Assembly (NCBI GenBank): GCA_001938485.1 | Contig: MQRK01196038.1 | Span: 1 to 51,345 of the forward strand | DNA from: Girardia tigrina | Lineage: Eukaryota | DNA length: 51,345 nucleotides | Direction: 5' to 3' | Part shown: one piece after another, positions 1 to 51,345 of the stretch | Position numbering within the stretch: the stretch's first letter is position 1 | Layout: every line of letters starts with the position of its first letter | Program-made: the position numbers and the translations under genes | The notes under the pieces: generated by a model | What the model saw: only the letters and a program-made list of their open reading frames with translations | Told to the model about the DNA's origin: nothing | Databases searched by the model: none

Positions 1-1068
1 TAGATTAATTTGAGTCGAGATAATTAAATTAAATTAACAGGAAAATTTGTTTTAGAAATGTGAATTGTTATATTAATAAAATTTTGGTGTTTAAAAAATG
101 AATTCGGATATAGACGTTGAATTTTCTCGCTGAATTTTTATTTTTTCAAAGTCTTTTCAATTTTTTTCACTTTCTTTAATTTTTTAAACTCTTGATTTTG
201 TTTAATTTTTTTCTGATTTTATTTTCTCTCTTACCACTTANNNNNNNNNNNNNNNNNNNNNNNNNNNNNNNNNNNNNNNNNNNNNNNNNNTTATTTAGAT
301 TGAATTTAAATAGAATTTAAATAGATTAAATGAAAATCAATAAAAATTAATACTTATCCGTTTAAGAAAATTCCTTAATGATGAAAATTTTTATACTGAA
401 TTTCACTTTCTCCCTCGTTTCAAATCCCCCTCGTATTAAAATATTTTCGACCGTTACAAAATTTTATGCGGTAGCATACGGTTCAATTTCGCATTTAAAC
501 CCGCATATATCGCATACTCATTTAAATTTTTTTTGACCGTTACAAGTAACTTCGAGAAAATTTAATTAAGTTAACTTGAATTTTTTTTAATGTAAAATTG
601 TACCTTAAGACCTAACAAATCATTCAGTGAAAATTTGAAGTTTCTATGTGGTCTAAATGCTGAGATATAGGCAAAAGTAAATGGCCCATTCTTGACATGA
701 TGAAATACAGTGAAGGTATATGAAAAGTGCTTAAAAACCTGAGGCAACAAAAGAAAAAGGATTCATTTATGCTTCTAGATTTCGAGAATGAAAATCGAGT
801 TTGGAACACAAAAACTTTATTTTTCTTGACGAAGTCGGTTTTACTGTAGTTTCTCGTCCGAAAAAAATGTAGGTCATTAATTGGAAGCTCTTCATATGTT
901 CTGTTCCAGCTGCATTTATGTATACATTATTTATCGTCTCCAAGAGGATAATAATTATAATAAAAAATTTAATTTTAATTTAAATAAAAAAATATTCAGA
1001 ATTTCAATTATAATTAATAATTAATATCATTGGCAATTATTAATGCGATTATTACAGCGATTACTATT

Positions 1069-2137
1069 TGTTGGGTTCTTCATCAACATTGTAGTTCATC
1101 AACACCAAAATTGTTATTTATAACACAAATAACAATTATTTAAACAATTTTTCGTTGAGGAACTTTTGTTTGTTTTCTTTTTGATCAGATGCTTTGTGTA
1201 AAAAAATATGGAATTATAAATAGAAATAATATTGTGTAAAAAATATGGAATTATAAATACTGGTAAGCTATTTTAAAATTGAATTTTTTTTATTCTCTTT
1301 ATTTTGAAAATTAACGTTCAACTATTTCATAAAATTTAATTTAAAGTAAAACCAACATAATTTATTGTAGTCATATTTTTACTAAAATAACAAAAATGAT
1401 TTTTTATTACTTAAGAATTAGTTTAATGTTCTTTTATTTTATTTGTGGAAACGTTTTAAATAATAAAAGATTTTGACGTTTTATTTATTATCAATATTTA
1501 AATTTAAAAGCATTTTATTACCTACAATTATTTTAACTATTTATTCGTTCATTTTTTTACATGTTTTAATTACTTAACAAAATATATTTATCATTTTAAA
1601 CCTTTTTAAATGTTTTAGCTCAATTTTAATTAAATTACTTTAGTATCTATACAATTTAAATACAAAAAATAATATTCAAATTTATTATTATATTATTACC
1701 ATAATGATAAACGTTTTAATTTTTATTTTTTACGAAAACTGTTTACAATTAATTATTTGTCAAATCTTTAATTGGCGGAATTTCAAACTGACTTTAAAAT
1801 TTAAAATCATCTGTTTTTTTTTAAATTACATCTCCGGCAACAAAAATTTCATTACTTTATTTTTCAGAATAACTTTTAAAATTAATACAAAACATAATTA
1901 TCCTTATCTCTTTATTTTTCTTTTAAATCAATTATTTCCCAATTAATTTCATTTAAAGTTTTTATTCTACAATTAAAATTCAATTATTTCCGAAAATTAC
2001 TTTTTAAAATTAATTAAAGATATTTTTTTAATTATAATTATTTAGAAAACTTTTGATTTTAAATATTTCTTATTTTAGAAATTATTTACAAAAAATTAAT
2101 TATTTTAAAAATTTAAAGAGTGAACCTGTCCTTCACA
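1069..2137. mobile_element. Solo LTR, family A, copy 1 (TG..CA, 5-bp TSD)
   Basis: Starts TGTTGGGTTC and ends GTCCTTCACA. Perfect CTATT repeats at 1064-1068 and 2138-2142. Homologous inverted copy at 19391-20232. Confidence 0.8.
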
Positions 2138-2589
2138 CTATTTATCTGTTACAACAATTGTTGGCTTTTCCAAACAAACATATTCTACCATATTTTTCCA
2201 CTATCAGAAACATTAAATTTAGAGAAATATACCGAGAAAAAAATACATTCTATTATATATCAAAGAAATTTATATTACTGATCCTATTGTTCACAGAATT
2301 CATAAGTAATTCCGTCAACCGCCAAGTGTAGTTTTAGTTGTGATGTCAAGTAAAAGACTGCTTATTCCAAAAGAGGTCTACAAAGTAACTAATTTGTTAA
2401 CTATTCTCCTTAAGAAAGCCTGTTTTCTCATTTTTGTGATATATTATTTATTACTTCGTTGTATCTTTAAGTTTACTTTATTTCTAATTATAAATTTTAA
2501 ATATTGCCTCTAAATATTTTTTCAATTAATTTTTTTTAATAGTTAAAAGCAGGTTCATTGATAACCAACCTACCGTTCATCAGTTAGCC

Positions 2590-2870
2590 TACTGTTACAG
2601 GTGTTATTCTCATGGATTCCGCGGATAAAGGTATTCGAATCAATGCTACTTGTTACAGCCAACTCGTAAAAAATCGCCAAAAAGAATTAACGGAGGTAGA
2701 AGAACACGTCACTATGTTTTCTCCACAACAATGCGGCAGTGCATACAGCGGGAATTTCATATGCAACAAGTTGATTTAAAAAGTCAAAGTTGTTAGAAGC
2801 ATTTAGTGGAATTTTTAGGTAATACCAAAGATGTGATAACTCCAATAAATCATTTTGAATTTTACGAGCC
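2590..2870 (+). pseudogene. Mariner transposase catalytic-domain relic
   Basis: Manual translation GVILMDSADKGIRINATCYSQL, then after a frameshift FLHNNAAVHTA; resembles mariner G.TIN..Y and LHDNA..H motifs. Confidence 0.7.
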
Positions 2871-3256
2871 TCAAACAATAACTATTTCATTTTGAGGAAA
2901 ATTATTTGAAAAACAATTTAAATGTAACTTTGTTTTGTGTTGAAACAGCTAATCTGAAGCCCAAAAGTGAAGGTACTCAAAGGAACATGATGGCTTTCAC
3001 GGACCCCAAAGATATCTAGATAACAGTTTCAGCATCGAAAAAATTTGTATTATAAGTTCAAATCAATAAATTTTCTCAACGCTTCATATTTATGTGCTCC
3101 AAAATAAATATTATTTTTTTCTAAAATATATATTTTTAAGAACCTCCCTCTCGTTAACAAAAAAAACAAATCGACAAAAAACATATAGACAGAAATAACC
3201 AAGAATTCTTAATTGTTATCCCGTGAGAGCTGTAATCAAAATTCTATGTTTACCAA

Positions 3257-3606
3257 ATATTAAGAACATTAATTAGGTTTTCTTGCGTAGCTCGTCATCG
3301 TTCTTGATTGATAATTTTAATAATATTCTTTAACGTCTTATTATTCAAACAAATTTAAATTACAATTTAATTATTATAAAAATAATTTATACTTTAAATT
3401 TGAAATAATTTTTATTTATTTTAAGAAAATATTAAAAAATTATTTATGAAATATTAGTTTAATTTTAAAGTGATTATTTAAATTTTAATACTTGATTAAA
3501 CAACCCGACGTTTTAAAATATTTAAGATATCAATCTTCCATCTGGGTGGGGGAAACACAATCCTAAAATAACATACAATAAATACCATTCAAAAATATTC
3601 CTCACA
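3257..3606 (-). mobile_element. Solo-LTR-like repeat, family B
   Basis: Ends TATTAAGAAC ... AATATTCCTCACA, core CCATCTGGGTGGG, flanked by CCAA/CCAA (3253-3256, 3607-3610). Confidence 0.7.
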
Positions 3607-6224
3607 CCAAGCATATATAAAAAGTTGCTATATAATGCTGTTATAAAGACAAATTATCAAGACAATGAGTCTTTTGTCTGTATAATCGATGTTTCAATAG
3701 AATAAGAGTTGGTTGTGAACATTTATTAAATGCATAAAAATCTGTGACCTTCTTCTGTATTACTATTATCTTACTGTATTTGAATTTGTTCTAGTTTTGG
3801 AATCGACAACCAGTGATTATTGAATTTTCAAAATATCTGCCAATTGTTATTTATGAAAACATTTGTGTATTTTAATTTAATTTAATTTCAATAAATTTAA
3901 TTTCTGTTCATTCTAGTGAAATTTAAATACATAAATTTATTTGATAGTAACAGAATAAAATTGACAAAAAGTTTTAGGAAATTAAACTGTTCAGGGATCT
4001 TTACGAAATAGAGATGGTCTGTTGATGGGATATTAAAGAAAGAGGAAAGGTTCATTGAATTCTATTTATTGGGAACAAAAGTCTTTGCACAAAAGTCTTT
4101 ATTGCAAGAAGAGTATCAAAATTGATTGGAGTTACCTGAATTTTTTAACTGATTTTTCGATTGAATTTTAAAAGCTGTTAATTGTAATTATAATTGGTAT
4201 CAAGACTAAAGAATTTGATGATGGGAGAAAAATGCTTATGTCGGAGGAAATTGAAAAGTTGTCTCAGATCATCTCTCACCCCTCCGGCAAGACCTTATAT
4301 TGCCAATTCATCGAAACCGCATTTTTGCGATGACTTTGCCATCAATAGCATACGCTCCACAAGTCAAAACATCATATCAACAGAAGTCACTCAGAAACGC
4401 ATCAATATATAATTGATTAATGGCAAATGTAAATATTGTAGTTTCTTAAAAAAGCTTATCTACTCGGTATTATTAGTTTGTCATGTATGAAATTTGTAGG
4501 AGTGATAACAACAAATTCAAATAGTTATAATTTGACAATGACTTCACATATTGTTGCTCAGTGTTTTTTGTTTGATTGCTACATCTATAAAAAAATTAAA
4601 TTATCAATAATTTGTTTTAATAAAATTAATCAACAAATTTAAACTTTGTGTCTGTTTCTTTTATGAAAATCCTTTATTCCTACTAAGTCACTCTTGCCAA
4701 TTACAAATCCACTATTAGTTTCTGTCCAGAACCTCTAGTTTGTCTTGTACAGCTACCCTGGTTGTAAGACAAAATAAATATTGCAACTTTATATGATAAC
4801 ATTTATTTATATTTAATAATTATAATCAATATTTGAAAAAATGAAAAGGCAGAATTTCGAACTATTACAACAAACTGCCGCTCAAATGACAAACGAGTGT
4901 CGATAATATGAGTGAATACTTTGATGAATGACATAAATGTTTGTGTTGGTAAATTAGCAATAAACTTTGACTTAAGTTCTACAAATTTCATACTTGAAGA
5001 CCTAATTATAAATATAATCTTCCTTAAATAACATTTTTTAATGTTTTAGAATATAAAAAACATAATAATTAAAATATAATAAAAAATAAAAATCTAAAAC
5101 AAATTAAATAATCAAATTTATGTACTTGATATAAAAAAAGAAATATTTAAAAGCAGATTTTATTTTAATTTATTCTTTTCCCTTCTATTCTTCGTGAATT
5201 TTGATAAATTGCAAATTTATTCTATTAATATTGATATTAATTATACAATTGTTCAATTTAAAGTGGAATATTTAATGATGTTACCCTAAAGAATTGTTGG
5301 GTGTAACATTGACTCCATGATAAATGATTTGAATAAAATTTTTATTACTTTATAAATTCGATCATTTGATCCCTGAAAATAAAATTTTGACTTATATTTC
5401 TAATAATTATAACGGACGGTTTATTTTAACAAAATTTTAAATTATAAGCTTGAAAAAATCAAAGAATAAATCATAATTTATTTTTCGTAAAAAATCCAGA
5501 CTATATATGTCGTGGAGATTTATTTTATTCTGGTCATATTTTAATAAAATTTTACAAATATAAATATATAATCAGAAGAATAGGAAAGCTAAATGTTAAA
5601 GAAACGTTTAATTAAATATTTATTATATTTTTTTGGTTAAATTCATTTATATATTTGTCAATATTATAATTTGAAGTCATAATCGTAAATTTTTAGAAAT
5701 TTTTAAATTTAACAAGAAATTAAGAAAATAAATTATTTATCAATGAGTGTCTAATAAAATTTTATTCTCAAAAAAAAGAAAAAACAACAAAAATCAATGA
5801 ATTATAAAATTAATAATTAAAAAAAATACAAAATCCAAATTTATCATTAACCAAAGAGTTCCTCAGAAAATTGTGTATGAATTAAATTAAAAAAAACAAT
5901 AAAAAAATTAATGATTAAAAAATATGTTGTTTGAATAATCATTAAATTTTGCGATCGAGTGAATTTAAGTGTGAAATTGAATCCACGAATATTTCTAAAT
6001 AAATGTTATTCTCGAATTTATTTTTTGTTGTGAATTGATTATTGGTAAATTTTATTATTGTGGGTTAACAAATATTCGGATCGATGGATTCCAATTCTTC
6101 ACGGACGATAGAAGACTCGAGAGCTTCTAACAGTATTATTTGATAAAAAAATTTTCATGTGTTTTTATATTTGTTTTGCGTGGAATTCAATCAAAAATTT
6201 TGAATTAATTTTCTGTAATTTTAA

Positions 6225-6411
6225 TCCTCCAGTGCTACCATCCCGTCTCTCAGACCGACACCCCATCTTTCTCATCAAATCATCGCGACACCTTCGTCGG
6301 TATGTTCTGCTATGCTTATTTTTTTACCAAAAAGTACTTTATGAATACAAAGTGTATGAATAAAATATCGTTCTCTGAATTCGGTCTTACAATCGTGTTA
6401 GTACTGCAGGG
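6225..6411. mobile_element. piggyBac-like MITE
   Basis: TTAA at 6221-6224 and 6412-6415; imperfect 13-bp TIRs TCCTCCAGTGCTA / TAGTACTGCAGGG (10/13). Confidence 0.6.
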
Positions 6412-7198
6412 TTAAATTATTTTTTTAAAAATTTCTTATTAGAAAAATTTAAATTGTTTTGTAATTTTAAATTACCTTTTCATTATAAATTTATATATTT
6501 TAATTTTATATATTTTATATAATATTAAAATTAATATCTGTTCACGTAACATTACATTATTAATATTTAAATATATAAATTTTATAAATTAATATTTATA
6601 AAATTAGTGAATAATTAAACAGAAAAGAAGCCAAACAAAGAAAACGTAAATCTAAAATATAATTATTTTGTAATGAAGATTGCCAAGAATAAATATTTTG
6701 CATTTATGAAATTATTATTTTATTACGTGTCACAATTTGACTAAATAATTAATTAATAATTTGATTAAATTGGTGAATTTAATATACTCGCCACTTGTGG
6801 AAATTGAGATCTTCTCCAAACAAAAGATTTTACAATTCCGAAATGTTTACAATCTTCAGAACCAAACATCCCACGAGATCGACTCTGTACTCAGAAGCTC
6901 TAGGATAGAAGTATCATTTGGTGATTAACTCAACCTAATCGCCTTTCCTTTTTATAAAAATATTAAACACAAATAGAAATTCCATAATTAAAAAAAATCT
7001 CTTTTGTGTCTGTCTGTTTCTGGTTTAATCAAAATAATACAGTTATTATATTTTTAAATATAGTAACTTATATATTTAACTCAAGATTATATAGAGTTTT
7101 GCGATCAAAATAAGATAATGTAACTTTCAAAATTAATTTATATCGATATTTTTTATGGCGTTTCGAATGTGACAAATCTAAGAATAATTATTTTAATA

Positions 7199-7240
7199 TG
7201 ATTATATATTTCGACGGTTTAAACCGACATCATCAGATCA
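7199..7240 (-). ncRNA. Minimal type I hammerhead ribozyme, Penelope-associated
   Basis: Minus strand TGAT-CTGATGA-T-GTCGGTTTAAACCGTC-GAAA-TATA-TA^ATCA: intact core boxes, 4-bp stem I, stem II with one mismatch, palindromic minimal stem III. Confidence 0.8.
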
Positions 7241-7329
7241 CTGATTATGTTCTTTTTTATTGCTTAAATATAAAAAATGAATGGTTATGTAATAATTTAC
7301 GTAAGTCTAATCGAAAACTCTTAACAAAT

Positions 7330-7620
7330 TACTTGAGCATTGATTTTAGGATCACATGATCTTATCAACAATGCTTCACATGACACTCTCTCCCAATAAT
7401 TTTTAAAATGCACAAAATCTTAAAATCATTTATGCTCATTTTACAGTTACACGTTTGTTATACTCAGCAATATCACTCTTTCCCCCGCTTTGACTGTTTT
7501 CTTGGACTCGTTTGCAGAGATGACGGGCAGTCTCTCCGATGTATGTGGCATTGCACCCATTACATGTGTATTGATAAACAATGTCCGAACAAAATGACGT
7601 TTAGTTTTGTTTTACTAAAA
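7330..7620 (-). pseudogene. Penelope-like element GIY-YIG endonuclease relic
   Basis: Manual translation DIVYQYTCNGCNATYIGETARHLCKRVQE...FKILC...WERVSCEALLIRSCDPKINAQ, with frameshifts; homologous to 26340-26780. Confidence 0.9.
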
Positions 7621-7694
7621 AAAATGCCATCTTTTTTCAAGTTTTTAATATGATTGTTTTAATTTATTTATATATGTTGTATCTCAGAGGAAGA

Positions 7695-8132
7695 TTAGAT
7701 ATTTTTATTCGTTTTCTGTTTATTCGATTTCATATTAAAGTTTAGTTTCTTTCTCAAGAAAAGACCGGTCTGAACCATCCTACAGGTCAAGGGAACATTG
7801 TTCAAGGAATCGTCATTGTGCTTCGTCACAATCTGTTTCTTCAACGCACTCGTATTGCAAGAATTGCTACAGCAATTAATCGGATCGAAATGATTAGTAG
7901 AAAAGAGATTGATTTGAATAAAACAAAATTCATTGAATTTTGAGTTCCCGGGAACAATTTCCCCATTGACACTCTCGGTTTCGGAATAATCCTCGAACGA
8001 ATTATTAACGACGCGTATCCACGAATCGGAATGATCGAAATTTCTCACGATAAATTCTTTATATTGTTGGAAAAATATCAAATGAATATTTTTAACGCAG
8101 CGCGATTTTGAGTCAATAACACCGTGTGACAA
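7695..8132 (-). CDS. Unassigned 145-aa coding-like ORF (host gene fragment or pseudogene)
   Basis: Long ORF in a locally GC-richer island, with no transposase motifs recognised; product uncertain. Confidence 0.35.
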   Translation of the reverse strand: MSHGVIDSKSRCVKNIHLIFFQQYKEFIVRNFDHSDSWIRVVNNSFEDYSETESVNGEIVPGNSKFNEFCFIQINLFSTNHFDPINCCSNSCNTSALKKQIVTKHNDDSLNNVPLTCRMVQTGLFLRKKLNFNMKSNKQKTNKNI

Positions 8133-8469
8133 AATTTTTCGAAAGTTTCTCTGGTTTTCAGAATTTTTTTGATACTTTTCAACATGTTGGTTTTGAATTT
8201 TTTACCGTTTTTCTTTTTCCGTCTCCGAATTAACCTATGAATTAAAGAAAAGAATTTAACAAAAAAAACCCTCATTTTTTAATTTCTTCGGCTTAGATTT
8301 GTTGTAATGAATATTTTTTCGTTCCATAATGTTCCACAAGAAGTTATATTTCAAAATATTAATAGCAAAGAAGCTCAAACTGACAAGAATAGCATAACAG
8401 TGGATTGTAAAGTCATGTGTGAACAATCAAAAGTGAAGGTTTGAACGAGACTGTCTTTTATGTTTTATG

Positions 8470-8705
8470 CTATCGTCTCTAATCAAAAACCAAAGGTAAT
8501 CTTCCATCATTGCTGTATGCCACGCTCCTTGGTACCTTTTCTCCGTTGTTTGCATATCCTAGTGGAAGCGTTCCCCCTGTTCCTCGCTAAAGTCACCAAG
8601 GGTTTCCCGAAACCAATGCAGATGCGAATGCAAATAATAAAGTTTTACCGACATTCTGCAGCCCAGTTTTTCGAAGTGTTTGAGCAAATCACTGAACAGT
8701 AGTTG
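8470..8705 (-). pseudogene. Transposase C-terminal relic with GERFH motif (CMC/Chapaev3-like)
   Basis: LLKHFEKLGCRMSVKL..LHSHLHWFRETLGDFSEEQGERFH*DMQTTEKRYQGAWHTAMMEDYLWFL matches the LGC.MS.K.H.LHSH...SDEQGERFHQD...E.RYQG block; superfamily assignment is from recall. Confidence 0.75.
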
Positions 8706-9389
8706 GTACACTTCACTCTTCTTATTTCCCAAGAATTTAAATTTTTGACTTTGTTTAATTTTAATTTAAATTGGGCTCAAGTAAAGGCCAAAGACAATCA
8801 CAGCGCGAACAATACATTATCGAAATATTTAACTTTATGGTTGAATTAATTTTTTTATTGATACTAGTGCAATCCTCCTTTCTTGTAGAGACATAAATCT
8901 ATATTGAATGCCAGAAAACGAAGTCCTAACCATCGATGCTCATCATTAATTTGTATAATTGTTGTTGCAATGCATAGAACAAGTTAATTTATGTAATTCT
9001 ATACAATCCAGTGTTTTAATTCATCGTTATAATTAAACAAAAATGTAAGAAAATTTCCCTTCTATTTATTAAAACGAATAATTTCAGGAGGTAAATTCTT
9101 CCAGTACATTTTAATTGAATGTTTAATTGATTTATGTCTGTTCTTTCTAAAGTTTTTTTTCAATCAGTTTAAATCAAAATTAATTCAAAAAATTTCAAAG
9201 AAAATTAATGATAAATTTACGAGGAATTAAAATTGAAAATTAAAATTGTTATTTGGCTGAGACTAAATAATTGTAATTTTTATTAGCTTTTTAATTAATA
9301 AATTTATAAATGAGTGAACAATAAATATATATTTATATTTATATAAAAATAAATAAATACTGTTGTCTTTATTTGAATGTGTGACATAT

Positions 9390-9750
9390 TGTTGGGGTAC
9401 CCTTCCGTTTACAAAAGGATTTATCAAAAATTTTTGTAAAATTAATATTATAATATTTATAATATTAATTTTTAAGAAATAGAAACGATCACCCAAAGCA
9501 GTGGTGTCTGGGAGAGGCCGCGGGAAAAGAACCCCGATAAAAACCAGGACACGGTTCATCAGCCGTGTGGATTTATATAAGACCGACAGGCTCCTGTACG
9601 CAGTATTGGAATGAGATTTATTAATTGTGGAAATAAATTATATACATAAAAAAATACTAAAATATAATGAAGGAATGTGAGAGTTGTTATCTAGAAAAAA
9701 ACATTAAATTGCACCTAAATAAAGATTTTAATTAAAGAAAGTTCCTTCCA
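9390..9750 (+). mobile_element. Probable solo LTR, family C
   Basis: TGTTGGGGTAC...GTTCCTTCCA with an internal GC-rich block, TATATAA (~9574) and AATAAA (~9632); flanks ATAT/ATGT match 3/4. Confidence 0.45.
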
Positions 9751-9990
9751 ATGTCGTTGCGGTTACCTATGAATACGGTTGTAAAGGCAACTATTGAATA
9801 TTTTTTCTTCTTTTTCTAACGGTTTCAAATATATAAATAAATTAATTTTCTTAAAATAAATATTTTGATGTATACGATATTTTAATTTATATTACAAAGT
9901 GATAAGAAATAATTTTCATATATTCATCTATTCAGTCAGTCCATTTTAATTATAAAATAACTACAAGTAATTTTTGAACTAATATATACT

Positions 9991-11045
9991 CGTGGATCGT
10001 TCAATAAGTACCCGGCCTGACATTTATTTATTGCACAATAATTGCAGAATGTATGTAGGAATCATTTTTCAACATATTGTTCATTTCACTCCACACACTT
10101 CCGCTAACGAATAATCAACTCATAAAATCTATTTTTAAAAGATTATTCGGGGCATGCGTCGACAAAATCCTCCACGACATCCTTCAAACTGCCGAATTGT
10201 CGTAAAAAACCATAGTAACGTATTTTTTCTGCGGTTGCCGTGGAAGTTCTGTAATAGAATACGTTTATGGTGTTTCTCAGCGAAATCAATAAGAATAACA
10301 CATCTATGATTCCAGATAATAAATCTTTTGTCTCTTCAAAGATGGCTACTGTCCAGGAAACTTCCACTCTGCTGACTCACGCTTTGTTTCAGGTAAATAT
10401 ATATACTGAGGTTTCATCCTCCGTAATTAATTTTGCATGGAAAATCTTACTATGCAGGTCTCACAGTTTCAATTTGTTCTGACTACTCTCCAATCAGTTT
10501 GGCATCATTTCTCCGGTTAAGAAGCAGGGTAAAAATCTGGAGCACAGTTTGCTGATACTCATTAATTTTAATTAAGTGCAGATTGTACCAACACTGATGT
10601 TGAACTTCGTTTACAGCCTTGTCACGGTAATTCGACGTACTTTTTCGAACATTTTCTCCAATTTTTTATCAAGTATGTCACAGATTTCTTGTGGCCGACT
10701 ATTCTTGATTAAAAACGGAGGTTCAGCAACCTTCACACTGTCTGACCCAATATTTAAGAATTATCAGAGATAACGAATCATGGAAGTAAGTTGACTGCAA
10801 AATATCATAGATTTCTCTGCACATCTTCTTCTGCAAAACAGAAAACTTGATAACTCTGCAAGATTCAACTTTTAAAATTATCGCACTGACTAAAATTCAA
10901 AATGTCTCAAAAAACGTTTAATATGTTTGATAAAATAAAACAATTACTGAAATAAAACCTATATTAATTTATTTAATCACACACAAAAACTGAAATTTTC
11001 TAATTCATTTCCCCCTCAGGTCGGTTATTTATTGAAAACACCGCG
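9991..11045 (-). mobile_element. Decayed mariner element with imperfect ~30-bp TIRs
   Basis: TIRs CGTGGATCGTTCAATAAGTACCCGGCCTGA / TCAGGTCGGTTATTTATTGAAAACACCGCG; translation SRPQ...KLCSRFLPCFLT...LITEDETSVYIY..TKRES.EW with many stops. Confidence 0.8.
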
Positions 11046-11173
11046 TACCCATATTCTCGAAATCTAATCATTTAACATTCTTACTCAAAGAAATTATAGT
11101 TTTTGCAATAATGGACATAAAAAATTTATAATTCCATAATATTCAGGATCAGTTATGGAATCAGCTTTAGACT

Positions 11174-11198
11174 TGTGAGGAATTGGTGTTCTTAATAA
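11174..11198 (+). mobile_element. Collapsed ~25-bp copy of family B (both termini only)
   Basis: AGACT-TGTGAGGAATTGGTGTTCTTAATA-AGACT: family B 5' end joined to its 3' end and flanked by a direct repeat. Confidence 0.7.
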
Positions 11199-11254
11199 GA
11201 CTTTTTGCCAGTAATGTATACAGAGACTGCTTTACTTTTAGAATATTAATTATA

Positions 11255-11660
11255 CATTCTTCCAATGATACTGCTCGGATTGCGGAACTCGACGTTAACC
11301 GGATCAAATGCCTCACCGGCACAACTATTGTACGGCTCTTCCACTTACCTTCTGGGAGACATTATCTTGGACAGTGAAAATCAATCGGCATATTCCAAAG
11401 AAGATATAGAAACAGCCATTCGTGGTTTTACAAGTCCGGTTGTAAACAAACACCCAACACGAAAAATCTTTGTTTCATCAGTATTATAAACGTTCACGTA
11501 AGTCTGGTTAAGAAGAGACATCATCGGTTCTCTCAAATCACCATACGAAGGACCTTATAAAGTGTTGCACCGATCCGAAGACAAAACAATATCGATTGAT
11601 CGTCTCAAACCAATGTTCACTTGTCAGGACACTCCTCTTCTTCCACAGGGGCATATGTAA
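11255..11660 (+). pseudogene. Ty3/Gypsy integrase C-terminal relic with putative PPT and LTR start
   Basis: LPMILLGLRNST....SPAQLLYG, PYEGPYKVL, ISIDRLKP, then AGGGG followed by TGT at ~11656. Confidence 0.85.
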
Positions 11661-11977
11661 AGTGACAACTTTACTTAAGCAATAAATTATTTTAATTCAA
11701 TTTTGTTGAATTAAAAATAATGATTTTTAATTTAATTTTTGTTAAATTAAAAATAATGATTTTTTTATCGATTGTTTAAATCGATAGATTTATTAATAAA
11801 CTTTTCAAAGAACTGATCTTTAAATTATTCAATATTTAAATAATACAAGAAGATTACAATAACTTATAATGTATAATTAATATTCTAAAAGTAAATCAGT
11901 CTAAATATTTACTGTTATTTATAACCCTTTCCTATACCAAATGAGAAAAGTTAAGTAGCCTCAAAGATTTTCAATCA

Positions 11978-12026
<49 letters not shown>

Positions 12027-12589
12027 TTTATTTTTAAAAGGATTTTTGTGACTATGTCTTTTATCACGATAAAATAAATTAATATTTTAACAAATAAGAT
12101 TAAAAAATTTAAACGAATGTTAAATAATAAAAAAATTACATTTTTATTCAAATATTCGATACAAATTGCCCAACTTAATAAATCAAATAAAAAAGACTTC
12201 TAAATCTAAATTAATGAATATAATAATTCAAGATAATTTAAATAATTAATTAATTGAAAAGAAATCTTTCTAGGCAATTTTTTAAAAAATATTTAAGATT
12301 TATTCATTTAAAAAATAAAATAATATTAAATGATTTTCCAAGGAATAATTTGACAAAATAATAAAAATAATTGACATTTTTATCTTCAATCAAATATAAC
12401 ATGTAATAAAAGAAGTTTGTACAAAGTATTTGGCGTCAACATCAATGGGAAAAGTTTTTTTAATTAATAAAAATTAATAAAAATTGCATCTAGAAACTAC
12501 TAAAAAATAGGATAAAATCAAAAAGTTAAATATAATAAGAAAAATGTTTTTTTTGGTTTTTTGTTTTCTTTTTATTTTTACAAGTTCAT

Positions 12590-13066
12590 TTTATAAAACA
12601 TTTATTTTCAGAAAAAAAGTAGAATTAAAGTAAAGAAAATAAGATGGCTATTTTTGCTCAGTAAAAAATAAAACTCTCAGTATTTTAAATTGAATTATGA
12701 GTATTTTTAAAAAAATCAGTAAAAAGTTTTTTAAACTGTGTAAAAAGATTGTTTGATTTATATGTACAAAAACATTTACCTACGTTCCTAGTAACGAAAT
12801 GGTTAAACAACATTATATTTGCATTATTCTCTCGTCGACATAATATTTTTGTAATTATCTCAGAGGGCGAAGTTCCAATCAATATACCAATCCTACTTTA
12901 AGCCTCCACACACGGTAAAATAGCGGGCTGCATTTATTTACTATAATAAATGGAATTTTTTAATGGTGAGAATTCAATTTAAAAAATACTGAGAGTTTTA
13001 TTTTTGTTAATGAAAGTAAAAATATCTTGTTTTTCATTGGAAACAGTATTGAATAAATGTTTTATT
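12590..13066. repeat. Degenerate foldback/MITE with ~100-bp inverted arms
   Basis: AAAAATAAAACTCTCAGTATTTTAAATTGAATT (~12664) versus AATTCAATTTAAAAAATACTGAGAGTTTTATTTTT (~12971), plus outer ATAAAACATTTATT / AATAAATGTTTTAT. Confidence 0.5.
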
Positions 13067-15988
13067 GACGATTTATAAACCATTAGAGATAAACTTAAAC
13101 CGATATCTACTTGTATTTTCTATCTTCATTGCTTCTATATTCGTTTCTTATTGATTTGAATTGATCGCTTTATATTTGGCAAAATTTTTATTTTTATTAT
13201 TTTGTAATTTTTGTAAGATAAACATGTATAAAAAATTTTAAAAAAGAATTTAATTAAAAAATAAATTAAAAAAATTAATTAATTTTTAGTTTATGGGAAG
13301 TTGTTTAAATTAAGAGGCAAATATTTTTATATCACAAATATACAGAAGATACTAGTTTACACTTACAGGATAAAAAAACAAAAAACAAGAAATCGGTAAA
13401 CATTTACTTTTTTGCCTTTTTAGAATATTTTGTGATATGGCTTGAGCTCAACGCCTAATTAAAACCGGGGAACCTTGGTGTGTTGGGTTTAGAAAGATGG
13501 TTCTTTCGTCGTGTCACAAGTTATAATTTCTTGTTCAATTCTCTTTCTTTATTTGATTTTCTAAAAAAAATAGATAAACAGAACTTCGTCGGTTCCTGTT
13601 GGACTTGCTATTAAAAATATTTTAGTTTCCTTATTGCAGTAATGCTCACTAAGACCTGTCCAAGACATGGAAGATCACGCATGAATAGTTTATTGTAACA
13701 GAAAATTTCGATCTCGTTACATGTTTCTATATTTTATTGTTATTTTTATCTAATTAAGACTTTTTTTATCGTCATCTGATGTCGGATCAAAAATTTAGAT
13801 TTATGAAAAAAATAAATAATAAAGCTGAAATGTAAGAACAAAAATAATTGATGAGAGAATATCAACGACCCCCGCAGGTCCTTTGAGCTGCAGCTTTCAG
13901 GGAACCCCACGTTGATATAAAATAATGACATTGTAGAAAAAATAAATGTATTTTAGATTTTCTAATTAAGCCGACAGTTAGTTATAATTAGATTTAGTTT
14001 ATTATTTACAGTTTTACTTAATGTCATTTTTATTATAAAAGAAGTACACAGGCCTTACAACTTTTATATAAGTCTTGTATGGAATCGACAGTATTTGGAA
14101 TATTAATTATTTAGCATATCTTTCAATTATTATACAATCTTTCACTCTTTAAATTTAACGTATACATAATATATAATTTGTATGATTGTGAATAATTATA
14201 ACTATTTTATAATAATAAAGTATATATTAAACAGAAGAAAAACAAGTAAAGTAAAAAAATGAATTATTAAAAAGCCATGTTTATAGTGTCATTGACACTG
14301 CGCTGGAAAACTGCGGGAACCACTAAGTTCGACTGAAAGTTTCCTTGAACGAGATTCAGAACTTCTGTTTAAAGATCGGAGTCCAACTAGAAATGAGATT
14401 TCACAATCGACATGACTATACCAATTTCTGGAGTTTGACTCTGAATCAATCGCAATTTACAACAATATGATCGATTTAGAGTTGAGATTTGGGTCCCAAA
14501 CTCGAACGAGTGTTCCAATAGAGCCAGTCGTGATCGAAAAGTTACTGGTTGGTATGTGTTTTTGTATGTGTTTTGGCATGGTCCAACCGTGAGACTACAG
14601 TGTAAATCTCGAACCATTAGGTGTGATTAAAAATCTTGTCTACCTAATAGATTAGTGTTAATTGTTGATAAACATTAATGGGTCTTGAATTGCTGTTGTA
14701 GAAATTATAAAAAAATATTATTAGTAAATCCAAAATTTATTTATTGCGTAAAAATATAAAAAATCCAAAAGGTTATGAAAATTAAAAGAACACAAATTTT
14801 AACATAAGATTTAACAGAACATGTATTGTCATCGGATAATGCAACTTTACAAAATTTTTGCTCAATCAAATATTTGTACGTGGTGCACCCAATAAATGCA
14901 AGAAATGAAGTAGAAAGGAATATGAAACATAAATTATTTTTTAACTAACATTGTGGGTACGTATTGGCATTTATTTTTTAAAATTTTATTGCAGCCTAGT
15001 GCAATCATATTCGAAAAATCGATTTCTGCTCACTTTTTTAAAAATGTTAAAATTGAATCTAATTATTCATATATGGGTGTATATTCAAGTGCACGAACAC
15101 AATTTTTATATTGTGCTTCCTTCGACCTCTAAATGCTATGGTGCTTCTGCACAACTTTGTACTATAAAACACGAAATTTTTTTAATTCATTTCCGCGCGG
15201 TTTTTCGAAAATCTAAAATCGAATTCCTGCTATTTAACTATAGGTTTCTTTCTATCTGTTCAAACAGAATTGTAATATTGTGCTTCAACAACAACAACGA
15301 CCTCAACACCCAATGAACATTCGATATCACTTTGCCCTTTAAACTTTATTATAGGAAAACCAAATCAATATATTTAAATTTTAATTGCATAGTTGGATAG
15401 AGAATCCAAATTAGCCTCAAACACAATGTTTCAAACAAAATTATTTGATCATTTTGAAATTGTGAAATTTTGAATTTATCAAATTTTGCATAATTGCATT
15501 TGTGCAGCACTCTGTGCTCTACCAATCAGCACAAGTGTCATACGAATAAGCACATTTTGACACTGTGCAGCCTAGGGTAACAATCGATTAGAACTTTTTT
15601 CACTGTTGCCATGGTAAGCACACCGTTGCATAGTGCCGATCGCTAGTGCACATGTACACTATTGATTTGCACATGTGCAATATCGATTAGCACATAAGCT
15701 GACCCCCGCTCTGCGCGGGGCTTTGGTACGGGTGGTATAGATCGCTGTCAATCGATTTTTTTGTCTTTCGACTTCCGTTTATTCTTTGTTAAGTCGAATT
15801 GATTCTCTCAGTCTTAAATCAAATTTCACCGAATAAAACTCTCTCTCTCCATTGACGCCAGAGCTAATAAAAATTTGTCATCACACAATTATTCAAATTA
15901 AATGAGAGATTTCCACTCACAATTTTGGGACATTGAAATATGACCTTTGATTGTGATAATTATCACCATTCATTTTATTTCGTTGATG

Positions 15989-15991
<3 letters not shown>

Positions 15992-16026
<35 letters not shown>

Positions 16027-16143
16027 NNNNNNNNNNNNNNNNNNNNNNNNNNNNNNNNNNNNNNNNNNNNNNNNNNNNNNNNNNNNNNNNNNNNNNNNNN
16101 NNNNNNNNNNNNNNNNNNNNNNNNNNNNNNNNNNNNNNNNNNN

Positions 16144-16181
<38 letters not shown>
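15992..16181. repeat. (TA)n microsatellite spanning an N gap; others at ~11984-12022, 21208-21257, 31042-31091 (TA then TG), 36278-36317 and 44402-44433
   Basis: Seen directly. Confidence 0.95.
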
Positions 16182-16185
<4 letters not shown>

Positions 16186-17846
16186 CTTAATCCAATTTAA
16201 TAATTCCCTTATAATTTGTAAACATGTGTAACAATCAACTCTTGTTAATTTGTAGCCAACGTACCATAATGGATGACAATTTTCCTCCACCATAAAAGAG
16301 ACTGAAGCAAGCTAAACTGACTGTTCTTCTTCAGAAATATACTCTTACTAATTTTCCTTTATCTGCCACTCCAGTGACTATTTTGCAAAGTTCCTCTGCG
16401 CTGTGCCCTTCACTTCCGTCTCCAATCATTTCACCGTACTCCCAAAACCTTGATTTAACTGATCCTCATTAAACTGTGAATTATCCTGCAGTTTTGAGCA
16501 AGAAGCAATGGGAGAAATAGATTAATGGGAGAAAGAGATTAGCGAGTTTGAATTCTCGAAAATATTTGATCGCGAGAGCTCGTAAGAATCTATTTTCGAG
16601 ACAATCGCCAATCCGTCGATGGATAGTGTCAAATGTTACAAGCAATTCATTGTCGCATCGCACTTGACTTCTATCTTGCGACTGTACAACAACTATTCGT
16701 TGAACGATAAAAATGCGATGGCTCGATCGATTAAGCTCGTTGAACTTACCAATGTTGTGGAATGGAGGAACTATCACGAAAAAAACATCTATTTATACTT
16801 TCAAGTTTTACCTCTGACCATAGGTTGATAATTATTTCAAAAAGTAAAAAAAAATATTATATTGTTTTTTTGAAAGAAGATACACTAAAACGTGTTACAG
16901 TTTGATGTCATATATCAAATTTATTTTACGTTGATACTGACAAAATTTTGAAATATTCCTATATAATTTCTATATTACTTCCATTGAATTCGACCTCGAC
17001 CGACCGACGAAATCCTAGTTACAATTGTTGGGTTGAGAAACCACTAGAATAGGCAAACATGACTATCTGGAGGTGGCCACTTCCTTAAACATCAAGCTCA
17101 CGGTCTCATGCCACCATAGCAAGTCAACAGTTTCATACTTAATACTCAATTTTGACCAGTTATTACAGCACGCTAACCAAACAGTATTGACCAGGAATAA
17201 AAAAAGGCTACAAAAGTTTGAGAAGTTAATATATAAAGAAAAATTAATTCAATATAATTTTTATCTACACAATAAATTTTAATTTAACTTTTTAAAAATT
17301 ATAATTTTTTTAAAAATTTATCACTATTTTTCTGATTTTTATAATTTTAATTTTTCATTTATTTTCGGCCAATTTTATGACTTACAATAAAAAGTGATGT
17401 CACATTTGAAACAATCAAATTTTATGTATTTTTTTTTGGAAAAAAGTCGAAAACTAAACGTAAATTTTTGGAAAAAATATAAAGCTTTTAAAAAAAATAG
17501 TTTTTTCTTTTTGATTTAAGATTAGTTGAAATGTTTTTTCATGCTAAACGAAACAGATGACACTTTCGATATTTAGGTGATTTTTCCCATGTTCAGCTGG
17601 TAGCTGCCGTGACAACTTCCCGACCTGGGATTCCTCCAGGAAAACGAAATTTAATTAATAACAAAATGTTGATGTTCATAAAATTTGCCGTTTGGAAATA
17701 CAAAATTTAAATACCTTGATTGGATTAGAAATTGGAAAACAAAATTTTTTTAATTGAAAAAAAATTAAAAAATAAATATTGAGAAAATATACATTAATCG
17801 ATTTATTAATAATAAAATAATTTTTAATAATAAAAAAATAATTGAT

Positions 17847-18385
17847 GTATTAAGAACACCAATTTGACTTTTTATATTTTTATTTTAACAACAACTTTGA
17901 TTGTCCTTAAGACAATCTTTGTCTAAAGTTTCGTACATTTGCATTCTAAACTAAATTGATTAATGAATTAATTCTTATTATTTTTTAGCAAATGTGGAAA
18001 TAAATATTTTAATAAAATATTCACTCAAAACTTATTGGATAATAATTCAAATGATAATTAATTATTTAAAAAATATTAATTTGATTTATTTATTAAATAT
18101 TGTAAAAATTAATTATCTTATTTAAAATTTTAAAATTATTTGAAATTAGAAATAAATTTAAACATTACATATTTTTTAAGAATTACATATTTTTAAGAAT
18201 TAAAATAAATAATTAAAAATTAATTAACTTATTTAAAATTTTTAAATTATTTGAAATAAGAAATAAATTTAAATATTACATATTTTTTAAGAATTACATA
18301 TTTTTAAGAATTAAAATATTAGTCATCCATCTGGGTAGGAGAGACACAATTCCAAATCAACATACACATTCAAATATTCCTCACA
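17847..18385 (-). mobile_element. Solo-LTR-like repeat, family B, with internal ~110-bp tandem duplication
   Basis: Ends GTATTAAGAACACC ... AATATTCCTCACA, flanks TGAT/TGAT; strongly similar to 25447-25870 in inverted orientation. Confidence 0.75.
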
Positions 18386-18422
18386 TGATATATTTAAAAT
18401 AAAATATTTTTTGTCCAATTTA

Positions 18423-18449
18423 TTTTGATGGATCATCCGTCATCACCGG
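18423..18449 (-). ncRNA. Degenerate (likely inactive) copy of the Penelope hammerhead
   Basis: TTTTGATGGATCATCCGTCATCACCGG aligns without gaps to TTTCGACGGATCAACCGTCATCATCAG (26242-26268); both core boxes are mutated. Confidence 0.5.
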
Positions 18450-18729
18450 TAAAGACAAAATATAAGAAAAAACTATTCATATTTATGAATATAAAAATTA
18501 AAAAAAATATATATAAATAAGTTTGTTAATGTTAAGAAGTTTCATATTCCATGATCAGCAATTACAATTGAATATTTTTTAGATTTATGTTAGTTTTAAA
18601 AATGTTGATTTTAGCGGAAGATCTAGACAATTTATCTATAGTTATTCTAGATATTAATAGGTAATAATGGCAGATTTTAAAAAATTTAGTTAAAATTTAT
18701 TTTCAAAAGAATTCTATACCTCACAAGAG

Positions 18730-19200
18730 TCTTTTTATTATGTCTGTGGCATATAGTAGACAAATGTCATTACTCGCCAACTATTTAGTCAGGTAAACGC
18801 TGAAGTAAGTCCGAAGGAAGATAGTGAACGGAATATAAGATGATAGAAAATTCCAACTACAGTGGAATTAAATAGTGATAAAGTAATTGCTTTGGTAAAC
18901 CGCGAACTGGTTGATTATGAGGTTGAAGAAGATGATCATAAAGATGTCTTAAAACACTTTGAAATTCAGAAGCCGTCAAGTGTTTCAGAATTTCCTCAAT
19001 GAATGAAACAACAGTACAAATCGCATCAAATCAAGACTTTTCTATTGCGTAAAATGTACTCATATGACAAACGGAAAGCAAGATAATAAGTAAACTCAGT
19101 CTAGGTTGAGCGTAAATATATAATATTTTGGAATTATCGATCATCCGAGAAAATTAATACTCAAAATTGATATCGGACCCGAATTAGAAAACAACAGATA
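18730..19200 (+). pseudogene. Possible pogo/Tigger transposase C-terminal relic
   Basis: PTTVELNSDKVIALVNRELVDYEVEEDD acidic tail pattern with multiple stops; weak resemblance only. Confidence 0.3.
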
Positions 19201-19390
19201 TTAATGTTATAGACGACAAGGCATAACAACAGTATTGTTTTTGGAACCTTGTCACACAACATATAATTATTAAATGATTAAAACAATGTATATATTAAAT
19301 GATTAAAACAATGTATATATTATATCAAATTTTTATTGTAAATAACTAATAACACTAAGAAAAAAAGAAGATTTTTAAAACGAAGATCAC

Positions 19391-20232
19391 TGTGAAGGAC
19401 GGGCTCAATTTCAAAATTTTTGAAACAATTAATTTTTATAAAGAATTTCTAAAATAATTAAATATTTAAAATCAAAAGTTTTTAAAGTAATTTTAAGTAA
19501 AAAAATATATTTTTTCTTAATTAATTTAAAAAAGTTATTTTCGGAAATAATCAAATTTTATTTGTAGAGTAAAAAACTTAAATTGAAATTAATTCGGAAA
19601 TAATGGATTTTTAAATAATTAATTTAAAAGAAATATATAAAGACAAGGATAATTATGTTGTACTAATTTTAAAAGTTATTCTAAAAATTAAATATTAAGA
19701 TTTTTATCATTAATGTATCGTAATAATAATAAAAATTTGAATATTGTAAATTATTTTGTTGTTTTTAAATTGTATCTAAAATTTGTATGGTATTTAAAAT
19801 AATTGTAGGTAAAAAATGCTTTTAAACTGAAATATTGATAATTAAAAAAACATTAAAATCTTTATTAATGTTTCACAAAAAAAGAAATAACATTAAACTA
19901 ATTCTAAAATAATAAAAAATCATTATGGCTAATTTAGTAAAAATATGACTATAAAATTATATTGGTTTTAATTTATAAATAGTGGAATGTAAATTTTCAG
20001 AATAAATAGAATAAAAAATTTTCAATTTTAAATAACCTATCAGTTTATTTATATTTATAATTTCATATTTTTATATAAAAAATCTGGTCAAAAAGAAAAC
20101 AAAAAAGTTCCTCGACAAATATTTTTTTATTAAAAGAAAATTGTTAACTAAAAATTGTTTGAATAATTGTTAATTGTGTTATTAATAAATTTTTGGTGTT
20201 GATGAACTGTAATATTGATCAAGAACCCAACA
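19391..20232. mobile_element. Solo LTR, family A, copy 2 (inverted relative to copy 1)
   Basis: TGTGAAGGAC...AAGAACCCAACA; flanks ATCAC/TTCAC (4/5); homologous to 1069-2137. Confidence 0.8.
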
Positions 20233-20980
20233 TTCACAATGATTAAAAGGAAATGACTCAAAGGAATTACGAACTAATAAAATGTTACTTTGACAAAATA
20301 AAGTTCTTTGCTTTTTTATTTAACACTTATCTCTGCCAAATTTTTACCCAGCAAAAGTCATTATTTCGTTGTCCCTTGTATTGCTGGCAGTTGATCAATG
20401 TTGTAATGCCAGGTAATTGATTCCGATTAATTGTATTGCTTCCAAAAGTTTATGGTTATTTGTTTATTATTTTGAATTAATTATTTTTTTAAATGTTATT
20501 CCTTATTATTTATTTCAAATTTTTAAGTTTAATTATTTTAATAATTTTATTTATATGACTTTGACGACGACGTAGAATATTTTCTGTTTGGTGTATCCCG
20601 TTTCTTTTTCTTTGATTGAGCTTTATCATTTAATTTTTTTTCTTTCACCATTCCTATAAGTTGATTAATAAAAAAAATAAAGTAAAAAGGTAAATAGAAA
20701 CATAAAAACATCAGCATATGTAAATACCTTTGAATAAATAAAAATAACACACAATATTAAAAATAGAAAAATCAACAGGCTTTGACATGAATACAGGTAA
20801 GAATATAATTATAAATATATAAATAAATGTTGATATAAATATTAACTAGTTTGAATCGATTCCACATATAAATCTTGATATGACATGGTAGTGTTACTTC
20901 AAAAACGTATTCAGGTTAGCTTATTACTTATAATCCTTAAAACTTTAATATAAATCGACTTAACAATTATCTATGGAAAA

Positions 20981-21136
20981 ATCATCAGGTCACAATATGC
21001 TCTAAGTTAGCACACTAAGAGGAAGTATGACTAAAATAAATAACATTGGTGAATAAATATTATTGGTGAAATGTTTCATTCTTTAGGTATGTTTCCATAT
21101 AGTGTGTTAGCTTAGAACATTTTGTAACCTGATGAT
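20981..21136. repeat. Imperfect hairpin with ~55-bp arms
   Basis: ATCATCAGGTCACAATATGCTCTAAGTTAGCACACTA... pairs with ...TAGTGTGTTAGCTTAGAACATTTTGTAACCTGATGAT. Confidence 0.8.
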
Positions 21137-21204
21137 GGACTATTATTATCTCGAAAGGCATCGTCTTATTTTTATCCCTTGTAAATAGATTTGACTTCAC
21201 AATG

Positions 21205-21261
<57 letters not shown>

Positions 21262-21279
21262 GTATTTATTTAATATATA

Positions 21280-21530
21280 TGTCTACTATGTTAGTTTGTT
21301 TGTTTCTTTATGATCAAAATGCGAAATGGCAGAGCAAATATCTAAGGACGGGGTCAATCTGTACAACCAGCATCAAGACGCCGTGCACGTACACCGATTG
21401 TTAAATCAACAGGGTTAGGGAGAGGTAAAGTTAGTTTTAGAGTCAAGATTATGGTTCGTAGTTTGCAGTAAAGTTAAGGTTATGGTTTTGGGTTAGGATT
21501 AGAGCTAGGGTTTTGTTTAGGGTTTATGTT
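21280..21530 (+). repeat. Dispersed repeat related to the Helitron-like family, with a degenerate TTAGGG-like tail
   Basis: TATGATCAAAATGCGAAAT...GACGGGGTCAATCTGTAC...CAACAGGGTTAGGGAGAGGTAAAGTTAG, shared with 22914-23085 and related to ~28670 and ~42950. Confidence 0.6.
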
Positions 21531-22913
21531 AATATTTTAATAATTAACGCTCAGTCATTTTCTTCCTAAAATACTAATGAATTATTTTTTTTTGAAATAT
21601 CTTAAATGTTTACTACGATAAAATTTGACAGCAAAGAAAATTGATAAAGTGTTACTCGAAGAACTTAGGAAAAGACTTAATAGATAAAGACAACTTCGAT
21701 AAAAAACTCCTACCAGGTGTAGTTTTAGGGAAAACTAATTGGTGGAGTGACCACTGCAGGAAAGATTCTCCATTGAAGACGGGGTAAAAGGAAAATACAT
21801 TTCTATAAAAATATGTTATTTACACACTGTTATAATAAAATAAATTTTCATTTTTTCAATACAATCAAAAAGATTTTACTGGCCGTTCGTTGATGGCAAA
21901 ACATTTTCATTTAAATTTTTTTTATATTTTTCTCATAAAAATATTAATTTATGATTTTGCAATGATTGTCATACAAAAATAAAAAAAATTTAAAAAAAAA
22001 TAATATGACGTTATTATTTTTTCTTAATATTACTAAATTAATTACGTCTAATAGAAATTTAGAAAAAAAATTTAGATTTAAAATATTCTATTTTAATGAA
22101 ACAAATTAAACTTAAAACAAATCGGTTTTCATTCAATTAAAAAGTAATTATTATATTTTATTCGAAATAAAATTTAAAAAAATATTCTATTTAAATTCAA
22201 TCCATAAATTAAAAAAAAGTTAATTAAAAAGAGAAAAAAAACGTATTTTCAAAAAATTAAGTCTTAATAAAATAATTGATATTTTATATAATTTTATTCA
22301 TTTAATTTAAATAAGTACAGAATATTTATCTCTTTTCTCACATATTTTAAAATGGGAAAAAATGTTTTTTTTGATGAAAAACTATATTTTAGAAAATCAT
22401 AAAATTTTAAGAGACATTGAGTGGAAAATTATACATTTGATGAGAACACATGCAAATTAAATTAATTACTTCTTCCGTTAAAGAATGAAGAAATTATAAA
22501 TTTATTGAAGCGTTAATAAAGAAAAAAAGTTACCATTTCTAAAATCGAATGTTGTTTTTTCTGTTTAATTTTAATATAATACGCCATTGATATATGCTCG
22601 TTGAGATTGTCGAGGAGGACTCCTTCTGAGCTGCCCAGGTGTTCAATGTGAAGGTCTAAATAAATTAATTAGTTAATAATTCAATTAATTATAAAAGTTA
22701 ATTAATTAATTATTTGTTCTTAATGCTTTGGATCCTATATATCGTAAAAAATAATTTTTAGAAAAAGATAAAATCAAATAAANNNNNNNNNNNNNNNNNN
22801 NNNNNNNNNNNNNNNNNNNNNNNNNNNNNNNNNNNNNNNNNNNNNNNNNNNNNNNNNNNNNNNNNNNNNNNNNNNNNNNNNNNNNNNNNNNNNNNNNNNN
22901 NNNNNNNNNNNNN

Positions 22914-23085
22914 CTATGATCAAAATGCGAAATGTCAGAGGAACTACCTAAGGACGGGGTCAATCTGTACCGCCAGCATCAAGACGCTTTTTTCAGTGCA
23001 GAGCCTTTGCTGAAAGATGACGTGAAAACCGTGGACATACACCAATTGTGAAATCAACAGGGTTAGGGAGAGGTAAAGTTAGTTA
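22914..23085 (+). repeat. Second copy of the 21309-21435 repeat
   Basis: Direct sequence similarity; the copy at 21309 lacks a ~30-bp internal segment. Confidence 0.75.
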
Positions 23086-24083
23086 AGTCAAAATGACTTC
23101 ACAAATCAGAAGGGTAACGATATTCTTCCCGCGATTCAAACGCTGTATCATTTTCTGATTATTGATCAAGAGAAAGTTTAGTATTTCCCCATTTGTAGGA
23201 ATGAAAATGAAAACAAATGTCTCGAAAGTGTCAATTTGGTCAAACGAACTTTATTCAGACAAAGATAAACATAGCGAGAAGTTTCTTGACTTTCATTTCG
23301 ACAATCAAAGCATTCAATTGTTGCTACACAAAATCTGTTCATTTAGAATCTGTTTTTTACTTGGCACTCACTTTCTGACAATGTCATAAAAATGAAACCT
23401 ATTTTTGTGAAATGCATCTCTTTCAAACCATACGGGAAATAACTTTTAGTATTGATACGCTTCAATGAATAAATCTGATTTACCGCTGTACACTTGCACA
23501 ATCACAACTTGATCTATAGAAATGTGATTGTGATTATCATCAGAATAATGAGTTAATGAATCAGTGTATTTGTCGTGCTGCAGAGATTACGAGTCAAAAT
23601 GGGGGAGCGAGCGATAAAGAAGAATAAAGTTTATCTCTAAAGTTTATATATCGATAAACCAGTTACAACTGGAGGGGTGGAAGAAGAATCAAACAACCAT
23701 ATTTAGGTGGACAAACATGACTGCGCGATCTTATCAGCAGTGTTCGTTAAATGTGATATTCTTATTCAAAAAATGGCCTAGTACTGTTACGCTTGTGCAT
23801 TCAATTAACATGTAAATAGTTAAAGCTTTTATACCTTCCATCAATGACATTTAGATTCACCAAAACATGTTATAGTTTTAATCCCACTACATTTTGATAC
23901 ATTTTTACTATTTTTAATAATAATATAATACCAACATATCAATAACTTCTCTTATTACTCCTTCTGGGAATGTTTTCTTTGTTCGAAATGGTGTATAATA
24001 TTTATCATTTTTTTGTAAGACTTTTTCAGACGATGTTTAATAATAAATTATATAGATATAAAATAAAATAATTATTTGTTTAA

Positions 24084-24560
24084 CCCATTTACCCCGGCCG
24101 TCCTCGTTTGAGGACGCTTGAAAAAATTGTAACAGTGACTATATAATCTCAACCAGTCATATTTAAAGCAAATTAAGGTCATTGACTCATTACTTTGTTT
24201 ATAAAGACGTGATTAAACTTGAAAAATTTCATAAATATTCTTCTCAATAACTGAATGTTTATTTTTTCAAGAGTCATCAAAGGTTATTAAAAAATATAAT
24301 ATTAAAATACGTGAAAACTTAATTTATACACATTTATAAAAAACTATATTTTACATATATAACTTAGTTTTATATATTGTTTTCGTTGAAGTAAATAAAA
24401 ATAAACTATTTTCAGAAAAAAATAGTTTAATTGCATTTTCCACACCAAAAATATGTGCCCTACGTAAATAAACCGACAAAAGAGGAAAATAATGATTCAT
24501 TTAGCACAATTCCCTCAAACGAAATATAATCTTTGGCCGTCCGCTTTTCTGGGATTAATT
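24084..24560. mobile_element. piggyBac-like terminus with possible Cys-rich tail relic
   Basis: TTAA-CCC end, subterminal palindrome CGTCCTC-GTTT-GAGGACG (24099-24116), minus-strand GTYFWCGKCN near 24430-24460; no partner end found. Confidence 0.45.
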
Positions 24561-25446
24561 GTCTTTTTATTATTTTTTATTAAAAGAAATTTACAGTTAA
24601 TTTTCCCAATATATTAAAAATAAATCAATGTCAATTTTTACAATGTATCAAAGCAATTTAAATATTTACAGAAATAATAATGCAGAAATGGAAAATAAAA
24701 TAAATCAAAGTTGTGAATTAATTTGCAGAAATTATTCTTTTTTTCTATTTTTACAATAATATTTTTTAAAGAAAATAGTTTTTTTTTCATAATTTTTCAT
24801 AATAATAAAATAGAACAGAAAAGAAGATAAATAAATAAAAAAATTTATCTATTAAAAATATAATACAGAAGTTTCCATATTATTATTATTTTATTATTAT
24901 TAATAATGTTATTAAAAGGATGAATATTTTAAATTGTTTATGGATGTCGTGTATTTATTTGAGTGTGTTGAAATTTAAAATTTAAATTTAAAAAGTAATA
25001 ATATAAAGTAATTTTGAATATATAAAATCTTCTTAAAAAATAAAATAAGCCTCTTTTTTATGTTTTAATTAAATTTATTTAAGAAGTTTGAATAATTTTA
25101 AAATTAGTTTAATTACTTTTAAATTTCATGAAATATTTTAAAATTAAAATAATGTTTAGGAAATTTGTTCGAATAATCATTATTAAAAATTTAGAAATCC
25201 TATTAATTAGAATGATGAAAAATTGTGAGAGATTCTCAGAGTTGTGATGACTCTAAATGTAATAATACTAAATGTCAGTGCTTTTAATAATTATTATTAG
25301 TATTATTATTATTTTTTATTATTAATGAAATTATGAGAGATTTAAAAGTGCAATTTGTTGATTATTTATTAATATATCTCACACTTAGTAATAAAAATCA
25401 TTATCTTTTAATAATTATTATTAGTATTATTATTATTTTTTATTAT

Positions 25447-25870
25447 TGTGAGGAATATTTTGAATGTTTGATGTTTTGTGTTTGAATGTTTATGTTGATT
25501 TGCAATTGTGTCTCTCCTACCCAGATGGATGATTAATATTTTAATTATTATAATCTGAAAATATGTAATATTTAAATTTATTTTTAAATTCAAATAATGT
25601 TAAATTTTAAATAAGTTAATTAATTTTTTAAAATTTTTAATAAATAAATCAAATTAATAGTTTTAAAATAATTAATAATCATTTTAATTTCTATCATATA
25701 AGATTTGAGTAAATATTTTAATAAATTATTTATGTCTCCGTTTGCTAAAAATAATAAAAATTAATTCATTAATCAATTTAGTTTAGAATACAATCGTACG
25801 AAAGCTTTGACAAAGATTGTCTTAAGGACAATCAGAATTGTTGTGTGAATAAAAATATGAACTTATCAAA
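25447..25870 (+). mobile_element. Family B LTR-like copy, 3'-truncated
   Basis: Starts TGTGAGGAATATTTT, contains CTCCTACCCAGATGG and shares GACAAAGATTGTCTTAAGGACAATC with 17847-18385. Confidence 0.75.
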
Positions 25871-25899
25871 TAATTATTTTAATTATGTTCAAATAGTTA

Positions 25900-26044
25900 A
25901 TCCTTTAAATTTAAATAAAAATACCAATTTCCATCTGGGTGGGAGAATCACCATTCTAAATTCAACATACTTAAATCAACATCATCATAAATCAGTCATC
26001 ATCCATACATTCGCACATTCATACAATTTAAAATATTCTTCACA
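25900..26044 (-). mobile_element. Family B partial copy, tail-to-tail with the previous copy
   Basis: TTCCATCTGGGTGGGAGAATCAC ... AAAATATTCTTCACA. Confidence 0.65.
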
Positions 26045-26230
26045 AATACTAGAAATAAAATTACTTTTGTTTATTTATAAAAAATTATTCTTTTTTAAGT
26101 GAAATCATATTGAATATTATTATCATTGTTGCCATTAATGTCGTTATTAAAATACTATATATATATATATAAATATTTAAAAAATGACGATAATGAATTT
26201 TTAAAAGTCAAAAAATTTTCGTCAGAATAT

Positions 26231-26272
26231 ATTGTGATTAATTTCGACGGATCAACCGTCATCATCAGACTG
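26231..26272 (-). ncRNA. Minimal type I hammerhead ribozyme, Penelope-associated
   Basis: Minus strand GT-CTGATGA-T-GACGG-TTGAT-CCGTC-GAAA-TTAA-TC^AC: perfect 5-bp stem II, palindromic stem III, short stem I. Confidence 0.8.
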
Positions 26273-26339
26273 AATNAACAATGATATACTCGCGTTTATA
26301 TATCAAAGCAATGTTTATGTAATCATTATGTCATTTAAA

Positions 26340-26780
26340 TCATGAAAATACTTTCAATAAAGTTGAAGAGGATGGCGTTTGGACATTGATTTTAGGATCA
26401 AAAGATTTGATCAACAATGCTTCAAACATCACCCTCTCCCAATAATTATCAAATTGTGAACACAAAATCTTAAAATTACTTACATCAACTTTACTATTCA
26501 AACAATTCTTATGTTGAGCAATATTGCTAACACTTTCTCTGCGATTATGTTCCTGAATCCGTTTACAGAGATGACGACAAGATATATACATATATATACA
26601 TAAAGTAAGCTAATACAAAGACTGGAAAAGGAGAGGTCAATTTCGCATGGACATGAAGTAGAAAAAGTACGAATCTTATTAGTTACCTGTCCCAGAAAGG
26701 GTATTGAAAAGTGGTGAGACAATTCTTTGTGCCTCTGGATGAACCAATTGGTACATATAGTTAGAAAATGCGTCTTAGTA
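26340..26780 (-). pseudogene. Penelope-like element linker plus GIY-YIG endonuclease relic
   Basis: FSIPFLGQVTNKIR; RHLCKRIQEH...SNIAQH...C...NFKIL...EALLIKSFDPKINVQ. Confidence 0.9.
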
Positions 26781-27439
26781 ATTTTGTAGCTCGTAAATTT
26801 TTTGTTTTTAAAAATAAAAATGTTTAACACTTTAAAATGATTATTGATTAAATTTTATTGTTGTACTATTTCAAATATTTCATTAAAATTAGAGTTTTAA
26901 TATTATTGTTGAAAATATTTAAACATAATTATTAGTTTTTTCAAATTATACACACAATATAAAAAGTAAATTGATAAATGTATAAAATTAAAAATATAAA
27001 AAAAATTTCAAAATAAATCTTATATTAAATATCAAAATATTATATATTTTAAAATAGAATAGTTTAAAATTTTTAAACAAAATTTTTTAATTATAAAATT
27101 TAAAAAATTAAAAATCGAGAAAATTAATTTTTATACACAATCTATTTTTAATAATTAAAATTTATATATTTATGTAAGGATAAATAATTATATTTAATTC
27201 TATATTATTTTTACTATACTAAGATAACATTTAAATTATTATAATAATGGATCCAAAATATTCTGAATTAAGTTTCTTGATGATTTTTGTTTAAATAAAC
27301 AAATAACGCGCACCTTTTTAAATAAGAATAAATTTTTGAAATTTAGACTTAATAATTATTGATGGAAAATTCTTACAATTTATATTAAGAAAATATCGTT
27401 CCTCATAAATTGGTTTGAAAAAATAGTTAGTTGTTACAT

Positions 27440-27770
27440 TAATAAATATTTGTTCCAAGAACTCTATCGTTGACCACGAACCCAACAATGTGCTTGGTTT
27501 GTTTGAAGTTTATTTCACAATAAAAAATCTTATCGTGAAACTAAATTCCTTTTTCGATTCTTGTAAAACGTTATCCCGAATTATAAAAAAATTGAGACAC
27601 ACTAAAGGCCATTTCACAACTTCCAATATTTAAAACCCCTGTTTAGAAACCTTTCTTCTGGAAGGTCTTTTGAAGAACAAGAATTATTCAGCCTATAAAA
27701 AGTCTTGATCGATTTAGTAATGCAGAACCAAGTATCATTCCCAGGTCGTGCTTCAGGTTTCTTTAAAAGA
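27440..27770 (-). pseudogene. Possible hAT (ZMYM1-like) transposase N-terminal relic
   Basis: RFLNRGFKYWK resembles the TTF zinc-finger F...GF.NWK motif and a downstream VRGQR resembles RGH; heavily decayed. Confidence 0.35.
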
Positions 27771-28624
27771 TTTTATTACTTTTTATGTAAATATTTTACT
27801 TTTGAGATTTTAAAAACTCTTATAAGTTAAGCTGATAATAAGAAAAGGAACTATAATTATTTATAAATCTCATTTATTAAGTAATCTTTATTATATAAAT
27901 AATATAATATTATTTTTTTATTTCTACAATAATTAATATTAAGTTTTTCAAAACTACTTTTTGTTGTAACGTATAAAGTTTGTCGTTAGATCGTCGAAGA
28001 TTCTTTGCCTGTCACACCAAAAGCAAAGCGAGTCTCCTCTTTCTATTTAGAGCAACTCTTGCTTGAAATGTTACAAAAGATTTGATTAAAATTTATAATG
28101 AAACTAAAGAATAAAATGACATTTGCTAATTAATGTAATTTTAAGCCGATTGTTTTATTTTATAATGATAATTATATTTTATATTTATTTTTGAAACAAT
28201 TATCAACAAAAAAAGAAATTAATTAATGAAATTTAATGTAAAATATTTTTGGAAAATGCCGATTAATTAAAATTAAATTACGATGAAAAAGAGATGTCTA
28301 AATATTGAAAATAATAAAATAATAATAAATATACGTGGATTTATTTTATTAACGAAAAATCGTGTTTTAGATTATAAAAATGATATATGAATATTTATAA
28401 AAAATTTTGGTCAAAAGTGACTCTTAATCTTGTAAGGCAGAATAAAATTCATTATTAATTTTTATTACATATTTCCTTCTTATTTCATGTCGTAAAAAGA
28501 CTCGTTGTTTATGATCAATTATAATCGTATAATGTAAATTTCCGTTTATTTTGCCGGTTAAGTCTTGATTGTGAATATGCTTATAGATAACCAAAATATC
28601 TTTGATAAATGATCACCAACAAGA

Positions 28625-29321
28625 ATATATATAATATTTGTCTAAAAAGTGTGTGTGTGTGTCGGTCACGCTTTTCAATATGAAATTGCGAACGATCCTG
28701 ATTGAATCCATTTCAGGACGTAATAAATCTGGATAGATCACATCAATGTAATTTTATCAGTACAGCGCCTTTGTCGAAAGACACCCGGAAGCCGATGAAA
28801 TCGATGGAAAACGTACAAGTGTTAAATGGTTAAATTAACATTGATTTCGAATAATGACGATTTTGATGATTCCTACAAGATTTTCGTGAAAAATGATATG
28901 AAAATACTAATAAAATACTAATTTATTTGATAAATGACGATTTCTATAACTCATTTTTAATTATATTTCTAAAAATCAATTTACATAAATTTACAAAATT
29001 TCGTTGTCATCTGATTTACGGTTTGCCGGTCAAGCTCAAATTTTACTATGATCATATATATGCTGATAAAATGCCAAATGGTGGAGGAACTGTGAGTGAA
29101 TCCGCATAAAGTTGAGATAACACTGCATAATCCGAATCGAGACGGTTCTGTCTGTACATCCTCTTTGCCAAAAGGCACCGGGAGCCGACTTAATTGACAG
29201 ACTGTTAAATCAACACAGAATTCGAAACAATAAATAATATATTTTAATAATTACGATTTAAAAAGTAAAACAGAAACATTCAAAGTTGAAAATTCAGCTC
29301 ACCCAACGGGTATTTTTCTAG
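28625..29321 (+). mobile_element. Non-autonomous Helitron-like element (composite)
   Basis: 5' ATATTTGTCTAAAAAGTGTG..GTCGGTCAC and 3' ACCCAACGGGTATTTTT-CTAG; both ends homologous to 42900-43192. Confidence 0.65.
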
Positions 29322-29412
29322 CTATAAATAATTTTATTAACTTCAAATATAATATCCGAACAAAAATTTAAAATCAATAACACACATTAATAACAAGATA
29401 CAACATGTAAAT

Positions 29413-29838
29413 CAGTGGTTTTCAAGCAGGGTTCCTCTAGCATACTTAAAGGGGTTCAGCACTTTCTTAATTTCTAAGAACTTCTAAGAATTTCAAGGAA
29501 CAAATAAACATGTTAAATTCAATTTGAAGATCTATTTTATTGTTATTATTTATTGTTTAAATATACTAAACTTAACATAATTAGGCTGATTACATTTTGT
29601 TTGCCAATTGAAAATGAATATCTTATCTCTAGATTTAGTCTATGCAAACATTTACAATTTTGTTTCAATGTCCTCAAAAAACATGGACAATCCTCTGAAC
29701 ATAAATATTTGTATTTCATTTTAAAAAAAGAAATACTATTTTCTGCATAAGACAATTAAGTTATTGCACAGGATTTCCTCGAGCTGGAGAAATGTTTCCA
29801 TTGGGGTAACGCTCCAGCAAAACGATTGGAATCCACTG
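29413..29838. mobile_element. hAT non-autonomous element
   Basis: TIRs CAGTGGTTTTCAA / TTGGAATCCACTG; 8-bp TSD ATGTAAAT / ATATAAAT (7/8). Confidence 0.8.
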
Positions 29839-29959
29839 ATATAAATTAAGAAAATTAACATATATTAACTTATTTAATATTTAATTTGCAAATTTTAACA
29901 AGAAAAGTGTACGTCAAAAAATTACTTGTCCACAGTATGAGGTTATTTAAGATTTAATT

Positions 29960-30460
29960 AAATTAGTGTTTATTCTTGGAGGGCAAAGCATAAATTTGAA
30001 CCATTGATTCAACCAATTTTAAAGTGATATCCACCCCGATTTTGTTCCAACAATCATAAATAGTTGTTTTTAAGTCTTTTTAATTGTCAATCTCCATATG
30101 AGGCCTGAGACGTGAATGGGAGACGTATTCAAAAACGTTAATGTTTTTTATTTTATAATTACATCTTTACATTTTGGTCCTAATGTTTGTGATCATTGTT
30201 TTGTTATAATATAAAACAAACTATATAAAAAAGTATAAAATAGTTTAATGTGCTGTTCCATACTAGTATCCATAAGCGCTATTTTTTCAAACAAAATTTC
30301 AGCCATCCAGCCCAACATTATAGAGAGTCCACCACCGTATTTGATAATTTGAATAAAAATGTTAAATAAAATTCTTTGCTTGACTTTCACATGCTTTATA
30401 AGCTGTACATGAAAATAATAAAGTTAAACTTGGACTCATCATTTCTGGGTATATTTACAA
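29960..30460 (-). pseudogene. Tc1 transposase relic
   Basis: DESKFNF, IKYGGGLSIMLGW and C-terminal CWNKIGVDITLKLVESM motifs. Confidence 0.8.
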
Positions 30461-31041
30461 AATTTTATTGGTACAAACATGTAGCAGCATTTTTAGTTGA
30501 TACTGTTACTCTCATTTATGTGTAGCCTCTTATAATTTAAGTGACTACCTAGGCCAATCAGAGCTGATAAAAATAAAAAAGTTTGTATGTCAGGAGTTTA
30601 ATGATAGCATTAACTATAGAATTTCAACCTCTACCCACAAACATACTATAATCGCAATAAATTGCATGAAGAAAAAAGCCTTTTGCATACAAACTTGCTT
30701 GTAGTTTTTCGATATTGACCGGCGTTTAACGATATCACATAAAACCAGGTAGCTATACACACACAAAATTGTAATGACATGAATGAGCAAAAATCAAACT
30801 AANGGTGTCTTATTGAGTACAGTGCGGTTCATAAGTAAGTTCGCACCCTAACAATTTCAATATATCTCAATAAAACGATGAAAAANTCTTTATTATTTTA
30901 ATTGCATTGTTTAAAATGATTAAAATTGATCATAATTAATAAACAGGCACTATTTGAGCATTCAAGTGTAGGCTCGATATTTTAGTGTTATGTTGCACTT
31001 TTTCTGATGATGCACTTTGTCCATTCTTTATATTAACTTGC

Positions 31042-31091
<50 letters not shown>

Positions 31092-33717
31092 CGAATCCAT
31101 GGAATTTAGAAAACTTTTTTGGTCAACAGAATTTTTTTATTGTTTTTTTTTGAAAATATATTTTTCAATTAAAATATTTTTGGCCAAGTAGAGTTATTTT
31201 TTTGATTTACTAGTTTATGTTGTTAATTGTTCTTTCTGATAGGTTAAAGCTTGATAGTACTTATTTCGTTTCCTTAGTCCATGAACCTACGATAATATAA
31301 GATATTTTTTAAATGAAACTTATTTTCGGAATTATATGGGGATTTGAACACTTCTTGTCCATTGATGTAAGCACTATTTTTTAGTTTTAATTAGTGAGTG
31401 TCATATAATATTGTGGTTAATTGTATATATAAGACGTATAAAAGAATAAATTCTTCTAAAAGAATGCATTAATGTTATATATGAAAGATTTTTTAACAAA
31501 TTATTTAATTCTTCAAACTAATTTTGTTGAATTACTGTTCTTATGAACCAGTTTTAAAAAGAACTCTTGTTCTACATGCAAGTCAGTTTTGATAATTTAC
31601 AGGGAAGTCTCATTTTTATTGAAACCTTTTAAAGGTTTTTTTCAAACCTTCCCTAGTCGAAATTCCGTGTTGGACTAAATCTCCCGTTTGAAATAAAGCC
31701 CTCCTAAATCTCAAATCGGTTTATCCCTTTCCATAGAGATGTTTAGGCTGTTTAATACATCATTAATATCCCTTTTCGAATGCACCTAGAAGCATTATTT
31801 TATATCGAAAATGCTTAATTCCAAAGAATAAAAAAGATTGTTTATATATTTATTTATATTTGAAATCTTTATTCCCTACCACAGATTTTCTATTTTTACT
31901 CTTAAAAATAGACTGTTCAGATCACAATAAGTTCTTTGTGAATTGTCAAGGTATATTTCATATAAATATCATAGATTTAATAAAAAATATATAAAAAAAT
32001 ATATAAATAAATTATTCTAATTAAATTTCTTCAAGATTTTCATACAGTTTTTAATTCGAAAAAAACATGTCTGAAAACAATCGCATTATTATAAATGCAT
32101 ATTATAAAATAAATGAAAAAAATAATTAATTATTATTATTGTATAAGAAGAAAATATTTTTAATAATAAATGTTAAAAAAATAATATAAAAAATCAATTT
32201 GAAATATCGTTATTTATATTTTTTACAAACGTTAGTAACAAAAAATTCTTTTCTAAAGTAAAATATAACATTATTACATTTAAGTAATATATAAATAAAA
32301 TTGAGAGATTTCGTTTTGAAGTTTACCGTTTTCCTTTATTTAGTTAAAGAGAGTCTCTTGTAGCTACACAAAAATGTTATACGGCCCCAAATGTCTCTTC
32401 TGACAGCATTTCCATTCTTGTATATGTACATAGACATAAATATATTTCTTTAATCCTCAAATTGCTGTAGCTGGCGGCTGCGTATCCGCGCGATACTCTT
32501 TGATTAAGGAAACGTTTTCGCCGCAAATAACAAATTCATGGGAGTAAAAGGATTAATGGAGTTCAAAATAAATGATTTTACTCGATTTTCGGTCTTGTTA
32601 AACTAAAAACAAAAACGATTTTCTTTTCCTTTTCAAACAGCAAATAGAATATTATTAAAATTAATAATTTCTTTCTATTTTAATAAGACATTTATTAGAA
32701 CAGGAAAAATAGTATTAGATGATGATTTTTTTATAATATTTTTAAGAAAAGCTTTTTTTGTTATTAAAATAGATGAAAATTTTTAAAATTTTTTTTTAAG
32801 TACAATTTTAAGTACAATATTTTAAAATTAGTTGGTTTAACCTTCGATCTACAAACTTTCGTATGTCCAGCAATATTACTACCGTTACCCAATCTTCCAA
32901 CAGTTTACAGAGATTAATACATAAATAAAATTACTACATAAAAGTAGTAGGAGATTTATGGCTGAAAATACTTTGAATTTTGTAAGATTTAGAATCTAAA
33001 TTAATTCTAAATTGAATCTAAATTTGACATTAGTTTTTAAATTTCTTATTAAGAATTAAAAATATTAAAATAAAAATTGCTTACTTAATATTTTATTTAT
33101 AAGTAAATATTTTTGAAATGAAAAAAAATATTAATAATCAGATAAAAAATGATAATTTAATCTTTTTTAATTATTTTTTCAAAAAAATATTTAAATTAAT
33201 CAGGTTAATTTTAAATTTTTTTACTATTTTATAATTAATTTTTTGGAAAATATTTGAGAAAAAAATTATTGATAAAGAAAGTTATTTAGTTAAAAATCTG
33301 TAATAAATATAACAAAATATAAAAATACAAAAATTATAAAAATAAGTAATAAAATGAATTTTTGGTAATTAATAATTTGTTTTTAAAAAATATTTTAGAA
33401 AATTAAAAAAAACTATTATTATTAATTATTATATATAGAAAAATATCATAATTTATTATTAATTTTGCCATTAGTTTTACAATGACATTAAATTTTTTTA
33501 AAAAAGAATATTTCAATAAATCTTTTACAAATCCCTCAATTTATTCAGCAGATATGCTCCAAAAAATTGTGTAAAATGAAACCACTTTATACGAAAAAAG
33601 GAACCGATATTAAAAGAGGATTTGTTCTCAGATTATTTGGAAGGTGAAGTTATAATTATAGCATAAATATATAACTATTTTTTAATTATAAATGCAATAA
33701 TCGCTACAACTTGAAAT

Positions 33718-34110
33718 ATTTGGTTGTCCGTAAAGTTCGTGCCGATTGTCTAAATCTGGCACTAACATGTGTCAAAATATGTCAAAGGTATAGAAAATAT
33801 TTGAATGGTTTATATATGATGAAATGTGATATCATGGCGCATCTTTATTAAAAAAATTGTTTTTATAAGTTTATGTAGAATGAAACAAGTAATCTTCTTG
33901 AAACTTGATATTTTTTTTCTTCAAGAAATTATACTCAAGCAAAAAACAAGATATGTGCCGTTTATGGAGAATATGCTTTAGCTGACAAAACAGTTAACAA
34001 GTGGTTTTCTAAGTTCCGAGCAGGTGATTTCTAGCCCGAAAACCTAGAGCACAATGGTAAACTCTCCAACTTTGGTAGTGGCACGCTCAAAGCCTTATCA
34101 GACATCACTT
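33718..34110 (+). pseudogene. Mariner N-terminal HTH relic with left TIR
   Basis: TTGGTTGTCCGTAAAGTTCGTGCCG TIR-like; KICAVYGEYALADKTVNKWFSKFRAGDF. Confidence 0.85.
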
Positions 34111-34629
34111 TTATTGGTGATAAAGAGAGCCTGGAGCGGAAATTAATCGGTTTGACCGAACATTTGCCAGTTTTAAGGAAGATATATAAATTAATTAAAT
34201 AATATAAATATTAAAAATTAAAATAATTAATTAAATAAAGTTAATTTAAATAAAGTAAAATAAAATTAACAACTTATATAATTTAAATAAATAATTAAAA
34301 TAAAACTAGGTGAAAAATTAAAAATTGAATAACTAATTAACTTAACGAGTAAAATAAATAAATTAAATGATTTGGAAATTTTAATTTAAAATTTGGCAAT
34401 CGTGTGTTTGGTGTTGGATTTTTAAATTTGATGAATAAAAATCACCAGAGATTCAAAATGTTTGTTTAAATGAAATAAATAAATAATTCTTGTATACGTT
34501 ATCATGGCACAATTTCAAAAAAAGTTTGTTCAGTTTTTAAATAAAAATAAAATTTGTTAAAAACGATCTCGATTTCTTTTTGATTGTAAATAACTCAAAT
34601 AAATCGTGTTTTTCTATAATATTAAAAGA

Positions 34630-34890
34630 AATACGTAAAACTGTTTTCATCGAACAAGCACAGTCATGCTTAATTACTCGCGAAAAATTGCAAATCGACC
34701 GACGATTTACTTAATTTATTAAAAGAACGAAATCTAAAAAAACTCGTCTCAGAAATCGAATTAGTAAATTTCCATCAATTTACATCGACGGATAACGCGG
34801 CGTGAAGTTGTACGGACATCGCCAAAGGAATCGTGTCAGACGATTTACGCGAATTTTTAGTCAACAATTTAAGCAAAAAAAGTTTAATAT
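34630..34890 (+). pseudogene. NOP56/NOP58-like N-terminal (NOP5NT) pseudogene fragment
   Basis: VFIEQA...IELVNFHQFTSTDNAA*SCTDIAKGIVSDDLREFLVNNLSKK resembles the NOP56 L..F.PF.S...A......EG.V.EDLR.LL...L..K pattern; TGA at 34803-34805, upstream frameshift, truncated. Confidence 0.65.
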
Positions 34891-36194
34891 GGAGACAGGG
34901 TTTCCATCCAAAAGACAATTATTCTTTTTTTAATTGTATAACCAAATTTTTAATTGTAAACCAAACATGTGAGGAGCGACAGTGTGAATACACAAAGTAT
35001 TACAATTTAAAGTTTAACTTATTCATTTTTGTCATCCTAATATTTAAAGATTGAATTTTCAGGCAAATATGGAAGAATCTGCATTTATATTAGATAATAT
35101 TTATTTATGCTATTTTCTAAAGGTTTCTTTAATAATAATAATTATTATTATTTAACTAGAAAAAAATCCGTCATATATGACGAGAGAACTGAACTTTTGT
35201 CTTTGAAAGTAATTAAGTGATATAAATCGTCATTTATCCAATAATTTAGTATTTTATAAGTATATTCATAAAATGTTTCACGAAATTCCTTGTAGGAAGC
35301 ATTTCGAGGAAGATTTCGTTGCATTTTGTGAAGTTGCAATTTGTGAATCTTTACTGTATATATATAATATTATTTATTATTTATATTCTATAAAAGTAAT
35401 ATAATATATCACAAATTAAAAGTAAAATTTCATTTTTCTATAGTTTCATAATAAAATGAAAATATTTTTTAATGTATTTATCGAATTTATTTATTGTAAA
35501 ATCAAAAAATATAATTCCAAATATTATCATAATGATAAAGGTTAATATGTAAGATGTGAGGGCAATAATGATTCTGTTGGAGGAAGAATGTGGAGAGGAC
35601 TCTTTGGACTCTTTGATATTATCCGATGATTTTATTATTATATCTCTAATTATTAATTATTTCCATGTTTTATTTTAGTAGTCTCATTAAAGGAACATCA
35701 TTCCATATTTTTATAATTACGTAGGTGCCTTCACCATCAAATATTGGATCATAAATAGGAATATTATTGATATAATTATTATGCTTTATAAAATAATTTA
35801 AAAATCATGTTGTTTTTAATTAATAAATCTAAATTTTTTTAAATATAATTTTTAATAATTGAAGACGCAAATTTGGCAGTGGAGGTAAAAAATTTGTACT
35901 TTCAGAACGGTTAATTGGTATCCTTGTGGGAACTCCTTATTAGTTGTGTTAGATGTTCTTCGAACATCCTCAGAATTGTTATGAAAAGTTGATTCCAACA
36001 ACATTTCTAAATATTATTATATTACAATGTTTAAAAAAAGGATGAAAAATAATATTCAAACAAACTTATTTTTCTTAAGAAACAATTTGTTTTATAAATC
36101 TTAAACCAGTATAATTAAAATATTTATAAAATTAATATTTGATTTTATTTTCATTTTATAAATTTCACCTTTAACATTTTAAATAACGCTAACG

Positions 36195-36268
36195 TACGTG
36201 GTGCGGATAAAATATCCTTAAACTCTTATAGAAACAAAAATAATTAATTTATGAAATTTTTAGAATTG

Positions 36269-36321
<53 letters not shown>

Positions 36322-37210
36322 TAAAAATTACCAAGTTTGTTTAATTGTTTTAATGCTAAATAGTGTTATATTTTACAATCTTTCAAAAAATCTACGAGCA
36401 AGTGGAATTTTGCTGCGTTATTCGCTTTTTACTTTTGAGGAATACTGAAAAGAAGAATATAGTGCGTCACCATCAGGAAAGATATGTAATTGAATTACTA
36501 TACAATATAATTGAATTATGTACAATGGCACTATTAACAACTTGATAAGAGATAATTCTTATGGCAGGAGCAATTTCTTGACAAAGAAAGAATTAAGCGC
36601 TTTCAAAAAATTCCGGATGAAAAATTGGAAATTGTATCGATTATTGTAAAAGAAGAGAGATGAATAACGCAGAGAGAGCTGTCAAACTTACTTAATATGA
36701 GCAAGAAGACTGTGCAGATTATGCTGGGATATTTTGTAGTTAGAAAATTGTGAAGTCAATTTGTCCCACGCTTCCTGACATCCAAGATGCGAGAAAAACG
36801 AATACAAGCATGTCAAGACAACATTGGTCTGTTTGATGCTCATGAACGAATTGAATTAAAGAATATTATAACGGAGTGTTAGACTCCATTGAATTTGTAT
36901 ATTTATATGCAGTAAGTGGGAGTTTCGTGAAAGAGTATTTCGAGAGGAAAAACACCAAAAATGCTCCGTTCGGAGACATCTCATTAAAAATGCCACATGC
37001 TTACTGTGTTTTGAGATGCACAAAAGGGTGATCAAACTCAACTTTATATCGGGAATTCTCGATTTCGATTTCTACTGCGCTCTGCATCATGATCTGAAAC
37101 AATCGCAAATTAAACCAAGGAACCAAATACCGTATCTCTAGCACGACAACGCATATGTCCACACAGCTCACAAACAGTGGACGCAATCGCTAAAAAAGCG
37201 GTACTTGACG
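36195..37210 (+). mobile_element. Decayed mariner element interrupted by a (TA)n tract
   Basis: CVIRFLLL, RKL*SQFVPRFLT, NIITE and HDNAYVHT motifs; TACGTGGTGCGGATAAAA TIR-like start. Confidence 0.8.
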
Positions 37211-37324
37211 TTTGAACGCGGAGAATTTAAAAATAAAATGAATAGTATGAAACTCGTTGTGATCTCTCATTGTGGCCGAGTCAGAATATAAATGATTAAT
37301 ACAATCTACAGGGTGACGCAAAAT

Positions 37325-37651
37325 GTTTTTGTTTATTAAAATATCAATTACCAATTGCCTTTTCATTAAGGATTGTACATTTGACTAAAAAATAAATTTG
37401 TCTTAGGGACAGCTGGATATGACCACATTTATGCTTTTAGATCCAAAGCTCAACTTGAGTAGGTTTAGTCCATTATTTGGAGACTGATGGTCACGCTGTG
37501 TGCCCTTCGAATAATAATCTAATTATGGTTTTGGTCATAATGGTTCGTTTTTACATCTCGGTATCCTCTACAATCATAATTTCATCAAAAATTACCATGA
37601 TTCAGAAAAGGAAACTTGATATTTTCAATACATCAGAGATAATTATTTGTA
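37325..37651. repeat. 327-bp inverted duplicate of the right flank (39201-39527) of the adjacent transposon
   Basis: No mismatch seen on reading; the ORF track shows identical 60-aa ORFs at 37477-37659(+) and 39193-39375(-). Preceded by TA and a 16-nt TIR tip at 37309-37324. Confidence 0.95.
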
Positions 37652-39200
37652 CAGGGTGACGCAAAATAAACTCCAAGGTACTTTTCTATTGGATCTTTTT
37701 ATCCACCTACTTTTTTATAGGTAAAGTTTTTAGAATCCTGAGCGTCGCCAAATTCTGATGGTATATAAAATAAATCAAAAAAATCAAAAAAAACATCAAA
37801 AATTAAAGAAAAATTTGTGAGACGAAAAATTTAACAAGCTTTTTATTTCATAAAGCATAACAACAATTAATTATTGAATTTCAACTTGTCCTCCATCTCT
37901 AAGAAAACATTCATGCAAACGTCGTTTGTAGTCGGCCACAACGCGTTCATGAAGTACGCGGTCTCCATGGATTTCATTGGCAACTCCTTCAATCGCTGCT
38001 CTCAACTCTTCGAATGTCTTGGACGTTGTTCGCGATGATAAATTCGACCTTTCATATAGCCCCACAACCAATAGTCACATGCTGCAAGATCTAGCGAGCG
38101 AGGTGGCCATGTAACTGGAGCAGGATGCGCCCGTGTTCTGCGACCTATCCATCGATTTGGAAACTGTTGACCCAACAATTCAAGAAAATCTCCAAGAATG
38201 TGTGGCGGAGCGCCGTCATGCTGCTCAATGAGAGAATTGAGATTCGGCCAAGTTTGAAGCTCTGGAATAACGTGCTCTTCATACAATTCAGTCATCCAAC
38301 GACCATTGATTCCGCGCTCATTTCCTTGTCACTCCCAAAAGTATGGGCCAACAACACCTTCAAACCAATGAGGATTTTCATCGGCCCACATAATCCAGTC
38401 TTGACGATTGACGCTTCCGTCCAAATGAAAGTGGGCTTCATCCGTAAAAAGAAGATTGTTGAGTCTGTTTGCATCTTCATCCAATCGATCCAATTCGGTT
38501 CGAGCAAACTAAATTCGAGCGGCATAGTCGGTCTCCTCCAAGGCATGAGCCATTTGCCAATTATAGGGACGCATCTGTAAGTCTTCTTTCAAAATTCGCT
38601 GCAAGCTTCTTTGTGGCATACGAACTGTTCCGTGATCGTCTTCTTCGCTGTCAGTGTCGCCAGTTGAAACAAGTGGATTGCGTCGAGTTGATAGATGAGG
38701 ATTTGCAGTAAAGGCTTCACGGACGTCTTCAATGGCTTCTTTGGTGCGAATACGTTTTGGCTTGTTCTTTCCGCGCTTTCCATGGACACTTCCAGTCACT
38801 GGAAAATCGTCAATCCATTTTACAATGACTCTTTTTTCCGGAATTTTTGCTCGACCATTTCTTGTTTCACTTCGGAATCGAGTTTTTAGCTGCGCATAAT
38901 CATAGGCTTCCTCAATAAGCATCAAAACGAGATGAGCTTTTTACTGATCCGTATACGTCATTTGAATCAAATTTTAGGGTAAAACTTTCTAAGTTCATTT
39001 TAAAAAACGCTTGTTAAATTTTTCGTCTCAAATTTTTTTTTAATTTTTGATGTTTTTTTTGATTTTTTTGATTTATTTTATATACCATCAGAATTTGGCG
39101 ACGCTCAGGATTCTAAAAATGTATACTTTACCTATAAAAAAGTAAGTGGATAAAAATATCCAATAGAAAAGTACCTTGGAGTTTATTTTGCGTCACCCTG
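37652..39200 (-). mobile_element. Tc1/mariner-superfamily element, rosa/VS (DD41D)-like, ~190-200-bp TIRs, flanked by TA
   Basis: TIRs begin CAGGGTGACGCAAAATAAACTCC; TA at 37650-37651 and 39201-39202; transposase inside. Confidence 0.95.
37871..38961 (-). pseudogene. Transposase pseudogene with D..D46D catalytic triad
   Basis: ATG at 38961; FTDEAHFHLDG, QHDGAPPH, WIGR, WPPRSLDLAACDYWLWGYMK. In-frame TAA 38941-38943, TAG 38509-38511 and TGA 38329-38331; frameshift near 38020. Confidence 0.93.
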
Positions 39201-41978
39201 TACAAATAATTATCTCTGATGTATTGAAAATATCAAGTTTCCTTTTCTGAATCATGGTAATTTTTGATGAAATTATGATTGTAGAGGATACCGAGATGTA
39301 AAAACGAACCATTATGACCAAAACCATAATTAGATTATTATTCGAAGGGCACACAGCGTGACCATCAGTCTCCAAATAATGGACTAAACCTACTCAAGTT
39401 GAGCTTTGGATCTAAAAGCATAAATGTGGTCATATCCAGCTGTCCCTAAGACAAATTTATTTTTTAGTCAAATGTACAATCCTTAATGAAAAGGCAATTG
39501 GTAATTGATATTTTAATAAACAAAAACGTTGATAATCGGGTTGACAGTGTTTGTTTACGGGTTTATCTACGAAGACATTTTATAAACAAGCCACATTTAT
39601 TTATAAACAATAAACAATATAAAGAAAGCAAACTAAAATTCTTTTTCTAACTGAATAAAATTATGAATAATTTTCTTCTGAAAACTGTCTAAAATATAAT
39701 TATGTTTATAAAAAATAAGAATTAATAAAATAATTTATTTCTTCAAGATTTTATTTATTCCCTTCATCTTTGGTGCACCTTTGTTTCTTGACGGCGAACC
39801 CCGGGGTCATTCTGGTGCTCGTTACGAGGGGGTTGTTTATTTTTTTAAATATTTCGGAATTAATCTGAAAAAGACGGATCGGAGCCGTGAGTTGAATAAT
39901 GTGGCTCAATTCTTATCAAGATCAATGAAATTATTTTCGATTATTTATAATTATTTATATTTATAAATATTTATTTAATATATTTTAATGTCTTATAAAA
40001 TAATATATATTATTCTAGATAATATTATACATTATATTATTTATTGCTTAATTTACTACTTTTTATTGTATTTAACGAAAAAAAGATATATTTAATTAAA
40101 GTAGATATAGAATGAAATATTAATTAAAGTAATAAAAACGGAACTCTAAAAAATAATTAGTCAAATTTTATGCATTAATTATTATATATTTTATTAATAA
40201 CTTATTAAGGAAACTTAATTAAAAATCTTTATCAATTTTGAATAAACGGAATTTATTTTATTGATTAATTAATTATCTGACAAAAAATCAATAATAATAA
40301 TATATATTAAATGAATACGAAAAATAATATTTAAATATATAATTTTGAGTTTTAATTAGAAAAAAATTATATAATGAATTTTTAAATCTTTCACCTGGTG
40401 GAATTTGATTTTAAATATTACAAAATAATGGATTATTAATTAAAACCAAAAAATTTTTACGTAAATTTTTTTATTTTTTTTGTAAACAATTTTGCTTCAT
40501 AGGAATAATAATTAAATTAAAATATAATTACACATCAAAATATCTTTATTCTATATTTTTGTATTTTTATAACTAATGACTTATATTATAAATCTATATT
40601 ATTGTATTCGTTTCGACAAGTTTACACGATTTTAGTGCACCAGATATTAAAGGAATAAATTCAATTCCATCTATTTTACTTTCAAAAAGACATAATTTAA
40701 GACAAAATAATTACATGTGTAACAAGAGCTTTTTTATATTACCACGTTTTTAACGTCACTAGAAATATGATTAATTGCAAAAATATTTTATATTATTTGA
40801 ACGTTGACTACTTGTTTTCTAAAAGATAAGTATTTTTAAACAGAATTATATCAATTTTTAAGTTTTAAATTTAAAATGGTTTAGACATTGGAATTATGGT
40901 TATCAGAATAAATTCGATGTAAAATATAATTAAAATGCACAAGAGTGATTAGATGCTGCTGCTGCATTAAATTTAAATAAAAAAATAGATTTCAGTATTT
41001 TGGCCGGTTTTTTGATGCCTGTACTGTGTAATGCTATGCTTTTCCAGACTCAAAAGAATTTTCCAAAAAAATAATTGAGTTTACACACCTCTACTGTCCT
41101 CTATTATTCTATACACTTAATATATATTTTTCACTTTTGTTTCTTAATTTTTGCACTGTTTAGAATTTTTATAATCATTTTTTTCGACTATATTGTCCTT
41201 AAAATTTCAGTTTTCTATTTTAAAATATTTAATCACTCTATTCTCACTAAACAATCACAAAATACACAAATTTTTACGAAATATTTAAATAAATTAGATA
41301 TCAACTGTTTACATAAACTATTAAAATCCATATACTTTCAACAACGCCATTTATCTATGTTCTTCTTCAATTCCTATATATTTAAATTGACCGGTATAAG
41401 CGTTAACTAAAATTGATAAAATAAAATGATGAATTAAAATTAATTTATATCGTAAGATATAATCTGATTTGAGCTATTAATTATTATTAATTAACAACAA
41501 CGGAGATTCATATTTGATCAAAACAAAGATTCAAATCATTTTATTATACAAAATTTATTCATATAAATTGGGGTCTACGACAAAAACGCCGTGGACAAAA
41601 CGCCGCGGACAAAAATGGCTTAAATTAACCGACAAATTATAGAAATTTTAAATGGAGCACAATCTTTGAGTAGATAGAATGTTAATATTTTGTTTTTTAA
41701 AAAAATTTTACAAAAGTCAAAATATCTTTAAATAATAAAAATAAAAATCCATATAAAAATATTATTTTCGGAATTATTTTTATACTAATGTGGAAAAATA
41801 TTTAGTATTTATTTAATTTATTACTATTTTTAAAATTTTAGTATTAATTTATAACATTAAAAAAATAAAAATAAAAATAAAATAAATACAATAATTTATT
41901 TATAATTTATAAATATTAGAAATTAGATTAAATTATTAAATTTTTTCAATTATTTTTACGAAATAATGTTAATTAAAA

Positions 41979-42239
41979 AATATTATTAATAAAAATAAAT
42001 TTTTATAAAACCAACCACGTTTTTCAAGCATTACCAATGAAATAAAAAGAGGAAAATAATTTTTTTTCTAGACATGTGCGAAATTTTATACCTAACCCAA
42101 AAACGTGGGGCGGATTTCTGAATTACTGCTATTAGTAACTGCTATTTCCTCTTTACTGCTTTTTTTTCTCTTTTTAGTGCATTGGTAATGCTTGAAATAC
42201 GTGGTTGTTTTTATAAAAATTTTTTTTATTAATAATATT
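41979..42239. repeat. MITE-like foldback with ~60-80-bp inverted arms
   Basis: TTTTATAAAACCAACCACGTTTTTCAAGCATTACCAATG (42001-42039) versus CATTGGTAATGCTTGAAATACGTGGTTGTTTTTATAAAA (42180-42218), extending on both sides. Confidence 0.85.
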
Positions 42240-42899
42240 ATTTAACTATTTTTAGTTATCATTTAGGAATTCAAATCTTTCGATTGATTTCGAATAACAG
42301 AAATGATAATAAAACCANNNNNNNNNNNNNNNNNNNNNNNNNNNNNNNNNNNNNNNNNNNNNNNNNNAAATAACAAAGTTTTATTTTAATAAAAGCAAGT
42401 TTTATTTCAAAATAATTTTTAAACCTAATTTTAATACTTCTACACTTAATTATCACTTGATTTTAACAATATTTGTTCAATTTATTAATTTTTTCCGTAC
42501 ATCCGTAAAGTAAATGTTTTAAAATATTGTATTGTCATCGGAAGCAAGCCTGTATAAAAAAAGTCAGCTCAATTGGTTGACTGAAAGTGGTCGAAAAATC
42601 AATCGCAAGATTTGTTCCAGACAGACAGACAAGAAACCAAGCTAAGAAAAACGTGGTAAAATATTTCCCGTTTTAGGCCAAAACCTTCAGAAAAAACCTT
42701 TGAGGTAAAACACGGATTCCTGGAAAAAGAAAAAATGTTCCTTTATAAGAGATCAATTGATATATCCAATTTTGACTATCACCTTGAGAATTAAAATACT
42801 AGAGAGTGCTAAATGTATCGACAGGAACAAATGACCGGAAGGGACTCTGTTTGTCAGAGTCTTCTTTAAAAGAACTAATTTTAGTTGATGATGGGTACC

Positions 42900-43192
42900 A
42901 ATTATATCAAATATTTGTCTAAAAAGTGTGTTTGTTTGTCGGTCACTCTATGATCAAAATGTGAAATTGCGAAGGAACCCTAGTGAATCCAAGTAATGAC
43001 ATGGTCAATCTAGATAGCCCGAATCGAGACGGTACTGTCTGTGAAGCGCCATCACCGAAAGAGGCTTGATACCGACTTAATTGCCCGACTGTTATACCAA
43101 CACAGAATTCGAAACAATAAATAATAAAATTTAATAATTACTATTTAAAAATTAAAACAGCTTACCTGTCAAATATGACGGGTTTTTTCTAG
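42900..43192 (+). mobile_element. Non-autonomous Helitron-like element
   Basis: 3' hairpin ACCTGTCA-AATA-TGACGGGT, then CTAG (43189-43192) followed by T; 5' microsatellite-like GTGTGTTTGTTTGTC; 5' boundary approximate. Confidence 0.7.
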
Positions 43193-43807
43193 TCAAGTCA
43201 GATTGGTCAAACACTTTCTGATCTTATCAAATACAAAGCGTAACCTTTACATGTTAAAACACCGAATACTTTCGGAAAATAAATAGGGGTCCTAGGTCAC
43301 CAAGAACTGGAAACGGTAGTAAAAATTTTCAAATCTTTCGGCGGTTTGAGACATCAAGTTAAATATTATTTTAAAATAATCATTTAAAATTGTTGCATAA
43401 ATATTAACATATTAAGAAAATTTTAAACTATATCAATTATAACAGATTCAGAAAGACGAGGATTTCAGCAATGGAAATTGAAACCTGTGATTACCACTTG
43501 ATACGCGGGTTGTGGGGATTCATATTGCGATCATATAAATCCTTTCCTTTTACAGAAGGAATAATTTCAAATGAAATTATTTATCTATAATCAAAGTATT
43601 TAACCACAATATTTTTATTATTATTCTTCTAAAATCAAGGATTGAAATAAATAAAAAAATAAGTATCATATTAGTAATAATTCAGAAAGAACAATATGAA
43701 AGAACAGATAAAATAACCTCTTTATTTTTTCGTGATCTAAGAGTTTCATAGGGAAAGTAAAATCATTAAATATTATTAATATTTATACATTTAGGAGGCT
43801 TTGTGAT

Positions 43808-44270
43808 ATGTAGTGCGCTCAATAAGTAGCGAGCCGAACATAGAAATAATATTCTGATTCCAATGAATTTTCTTTCATAACAAGCAAGTTATTAAGGTAA
43901 TATTTGTGATATTTGTTTTAATCTATTATTTTTGTTTAGGTTAGAGAGCGCATAAATTCGAAAATGTCATTGGAAAACGTCCAATATCAAAGCGTTATTC
44001 GTTTCTTGTTAATGAAAGGGAAAAGCCGGGAAGAAATATTCTAGGAGCTTAGTTCTGTTTATGGCGAAGAGTCCATCCATATCTACTGTCAAACGATAGT
44101 TCAACCATTTTCGAGATGGTCGTACGTCTGTTTTGGATGAAGAAAAGTCAGGTAGGCCACGAGAAATTGGCGAAGAAATAGCGAAAAAAACAACTAATTG
44201 AAGAACAAAGATCGCATCTGCAAGAAATGTACTAACTTTTACAACTGGCGTTTTGTTGCCTTCAGCTTTC
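43808..44270 (+). pseudogene. Mariner 5' relic (TIR plus HTH)
   Basis: GTGCGCTCAATAAGTAGCGAGCC TIR-like; MSLENVQYQSVIRFLLMKGKS...VYGE...STVKR*FNHFRDGRTSVLDEEKSGRP from 43964. Confidence 0.9.
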
Positions 44271-44398
44271 AATAACGAGTGTGACTTTTTATCGATTTCT
44301 GACCGGCATAGAAAGCGAAAACTAGGAGCAAATGGTGAAAGAGAAATGTTACACAGAGAAATTATTAACATATACATAAAGTAATAAAAATGTACATT

Positions 44399-44440
<42 letters not shown>

Positions 44441-44483
44441 GGTTTGATATATAAGTAATATTTTTGGATTGATATAAAGAAAA

Positions 44484-44862
44484 CTATTAAGAACACTAAT
44501 TGGATTTTTAATAAATTTATTCAACTTGAAGCGCCAATAGGACAATTTTCCATAAAACTTTTGTAGTTAATCATCATTCTTGATTAATAAATTTTATTCT
44601 ATTTCTCAAAGTCTTATTATTTAAACAAGTTGAAATTACAATTTATTTACAATTCGATTAAAAGATAATTTATATTATTAATTAAAAAATATTTTAGATA
44701 TATTTAAATTAAGGCTCAGTTATTTAAATTTTAAAATTGAATAAATAATTCAACGTTTTGAAATATTTAAAATATCAATCTTCCATCTGGGTGGGAGAAA
44801 CACTATCCTTAAACAACAAAAGAAACAACATACAATAAGCAAAATTCAAAATATTCCTCACA
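44484..44862 (-). mobile_element. Solo-LTR-like repeat, family B
   Basis: CTATTAAGAACAC ... CCATCTGGGTGGGAGAAACAC ... AAAATATTCCTCACA; flanks AAAA/AAAA (low complexity). Confidence 0.7.
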
Positions 44863-44933
44863 AAAAAAATTTTTTCGATGGTCTGTAGTCATTCATAGAT
44901 TAATTGATATTTATTTAGCTGATATAAATATTT

Positions 44934-45117
44934 TGTCATCTAAACACGCTCAATAGGGTTTTCGAGAGACCCGTTTGCACATTAATCTTAGGATCTAAAT
45001 ATCTGATATATAGTGCTTTATTTTTTTATATAAAGCACTTTATATCAGATCTTTAGATCCTAAGATTAATGTGCAAACGGGTCTCTCGAAAACCCAATTG
45101 AGCGTGTTTAGATGACA
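44934..45117. repeat. Near-perfect 184-bp palindrome (88-bp arms, 8-nt loop)
   Basis: TGTCATCTAAACACGCTCAA...GTGCTTTAT / ATAAAGCAC...TTGAGCGTGTTTAGATGACA; 3 mismatches counted by eye. Confidence 0.95.
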
Positions 45118-45379
45118 TAATAATCCATTGATGACATAATCACTGCTTGCATATATAAGCAGATTTAAAATTCATTTTTCTTGATATAAATATTATTTTT
45201 GGAATTAATATTTGAGGTTTAATATTGTAAATATATGTGTTTGATTTAATTATTATTTTATCTATGTGATGCGTTCAATTGTTACTCGATCTGACCAGGA
45301 AAACTTGTTTAGAGACTTGAAACATTTTGCAAGAACGACTACGTCAATCTAGGTTTTTATCATTGCTTTTGTTTCACTT

Positions 45380-45640
45380 TATCAATCTGTAGTGGAAATA
45401 TTTCAATGTAAATTTGAATTTTAGTCATAGTCATGATTTCAGACAACGAGTACCGCAGTGCCATTAGGTTCTTAGATTTACCGACAACAATTTGATTTTT
45501 TTGCACAGTGTCATCGCTAAAAACTGAAAAGTTGCGCGTAGAAGCGCGCTGAACGTCAGCTTTAAAACGGTCTTTTTAAATTGAATGGATTGGGCATCAA
45601 AAAGCAATGTGCCAGCGCGGCCAAAATTGCTTCTAGGATG
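45380..45640 (-). pseudogene. Possible non-LTR retrotransposon RT relic
   Basis: HCFLMPNPFNL (cf. GC.LSP.LFN) followed in another frame by VFSDDT (cf. FADD). Confidence 0.4.
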
Positions 45641-46829
45641 TATTGTTTTATTTAAGAAAATAAACATATGTACAATTAATTAGTCTTGACTGAATGAAAC
45701 ACAATTGAAACTCCGGAATTTCAGACAGAAAAAGGATTTTTTTTTACAAAAGAGAATTCAATCATTTCTGTCTTTTGACAATTTATAAAAAAAATTGTGT
45801 TTAATTCTCAATTATTCGTTTAATTAATAATCATAAAAATTTTGCGTCTGTTACAAAATTATAAATTAATATTATTTAACAAAATATAAATTATTATTTT
45901 ATATTTTAAAAATATGAAATGAAATTTCTAAAATCTTTTTTAATCATATTTTATGATGTTTATTTTTAAAATTTTTATCATTTTTGAAATATTTTAATTA
46001 TAATTTTTAATTTTGATAATAAATATTTTTGGATTTTTTTCAAATCGGTTTTTTTCGTTAAAATTTTTTATTTGACAGATTTAAAACAGCTGCAAATTAA
46101 AACTCATTTTTTATAAATTGACATTTTAAAAACGAAAAAAGGTTTTCTTTTTACTTTGATCATTTTGGAATTAATTTAAATCCCGAAATTCCTATCAATT
46201 ATTAACTAATTATTTCTTTTCTGTATTTTTTTAATACAATTTTTTTTAATTTAATTAAAATTAAAATTATAACAATTTATTTTAATAACAGTAAAAAACA
46301 ATTTTTAGTACTAACATCATAATAAATTAATTAAATTAATTTTTTAATCAAATTAAAAATGATGCTTATTATACTTCAGTAAAAAAATTAATTATATTTT
46401 AAATAAAATCTGAAAAAAATTTTTTAAAAAATAAAATTTTATTAAATATGTTTTATTAAAAAAACAAATATAATAAATATTTTAATATCATTTCAAATTA
46501 AAAAAAATATTTTAAATTTATCAAAAGAAAATTGAAAGTAAATTAATATAATTATTACTTTCTGCAATTTTCAAATGCAATTTTTTTAAATTAATTAAAT
46601 TTATTTTAATTTAGTATTATATTTAAAATAAAATCGTAAAAATGATTTCAAAAAAATAAAATAAAATTTTATTTAAAATTTCTTTACTAAAAACAAATTA
46701 AGATATTTTTTTGTCATTATTTTAAATAAAAAAAATTTTAATCTGAAATTTATCAATGGAAAATTTAAGACAAATTAATGAACCGTCTCAAAATTTATTA
46801 AGATTAATAAATTTATTTGAAAATCACAA

Positions 46830-46990
46830 AATGTAATCTGCATCACGATGGAAGTCGGTTTGTTTTCGGCCGGAATCTTTCGGTATGTTAGCAAATTATC
46901 CGCTGCGACCCCCGCCAAACCAGCTGAAACATGTTCGGGTCGCTGCCAAATTCGTTCCTTGAACCCATCCCTCAAGCTGATGCCATATTA
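46830..46990 (+). pseudogene. Mariner linker relic
   Basis: ITMEVG... then VRVAAKFVP (cf. mariner RVAAKFVP.LL), frameshifted. Confidence 0.55.
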
Positions 46991-47379
46991 GCCGCCATCA
47001 CTTTTCCTTAGATATTATTTATTAGGCATTCTTTTTTTCTGCGGATTTATTACTTAATTTATGACTTAATTACCGTTATTCCCCCGAAAATACGAAATCA
47101 GAAGTACTTCATTTTTTGGTTTGAATCAGTTGAACTTGTTGAATGTATTTTTATGATTTATTTGATAATTTTGTAAAATGGAATATTTTTTTTAAAAAAT
47201 TTTTTCTTTTATTTGTTTATTAATTAATTAACTGATTTATTTATTTATTATTTTAAACAAAATAATTAATAAAATAATTAGAAAGGAAATTTTGTTAGGT
47301 AAGAGATCAAGATTCACAAGTTTTTATTGTGCTTTATAAATATTTTCCCTAATGAAGTCGAAAAGAACATGCCCATGAA

Positions 47380-49235
47380 TAATTTGTTTAACCAACATTG
47401 AATTTGACGAACTATGAACAATGTGGAATCCAACATTCTGTCCACACATTTTCCAGCGTCTTACCAGCTCCAAAAATGCATTAAAGTCGATTCATCACTT
47501 CTTTGAATTCTGCTTTTGGGATGGAATATCTTTCTCGTAGATGTCCTTTCAGATGAAGGAACAAATACAAATCACTCAGAGCTAAGTCTAGTATATATGG
47601 AAAGTATGGGAGGAGTTTAAATCCATATCCTCAATTTTCTCGCAGAGAATGAAAATGCACCTGATTATATTGTAAAATTATCATGGAGGAAATAGAAAAT
47701 ACATTTTGTCATTTGTGAATTTCCACTCCGACTCCTGTTTAGTGTCTGGTCGATACAGAGAGCGCGGGCTTTCTAACTGTCGCAAAGTCACTGCCTGTGA
47801 CGAATTGAGTCTGTTTTCACACATTTCACTTGTAAGAAAGCGTGGAGCGAATCGTGAAGAATGTTAAAGATCATTATTGTGTGATGCGTCTGTCAAATTT
47901 GACAATATTCTTCAATTTTTATTTTATGTTTTCGACAATGTCCAACAGTCGTCTTGTACTTTTCTCATCAAAACATTCTGTCTACCATGCCTAAATTATG
48001 TAATTTATCAATAACTAGTGGTTTTAGATGTGTTTTCAATATGATATAAGGACTGAGTGCGAAAAATATTACAAACTTTAAATCTCTATAACTCCAACAT
48101 AAATTCACAAATTACAAAAAACTAATTTAGGAGGCTGTTGTTTGAATAAATCGGAATAAAATTCATTTTTAAATTTGATTTTTCATGAATATGTCGTCAG
48201 AAACAGGAAGTCACGAATTAATTATTCGTTTATTTCAAGAAAATCCACAATCAAATCAGAAAACAGTTTCCAACATTATTAAAAACTTCAATGAAGACTT
48301 GAACGTTTTTAGAAAAATTAGTTCGGGAAGAAGAAATGATTTTTTGTGTACACAGAATCTGAAGAAAGTAAAGGATCTGTTAGAGAGAAATCCTCGTCTA
48401 TCAAATTTAAAACTGGTTGTAAAGCCAAATTGTAGCTAGAAAACAGTTCGGAATGTGGGTTTAAAACGTATAAAAATTCAAACAGTACCAGACCGGAACA
48501 CTAACAAGAATGTAAAGGTGCAGGAGCGAGCAAGAAAGATGAAATCTGGTTTTCTTGCGAAGAAAAATTGTTGCATTATGGGTGATGAGACTTATATGCC
48601 CTGCGAGTTTTCCCAGCTACCCGGACAAGAATTTTACTCTGCAACTAAGAGAGGAGGAGTTGTAGAAAAATTTAGAAACAAGAAAAAATCTAAGTTTCCC
48701 AAAATATTTCTTGTTTAGCTGGAAAAGGAGTAAAGACTTTTTTACATTTGGCACAATAAACACAGAAGTCTATGTGAAGGAGTGCTTGCAAAAGCGTTTA
48801 TTCATATGTCAGCACCGAAGTCTAAATCGAAAAATATTGTGCCTTGTAAAAAGGAAATTAAAGACGATAAACAAGAGGGCACAGATAATTGCAGATTTTC
48901 GGAACAAGTGGAATAATGCAGCCAAATACGTGACAGAAACTATAATTGCAAGTCTAATAGCAGACATTCCGGAAAAGCTCGCAGAATTTATTAAAAAAAT
49001 AAATAATCTTTCTTAGCTTACAAAAAATTATTTTGAATTAAACACATTTTTCAAAACAGTCGGTATTTTTTCAATCAAATATATGGTTTTGAAGATAGAT
49101 GATTTTAAAGTTAGTAATATTTTTTGCATTCAGTTCTTACATTCATCAACTCGCCAATAATGTCGTTTGCTGGCAACTTCTTTAAAACAAGAAACTTAAT
49201 TTAATCACGAAATTCCACGGGAGAGTACTTGATTA
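47380..49235 (-). mobile_element. Decayed mariner split by a nested insertion at 48049-49137
   Basis: IKFLVLKK...IIGELMN (49141-49200) | FRHGRQNV, SRFAPRFLTSEM, PYFPYILDLALSDLYLFLHLK, LVRRWKMC (47420-48000); outer boundaries approximate. Confidence 0.8.
48049..49137 (+). mobile_element. ITmD37E-like Tc1/mariner element, internally deleted
   Basis: TA flanks (48047-48048, 49138-49139); ~50-bp TIRs AGGACTGAGTGCGAAAAATATTAC / GTAATATTTTTTGCATTCAGTTCT; CIMGDETY..EFSQLPGQEFY...KFPK, GTINTEVYVKECLQKRL. The D37E segment itself is missing. Confidence 0.8.
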
Positions 49236-49578
49236 TCACACAAAATTGAATGTCCCCAAATATAAGACAACATGATTTAACGCTGATGATTCAGTAAAAC
49301 AAATTATATTTCAGTTACTTATAATACTGAAGGAATAAATCACAAAAATCAATTTAAATTTTATATTATTAGGCTTTAGTATATAATTAGCACATAACAC
49401 ATTTATTAGATATCTGAATAAAAGATCCTTTTTAAAAAGAATTTTGGATAAGACAAGGTTGATGAGCTGACCTACAATATTTTTATGTATTTATTTTATA
49501 TATAATAAATCCTTGTATTTTACACGAAAAGGATGAGGTATTTATGAGAATGAATGATTGAATTATTTTAGTCATAAT

Positions 49579-49904
49579 TTTATATTATAAAAGCCCAAGT
49601 CACTCACTGCCTGCCTCACTGCCTCACTAACGCTGTAAGGTAAATTTTTGAAATGATTTTATAATCAATAAAGAAATGATTGTATATTAATAAATAAATA
49701 TTAGACTGATATTAGTGATGTAAACCACTTTTTTTTATTTTTTTTTATTTTATTTTATTTTTTTTTAATTGTTACCTTCATATTTTTATTTTTTATACTC
49801 GAAACACTGAAATTTTCAATAAAAATGCTTTCAGAAAAAAGTGGCGTGATCTAATAACATTGAACCCCCGGAGAGAGGGCCGCGAAGCGGGCCGAGCGCG
49901 CTAG
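49579..49904 (+). mobile_element. Non-autonomous Helitron-like element, second family
   Basis: 5' TATATTATAAAAG plus CACT/GCCT microsatellite; 3' GC hairpin GGCCGCGAAGCGGGCC then CTAG|T. Confidence 0.75.
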
Positions 49905-50559
49905 TTCTTAAATATATTGACTCTAAACAAACAGAATTCTATTTTATTTTGTTAATAATCTGATTTTAAACATTTAAATTTTGATTACTGTATAATTTTG
50001 TGCGTCATAAAAGTTGGAACAAGATAGTAGGGTCGAAATAGAAACAAAACATAAAAATTATCACGGACTTCCTACGTTTCCCTATTTAATATATACAAAT
50101 GATGGAATGCCAGGATGTCCTGTCGAAAGATGGGAGAAATCTTACTAGATTTTAGGAAACTCGTAAGAGAGAAGAATAAAGAACCATTTTATATCATTCA
50201 ACCGAACGAAGTATTTATTAATTAATTTTATAAGATAGACCAGCTAAAAATGTTGCAAATATGATGATCAAGCTAGATAATTCAAAACCAGTTCATTGTC
50301 GACCACGATGGACTATCGTTTCATTTGTACAGTACACCTAAACAACCATGCTCGTGTTGATAAAATTGAAGATTCGACAATTAAAATGTATTACATTGAA
50401 TTTGTTAATCTTTATATCATCTTTTGTAAGACGAAAAAATTTCGGTGTAAAAGGGGACAATTTTTCATACATACGTTGCCTTAATTCCATGTTATTCTTC
50501 GGGTCTCCGTCCCATTTGTCATGGGGGTCAATTAGTCAAATTATGTGATATTGACAGAA

Positions 50560-51003
50560 TAATATTATTTATATTCTCATTAATTTAAATAAATTTATTA
50601 ATTAAAATGTATTTTATAATATTTGATATTGACCAGGGGGACGGGAGAACACTTTTCAATTTTTGTAAAAGAAAATCATTTCATCAAACAACTTTATTCT
50701 GTCTCGTTGGAAATAAATTGAAAAAAAAATTTTCTGTTTATAAAGAATAAATTTCGTTTTGAGATGGACGAAAAAAATGATTTTCGTGACAAAATAATTC
50801 AGAATTAAAAAAATAGTTGGATTTTATCCCCGAGAATATTTATACATAATTGGAGCTTCAATTTTGACTGGTTTTAGACAGAATTATTTGCAATTTTTAA
50901 TATCTTCCAACTGAGAAATTTTCTTGTTTAAGGAATTAATATTATTTATATTCTCATTAATTTAAATAAATTTATTAATTAAAATGTATTTTATAATATT
51001 TGA
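50560..51003 (+). repeat. Identical 67-bp direct repeats (50560-50626, 50937-51003) around a 310-bp spacer
   Basis: TAATATTATTTATATTCTCATTAATTTAAATAAATTTATTAATTAAAATGTATTTTATAATATTTGA occurs twice. Confidence 0.9.
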
Positions 51004-51089
51004 CATTCAAATGATTTTAATCTCTTTTTACTTTCACTGTAAATCTTTATTGTCTTTTTATTGTTTTTATTGTTTTTTTAATTTAACTT

Positions 51090-51345
51090 TGTGAGGGAAA
51101 ATTCTGAATGTTGTAAGTTTGTTGTTTTTATGCTGTTTAGATTTGTGATTCTCCTACTCAGATGGGATTGATATGTTATTTGATTAATTATTTAAATGTA
51201 ATGAGATTAATCTAATGAGATTAATTTAATGGTTTAAATACTAATTAATTGAAAAGTTTTATTATTATAAATTTTAATAATATTTTTAAGTAAAATATTT
51301 TAATAATATTTTAATTGTCACGGGTGTCAAAACTCGTACATCGGA
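51090..51345 (+). mobile_element. Divergent family B copy, 3' end not identified
   Basis: TGTGAGGGAAAATTCTGAATG ... TTGTGATTCTCCTACTCAGATGG. Confidence 0.6.

Follow-up and report, generated by a model that had tools for sequence, protein, structure and literature searches.

A one-sided variable base beside 4-bp target site duplications in two families of LTR-like repeats from Girardia tigrina

Introduction

The usual view of integrases and transposases is that they attach a fixed CA-3′ end straight onto a staggered cut, so that the target site duplications (TSDs) abut both ends of the insertion. In the standard scheme two terminal nucleotides are removed from both ends beforehand (PMC5408687). 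Ty1 joins blunt ends (PMC2939329), and one-sided end processing has been proposed, and also contested, for foamy virus, where it concerns the U3 end (PMC1180852).

Several Gypsy lineages commonly have 4-bp TSDs, and in Saci2-like elements these regularly accompany LTRs with TGT...ACA termini (PMC12471100). TSDs of 4 bp are also described for Osvaldo-lineage elements of Culex (PMC3286476), as well as for ta-TRIM (52 of 57) and lennie (63 of 65), with an occasional 5-bp duplication (PMC4558846). LTR ends of the type TG...TA are already known: plant TGTA Copia elements number 941 copies in lotus with a mean LTR length of 288 bp (PMC9804982), and TGTA is one of the seven motifs of LTR_retriever (bioRxiv 10.1101/137141).

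The window analyzed here is a stretch of 51,345 nt of Girardia tigrina DNA (contig MQRK01196038.1). It is AT-rich and eukaryote-like, with a GC content of 0.19–0.36 per 2-kb bin, and has (TA)n tracts and assembly gaps. Two repeat families in it, termed A and B, appear to have a single variable base between the 3′ end of the element and a 4-bp TSD. This one-sided junction is probably new, and rests on six insertions. No description of it was found in the full-text literature, a search that had most subscription papers and Repbase outside its range; this silence is weak evidence of novelty.

Family B

Family B is present as seven copies in the window, six with a core motif and one a micro-copy of 24 bp. 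The core motif, CYCCYACYCAGATGG, matches exactly six times and never in 100 shuffles (mean 0.00, maximum 0), which bears out the count of seven made in an earlier note on this DNA. That note also held that complete copies end in TGTTCTTAATA and not in CA, and the end motif is indeed found 4 times, with a chance mean of 0.16 and 0 of 100 shuffles reaching 4. An nhmmer profile of the 5′ heads shows six window hits at E < 1e-12, which are its own six source copies; it detects no further family B copy in the window and gives 0 hits in 20 shuffles. Profiles of B heads, B tails and family A show no extra complete copy in the window. The pairwise best local identity among B copies is 68%–87%.

A complete copy of 349 bp is at positions 3258..3606 on the minus strand and has the form TGTGAGGAATA...TGTTCTTAATA. 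Its extra base is at 3257 (T in element orientation) and its TSD, TTGG, is at 3607–3610 and 3253–3256. A complete copy of 538 bp (17848..18385, minus strand) has an internal 111-bp tandem duplication and an AATAAA 37 nt before its end, with an extra C at 17847 and the TSD ATCA at 18386–18389 and 17843–17846. The complete copy of 378 bp (44485..44862, minus strand) also has AATAAA 37 nt before its end; here the extra base is a G at 44484 and the TSD is TTTT, at 44863–44866 and 44480–44483.

The micro-copy (11174..11197, plus strand) has both termini in 24 bp, the 5′ head being joined to the 3′ tail via an AAT overlap. Its flanks, AGACT/AGACT, can be read as a perfect 5-bp duplication or as a 4-bp duplication, GACT, with an extra A at 11198. 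A joined head-tail motif of this kind occurs 0 times in 20 shuffles.

The other copies are partial. One, at 25447..25870 on the plus strand (end approximate), is without the 3′ terminus and has 87% identity to the 17848 copy over 306 bp. A 5′ fragment at 25890..26044 on the minus strand, also without the 3′ terminus, has the head TGTGAAGAATA and its core at 25931–25945. This copy had earlier been placed at 25900, whereas its head is actually at 26044. These two copies sit tail-to-tail, both without a 3′ end. The 5′ part of a copy is found at 51090..51312 (plus strand, end approximate); its 3′ end is not seen, the similarity fading shortly before the window end.

A TGTGA-like start at 18725 was rejected as a further copy: it has no matching end with a TSD. 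Also rejected was a 79-bp stretch at 22647–22725 (plus strand) that combines an A-like start, TGTGAAGG, with a B-like end, TGTTCTTAATG (tail at 22715); it shows no TSD and may be a chance occurrence or a remnant. A core-motif scan of GTDB genomes yielded 0 loci, and plasmids and phages gave no match.

Family A

Family A is the largest other dispersed repeat in the window and displays canonical TGT...ACA ends, TGTGAAGGAC...GAACCCAACA. A complete copy of 1069 bp is at 1069..2137 on the minus strand, and its flanks, AATAG/AATAG, are either a perfect 5-bp duplication or a 4-bp one plus A. A complete copy of 842 bp (19391..20232, plus strand) has canonical ends and an AATAAA 49 nt before its end. 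The flanks are ATCAC/TTCAC, i.e. a 4-bp TSD, TCAC, with an extra T at 20233. About 45 nt inside the family A 3′ end (20171–20187, plus strand) there is a motif like the B terminus that overlaps the AATAAA; it is not statistically significant.

A tentative third A-like element is found at 26728..27487 on the plus strand. Over its last 110 bp it resembles family A (72%, E 1e-9), and it ends in GAACCCAACA. The end at 27487 is followed by A+TGTG, and T+TGTG is present at 26727–26731, but the 5′ start is ambiguous and the element was excluded from the main tally. It sits inside a Penelope-like relic, and the Penelope homologues do not span its junction.

Families A and B begin alike, and an intermediate sequence in one B copy, TGTGAAGAAT, fixes the relative orientation of the two families. 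Homology between the A and B 3′ ends is not significant in 3 of 4 pairings, and the fourth is an AT-rich match.

Other mobile elements in the window

The window also has decayed mobile elements besides families A and B. Pfam searches of 41 window ORFs gave only weak matches, below cut-off. Searches for homologous proteins returned Tc1-like and Gypsy pol proteins or no match, and the ESM Atlas yielded hits at 0.82 only. The relic of a Gypsy integrase C-terminus at 11262–11657 has 79% identity to a Gypsy pol protein. No other Gypsy relic was found in the window, and this one is attached to neither family; a scan of GTDB for it gave 0 confirmed cases among 601 pattern matches. It is bracketed by a 35-bp inverted repeat (97%) at 11224–11258 and 11868–11902. 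The bracket further encloses a purine-rich tract and, at ~11657, a possible LTR start. The inverted repeat opens with AGACT, the same 5-mer as in the flanks of the micro-copy. The 11224–11902 unit may be a templated insertion or a Pack-type element.

Two Penelope-like relics, at 7330–7650 and 26346–26594, are both on the minus strand, and their homologues carry RT and GIY-YIG. A broken Tc1-like transposase, 55% identical to a DDE_3 protein, is at about 48179–49016. At 37309–39530 there are ~500-bp inverted repeats (97.5%) with a broken transposase, one outer end appearing truncated; we take this element, which is without a Pfam match, to be Tc1/mariner-like. Dispersed non-autonomous repeats are found at 28626–29320, 42903–43190, 21309–21436, 22915–23084 and 35216–35302, with a GT microsatellite near the start and a CTAG end in two copies; these are presumably Helitron-like. 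Fold-back palindromes are present at 44929–45122 and 41970–42248, the former with 93-bp arms (96%) that have TGTC...GACA within them, and without a clear TSD. Fragments at 8445–8765 (minus strand) and ~9990–11050, both without a tool match, resemble in our view a Chapaev-like transposase and a decayed mariner, respectively.

The 3′ junction

The junction set consists of six complete elements: four of family B, including the micro-copy, and two of family A. In element orientation the flanks of the long B copies are CTTGG/TTTGG (3258–3606), TATCA/CATCA (17848–18385) and TTTTT/GTTTT (44485–44862), and each pair is mismatched only at base 1 of the 5-mer. The earlier note gave these three pairs correctly, each with four matches and one mismatch. 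The statement that every complete copy has a mismatch holds for three of the four; the micro-copy, omitted from that tally, has perfect flanks. In the simplest reading the odd base adjoins the 3′ terminus; which 5-mer carries it is visible only with an empty site. An empty-site test that had the micro-copy inside the Gypsy integrase relic was dropped, the match beginning at 11262 with nothing upstream aligning.

The six elements were scanned for TSD lengths of 3–6 with 0–2 bases skipped on each side. At lengths 4–6 the sole perfect fit is a 4-bp duplication that begins one base beyond the 3′ end, with 24 of 24 bases matching in 6 of 6 elements; 3-bp sub-cases of this offset are also perfect. 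The TSDs are TTGG, GACT, ATCA, TTTT, ATAG and TCAC, and a chance 4-mer match is expected empirically at 0.0105 per element. A plain 5-bp reading of the six gives 26 of 30 matches, and all four mismatches are at position 1. The conditional probability of this clustering, a post hoc figure, is 5.5e-4 (2.7e-3 if the shared position is left free); the corresponding values in family B alone are 3.5e-3 and 1.8e-2. A 5-bp duplication with decay has a maximum likelihood of 1.1e-4 over the six elements, and a 4-bp duplication with a random base has likelihoods of 0.32, 0.095 and 0.007 at 0.1%, 5% and 15% decay. The likelihoods disfavour ordinary 5-bp TSDs with random decay, and the one-sided anomaly noticed earlier is supported.

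Three of the six junctions form the discovery set, and the micro-copy and the two A copies are independent of it. Among the independent junctions a single mismatch occurs, and it falls where predicted (a hand-calculated chance of 0.2); positions 2–5 match in 12 of 12 cases.

Family A shows the same junction type as family B: in the flanks of the 19391–20232 copy only the base beside the 3′ terminus is mismatched. Because ACA-ended family A has this pattern, the asymmetry is independent of the TA end, and the tie between the two implied in the earlier note is not supported. The evidence supports the one-sided extra base as a real anomaly common to the canonical-ended family, with the TA end secondary. 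Two readings had been offered, a 4-bp TSD with a variable base or a 5-bp TSD with a systematic change. The first fits somewhat better, since 2 of 6 junctions are perfect 5-mers.

The extra base

The extra base, N, is T, A, C and G in the four complete B copies, although the neighbouring 11 bases do not differ between them. It is A and T in the two family A copies. No clear purine bias is seen in the six junctions. The probability that all four B bases differ is 0.0001–0.010 if N is an inherited neutral base (0.0008–0.010 at 10%–25% change per branch), compared with 0.056–0.094 if N is drawn anew at each insertion.

Class of the elements

It is plausible that families A and B are solo LTRs, and the earlier term “LTR-like” is plausible from the ends, size and AATAAA. 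All complete A copies (2 of 2) have TG...CA termini, and B ends in TA in 4 of 4 complete copies. The TSD in 6 of 6 elements is 4 bp, within the 4–6 bp expected for Ty3/Gypsy, offset by one base at the 3′ end. Of the six long copies with a 3′ end, four have AATAAA (B at −37 and −37, A-like at −49 and −47), followed by a TG-rich tract; the motif is also found in the truncated B copy at 25447, and is missing from the B copy at 3258 and the A copy at 1069. The position of −37, in 2 of 3 long complete B copies, is the same despite ~68% identity, and two of the three family A copies, the tentative third included, have the motif 47–49 nt ahead of their end. On the opposite strand it occurs in 1 of 8 copies, and a random 30-nt stretch has it at 12%. 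This placement suggests the orientation used here.

The paired LTRs flanking gag-pol that the earlier note had named as a check are absent from the window. No PBS or PPT is recognisable in the 25-nt flanks of the six complete copies or upstream of the partial copies, as expected of solo LTRs, and no internal region adjoining any A or B copy was found. As neither paired LTRs nor a PBS, PPT or ORF was found, LTR membership is unproven. The longest stop-free frame is 56 aa in B and 100 aa in A, the latter without a Pfam hit above cut-off. Rfam and tRNA searches each gave 0 hits, and no core RNA fold is common to 5 B copies.

There is no long terminal inverted repeat (TIR) in A or B. Read as an inverted repeat, the B ends agree at 6–7 of their 11 outermost positions (9 of 13 at best), and the A ends at the first 3 bp only. 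Overall the inverted repeats are 3–13 bp and imperfect, in elements of 0.35–1.07 kb.

Proposed mechanism and alternatives

The best explanation at present, which we hold tentatively and at somewhat less than an even chance, is that A and B are Gypsy-type solo LTRs inserted with a 4-bp stagger and one untrimmed base at the U5 end. Both families would have been left by related LTR retrotransposons of the Ty3/Gypsy type. The integrase would cut the target with a 4-bp stagger and join the TGT (U3) end precisely at its CA-3′OH. The U5 end (...ACA in A, ...ATA in B) would be joined still bearing one extra nucleotide that the integrase had not trimmed. Reverse transcriptases add untemplated bases at blunt cDNA ends, and N would most likely come from such a non-templated addition; imprecise primer removal is an alternative source. 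The insertion would then read 4-bp TSD, TGT...A(C/T)A, N, 4-bp TSD, and an apparent perfect 5-bp TSD would arise where N happens to equal the host base. Against this reading stand the small number of junctions, the lack of a clear purine bias in N, the copies without AATAAA, and the absence of any link between the Gypsy relic and either family; the one-sided processing in foamy virus, moreover, is at U3.

The main rival has a smaller, though appreciable, chance of being right: A and B may be non-autonomous DNA transposons that lack long TIRs and are mobilised by a DDE transposase of the TG/CA type, the two ends being unequal. All 24 TSD bases are preserved (P 0.005 at 20% decay) and the termini do not vary, even though the interiors share only 68%–87% identity; remobilisation of old, diverged copies would produce this combination. 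The micro-copy keeps both ends, joined by microhomology, and is like a gap-repair or excision remnant, for which the P element offers an analogy. Ten copies of A and B in 51 kb make up 9% of the window. Such a density and an ends-only 24-bp copy are more typical of non-autonomous DNA transposons. These points and the lack of a paired copy, PBS or PPT count against solo LTRs and suit a non-autonomous DNA transposon. The B ends also form a degenerate inverted repeat. N could be renewed in each cycle if transposition went through an IS2/IS3-like copy-out circle whose junction carries one flanking host base into the new site. IS2 itself ends in a TA-3′ dinucleotide on one side and has a host spacer of 1 bp in its circle junction, but the spacer is described as cleaved off both termini on insertion and not kept (PMC3299598). 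Moreover, no transposase-bearing copy was found in the window, the inverted repeat of family A is only 3 bp, and the conserved AATAAA placement is a better fit to an LTR. Ginger, which is eukaryotic, TGT-ended and has a 4-bp TSD, has TIRs of 40–270 bp (PMC2836005). An LTR origin is somewhat ahead, since TIR-less TG...CA ends with 4-bp TSDs fit a described class and Ginger needs long TIRs.

It is doubtful that the TSD is an ordinary 4-bp one beside a templated but unconstrained last base of the element (...ACAN or ...ATAN). N would then be inherited and differ between old subfamilies; in an LTR element it would be the base between LTR and PBS. All 24 TSD bases would be explained without new chemistry, the copies come from diverged lineages (68%–87% identity), and the end positions of retroelement cDNA are error-prone. 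The four B copies however show all four bases, for which the probabilities given above favour a fresh choice, and the two A copies differ too.

We give a similarly low likelihood to a true 5-bp stagger in which gap repair at the 3′ junction keeps one flap base derived from the element or donor, the mismatch resolving either way. Two of the six junctions are perfect 5-mers, and at least 4 mismatches of 6 have a probability of 0.11 under 50:50 repair. A random N is favoured ~3.5-fold over this model (0.326 vs. 0.092), and there is no reason at hand for retention at one end only.

Also improbable is a TIR-less eukaryotic lineage of the TG/CA type, unlike described superfamilies, in which one end is cut precisely and the other gains a fresh base at each insertion. 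If this were true, the fresh base could come, e.g. via an IS2/IS3-like circle junction, CA would be dispensable at the second end (ACA vs. ATA), and a 24-bp ends-only unit would be possible.

Ordinary 5-bp TSDs with chance post-insertion mutations, i.e. a small-sample accident, are very unlikely, for although n is 6, the pattern was noticed post hoc and the divergence is enough for some decay, 4 of 4 mismatches are at one position and 0 of 24 elsewhere, with the clustering probabilities and maximum likelihood given above.

If the proposal of an untrimmed base at the U5 end is true, a lineage in which one untrimmed, variable base is routinely integrated would offer a natural experiment on the purpose of 3′-end processing, and every insertion would preserve a trace of how the DNA end looked when it was integrated.

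Comparison with known systems

Helitrons and Helentrons (HINE, DINE-1) have no TSD and insert between fixed dinucleotides. The same insertion features are described for complete Helitrons (PMC3627910). The variable 4-bp TSDs in 6 of 6 elements rule against such a reading here.

The proposed processing of one cDNA end in foamy virus is similar to that suggested for families A and B. The unprocessed end in foamy virus is U3 and of fixed sequence in that contested model (PMC1180852), whereas the odd end here appears to be U5 and is variable.

Ginger1 and Ginger2 elements are like families A and B in the TGTNR start (TGTGA here) and the 4-bp TSD, and have a Gypsy-like integrase chemistry (PMC2836005). 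They differ in the 40–270-bp TIRs of that description, compared with at most 9 of 13 positions in B and 3 bp in A. Their target preference, CCGG/CCGT or RTATAY, is not seen in the six TSDs.

IS2, of the IS3 family, has one CA and one TA end, unequal end roles and, in its circle junction, a single host base beside one end (PMC3299598), and in these properties it is similar to the repeats described here. It is bacterial, unlike them, and has 41/42-bp inverted repeats and an OrfAB transposase; its spacer is not reported to persist in insertions. The IS3 features (OrfA/OrfB and ~40-bp inverted repeats) are absent from families A and B, which have no ORF above 56 aa (B) or 100 aa (A) and no long inverted repeat.

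The non-TGCA (TGTA) Copia elements of plants share with family B the TG...TA termini (4 of 4 complete copies), and their LTRs are ~300 bp. In these elements 5-bp TSDs abut the termini, in contrast to family B, where 1 of 4 copies is perfect at 5 bp.

Ty3/Gypsy solo LTRs differ from the repeats of the window, where a variable base lies between the 3′ end and the TSD, B ends in ATA and no linked gag-pol, PBS or PPT is seen. They are similar in the TGT...ACA ends of family A, the 4-bp duplication, and the non-coding units of sub-kb to kb size.

Follow-up and report, generated by a model that had tools for sequence, protein, structure and literature searches.

A Penelope-type minimal hammerhead motif in a truncated, probably non-cleaving retroelement relic of Girardia tigrina

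Introduction

Minimal hammerhead ribozymes occur in the pLTRs of Penelope-like elements, and the sections of the published description that deal with their architecture (Cervera and De la Pena, 2014; PMC4209133) give as traits an extra nucleotide that separates position 9 from 10.1, a G10.1-C11.1 pair and a palindromic helix III. In the same sections monomers are reported as uncleaved and dimers as weakly cleaved, and a tentative role is all that is offered for the ribozyme in vivo. A second described system is PAc, a Poseidon element of Anolis carolinensis, in which ribozyme cleavage needs the protein of the element and is not required when insertion takes place in vitro (Frangieh et al., 2024; PMC11167929). 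The start codon of the PAc ORF is at stem II, 26 bp before the cut, and PAc insertions end 111-118 bp into the ORF without target homology (PMC11167929). Non-LTR retrozymes carry a type I hammerhead likewise derived from Penelope pLTRs, and the portions of the source that define them describe non-coding tandem repeats (10.64898/2026.07.22.740005).

Here we describe a hammerhead motif at 7241-7198 of a window from Girardia tigrina, the window being the whole stretch of 51,345 nucleotides that was analysed. It is a known ribozyme in a known retroelement, and the locus is one more decayed copy. We read it, with a probability of about 0.8, as a 5'-truncated, frameshifted 3' end of a Penelope/Poseidon-type element whose minimal hammerhead, itself of a known kind, is here likely a passively decaying, non-cleaving relic. 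A single decayed copy matters little; it is useful as a pointer.

The traits set out in the architectural sections of PMC4209133 recur at this locus: a type I core, an unpaired nucleotide between 9 and 10.1, G10.1-C11.1, a helix I of 4-5 bp, a small palindromic helix III, a location in the pLTR, and an occurrence mostly as solitary copies from truncated elements. Helix II differs, with 5-6 bp and a mismatch in the focal copy compared with the 7-8 bp given there for Schistosoma. Identity as a non-LTR retrozyme was considered and rejected: the focal motif is solitary and fused to a piece of endonuclease, and no tandem unit was found.

A truncated element with a GIY-YIG endonuclease relic

The window is AT-rich and of eukaryotic type (19-36% GC in 2-kb bins), with many transposon relics. 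The focal insertion consists of the following parts.

7204..7642, minus strand: 5'-truncated Penelope-like insertion body, about 439 bp if the flanking repeat described below is a target-site duplication
7439..7600, minus strand: GIY-YIG endonuclease, N-part (VYQY..CNGC..YIGET..R)
7307..7410, minus strand: endonuclease C-part (YWER..EALLI..P.IN), with the ancestral stop codon TAG at 7309-7307
7242..7306, minus strand: 3' untranslated part of the pLTR, which aligns with a second copy in the window (copy 2) and with a metagenomic relative (L001)

The GIY-YIG relic that had been proposed from the letters alone is real. Compared with the endonuclease of P0001, a protein that combines RT and endonuclease and has an RVT_1 match at E 3e-13, its two pieces show identities of 59% (7600-7454) and 74% (7410-7330); they also match P0002, which has a GIY-YIG domain at E 3e-5. 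The body (7626-7204) shares 65% DNA identity with L001, the peptide of copy 2 is 94% identical to P0001, and a profile search with the focal endonuclease piece retrieved 131 proteins at E <= 0.001. Domain and structure libraries gave less: the focal GIY-YIG piece gave a match only when scanned at E 0.1, as a member of alignment A2; nothing passed the curated Pfam cut-off among 9 and then 145 window frames (145 of the 288 frames of at least 45 codons, chosen mainly by GC content); and a PDB search returned only marginal matches to retron RT (E about 0.08).

The pieces lie in different frames, split by frameshifting deletions. The focal copy has three deletions relative to copy 2; a 4-nt gap at 7408 is present in contigs of the family too. 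The CCHH residues (C35, C38, H57, H69) are nearly invariant among relatives in alignment A2. The focal copy keeps both cysteines and has lost both histidines, to Asn at 7498-7496 and Tyr at 7462-7460, and at 7498 the family letter accounts for 406,931 of 413,051 of the summed contig depth.

In the relatives P0001, P0008 and L001 a single ORF encodes RT and then a C-terminal GIY-YIG domain, of which the focal copy holds the endonuclease end only. None of six long relatives has a CX2-5CxxC finger within the linker that joins RT to endonuclease, and five of the six have the DKG motif. Under the definitions of Craig et al., as far as their clade descriptions go, this points to a Penelope/Poseidon-type element, a call that rests on motifs of the relatives. 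The features shared with that clade in those descriptions are a C-terminal endonuclease with CCHH, the lack of a linker CX2-5CxxC finger and the DKG motif, together with 5' truncation, adjacent inverted copies and an optional tail; the variable target-site duplication of the clade has a candidate counterpart here (10.1101/2021.04.23.441226). The Hydra clade, for which CCHH must be absent, was rejected, CCHH being present in the focal family. As a separate observation, P0019 is built from a Penelope-type endonuclease segment that recurs seven times in nearly identical form, and is perhaps a tandemly amplified fragment.

A minimal hammerhead behind the stop codon

On the minus strand, 7241 to 7198 reads GTGAT CTGATGA T GTCGGTTTAAACCGTC GAAA TATA TA ATCAT, with C3 at 7236 and N17 (A) at 7203. 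The motif divides as follows, and the 3' arm of helix I (ATCAT, 7202-7198) falls inside the candidate target-site duplication.

7237..7241, minus strand: helix I, 5' arm GTGAT
7229..7236, minus strand: core CUGAUGA (7236-7230) and the extra U9.1 (7229)
7213..7228, minus strand: helix II, with the closing pair G10.1-C11.1 (G7228-C7213), a U-U mismatch (7227/7214) and a 6-nt loop
7203..7212, minus strand: GAAA (7212-7209), palindromic helix III AUAUAU (7209-7204) and N17 (7203), with the predicted cut after 7203

The letters and coordinates in the sequence-only reading, with its predicted cleavage between 7203 and 7202, are all borne out on the minus strand. It had also described an intact core beside a frameshifted ORF, which agrees with what we find: the conserved CUGANGA, GAAA and UH are present, with every catalytic core letter kept, and the endonuclease pieces are in different frames. 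Its distance of "~90 nt" past the endonuclease is fair, since C3 follows the stop codon at 70 nt and the last conserved motif of the endonuclease at about 97 nt. It overlooked three details, namely the U-U mismatch at 10.2/11.2, the 6-nt loop II, and the placement of the helix I 3' arm inside the candidate duplication. Helix I of the focal copy has 5 bp, including one G-U pair, and is the longest among the five motifs compared below.

A search of the kind that reading had suggested, with a minimal-hammerhead descriptor allowing a base after A9, gave two strict matches in the window (7236 and 26268), each of them preceded by an endonuclease relic; in 400 block-wise dinucleotide shuffles the rate was 0.0025 matches per window. 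The descriptor was composed after the motif and PMC4209133 were known. A looser descriptor added a third match at 21129. An Rfam scan of the window returned seven weak matches and no hammerhead at E <= 5. The letters and geometry support the identification already put forward, a minimal type I hammerhead of a Penelope pLTR with a palindromic helix III, its traits matching those in the architectural sections of PMC4209133.

Related motifs and covariation

Two further motifs lie in the window.

26170..26600, minus strand: second Penelope end (copy 2), of a sister subfamily, with endonuclease C-part, pLTR, hammerhead and a 66-nt tail
21127..21164, plus strand: third, degenerate minimal-hammerhead-like motif, resembling the type of the metagenomic locus L002, without a recognisable ORF upstream

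The hammerhead of copy 2 (C3 at 26268) has a perfect helix II, the palindrome AUUAAU, an AUC triplet and a predicted cut after 26236. A metagenome scan confirmed 3 of 15 candidates. L001 has an open RT+endonuclease frame of 744 codons and a similar motif behind it, L002 has another, and L003, which ends before the motif position, was excluded from the motif set. The distance from stop to motif is 70 nt in the focal copy, 71 nt in copy 2, 74 nt in L001 and 176 nt in L002.

When five motifs were aligned, 49 of 55 cells paired, 7 of the 11 pairs changed on both sides, none of 500 shuffles reached the score, and slid registers paired at 24-51%. The outcome favours the earlier account, which would have been contradicted by a core neither conserved nor covarying across copies, and is partly circular, because the five motifs were picked for fitting the descriptor. 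Perfect palindromes of three kinds (AUAUAU, AUUAAU, AUGCAU) are present in four of the five; the extra nucleotide after A9 is U in all five; and the 10.1-11.1 closing pair is G-C in four and G-U in L001. Helix II spans 15 nt in copy 2, L001 and L002 and 16 nt, with its 6-nt loop, in the focal copy. About half of the family depth has a 5-nt loop II, one base fewer than the focal copy, and a perfect 12-nt palindrome within helix II was on both counts rejected as a family trait.

A DNA pattern derived from copy 2 found no locus in viral contigs and one in prokaryote genomes (L004). This locus has no UH, no palindrome and no helix I, and the alignment leaves it out. Protein scans found no relative in viral contigs (0 of 21 candidates) or in prokaryote genomes (0 of 11).

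These results bear on whether the motif is a chance match or a host regulatory element exapted in a 3' UTR, which we consider scarcely credible. The locus and its helix II mismatch recur in both DNA runs described below, so that assembly error does not account for them, which would suit such a reading; against it stand the rate of matches in shuffled windows and the covarying relatives at the equivalent place. Directly upstream, 7669-8400 is a different high-copy repeat, where summed depth ranges from thousands up to more than 100,000, and the 168-codon open frame at 7698-8201 sits inside it, without a Pfam match. That frame was rejected as a host exon with the motif in its 3' UTR, being part of another repeat and having Atlas scores all below 0.9. 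None of the 145 scanned frames reached the Pfam cut-off, and no host gene was identified around the motif.

State of the focal copy

Contigs of four of the 24 listed runs were used, two of DNA, one of them possibly the source sample, and two of RNA, one of which is only guessed to be RNA. Over 7213-7269 the summed contig depth, which is not a copy number, was 510,343 and 735,571 in the two DNA runs, compared with 30 and 47-61 in the flank. The very high depth spans 7213-7611 and the flank is single-copy; the Penelope family of the focal copy is very abundant.

Within this family the focal helix II is unusual. The letter at 7227 that pairs (A) makes up 198,927 of 202,349 and 258,131 of 264,878 of the summed depth (97-98%), and both the family majority and copy 2 pair fully, whereas 10.2/11.2 is U-U in the focal copy. 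In both DNA runs the contig of the locus itself carries the mismatching letter, so the mismatch is not an assembly error. In folding predictions it costs about 4 kcal/mol (helix II at -3.2 versus -7.1) and lowers the probability of the closing pair in a longer context from 0.96 to 0.06-0.08; in a short context that pair keeps a probability of 0.86-0.87. The L001 motif, which stands behind an open frame, likewise folds poorly (closing pair 0.01-0.22), and folding programs are therefore a weak guide to activity.

An intact motif of this kind is predicted, by analogy with the described systems, to cut only as a dimer formed through its palindrome, probably aided by the protein of the element. The focal motif is a lone monomer, no tandem partner having been found in the window. 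The nearest motif on the same strand lies 19 kb upstream and has a different palindrome; were the focal motif to pair with copy 2 in a mixed dimer, two of six positions, both central, would be mismatched. Both RNA runs include RNA contigs that resemble the endonuclease part at 80-95%; over 7213-7326 there is no contig in either, and contigs alone cannot prove silence. We infer that the hammerhead of the focal copy is inactive or nearly so. The suggestion of the sequence-only reading that the motif may still cleave read-through transcripts is left unsupported, given the rare U-U mismatch, the lone monomer and the lack of an RNA contig over the motif. Later decay of the insertion would comprise the frameshifts, the loss of both zinc-finger histidines and the acquisition of the helix II mismatch.

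Cleavage of read-through RNA might nevertheless persist at a low rate, through pairing with a second transcript of the same locus or of the family. The motif retains its core letters, its palindrome and a helix I of 5 bp, so abundant a family could supply partners in trans, RNA contigs akin to the endonuclease part occur in both RNA runs, and upstream, on the strand of the motif, there is a transposase-like relic. We regard such activity as distinctly unlikely: besides the rare mismatch, the lack of a tandem copy nearby, the imperfect mixed dimer and the absence of RNA contigs over the motif, the cleavage assays in PMC4209133, as reported in its sections on them, left monomers uncut and cut dimers little, and the PAc ribozyme depends on its protein (PMC11167929). 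Copy 2, in which the focal mismatch is absent, is the better candidate for a cleavage assay. Its hammerhead is better preserved than the focal one, and it is located between TA repeats.

Possible overlap with the start codon

The triplet A9-U9.1-G10.1 reads ATG in all five motifs (7230-7228 in the focal copy). Two related proteins, P0155 and P0160, begin MMTNISSKYI; a reading from the L001 motif matches P0160 weakly (13 of 22, E 0.04), and a reading from the copy 2 motif matches P0155 weakly (13 of 32, E 0.1). P0155 and P0160 come from one related cluster, and P0155 shares 67% identity with the frame of L001. Only these 2 of the 45 listed proteins start in this way, many of the 45 being fragments. 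In copy 2 the 66-nt tail can be read as resembling the beginning of the ORF, and in the focal copy the 6-nt loop breaks the frame that starts in the motif after three codons.

Judged from these alignments, the hammerhead likely overlaps the start codon of the ORF of the element; in intact elements the start codon concerned would likely belong to the next copy in tandem. The arrangement would be that of PAc, whose ORF likewise starts at stem II (PMC11167929). The conserved extra U may be kept by the start codon, and the overlap, if general, would give a reason for the conserved extra nucleotide. Cleavage would then remove the AUG from the RNA of the downstream ORF. Neither a start-codon overlap nor insertion ends at the cut appears in the description of minimal hammerheads in the architectural sections of PMC4209133.

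Ends of the insertion

The focal insertion stands between two copies of a 13-bp direct repeat, and another Penelope fragment of the window is relevant to the interpretation of that repeat.

7643..7655, minus strand: 5' copy of the 13-bp direct repeat, a candidate target-site duplication, boundary uncertain
7191..7203, minus strand: 3' copy of the repeat, which starts at N17 and holds the helix I 3' arm (7202-7198)
44920-45194: a Penelope fragment of fold-back type, in which the endonuclease C-terminus is present as two inverted copies, with arms at 44929-45021 and 45030-45122

The repeat may be due to chance or be internal to the element, the copy ending or decaying shortly behind the motif at a position without meaning. 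This is possible, though on the unlikely side. The surroundings are AT-rich and of low complexity, weak peptide likeness to the element reaches 7654 and may run through the 5' copy of the repeat, and that copy lies in a weak 23-nt tandem repeat. However, a 13-nt match arose in only 0.6% of 20,000 random pairs of AT-rich flanks, the depth over 7612-7668 is about 1000-fold (X1) and 150-fold (X2) lower than over the element body, and the fold-back fragment (44933-45181) is also flanked by a 13-bp repeat. No target-site duplication was assignable for copy 2, which is enclosed by TA repeats, nor was one for the motif at 21129. The fold-back hairpin is also the source of spurious microRNA matches in Rfam.

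The end of the focal copy, a single case, coincides with the cut site or is no more than 5 nt away from it. The copy has no tail, because the 3' repeat starts at N17 and the family depth fades to near flank level within the 7156-7212 bin, whereas the tail of copy 2 runs 66 nt behind the cut. The one-sided 3' extension of the fold-back fragment ends 66 nt behind the stop (45181), just before a hammerhead would begin.

One way to obtain such an end is to copy the insertion from the 5' cleavage product, so that its 3' end is the cut site and the 3' arm is target DNA that pairs by chance or selection. The exact start of the 3' repeat at N17, the fading depth and the missing tail would all fit. Three points make it improbable in our view. 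First, it is a single case, and without selection the chance that a target starts with the 4-nt complement of helix I is 0.7%. Second, the other two datable ends lie elsewhere, 66 nt behind the cut in copy 2 and just before the motif at 45181. Finally, the dominant template of PAc is uncleaved RNA, with no reads ending at the cut (PMC11167929). Still more doubtful is the extension of this reading in which the tail-less insertion is a trace of cutting in vivo, the ribozyme ending the template and the freed helix I arm helping to choose the site.

Because the helix I complement at the start of the target would be so rare an event, microhomology priming is favoured over a copied cleavage product, and we infer that the end of the insertion is best read in this way. 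The focal copy would probably have been made by target-primed reverse transcription on uncleaved RNA, starting a few bases behind the cut, with priming through about 5 nt of microhomology to an AT-rich target; such a route would leave a 13-bp duplication and no tail. Unlike PAc, the focal copy ends at or close to the cut with apparent microhomology, and the uncleaved RNA and homology-free start of PAc fit neither microhomology priming nor a copied cleavage product fully (PMC11167929). Among titles and abstracts on Penelope insertion, none was found on insertion ends at the cut site. The abundance of the family means that 3' junctions could be mapped relative to the cut site, a direct test of cleaved RNA as template.

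Other elements in the window

Further Penelope endonuclease fragments lie at 32776-32993 (minus strand), resembling the P0002 subfamily, and at 51310-51345 (plus strand), where the window end cuts the fragment. Upstream of the focal insertion, 8448-8735 (minus strand) is a relic 91% identical to part of P0174, a member of an unnamed family that is widespread in animals and that we take to be transposase-derived. Short frames at 2588-2776, 11170-11660, 47317-47630 and 48179-49013 look to us like mariner, LTR-integrase and Tc1 relics; 2588-2776 is the only one of the four sites with a Pfam match, a weak one to a transposase. Beside the Penelope 3' end of L001, a broken frame at 2601-2780 (minus strand of that locus) starts MADQLIQEQLAEFK and is presumably calmodulin-like. 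An AT-rich dispersed repeat family has at least four copies in the window (3287-3606, 17848-18362, 25440-25960 and 44560-44860), with a conserved GC-richer core for which no coding match was found. Finally, 37322-39530 holds an element with 406-bp terminal inverted repeats that are 99% identical; the frames inside it are broken and without a Pfam match, and from its motifs we assume it to be Tc1/mariner-like.

Follow-up and report, generated by a model that had tools for sequence, protein, structure and literature searches.

Dimer-cleaving small hammerheads of Penelope-like elements were reportedly described by Lunse, Weinberg and Breaker in 2017. Reviews portray these ribozymes as having a very short, palindromic stem III and cleaving as dimers, and the tandem layout of the elements has been proposed as the source of the partner (PMC6765202, PMC6466107). 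In the survey of PMC4209133, as far as its figures and text are accessible, families of Aedes aegypti differ in the centre of the palindrome (CGCG, GGCC and again CGCG), a swap of the same kind as that between AUUAAU and AUAUAU, and the D. virilis motif combines AUAUAU with a 2-bp helix I. Tails lying 3' of the hammerhead have been described (PMC8557442, PMC11167929). For the Poseidon element PAc of Anolis carolinensis, cleavage is protein-assisted, insertion proceeds from unprocessed RNA, cleavage is dispensable for insertion in vitro and, in the available part of that report, reads ending at the cut were absent (PMC11167929). The function of Penelope hammerheads is treated as still open in both PMC8557442 and PMC11167929.

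The DNA analysed here is a 51,345-nucleotide stretch of the Girardia tigrina assembly (contig MQRK01196038.1; hereafter the window). A loose hammerhead descriptor found exactly two sites in the window, copy 1 and copy 2 (Table 1); over 300 dinucleotide shuffles, the mean number of matches was 0.077, with at least one match in 20 shuffles and at least two in 2. Rfam returned no hammerhead family match, either for the whole window at E<=5 or for a 151-nt region at E<=10. Both copies contain the core CUGANGA...GAAA...UH, an unpaired base between A9 and G10.1, a helix II opened by a G10.1-C11.1 pair, and a helix III hexamer that can pair with itself across all 6 nt. Both also have the type I topology with a short helix I, which in copy 2 amounts to only 2 contiguous pairs (GU/AC), any extension being blurred by the N in the 3' UTR, and in copy 1 to 4-5 bp (UGAU/AUCA plus one G.U). 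In copy 1, C3 is at 7236, and helix II is GUCGG/CCGUC with a U.U mismatch (4 bp plus U.U), closed by the 6-nt loop UUUAAA. The preliminary description had proposed a second hammerhead of the same architecture as that at 7199, with ATTAAT in place of ATATAT in stem III (both palindromic), a different stem II loop, UC instead of UA at the cleavage site and an unchanged CUGAUGA-U and GAAA core. These particulars were recovered, both ribozymes being on the minus strand; the likeness of architecture extends to the core and helix III, but copy 2 has the shorter helix I and copy 1 an imperfect helix II, and the ribozyme fills about 37 nt of the 370 that were quoted.

Table 1. Positions of the features at the two hammerhead loci of the window
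Feature	Position	Strand	Remarks
Copy 2 ribozyme, minimal type I hammerhead	26234..26270	-	descriptor match; ~37 nt
Copy 2 helix I	26270-26269/26235-26234	-	
Copy 2 core CUGAUGA	26268-26262	-	C3 = 26268
Copy 2 extra U between A9 and G10.1	26261	-	
Copy 2 helix II	26260-26256/26250-26246	-	GACGG/CCGUC, 5 Watson-Crick pairs, loop UUGAU
Copy 2 GAA	26245-26243	-	
Copy 2 helix III, palindrome AUUAAU	26242-26237	-	majority state in aligned contigs
Copy 2 C17	26236	-	cleavage predicted after it
5'-truncated Penelope-like element copy	26180..26581	-	endonuclease end, 3' UTR, hammerhead and tail; low end approximate
Last 80 codons of GIY-YIG endonuclease and stop codon	26340..26582	-	coding 26582-26343; stop 26340-26342
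True 3' UTR, stop codon to ribozyme	26271..26339	-	from sequence; N at 26276
Tail 3' of predicted cleavage site, kept in insertion	26180..26233	-	family depth reaches about 26180-26195
Copy 1 ribozyme, minimal hammerhead, putative separate family	7199..7240	-	descriptor match
Copy 1 helix III AUAUAU	7209-7204	-	A17 at 7203
Copy 1 frameshifted GIY-YIG endonuclease remnant	7324..7600	-	IVY...YIGET motif; tblastn

Local fold prediction gave a probability of 0.98 for the G10.1-C11.1 pair of copy 2 and of 0.07 for that of copy 1, the core of which is predicted to be buried in a hairpin. At 7229-7250 (minus strand), sequence upstream of the copy 1 ribozyme complements that copy's CUGAUGAUG core, and the predicted 9-bp hairpin would hold this ribozyme off. 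A degenerate hammerhead-like string on the plus strand (21129-21165), consisting of CUGAUGA, U, an imperfect helix, GAA, AGGCAU and C, starts inside an inverted repeat (20981-21136) and is followed by (TA)n. Its AGGCAU is one change short of a palindrome; we rejected it as a Penelope hammerhead, since it has neither the palindrome nor an upstream endonuclease match.

Copy 2 is part of a 5'-truncated insertion of approximately 400 bp without a reverse transcriptase. Contig depth covers about 26176-26581, other copies run on beyond 26581 as loose ends, and TA-rich arms (26156-26176 and 26582-26602) flank the insertion. The 80 endonuclease residues are 94% identical (E 1e-39) to the C-terminus of P0001, a protein of 495 aa with an RVT_1 domain, and 66% identical to P0002, a protein scoring above the Pfam cut-off for GIY-YIG. 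The ribozyme starts about 70 nt past the endonuclease stop codon and, as judged through these relatives, occupies the pseudo-LTR (pLTR) position behind an ORF joining reverse transcriptase and GIY-YIG endonuclease. Read by eye, two further relatives (P0008 and P0019) have a C-terminal GIY-YIG domain with CCHH (CxxC...H...H) and DKG, and no obvious zinc-finger linker CX2-5CxxC. A DKG motif and a CCHH endonuclease without that linker form the pattern given for Penelope/Poseidon, and by these motifs the relatives of the copy 2 element fit it (accessible sections of PMC8557442).

Among described systems, the closest is the minimal hammerhead of PMC4209133, which in the published material available shares with our copies the core, the unpaired base between A9 and G10.1, the G10.1-C11.1 pair, the palindromic helix III and the short helix I. 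It likewise occurs as a single 3' motif in 5'-truncated copies, with several families per genome carrying different palindromes. Copy 2 resembles the dimer-cleaving Penelope hammerheads of PMC6765202 and PMC6466107 in its very short palindromic stem III. With PAc it shares a hammerhead upstream of a retained tail, AT-rich targets and an AUG at the base of helix II, 26 nt ahead of the cut; the activity of PAc was assayed, whereas that of copy 2 is predicted and its ORF start is putative (PMC11167929). The hexamer AUUAAU is absent from the 56 motifs of Fig. S3 of PMC4209133 as extracted, and host and family are new instances. The non-LTR retrozymes of animals also carry type I hammerheads, some of them dimer-dependent, but these, in the parts consulted, are short non-coding tandem repeats, whereas copy 2 is a single copy joined to endonuclease coding sequence (PMC7229834, bioRxiv 10.64898/2026.07.22.740005). 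Self-BLAST revealed no tandem unit at copy 2. An assignment of copy 2 to the retrozymes (170-400 nt non-coding tandem repeats with a canonical hammerhead) was rejected because of the single copy, the coding remnant and the lack of a tandem unit.

The two copies were described previously as diverged subfamilies. They are identical at 27/33 positions in the ribozyme, 158/221 (71% DNA identity) in the endonuclease, 41/71 (about 58%, segment 26339-26269) in the 3' UTR and 29/52 in the tail. Families are delimited by the 80% rule, and under it copies 1 and 2 would count as separate families rather than subfamilies; since copy 1 has decayed, the distance is overstated. By tblastn, the copy 1 remnant matches P0001 at 59% and 74% and P0046 at 72%, and one comparison to P0001 gives 56% identity across 52 residues. 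The surrounding UTR was said to have diverged, which is so for the true 3' UTR, but the segment from 26582 to 26343 is endonuclease coding sequence. In helix III, the outer pairs are the same in both copies, reflecting common descent, and the switch is confined to the central pair. Given two central changes, a complementary outcome has a probability of about 0.43 at 26% GC, and the comparison of the two copies by itself is thus weak evidence of selection. Selection is therefore argued from the contigs of other copies and from the published families.

Positions 26100-26660 of the window were aligned at 80% likeness with contigs of 4 of the 24 listed public runs (X1, X2, X3 and X21); runs with small word shares were left out, and X21 gave 0 reads. 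Aligned contigs numbered 9345 in X1, 6683 in X2 and 2157 in X3. X1 and X2 belong to one study, which may be the window's own source, and the 80% filter and the assembly into contigs bias the sample towards conserved copies, with depth summed over contigs. Within these sampling limits AUUAAU is the family state: it is the majority form among thousands of contigs in X1-X3, so that the situation in which most copies have a non-palindromic stem III, raised beforehand as an objection to selection, was not encountered there. AUAUAU stayed below 3% among the copy 2-like contigs of X2 and X3, with no T>A place listed. At position 17, C is replaced by A in 18-25% and by U in 2-5%, and no G17 at 3% or more was found in X1, X2 or X3. 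The other ribozyme variants among those listed fall at N7 and at two loop II positions.

Two changes touch the centre of the palindrome. An A-to-G change at 26239 (3.6, 2.6 and 11.8% in X1, X2 and X3, respectively) keeps self-pairing through U.G. A U-to-C change at 26240 (0.2, 0.2 and 6.0%) would by itself break the pairing but, if linked with the change at 26239, would restore a perfect palindrome; the phase of the two is not visible in contig depth. Listed variants that reach 3% in X1 or X2 affect 4 of the 8 free positions and 1 of the 25 constrained ones, the latter by a change that retains U.G pairs (Fisher p 0.008); the p value becomes 0.17 if all 5 unlisted X2 places are counted as constrained (20 variant rows are unlisted). 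The copy 2 ribozyme carries the family majority at all listed positions, and the 6 listed changes private to the window copy are all in the endonuclease part. These data support, at the level of sequence, a constrained dimer-type minimal hammerhead in a Penelope context. Selection on a dimer-type ribozyme, which the preliminary description had deduced from the palindromes, is likely and already published; it is borne out by the contigs and published families more than by the two copies from which it was drawn.

Loose ends at 26269 were seen in 41 contigs of X1 and 49 of X2 that have the same core preceded by a different 5' sequence; they appear to stem from a further lineage whose helix I strand differs. 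In X3, presumed to be RNA and labelled with another organism, T>C changes occur at 15 places, as against 7 and 6 in the DNA runs, several of the 15 lying in UA context at 5-12% (26239, 26240, 26320, 26443 and 26471, the palindrome centre included). This excess could reflect A-to-I editing or lineage differences.

Further copies were sought outside the window. An endonuclease search of metagenomes yielded 2 loci among 295 candidates, overlapping and near-identical, of which only L017 reaches the ribozyme; it represents a third, distant and decayed family (endonuclease 44% to the query) with the same layout, AUAUAU and A17. The endonuclease search of viral contigs gave 0/47; a core pattern that left helix III free had 18 matches in viral contigs, at 16 loci of 42-68% GC, and 0 of these had an AT-palindrome helix III. 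A stricter core pattern had one match in prokaryote genomes, which we judged to be due to chance.

In our interpretation, the copy 2 motif is quite probably the 3' pLTR minimal hammerhead of a 5'-truncated member of a high-copy Penelope-like family, with slow double-hammerhead cleavage likely in the parent element. The double hammerhead would be formed by a pair of identical copies within a single tandem transcript, the pLTR copies pairing antiparallel via the palindromic helix III and via helix I and each active site being composed of the core and helix II of one copy and the cleavage site of the other. By our own reading of the geometry, helix I would thus also form between the copies. Cleavage would be slow, probably assisted by protein, and would release unit-length RNA. 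Because the partner would be the element's own tandem duplicate, only self-complementarity would need to be selected; the central helix III pair could drift from AU to UA, and drift in helix III and helix I would, as a by-product, shut out other families. Since the tail beyond the cut site has been kept, the template of copy 2 was likely RNA uncleaved at that site.

The double-hammerhead model is that of PMC4209133 and reviews, in the parts available, and the present locus was assessed through energy estimates; contigs cannot show RNA ends. Forced into the double-hammerhead structure, the homodimers had energies of -14.2 and -11.4 kcal/mol, and copy 1 paired with copy 2 had one of +2.6 kcal/mol; in the mixed dimer, helix III has A.A and U.U mismatches (about 3 kcal/mol) and helix I is reduced to 1-2 pairs. 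The active fold lies above the predicted minimum (-25.7 versus -11.4 for the copy 2 dimer). An active fold so far above the minimum, together with the predicted sequestering of the copy 1 core, would fit a low, protein-assisted activity as in the Anolis element.

One alternative is that the motif is partly constrained as protein-coding or RT-recognition sequence, A9-U-G10.1 being the start of the downstream ORF of a tandem and cleavage being secondary; changes in helix III would then also mirror coding constraint. We think this unlikely. The ORF of the Anolis element does begin at helix II, 26 nt ahead of the cut (PMC11167929, as accessible), and in copy 2 an AUG at 26262-26260 lies at the same distance from C17 in a frame open for 30 codons, but an open frame of 27 codons has a chance probability of about 0.09. 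The best N-terminus match among 44 long relatives was equalled in 2/300 shuffles and does not reach significance once 44 tests are allowed for, and none of the three closest long relatives shows an N-terminus match. In copy 1 the frame is shifted and there is a stop at codon 4, and L017 is without the AUG. Coding would also leave the palindromy unexplained.

A second alternative starts from the earlier suggestion that different palindromes make dimerisation subfamily-specific, and holds that helix III is a selected family barcode, with co-resident families keeping distinct palindromes so that only RNAs of the same family dimerise and cleave. The two central mismatches of the mixed helix III, the different palindromes of the window's two families and the scarcity of AUAUAU in the copy 2 family speak for it, as do the 3 of 11 multi-family genomes in which all palindromes differ (PMC4209133 Fig. 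S3). In the other 8, however, families have a palindrome in common, mostly a short one with little choice; this count was made by hand from the PDF text of the 56 motifs in that figure, with the two D. virilis entries omitted, since they are a single element in a form with and a form without an intron. Moreover, copy 1, L017 and D. virilis all have AUAUAU (their hosts may differ), variants within the copy 2 family have AUUAAU in common, and the partner in the published model is a tandem copy in cis (reviews, in the parts available). Finally, the helix I mismatch has a larger predicted cost than the helix III mismatch: relative to the homodimer mean, the penalty is about 7 kcal/mol for copy 1 with L017 (helix III matched, helix I mismatched) and about 3.4 kcal/mol for copy 2 with L017 (helix III mismatched, helix I compatible), each being one comparison from a single nearest-neighbour estimate. 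A selected barcode is therefore very unlikely. On these estimates, the helix III difference probably does make dimerisation family-specific in a physical sense, with the specificity probably arising as a by-product and not as a selected code. Literature searches turned up no paper on dimers between families, which does not establish their absence from print. A wider version, in which orthogonal helix III and helix I interfaces of co-resident families are under selection as a code by which retroelements tell self from non-self, with A-to-I editing of the palindrome's central UA as a possible means of tuning, strikes us as highly improbable.

That the difference between AUAUAU and AUUAAU arose by post-insertion neutral decay or slippage in AT-rich DNA, the palindromy being due to chance, is hardly credible: the base composition, the chance of a 4-nt palindrome (0.095) and of the central swap, and the frameshift in copy 1 would allow it, but the agreement of the copy 2 ribozyme with the family majority, the confinement of private changes to the endonuclease, the recurrence of AUAUAU in L017 and a published consensus over 56 motifs that includes palindromy (PMC4209133, as accessible) are against it.

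Returning to the double-hammerhead interpretation, the palindrome swap between families is an already published pattern (PMC4209133, as extracted), and our locus adds one family and one hexamer to the described class. Copies 1 and 2 are a handy natural pair for telling the contributions of helix III and helix I apart in mixed dimers; published families already supply such pairs, and the question does not become newly testable through them.

The window contains other element remnants. A broken endonuclease fragment of the P0002 family (32993-32776, minus strand) stops short of the C-terminus, and a fold-back at 44929-45122 has 93-nt arms, 96% complementary, which are built from endonuclease sequence of a third Penelope family, namely its final ~26 codons (about 61-65% to P0001). 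The endonuclease fragments at 32993-32776 and 44942-45109 lack a hammerhead core, and none follows the fold-back, which caused a spurious mir-944 match in Rfam. Terminal inverted repeats of about 500 bp, 97.5% identical, at 37322-39530 enclose broken ORFs (38002-38940) that gave no Pfam match and that, by motif, we take to resemble a Tc1/mariner transposase. A dispersed non-coding MITE-like repeat with internal inverted similarity is found at 3287-3606, 17871-18401, 25440-25981, 44563-44869 and 51058-51316, and one of its copies lies next to copy 2.

Follow-up and report, generated by a model that had tools for sequence, protein, structure and literature searches.

A Tc1/mariner element in a stretch of Girardia tigrina DNA (51,345 nt, hereafter the window) was found to carry a 343-nt inverted insertion in its left TIR, which matches the tip of its own right TIR together with the adjoining right flank. 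Most likely, this structure is a one-off DNA-repair scar and not a new mobile element.

Structure of the locus

The locus consists of the following features:

37307..37308, no strand: TA, left target-site duplication as read from the sequence, probably the original insertion junction
37309..37324, plus strand: TIR nt 1-16, outer tip (CAGGGTGACGCAAAAT), presumably the original left tip severed from the remaining TIR; the same 16 nt recur at 37652-37667 and, reverse-complemented, at 39185-39200
37325..37651, minus strand: right flank copied in inverted orientation, 327 nt with the TA at 37650-37651 and 325 nt without it, exact reverse complement of 39201-39527
37652..37844, plus strand: present left TIR, 193 nt, of which nt 1-16 would have been copied from the right TIR, with the switch anywhere in nt 17-43
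37871..38961, minus strand: pseudogene of a dead DD46D transposase, as judged against P0002, an intact relative of 381 aa
39004..39200, minus strand: right TIR, 197 nt, putative repair template
39201..39527, plus strand: TA and native right flank, putative donor of the copy, running on past 39528 without a TIR tip

The order of TA, tip, 327 bp, left TIR, transposase, right TIR and flank, as first read in the first-pass annotation, was borne out base for base. From the inner left TIR to the right TIR the element measures 1,549 bp. The inverted arms comprise 520 and 524 nt and are separated by a spacer of 1,159 nt. Since the first 43 nt of both TIRs are also identical, the exact inverted run amounts to 370 nt (37325-37694 vs. 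39158-39527); its outward extension is 0 bases.

The 16-mer tip occurs exactly three times in the window (37309, plus strand; 37652, plus strand; 39185-39200, minus strand), each time with TA outside, and all other sites have at least 4 mismatches to it. The direct repeat between the outer and the inner tip is exactly TA plus these 16 nt, an 18-mer with a chance expectation of 4e-7 in the window. Within the left TIR, tip nt 5-16 are repeated at TIR nt 168-179 with 2 mismatches; the motif was picked post hoc, and 13 of 2,000 shuffles were equally good. This native inner repeat was considered as the fossil of an old tip and rejected, as no TA-CAGG was found upstream of it.

Junctions and direction of copying

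Once 37325-37667 are removed in silico, what is left is a plain element flanked by TA at either end. The net change is therefore a 343-nt insertion between left TIR nt 16|17, templated from 39185-39527, without any loss. For this reason, the 16-nt tip, initially described as an extra piece, is probably the original left tip.

At the blunt junction 37324|37325, exact microhomology amounts to 0 nt (AAT vs. AAC); the other junction is buried in 45 nt of identity (TA plus 43 nt). The bluntness is not diagnostic: when 1,970 stop points were simulated, 705 (36%) likewise had 0 nt. Across the junction, a snap-back inverted repeat of the SD-MMEJ type with a length of 5 bp was found; it was reached by 197 of the 1,970 simulated stop points (10%) and was rejected as not significant.

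The copied tract ends exactly at the left tip boundary and at no right-hand feature, which argues for a right-to-left direction with the right copy as the probable donor. Copying from left to right was rejected, because it would need a stop exactly at the tip boundary and the loss of the right tip. At the donor end, a hairpin (39517-39558) is present, but it is no better than shuffles (z=-0.26 and -0.36) and was discarded as the cause of termination. The motif TAAACA, chosen post hoc and weak as evidence, has 97 sites in the window; where they cluster most densely, with 5 within 110 nt, they span 39527|39528.

The parent of the captured segment is unique within the window. No Pfam match above the cut-off was obtained for the six frames of 39201-40000, no Rfam match for 36000-41000 and no plasmid match for the captured segment.

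Age of the flank copy

The two TIRs (left 37652-37844, right 39004-39200) differ by 4 substitutions, a 6-nt indel and a 2-nt indel, the first difference being located at TIR nt 44. As noted earlier, the flank copies are identical and the TIRs are not: 0 differences in 327 positions stand against 6 in 193 (Fisher test, p=0.0025), and the 95% upper bound of the flank-copy divergence is 0.9%. At the TIR rate, the probability of observing 0 differences is 3e-5 for 327 positions, 0.26 for 43 and 0.60 for 16. The flank copy is therefore younger than the TIR divergence, and since 0 in 43 is unremarkable, the switch point may lie anywhere within the identical 43 nt.

The earlier claim that the duplication is younger than the element holds relative to the TIR divergence; the insertion itself is not dated by identity. 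The flank identity dates the copy against the TIR divergence and not against the insertion, because even a dead copy can be mobilised in trans and the family itself may have asymmetric TIRs. In addition, one or two differences between the flank copies could have been wiped out by the assembler. Among the 16 exact non-microsatellite repeats of at least 25 nt in the window, the 370-nt run is the longest, followed by one of 81 nt in the same TIR pair; the longest beyond the element has 67 nt.

Genomic context

The window is AT-rich (GC 17-44% per kb), contains only 8 ORFs of at least 100 aa and is populated throughout by decayed transposons. Its appearance is that of a gapped draft from a eukaryote rich in repeats. 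Of its seven N runs, three are single Ns, two have a length of 50 and the others of 117 and 131, a pattern which we take to be compatible with a short-read scaffolder. The gapped state of the draft counts against the model preferred below. Fold-back elements are also present (44929-45122).

A mariner relic is located left of the element (36360 to at least 37082). The tail of this relic and the right flank of the element were compared with other relics to trace an empty site, and 9 of 9 DNA comparisons remained at or below the shuffle level. The TIR of the relic was not found in 4 of 4 comparisons, and a PDB search with the relic returned weak, unrelated matches only. The region 34806-35054, suspected to be a NOP56-like host exon, had no match in a PDB search.

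Transposase and family assignment

The pseudogene has stops at codons 7, 151 and 211, a frameshift near 38030 and an in-frame deletion of 18 aa between the first and the second D of the catalytic domain. With the stops read through, the ORF matches P0002, a close intact relative with 9 member sequences, at E=1.5e-196 (16 mismatches in 314 aligned residues, the 3 stops included). By its reading frame, the transposase of the element is dead.

TIRs with a flanking TA duplication and a DDE/D transposase with an N-terminal HTH place the element among the Tc1/mariner (ITm) elements. For the transposase, 87 relatives were found at E<=0.001, many of which are named Tc3-like transposase or bear DDE_3/DUF4817, and the profile matches the SETMAR catalytic domain (E=4.5e-6). 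In Pfam, the transposase of this element (P0001) had no match and P0002 a sub-threshold match only.

The second D is separated from the third by 46 residues in P0001-P0005, not by the 41 residues of DD41D elements. In a motif count over a set of 235 proteins, the spacing was 41 in 100, 42 in 55, 46 in 12, 47 in 10 and another value in 10 proteins, and a further 48 proteins gave no spacing call. In a tree of 64 of the 235 proteins, built without an outgroup and without named references such as Crmar2, 10 DD46D rows including this element form one clade (100/98) amid DD41-42D rows; two further DD46D rows fall elsewhere. Based on the spacing in the neighbours and on what is described in PMC5490172, the element may be regarded as a DD46D relative of the rosa/Visitor DD41D group. 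In the open-access literature, a DD46D mariner was not found, and the primary description of Visitor may cover such variants; the spacing variants DD45D, DD48D and DD42D were not found there either.

Origin of the insertion

Our preferred explanation, which we regard as evenly poised between right and wrong, is a real, recent and TIR-primed templated insertion into a dead element. An old, already decayed DD46D element would have undergone a break or a fork stall at nt 16|17 of the left TIR. On the element side, the 3' end would have paired with the element's own right TIR, via strand invasion or fold-back; beside the break the TIRs are identical over 27 nt and about 97% identical over 190 nt. 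Synthesis would then have run outward from right-TIR nt 16 to nt 1 and through the TA and 325 nt of flank (16+327 nt), before the new strand was released and bluntly end-joined to the stranded 16-nt tip. The outcome would be a 343-nt inverted templated insertion with zero loss, for which a transposase would not be required. End-joining is a closing step of aborted SDSA.

A template switch during gap repair had been proposed for this locus from the start. The recent, repair-type inverted copy and one junction guided by TIR homology agree with it, and the order of the switches was revised. A homology-first order is simpler, since 37324|37325 with its 0 nt of microhomology would be a poor start for invasion, and with this order the 16-nt tip becomes the original end and not an added piece. 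The step order is not fixed by the sequence alone, as inverted re-copying of the whole element or a non-homologous jump at the beginning would yield the same product.

The pattern of one-sided invasion or aborted SDSA is named in PMC9299229, and in yeast a break near an inverted repeat is reported to drive fold-back inverted duplications (PMC10622511). For Galileo, repair of a break in one TIR off the other TIR with an over-long tract was proposed for the inward growth of TIRs (PMC3573991). Single-copy Pack-TIRs are described as arising by transposition-independent gap filling, 160 of 281 being located within 15 kb of the parent; according to the same source, their breakpoints skew toward the element interior and not the termini, which counts against our model (PMC8277862).

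An assembly or library artefact, either a chimeric junction (e.g., from whole-genome amplification) or a mis-walked graph that reused one 370-nt unitig of flank and TIR tip on both sides, is unlikely. The reuse of a unitig would give the exact identity that is seen in the 370-nt run, which is far above any other exact repeat in the window; the draft contains 50-N gaps and single Ns, and amplification chimeras are a recognised origin of false inversions (PMC11226609). TA runs that enter a gap are 35 and 39 nt long. The assembly word may therefore have been about 35-39 nt, which is shorter than the 45-nt shared tip, so that the tip would collapse and the single novel junction would need reads. 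On the other hand, the junction contains no N (the closest N runs are at 30886 and 42318) although other joins in the assembly are marked by N, and its two sides share no overlap through which they could have been merged. The assembly also keeps the interiors of the two TIRs apart, and a chimera would presumably have had to compete with a better-covered normal path from flank to TIR that is consistent with the insert size. If the DNA is real, a copy with two switches could also have been set off by transposase excision, with gap repair from the sister chromatid that was then aborted, or have started with the non-homologous jump, as in the order first proposed, inverted re-copying of the whole element included. 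Abortive gap repair predicts a non-homologous junction near the terminus (PMC8277862), as found here, and a transposase from the intact relative P0002 with its 9 member sequences might act in trans. This route is rather unlikely: it requires about 1.9 kb of extra resynthesis, or an invasion with 0 nt of homology at a distance of 2.2 kb, and a 16-nt remnant is not the product of Tc1/mariner cleavage, ISY100 being described to cut 2 nt inside (PMC2170065). Moreover, 91 of 97 primate Pack-TIRs are reported to post-date the insertion (PMC8277862). Taken together, the TIR-primed insertion and this excision-triggered variant are probable.

Alternative (sister-chromatid) transposition or sister fusion, in which the left end was joined to the right flank of the other chromatid and a later break was repaired onto the 16-nt stub, would yield an exact mirror junction of flank, TA and TIR, and inverted duplications of this kind are documented for maize Ac (10.1101/2020.01.07.897926). 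It is highly improbable here, as at least three coordinated steps would be required and the novel junction is located at TIR nt 16|17 and not at the terminus, with no TA at the donor end; in the cases of that source, two elements take part, a new target-site duplication is left behind and 0.3-3.2 Mb are duplicated. Equally remote is the explanation that nothing was duplicated at all and that the element has native IR/DR-type TIRs of about 536 bp which lack the right outer tip, or that it landed in the TA at the centre of a palindromic MITE belonging to the same family. Long-TIR relatives of the DD40-41D type are described with TIRs above 460 bp (PMC5490172), and fold-back elements do occur in the window (44929-45122). 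However, the outer parts of the arms are identical and the inner parts differ (p=0.0025), and the inner repeat bears a full cleavage end with TA. The right boundary shows no remnant of a tip (7/16 mismatches), and nt 16|17 would have to be the exact end point of the loss.

Mobility of the composite structure

The candidate composite element 37309-39200 from the first-pass annotation has a length of 1,892 bp, with TA and correct tips at both bounds. Judged by analogy, it is a weak candidate for a new element, because the 16-nt tip is shorter than the known Tc1/mariner binding sites, an intact inner end competes, the right arm is tipless and the transposase is dead. In Mos1, the linker is reported to contact nt 15-18 and HTH1 to bind at G22 and near nt 26 (PMC4505599), and ISY100 is described to protect nearly all of its 24-bp IR (about 24 bp; PMC2170065). 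By these data from other families, the 16-nt tip would end short of the region contacted by Tc1/mariner transposases. The intact left end is located 343 bp inside the candidate. In favour of a usable end, the nt 5-16 motif that recurs in the native TIR lies wholly within the 16-nt tip. No further copies of the composite were found within the window. A search of prokaryotic genome contigs gave 13 pattern matches of which 0 were confirmed, and then 0 matches, which is uninformative for a eukaryote.

The predicted inverted arms of about 520 bp were found (520 and 524 nt), but they do not act as functional TIRs, because the right arm lacks the outer tip. Neither tip nor TA is present there, the reversed tip having 7/16 mismatches even at its best site in 39500-39700, and the suggestion that the locus is a snapshot of how long TIRs arise was not upheld. 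In IR/DR termini, both arms are described to contain outer and inner transposase-binding repeats, each ending in a cleavage site (PMC8151067); with the right outer tip absent, the 520-bp arms differ from such long TIRs of the Sleeping Beauty type. It is highly improbable that the locus is a half-built IR/DR terminus made by one TIR-primed repair event, with the left tip, a 325-bp host spacer and a full TIR, a matching right spacer and a tip that may be usable. If this were true, one more conversion of 18 nt would make the TIRs symmetric at about 536 bp, each with an outer and an inner repeat. Outward growth into host sequence could then be a source of the long IR/DR TIRs of Tc1/mariner elements, and trans mobilisation of the 1,892-bp unit might already be possible.

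Implications and comparison with known systems

If real, the locus is a clean, base-resolved case of one TIR templating the repair of its partner and pulling in host DNA outward. As the only animal-wide Pack-TIR survey is described, such outward captures were removed from it by design (PMC8277862). The predicted signature, a short tip followed by the reverse complement of the opposite flank and a full TIR, is searchable, and its frequency would test TIR homology as a driver of flank capture. The pairing arms increased from about 193 to about 520 bp and the duplex energy from -201 to -594 kcal/mol; longer pairing arms could affect local instability, or give dsRNA if transcribed. By itself, a single dead copy changes little.

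The outward anatomy with tip, inverted opposite flank and full TIR was not found described in the open-access literature, in which older P-element and Tc1 work is sparse; the supplements of PMC8277862 may hold similar cases. Regarding the element itself, the TA target, the CAGGGTG-type tip and the DDD triad are similar to those described for rosa/Visitor DD41D and LTIR DD40-41D elements (PMC5490172). With about 193 bp, the TIR falls between those of rosa (27-32 bp) and LTIR (above 460 bp), and D2 and D3 are separated by 46 residues, compared to 41-42 in the nearest proteins. LTIR DD40-41D elements are defined by TIRs above 460 bp and a length above 2.3 kb, whereas TIRs of 193 and 197 bp and 1,549 bp were found here.

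The maize Ac composite insertions (10.1101/2020.01.07.897926) resemble the locus in the inverted duplication of a transposon end and its flank, fused at the ends of aborted synthesis, which could give dsRNA in both cases if transcribed. As described, they are made by the transposase from two elements, leave a new TSD and range from kb to Mb, none of which was seen here. Three asymmetric termini are shared with MULEs that have one solo extra TIR, mostly reported as "death on birth" and almost never amplified (Ferguson and Jiang, 2012; PMC3310237). The extra TIR of these MULEs is long (similarity over at least 100 bp) and their inner TIR has no TSD, whereas here the extra tip has 16 nt, the inner TA is kept and the spacer consists of the element's own flanking DNA.

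In the extension of Galileo TIRs (Marzo et al., 2013; PMC3573991), one TIR is likewise repaired from the other past the end of the TIR, which lengthens the inverted repeat. Galileo belongs to the P superfamily and this element to Tc1/mariner; the Galileo tracts are described as running inward into internal sequence with both true ends kept, whereas here the tract leads outward, into the host DNA, and a tip is present on one side only.

The closest likeness in mechanism is to the single-copy Pack-TIRs (Tan et al., 2021; PMC8277862), described as recent copies of 100-5,000 bp from nearby, placed between the ends of an element by template-switch gap filling without transposase. Here, too, a single copy was found in the window with its parent less than 5 kb away. 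The capture of 327 bp between a 16-nt tip and the full right end lies within the definition of 100-5,000 bp with at least 10 bp of terminus on each side, and the parent (at least 90% identity and 80-120% length by definition) is 100% identical and of equal length. Unlike in Pack-TIRs, the parent adjoins the element's own TIR (39200|39201), and parents with a TE within 100 bp were dropped in the survey. The locus therefore works like a Pack-TIR and is not filed as one, since it fails this operational 100-bp TE filter. Microhomology at one or both breakpoints is given for 190 of 281 Pack-TIRs, with 1-36 nt, whereas one switch here used long TIR homology; furthermore, TIR nt 1-16 and TA were duplicated, no element sequence was lost and the breakpoint is terminal. 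Overall, the locus is a neat variation on a repair outcome that is already known.

Terminal inverted repeats of the main element

Nucleotides 5-16 of the TIR tip recur within the native TIR of approximately 193 bp. A weaker repeat with three mismatches was found at TIR nucleotide 91.

37656-37667: TIR tip, nucleotides 5-16; mirrored in the right TIR
37819-37830: inner repeat of the tip, two mismatches; mirrored in the right TIR

These inner repeats suggest that each end of the element carries more than one binding site.

Repeats and other features of the window

Unclassified dispersed repeat families were identified in the window, with copies 70-87% identical, together with short recent direct duplications and fold-back or MITE-like inverted repeats.

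Dispersed repeat pairs
1069-2137 and 19391-20232
17871-18401 and 25456-25861
3287-3606 and 44563-44862
28626-29273 and 42903-43160

Repeat pair at the assembly gap
21309-21436 and 22915-23084

Short recent direct duplications
50560-50626 and 50937-51003: 67 nt, exact
25281-25323 and 25405-25447: 43 nt, exact
18103-18207 and 18214-18318: 105 nt, 96%

Fold-back/MITE-like inverted repeats
44929-45122: arms of 93 nt, 96% complementary, spacer of 8 nt
41970-42248
20981-21136
11224-11902

The repeat at the assembly gap resumes directly past the 131 Ns, and both of its copies adjoin a TA run or a gap. Four frames (8559-8765, 10143-10376, 11250-11489 and 26340-26609), which by eye we take to resemble a Gypsy integrase, a GIY-YIG domain or a DNA-transposon fragment, gave no Pfam match over the cut-off.

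Transposase relatives

A decayed mariner relic lies a short way to the left of the main element, and three further relics belong to the same mariner group.

36360-37082 (+): left relic
10298-10869 (-): relic
43973-44177 (+): relic
47684-48046 and 49147-49227 (both -): relic in two pieces

The last is interrupted by what appears to be a nested insertion, a 1.1-kb TIR element (48044-49142) whose ITm-like ORF is broken. For the left relic, a relative (P0236, 73% across the query) has a match to Mos1.

The main-element transposase (37871-38961, -) was placed with its relatives P0002-P0009 and P0089 in a DD46D clade (support 100/98; tree of 64 of the 235 proteins), which includes P0006, a named protein of Aphelenchoides besseyi. 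No publication using the designation DD46D was found in the open-access literature. DD47D proteins form another, separate group in this tree. The neighbours of the DD46D clade are DD41-42D sequences.
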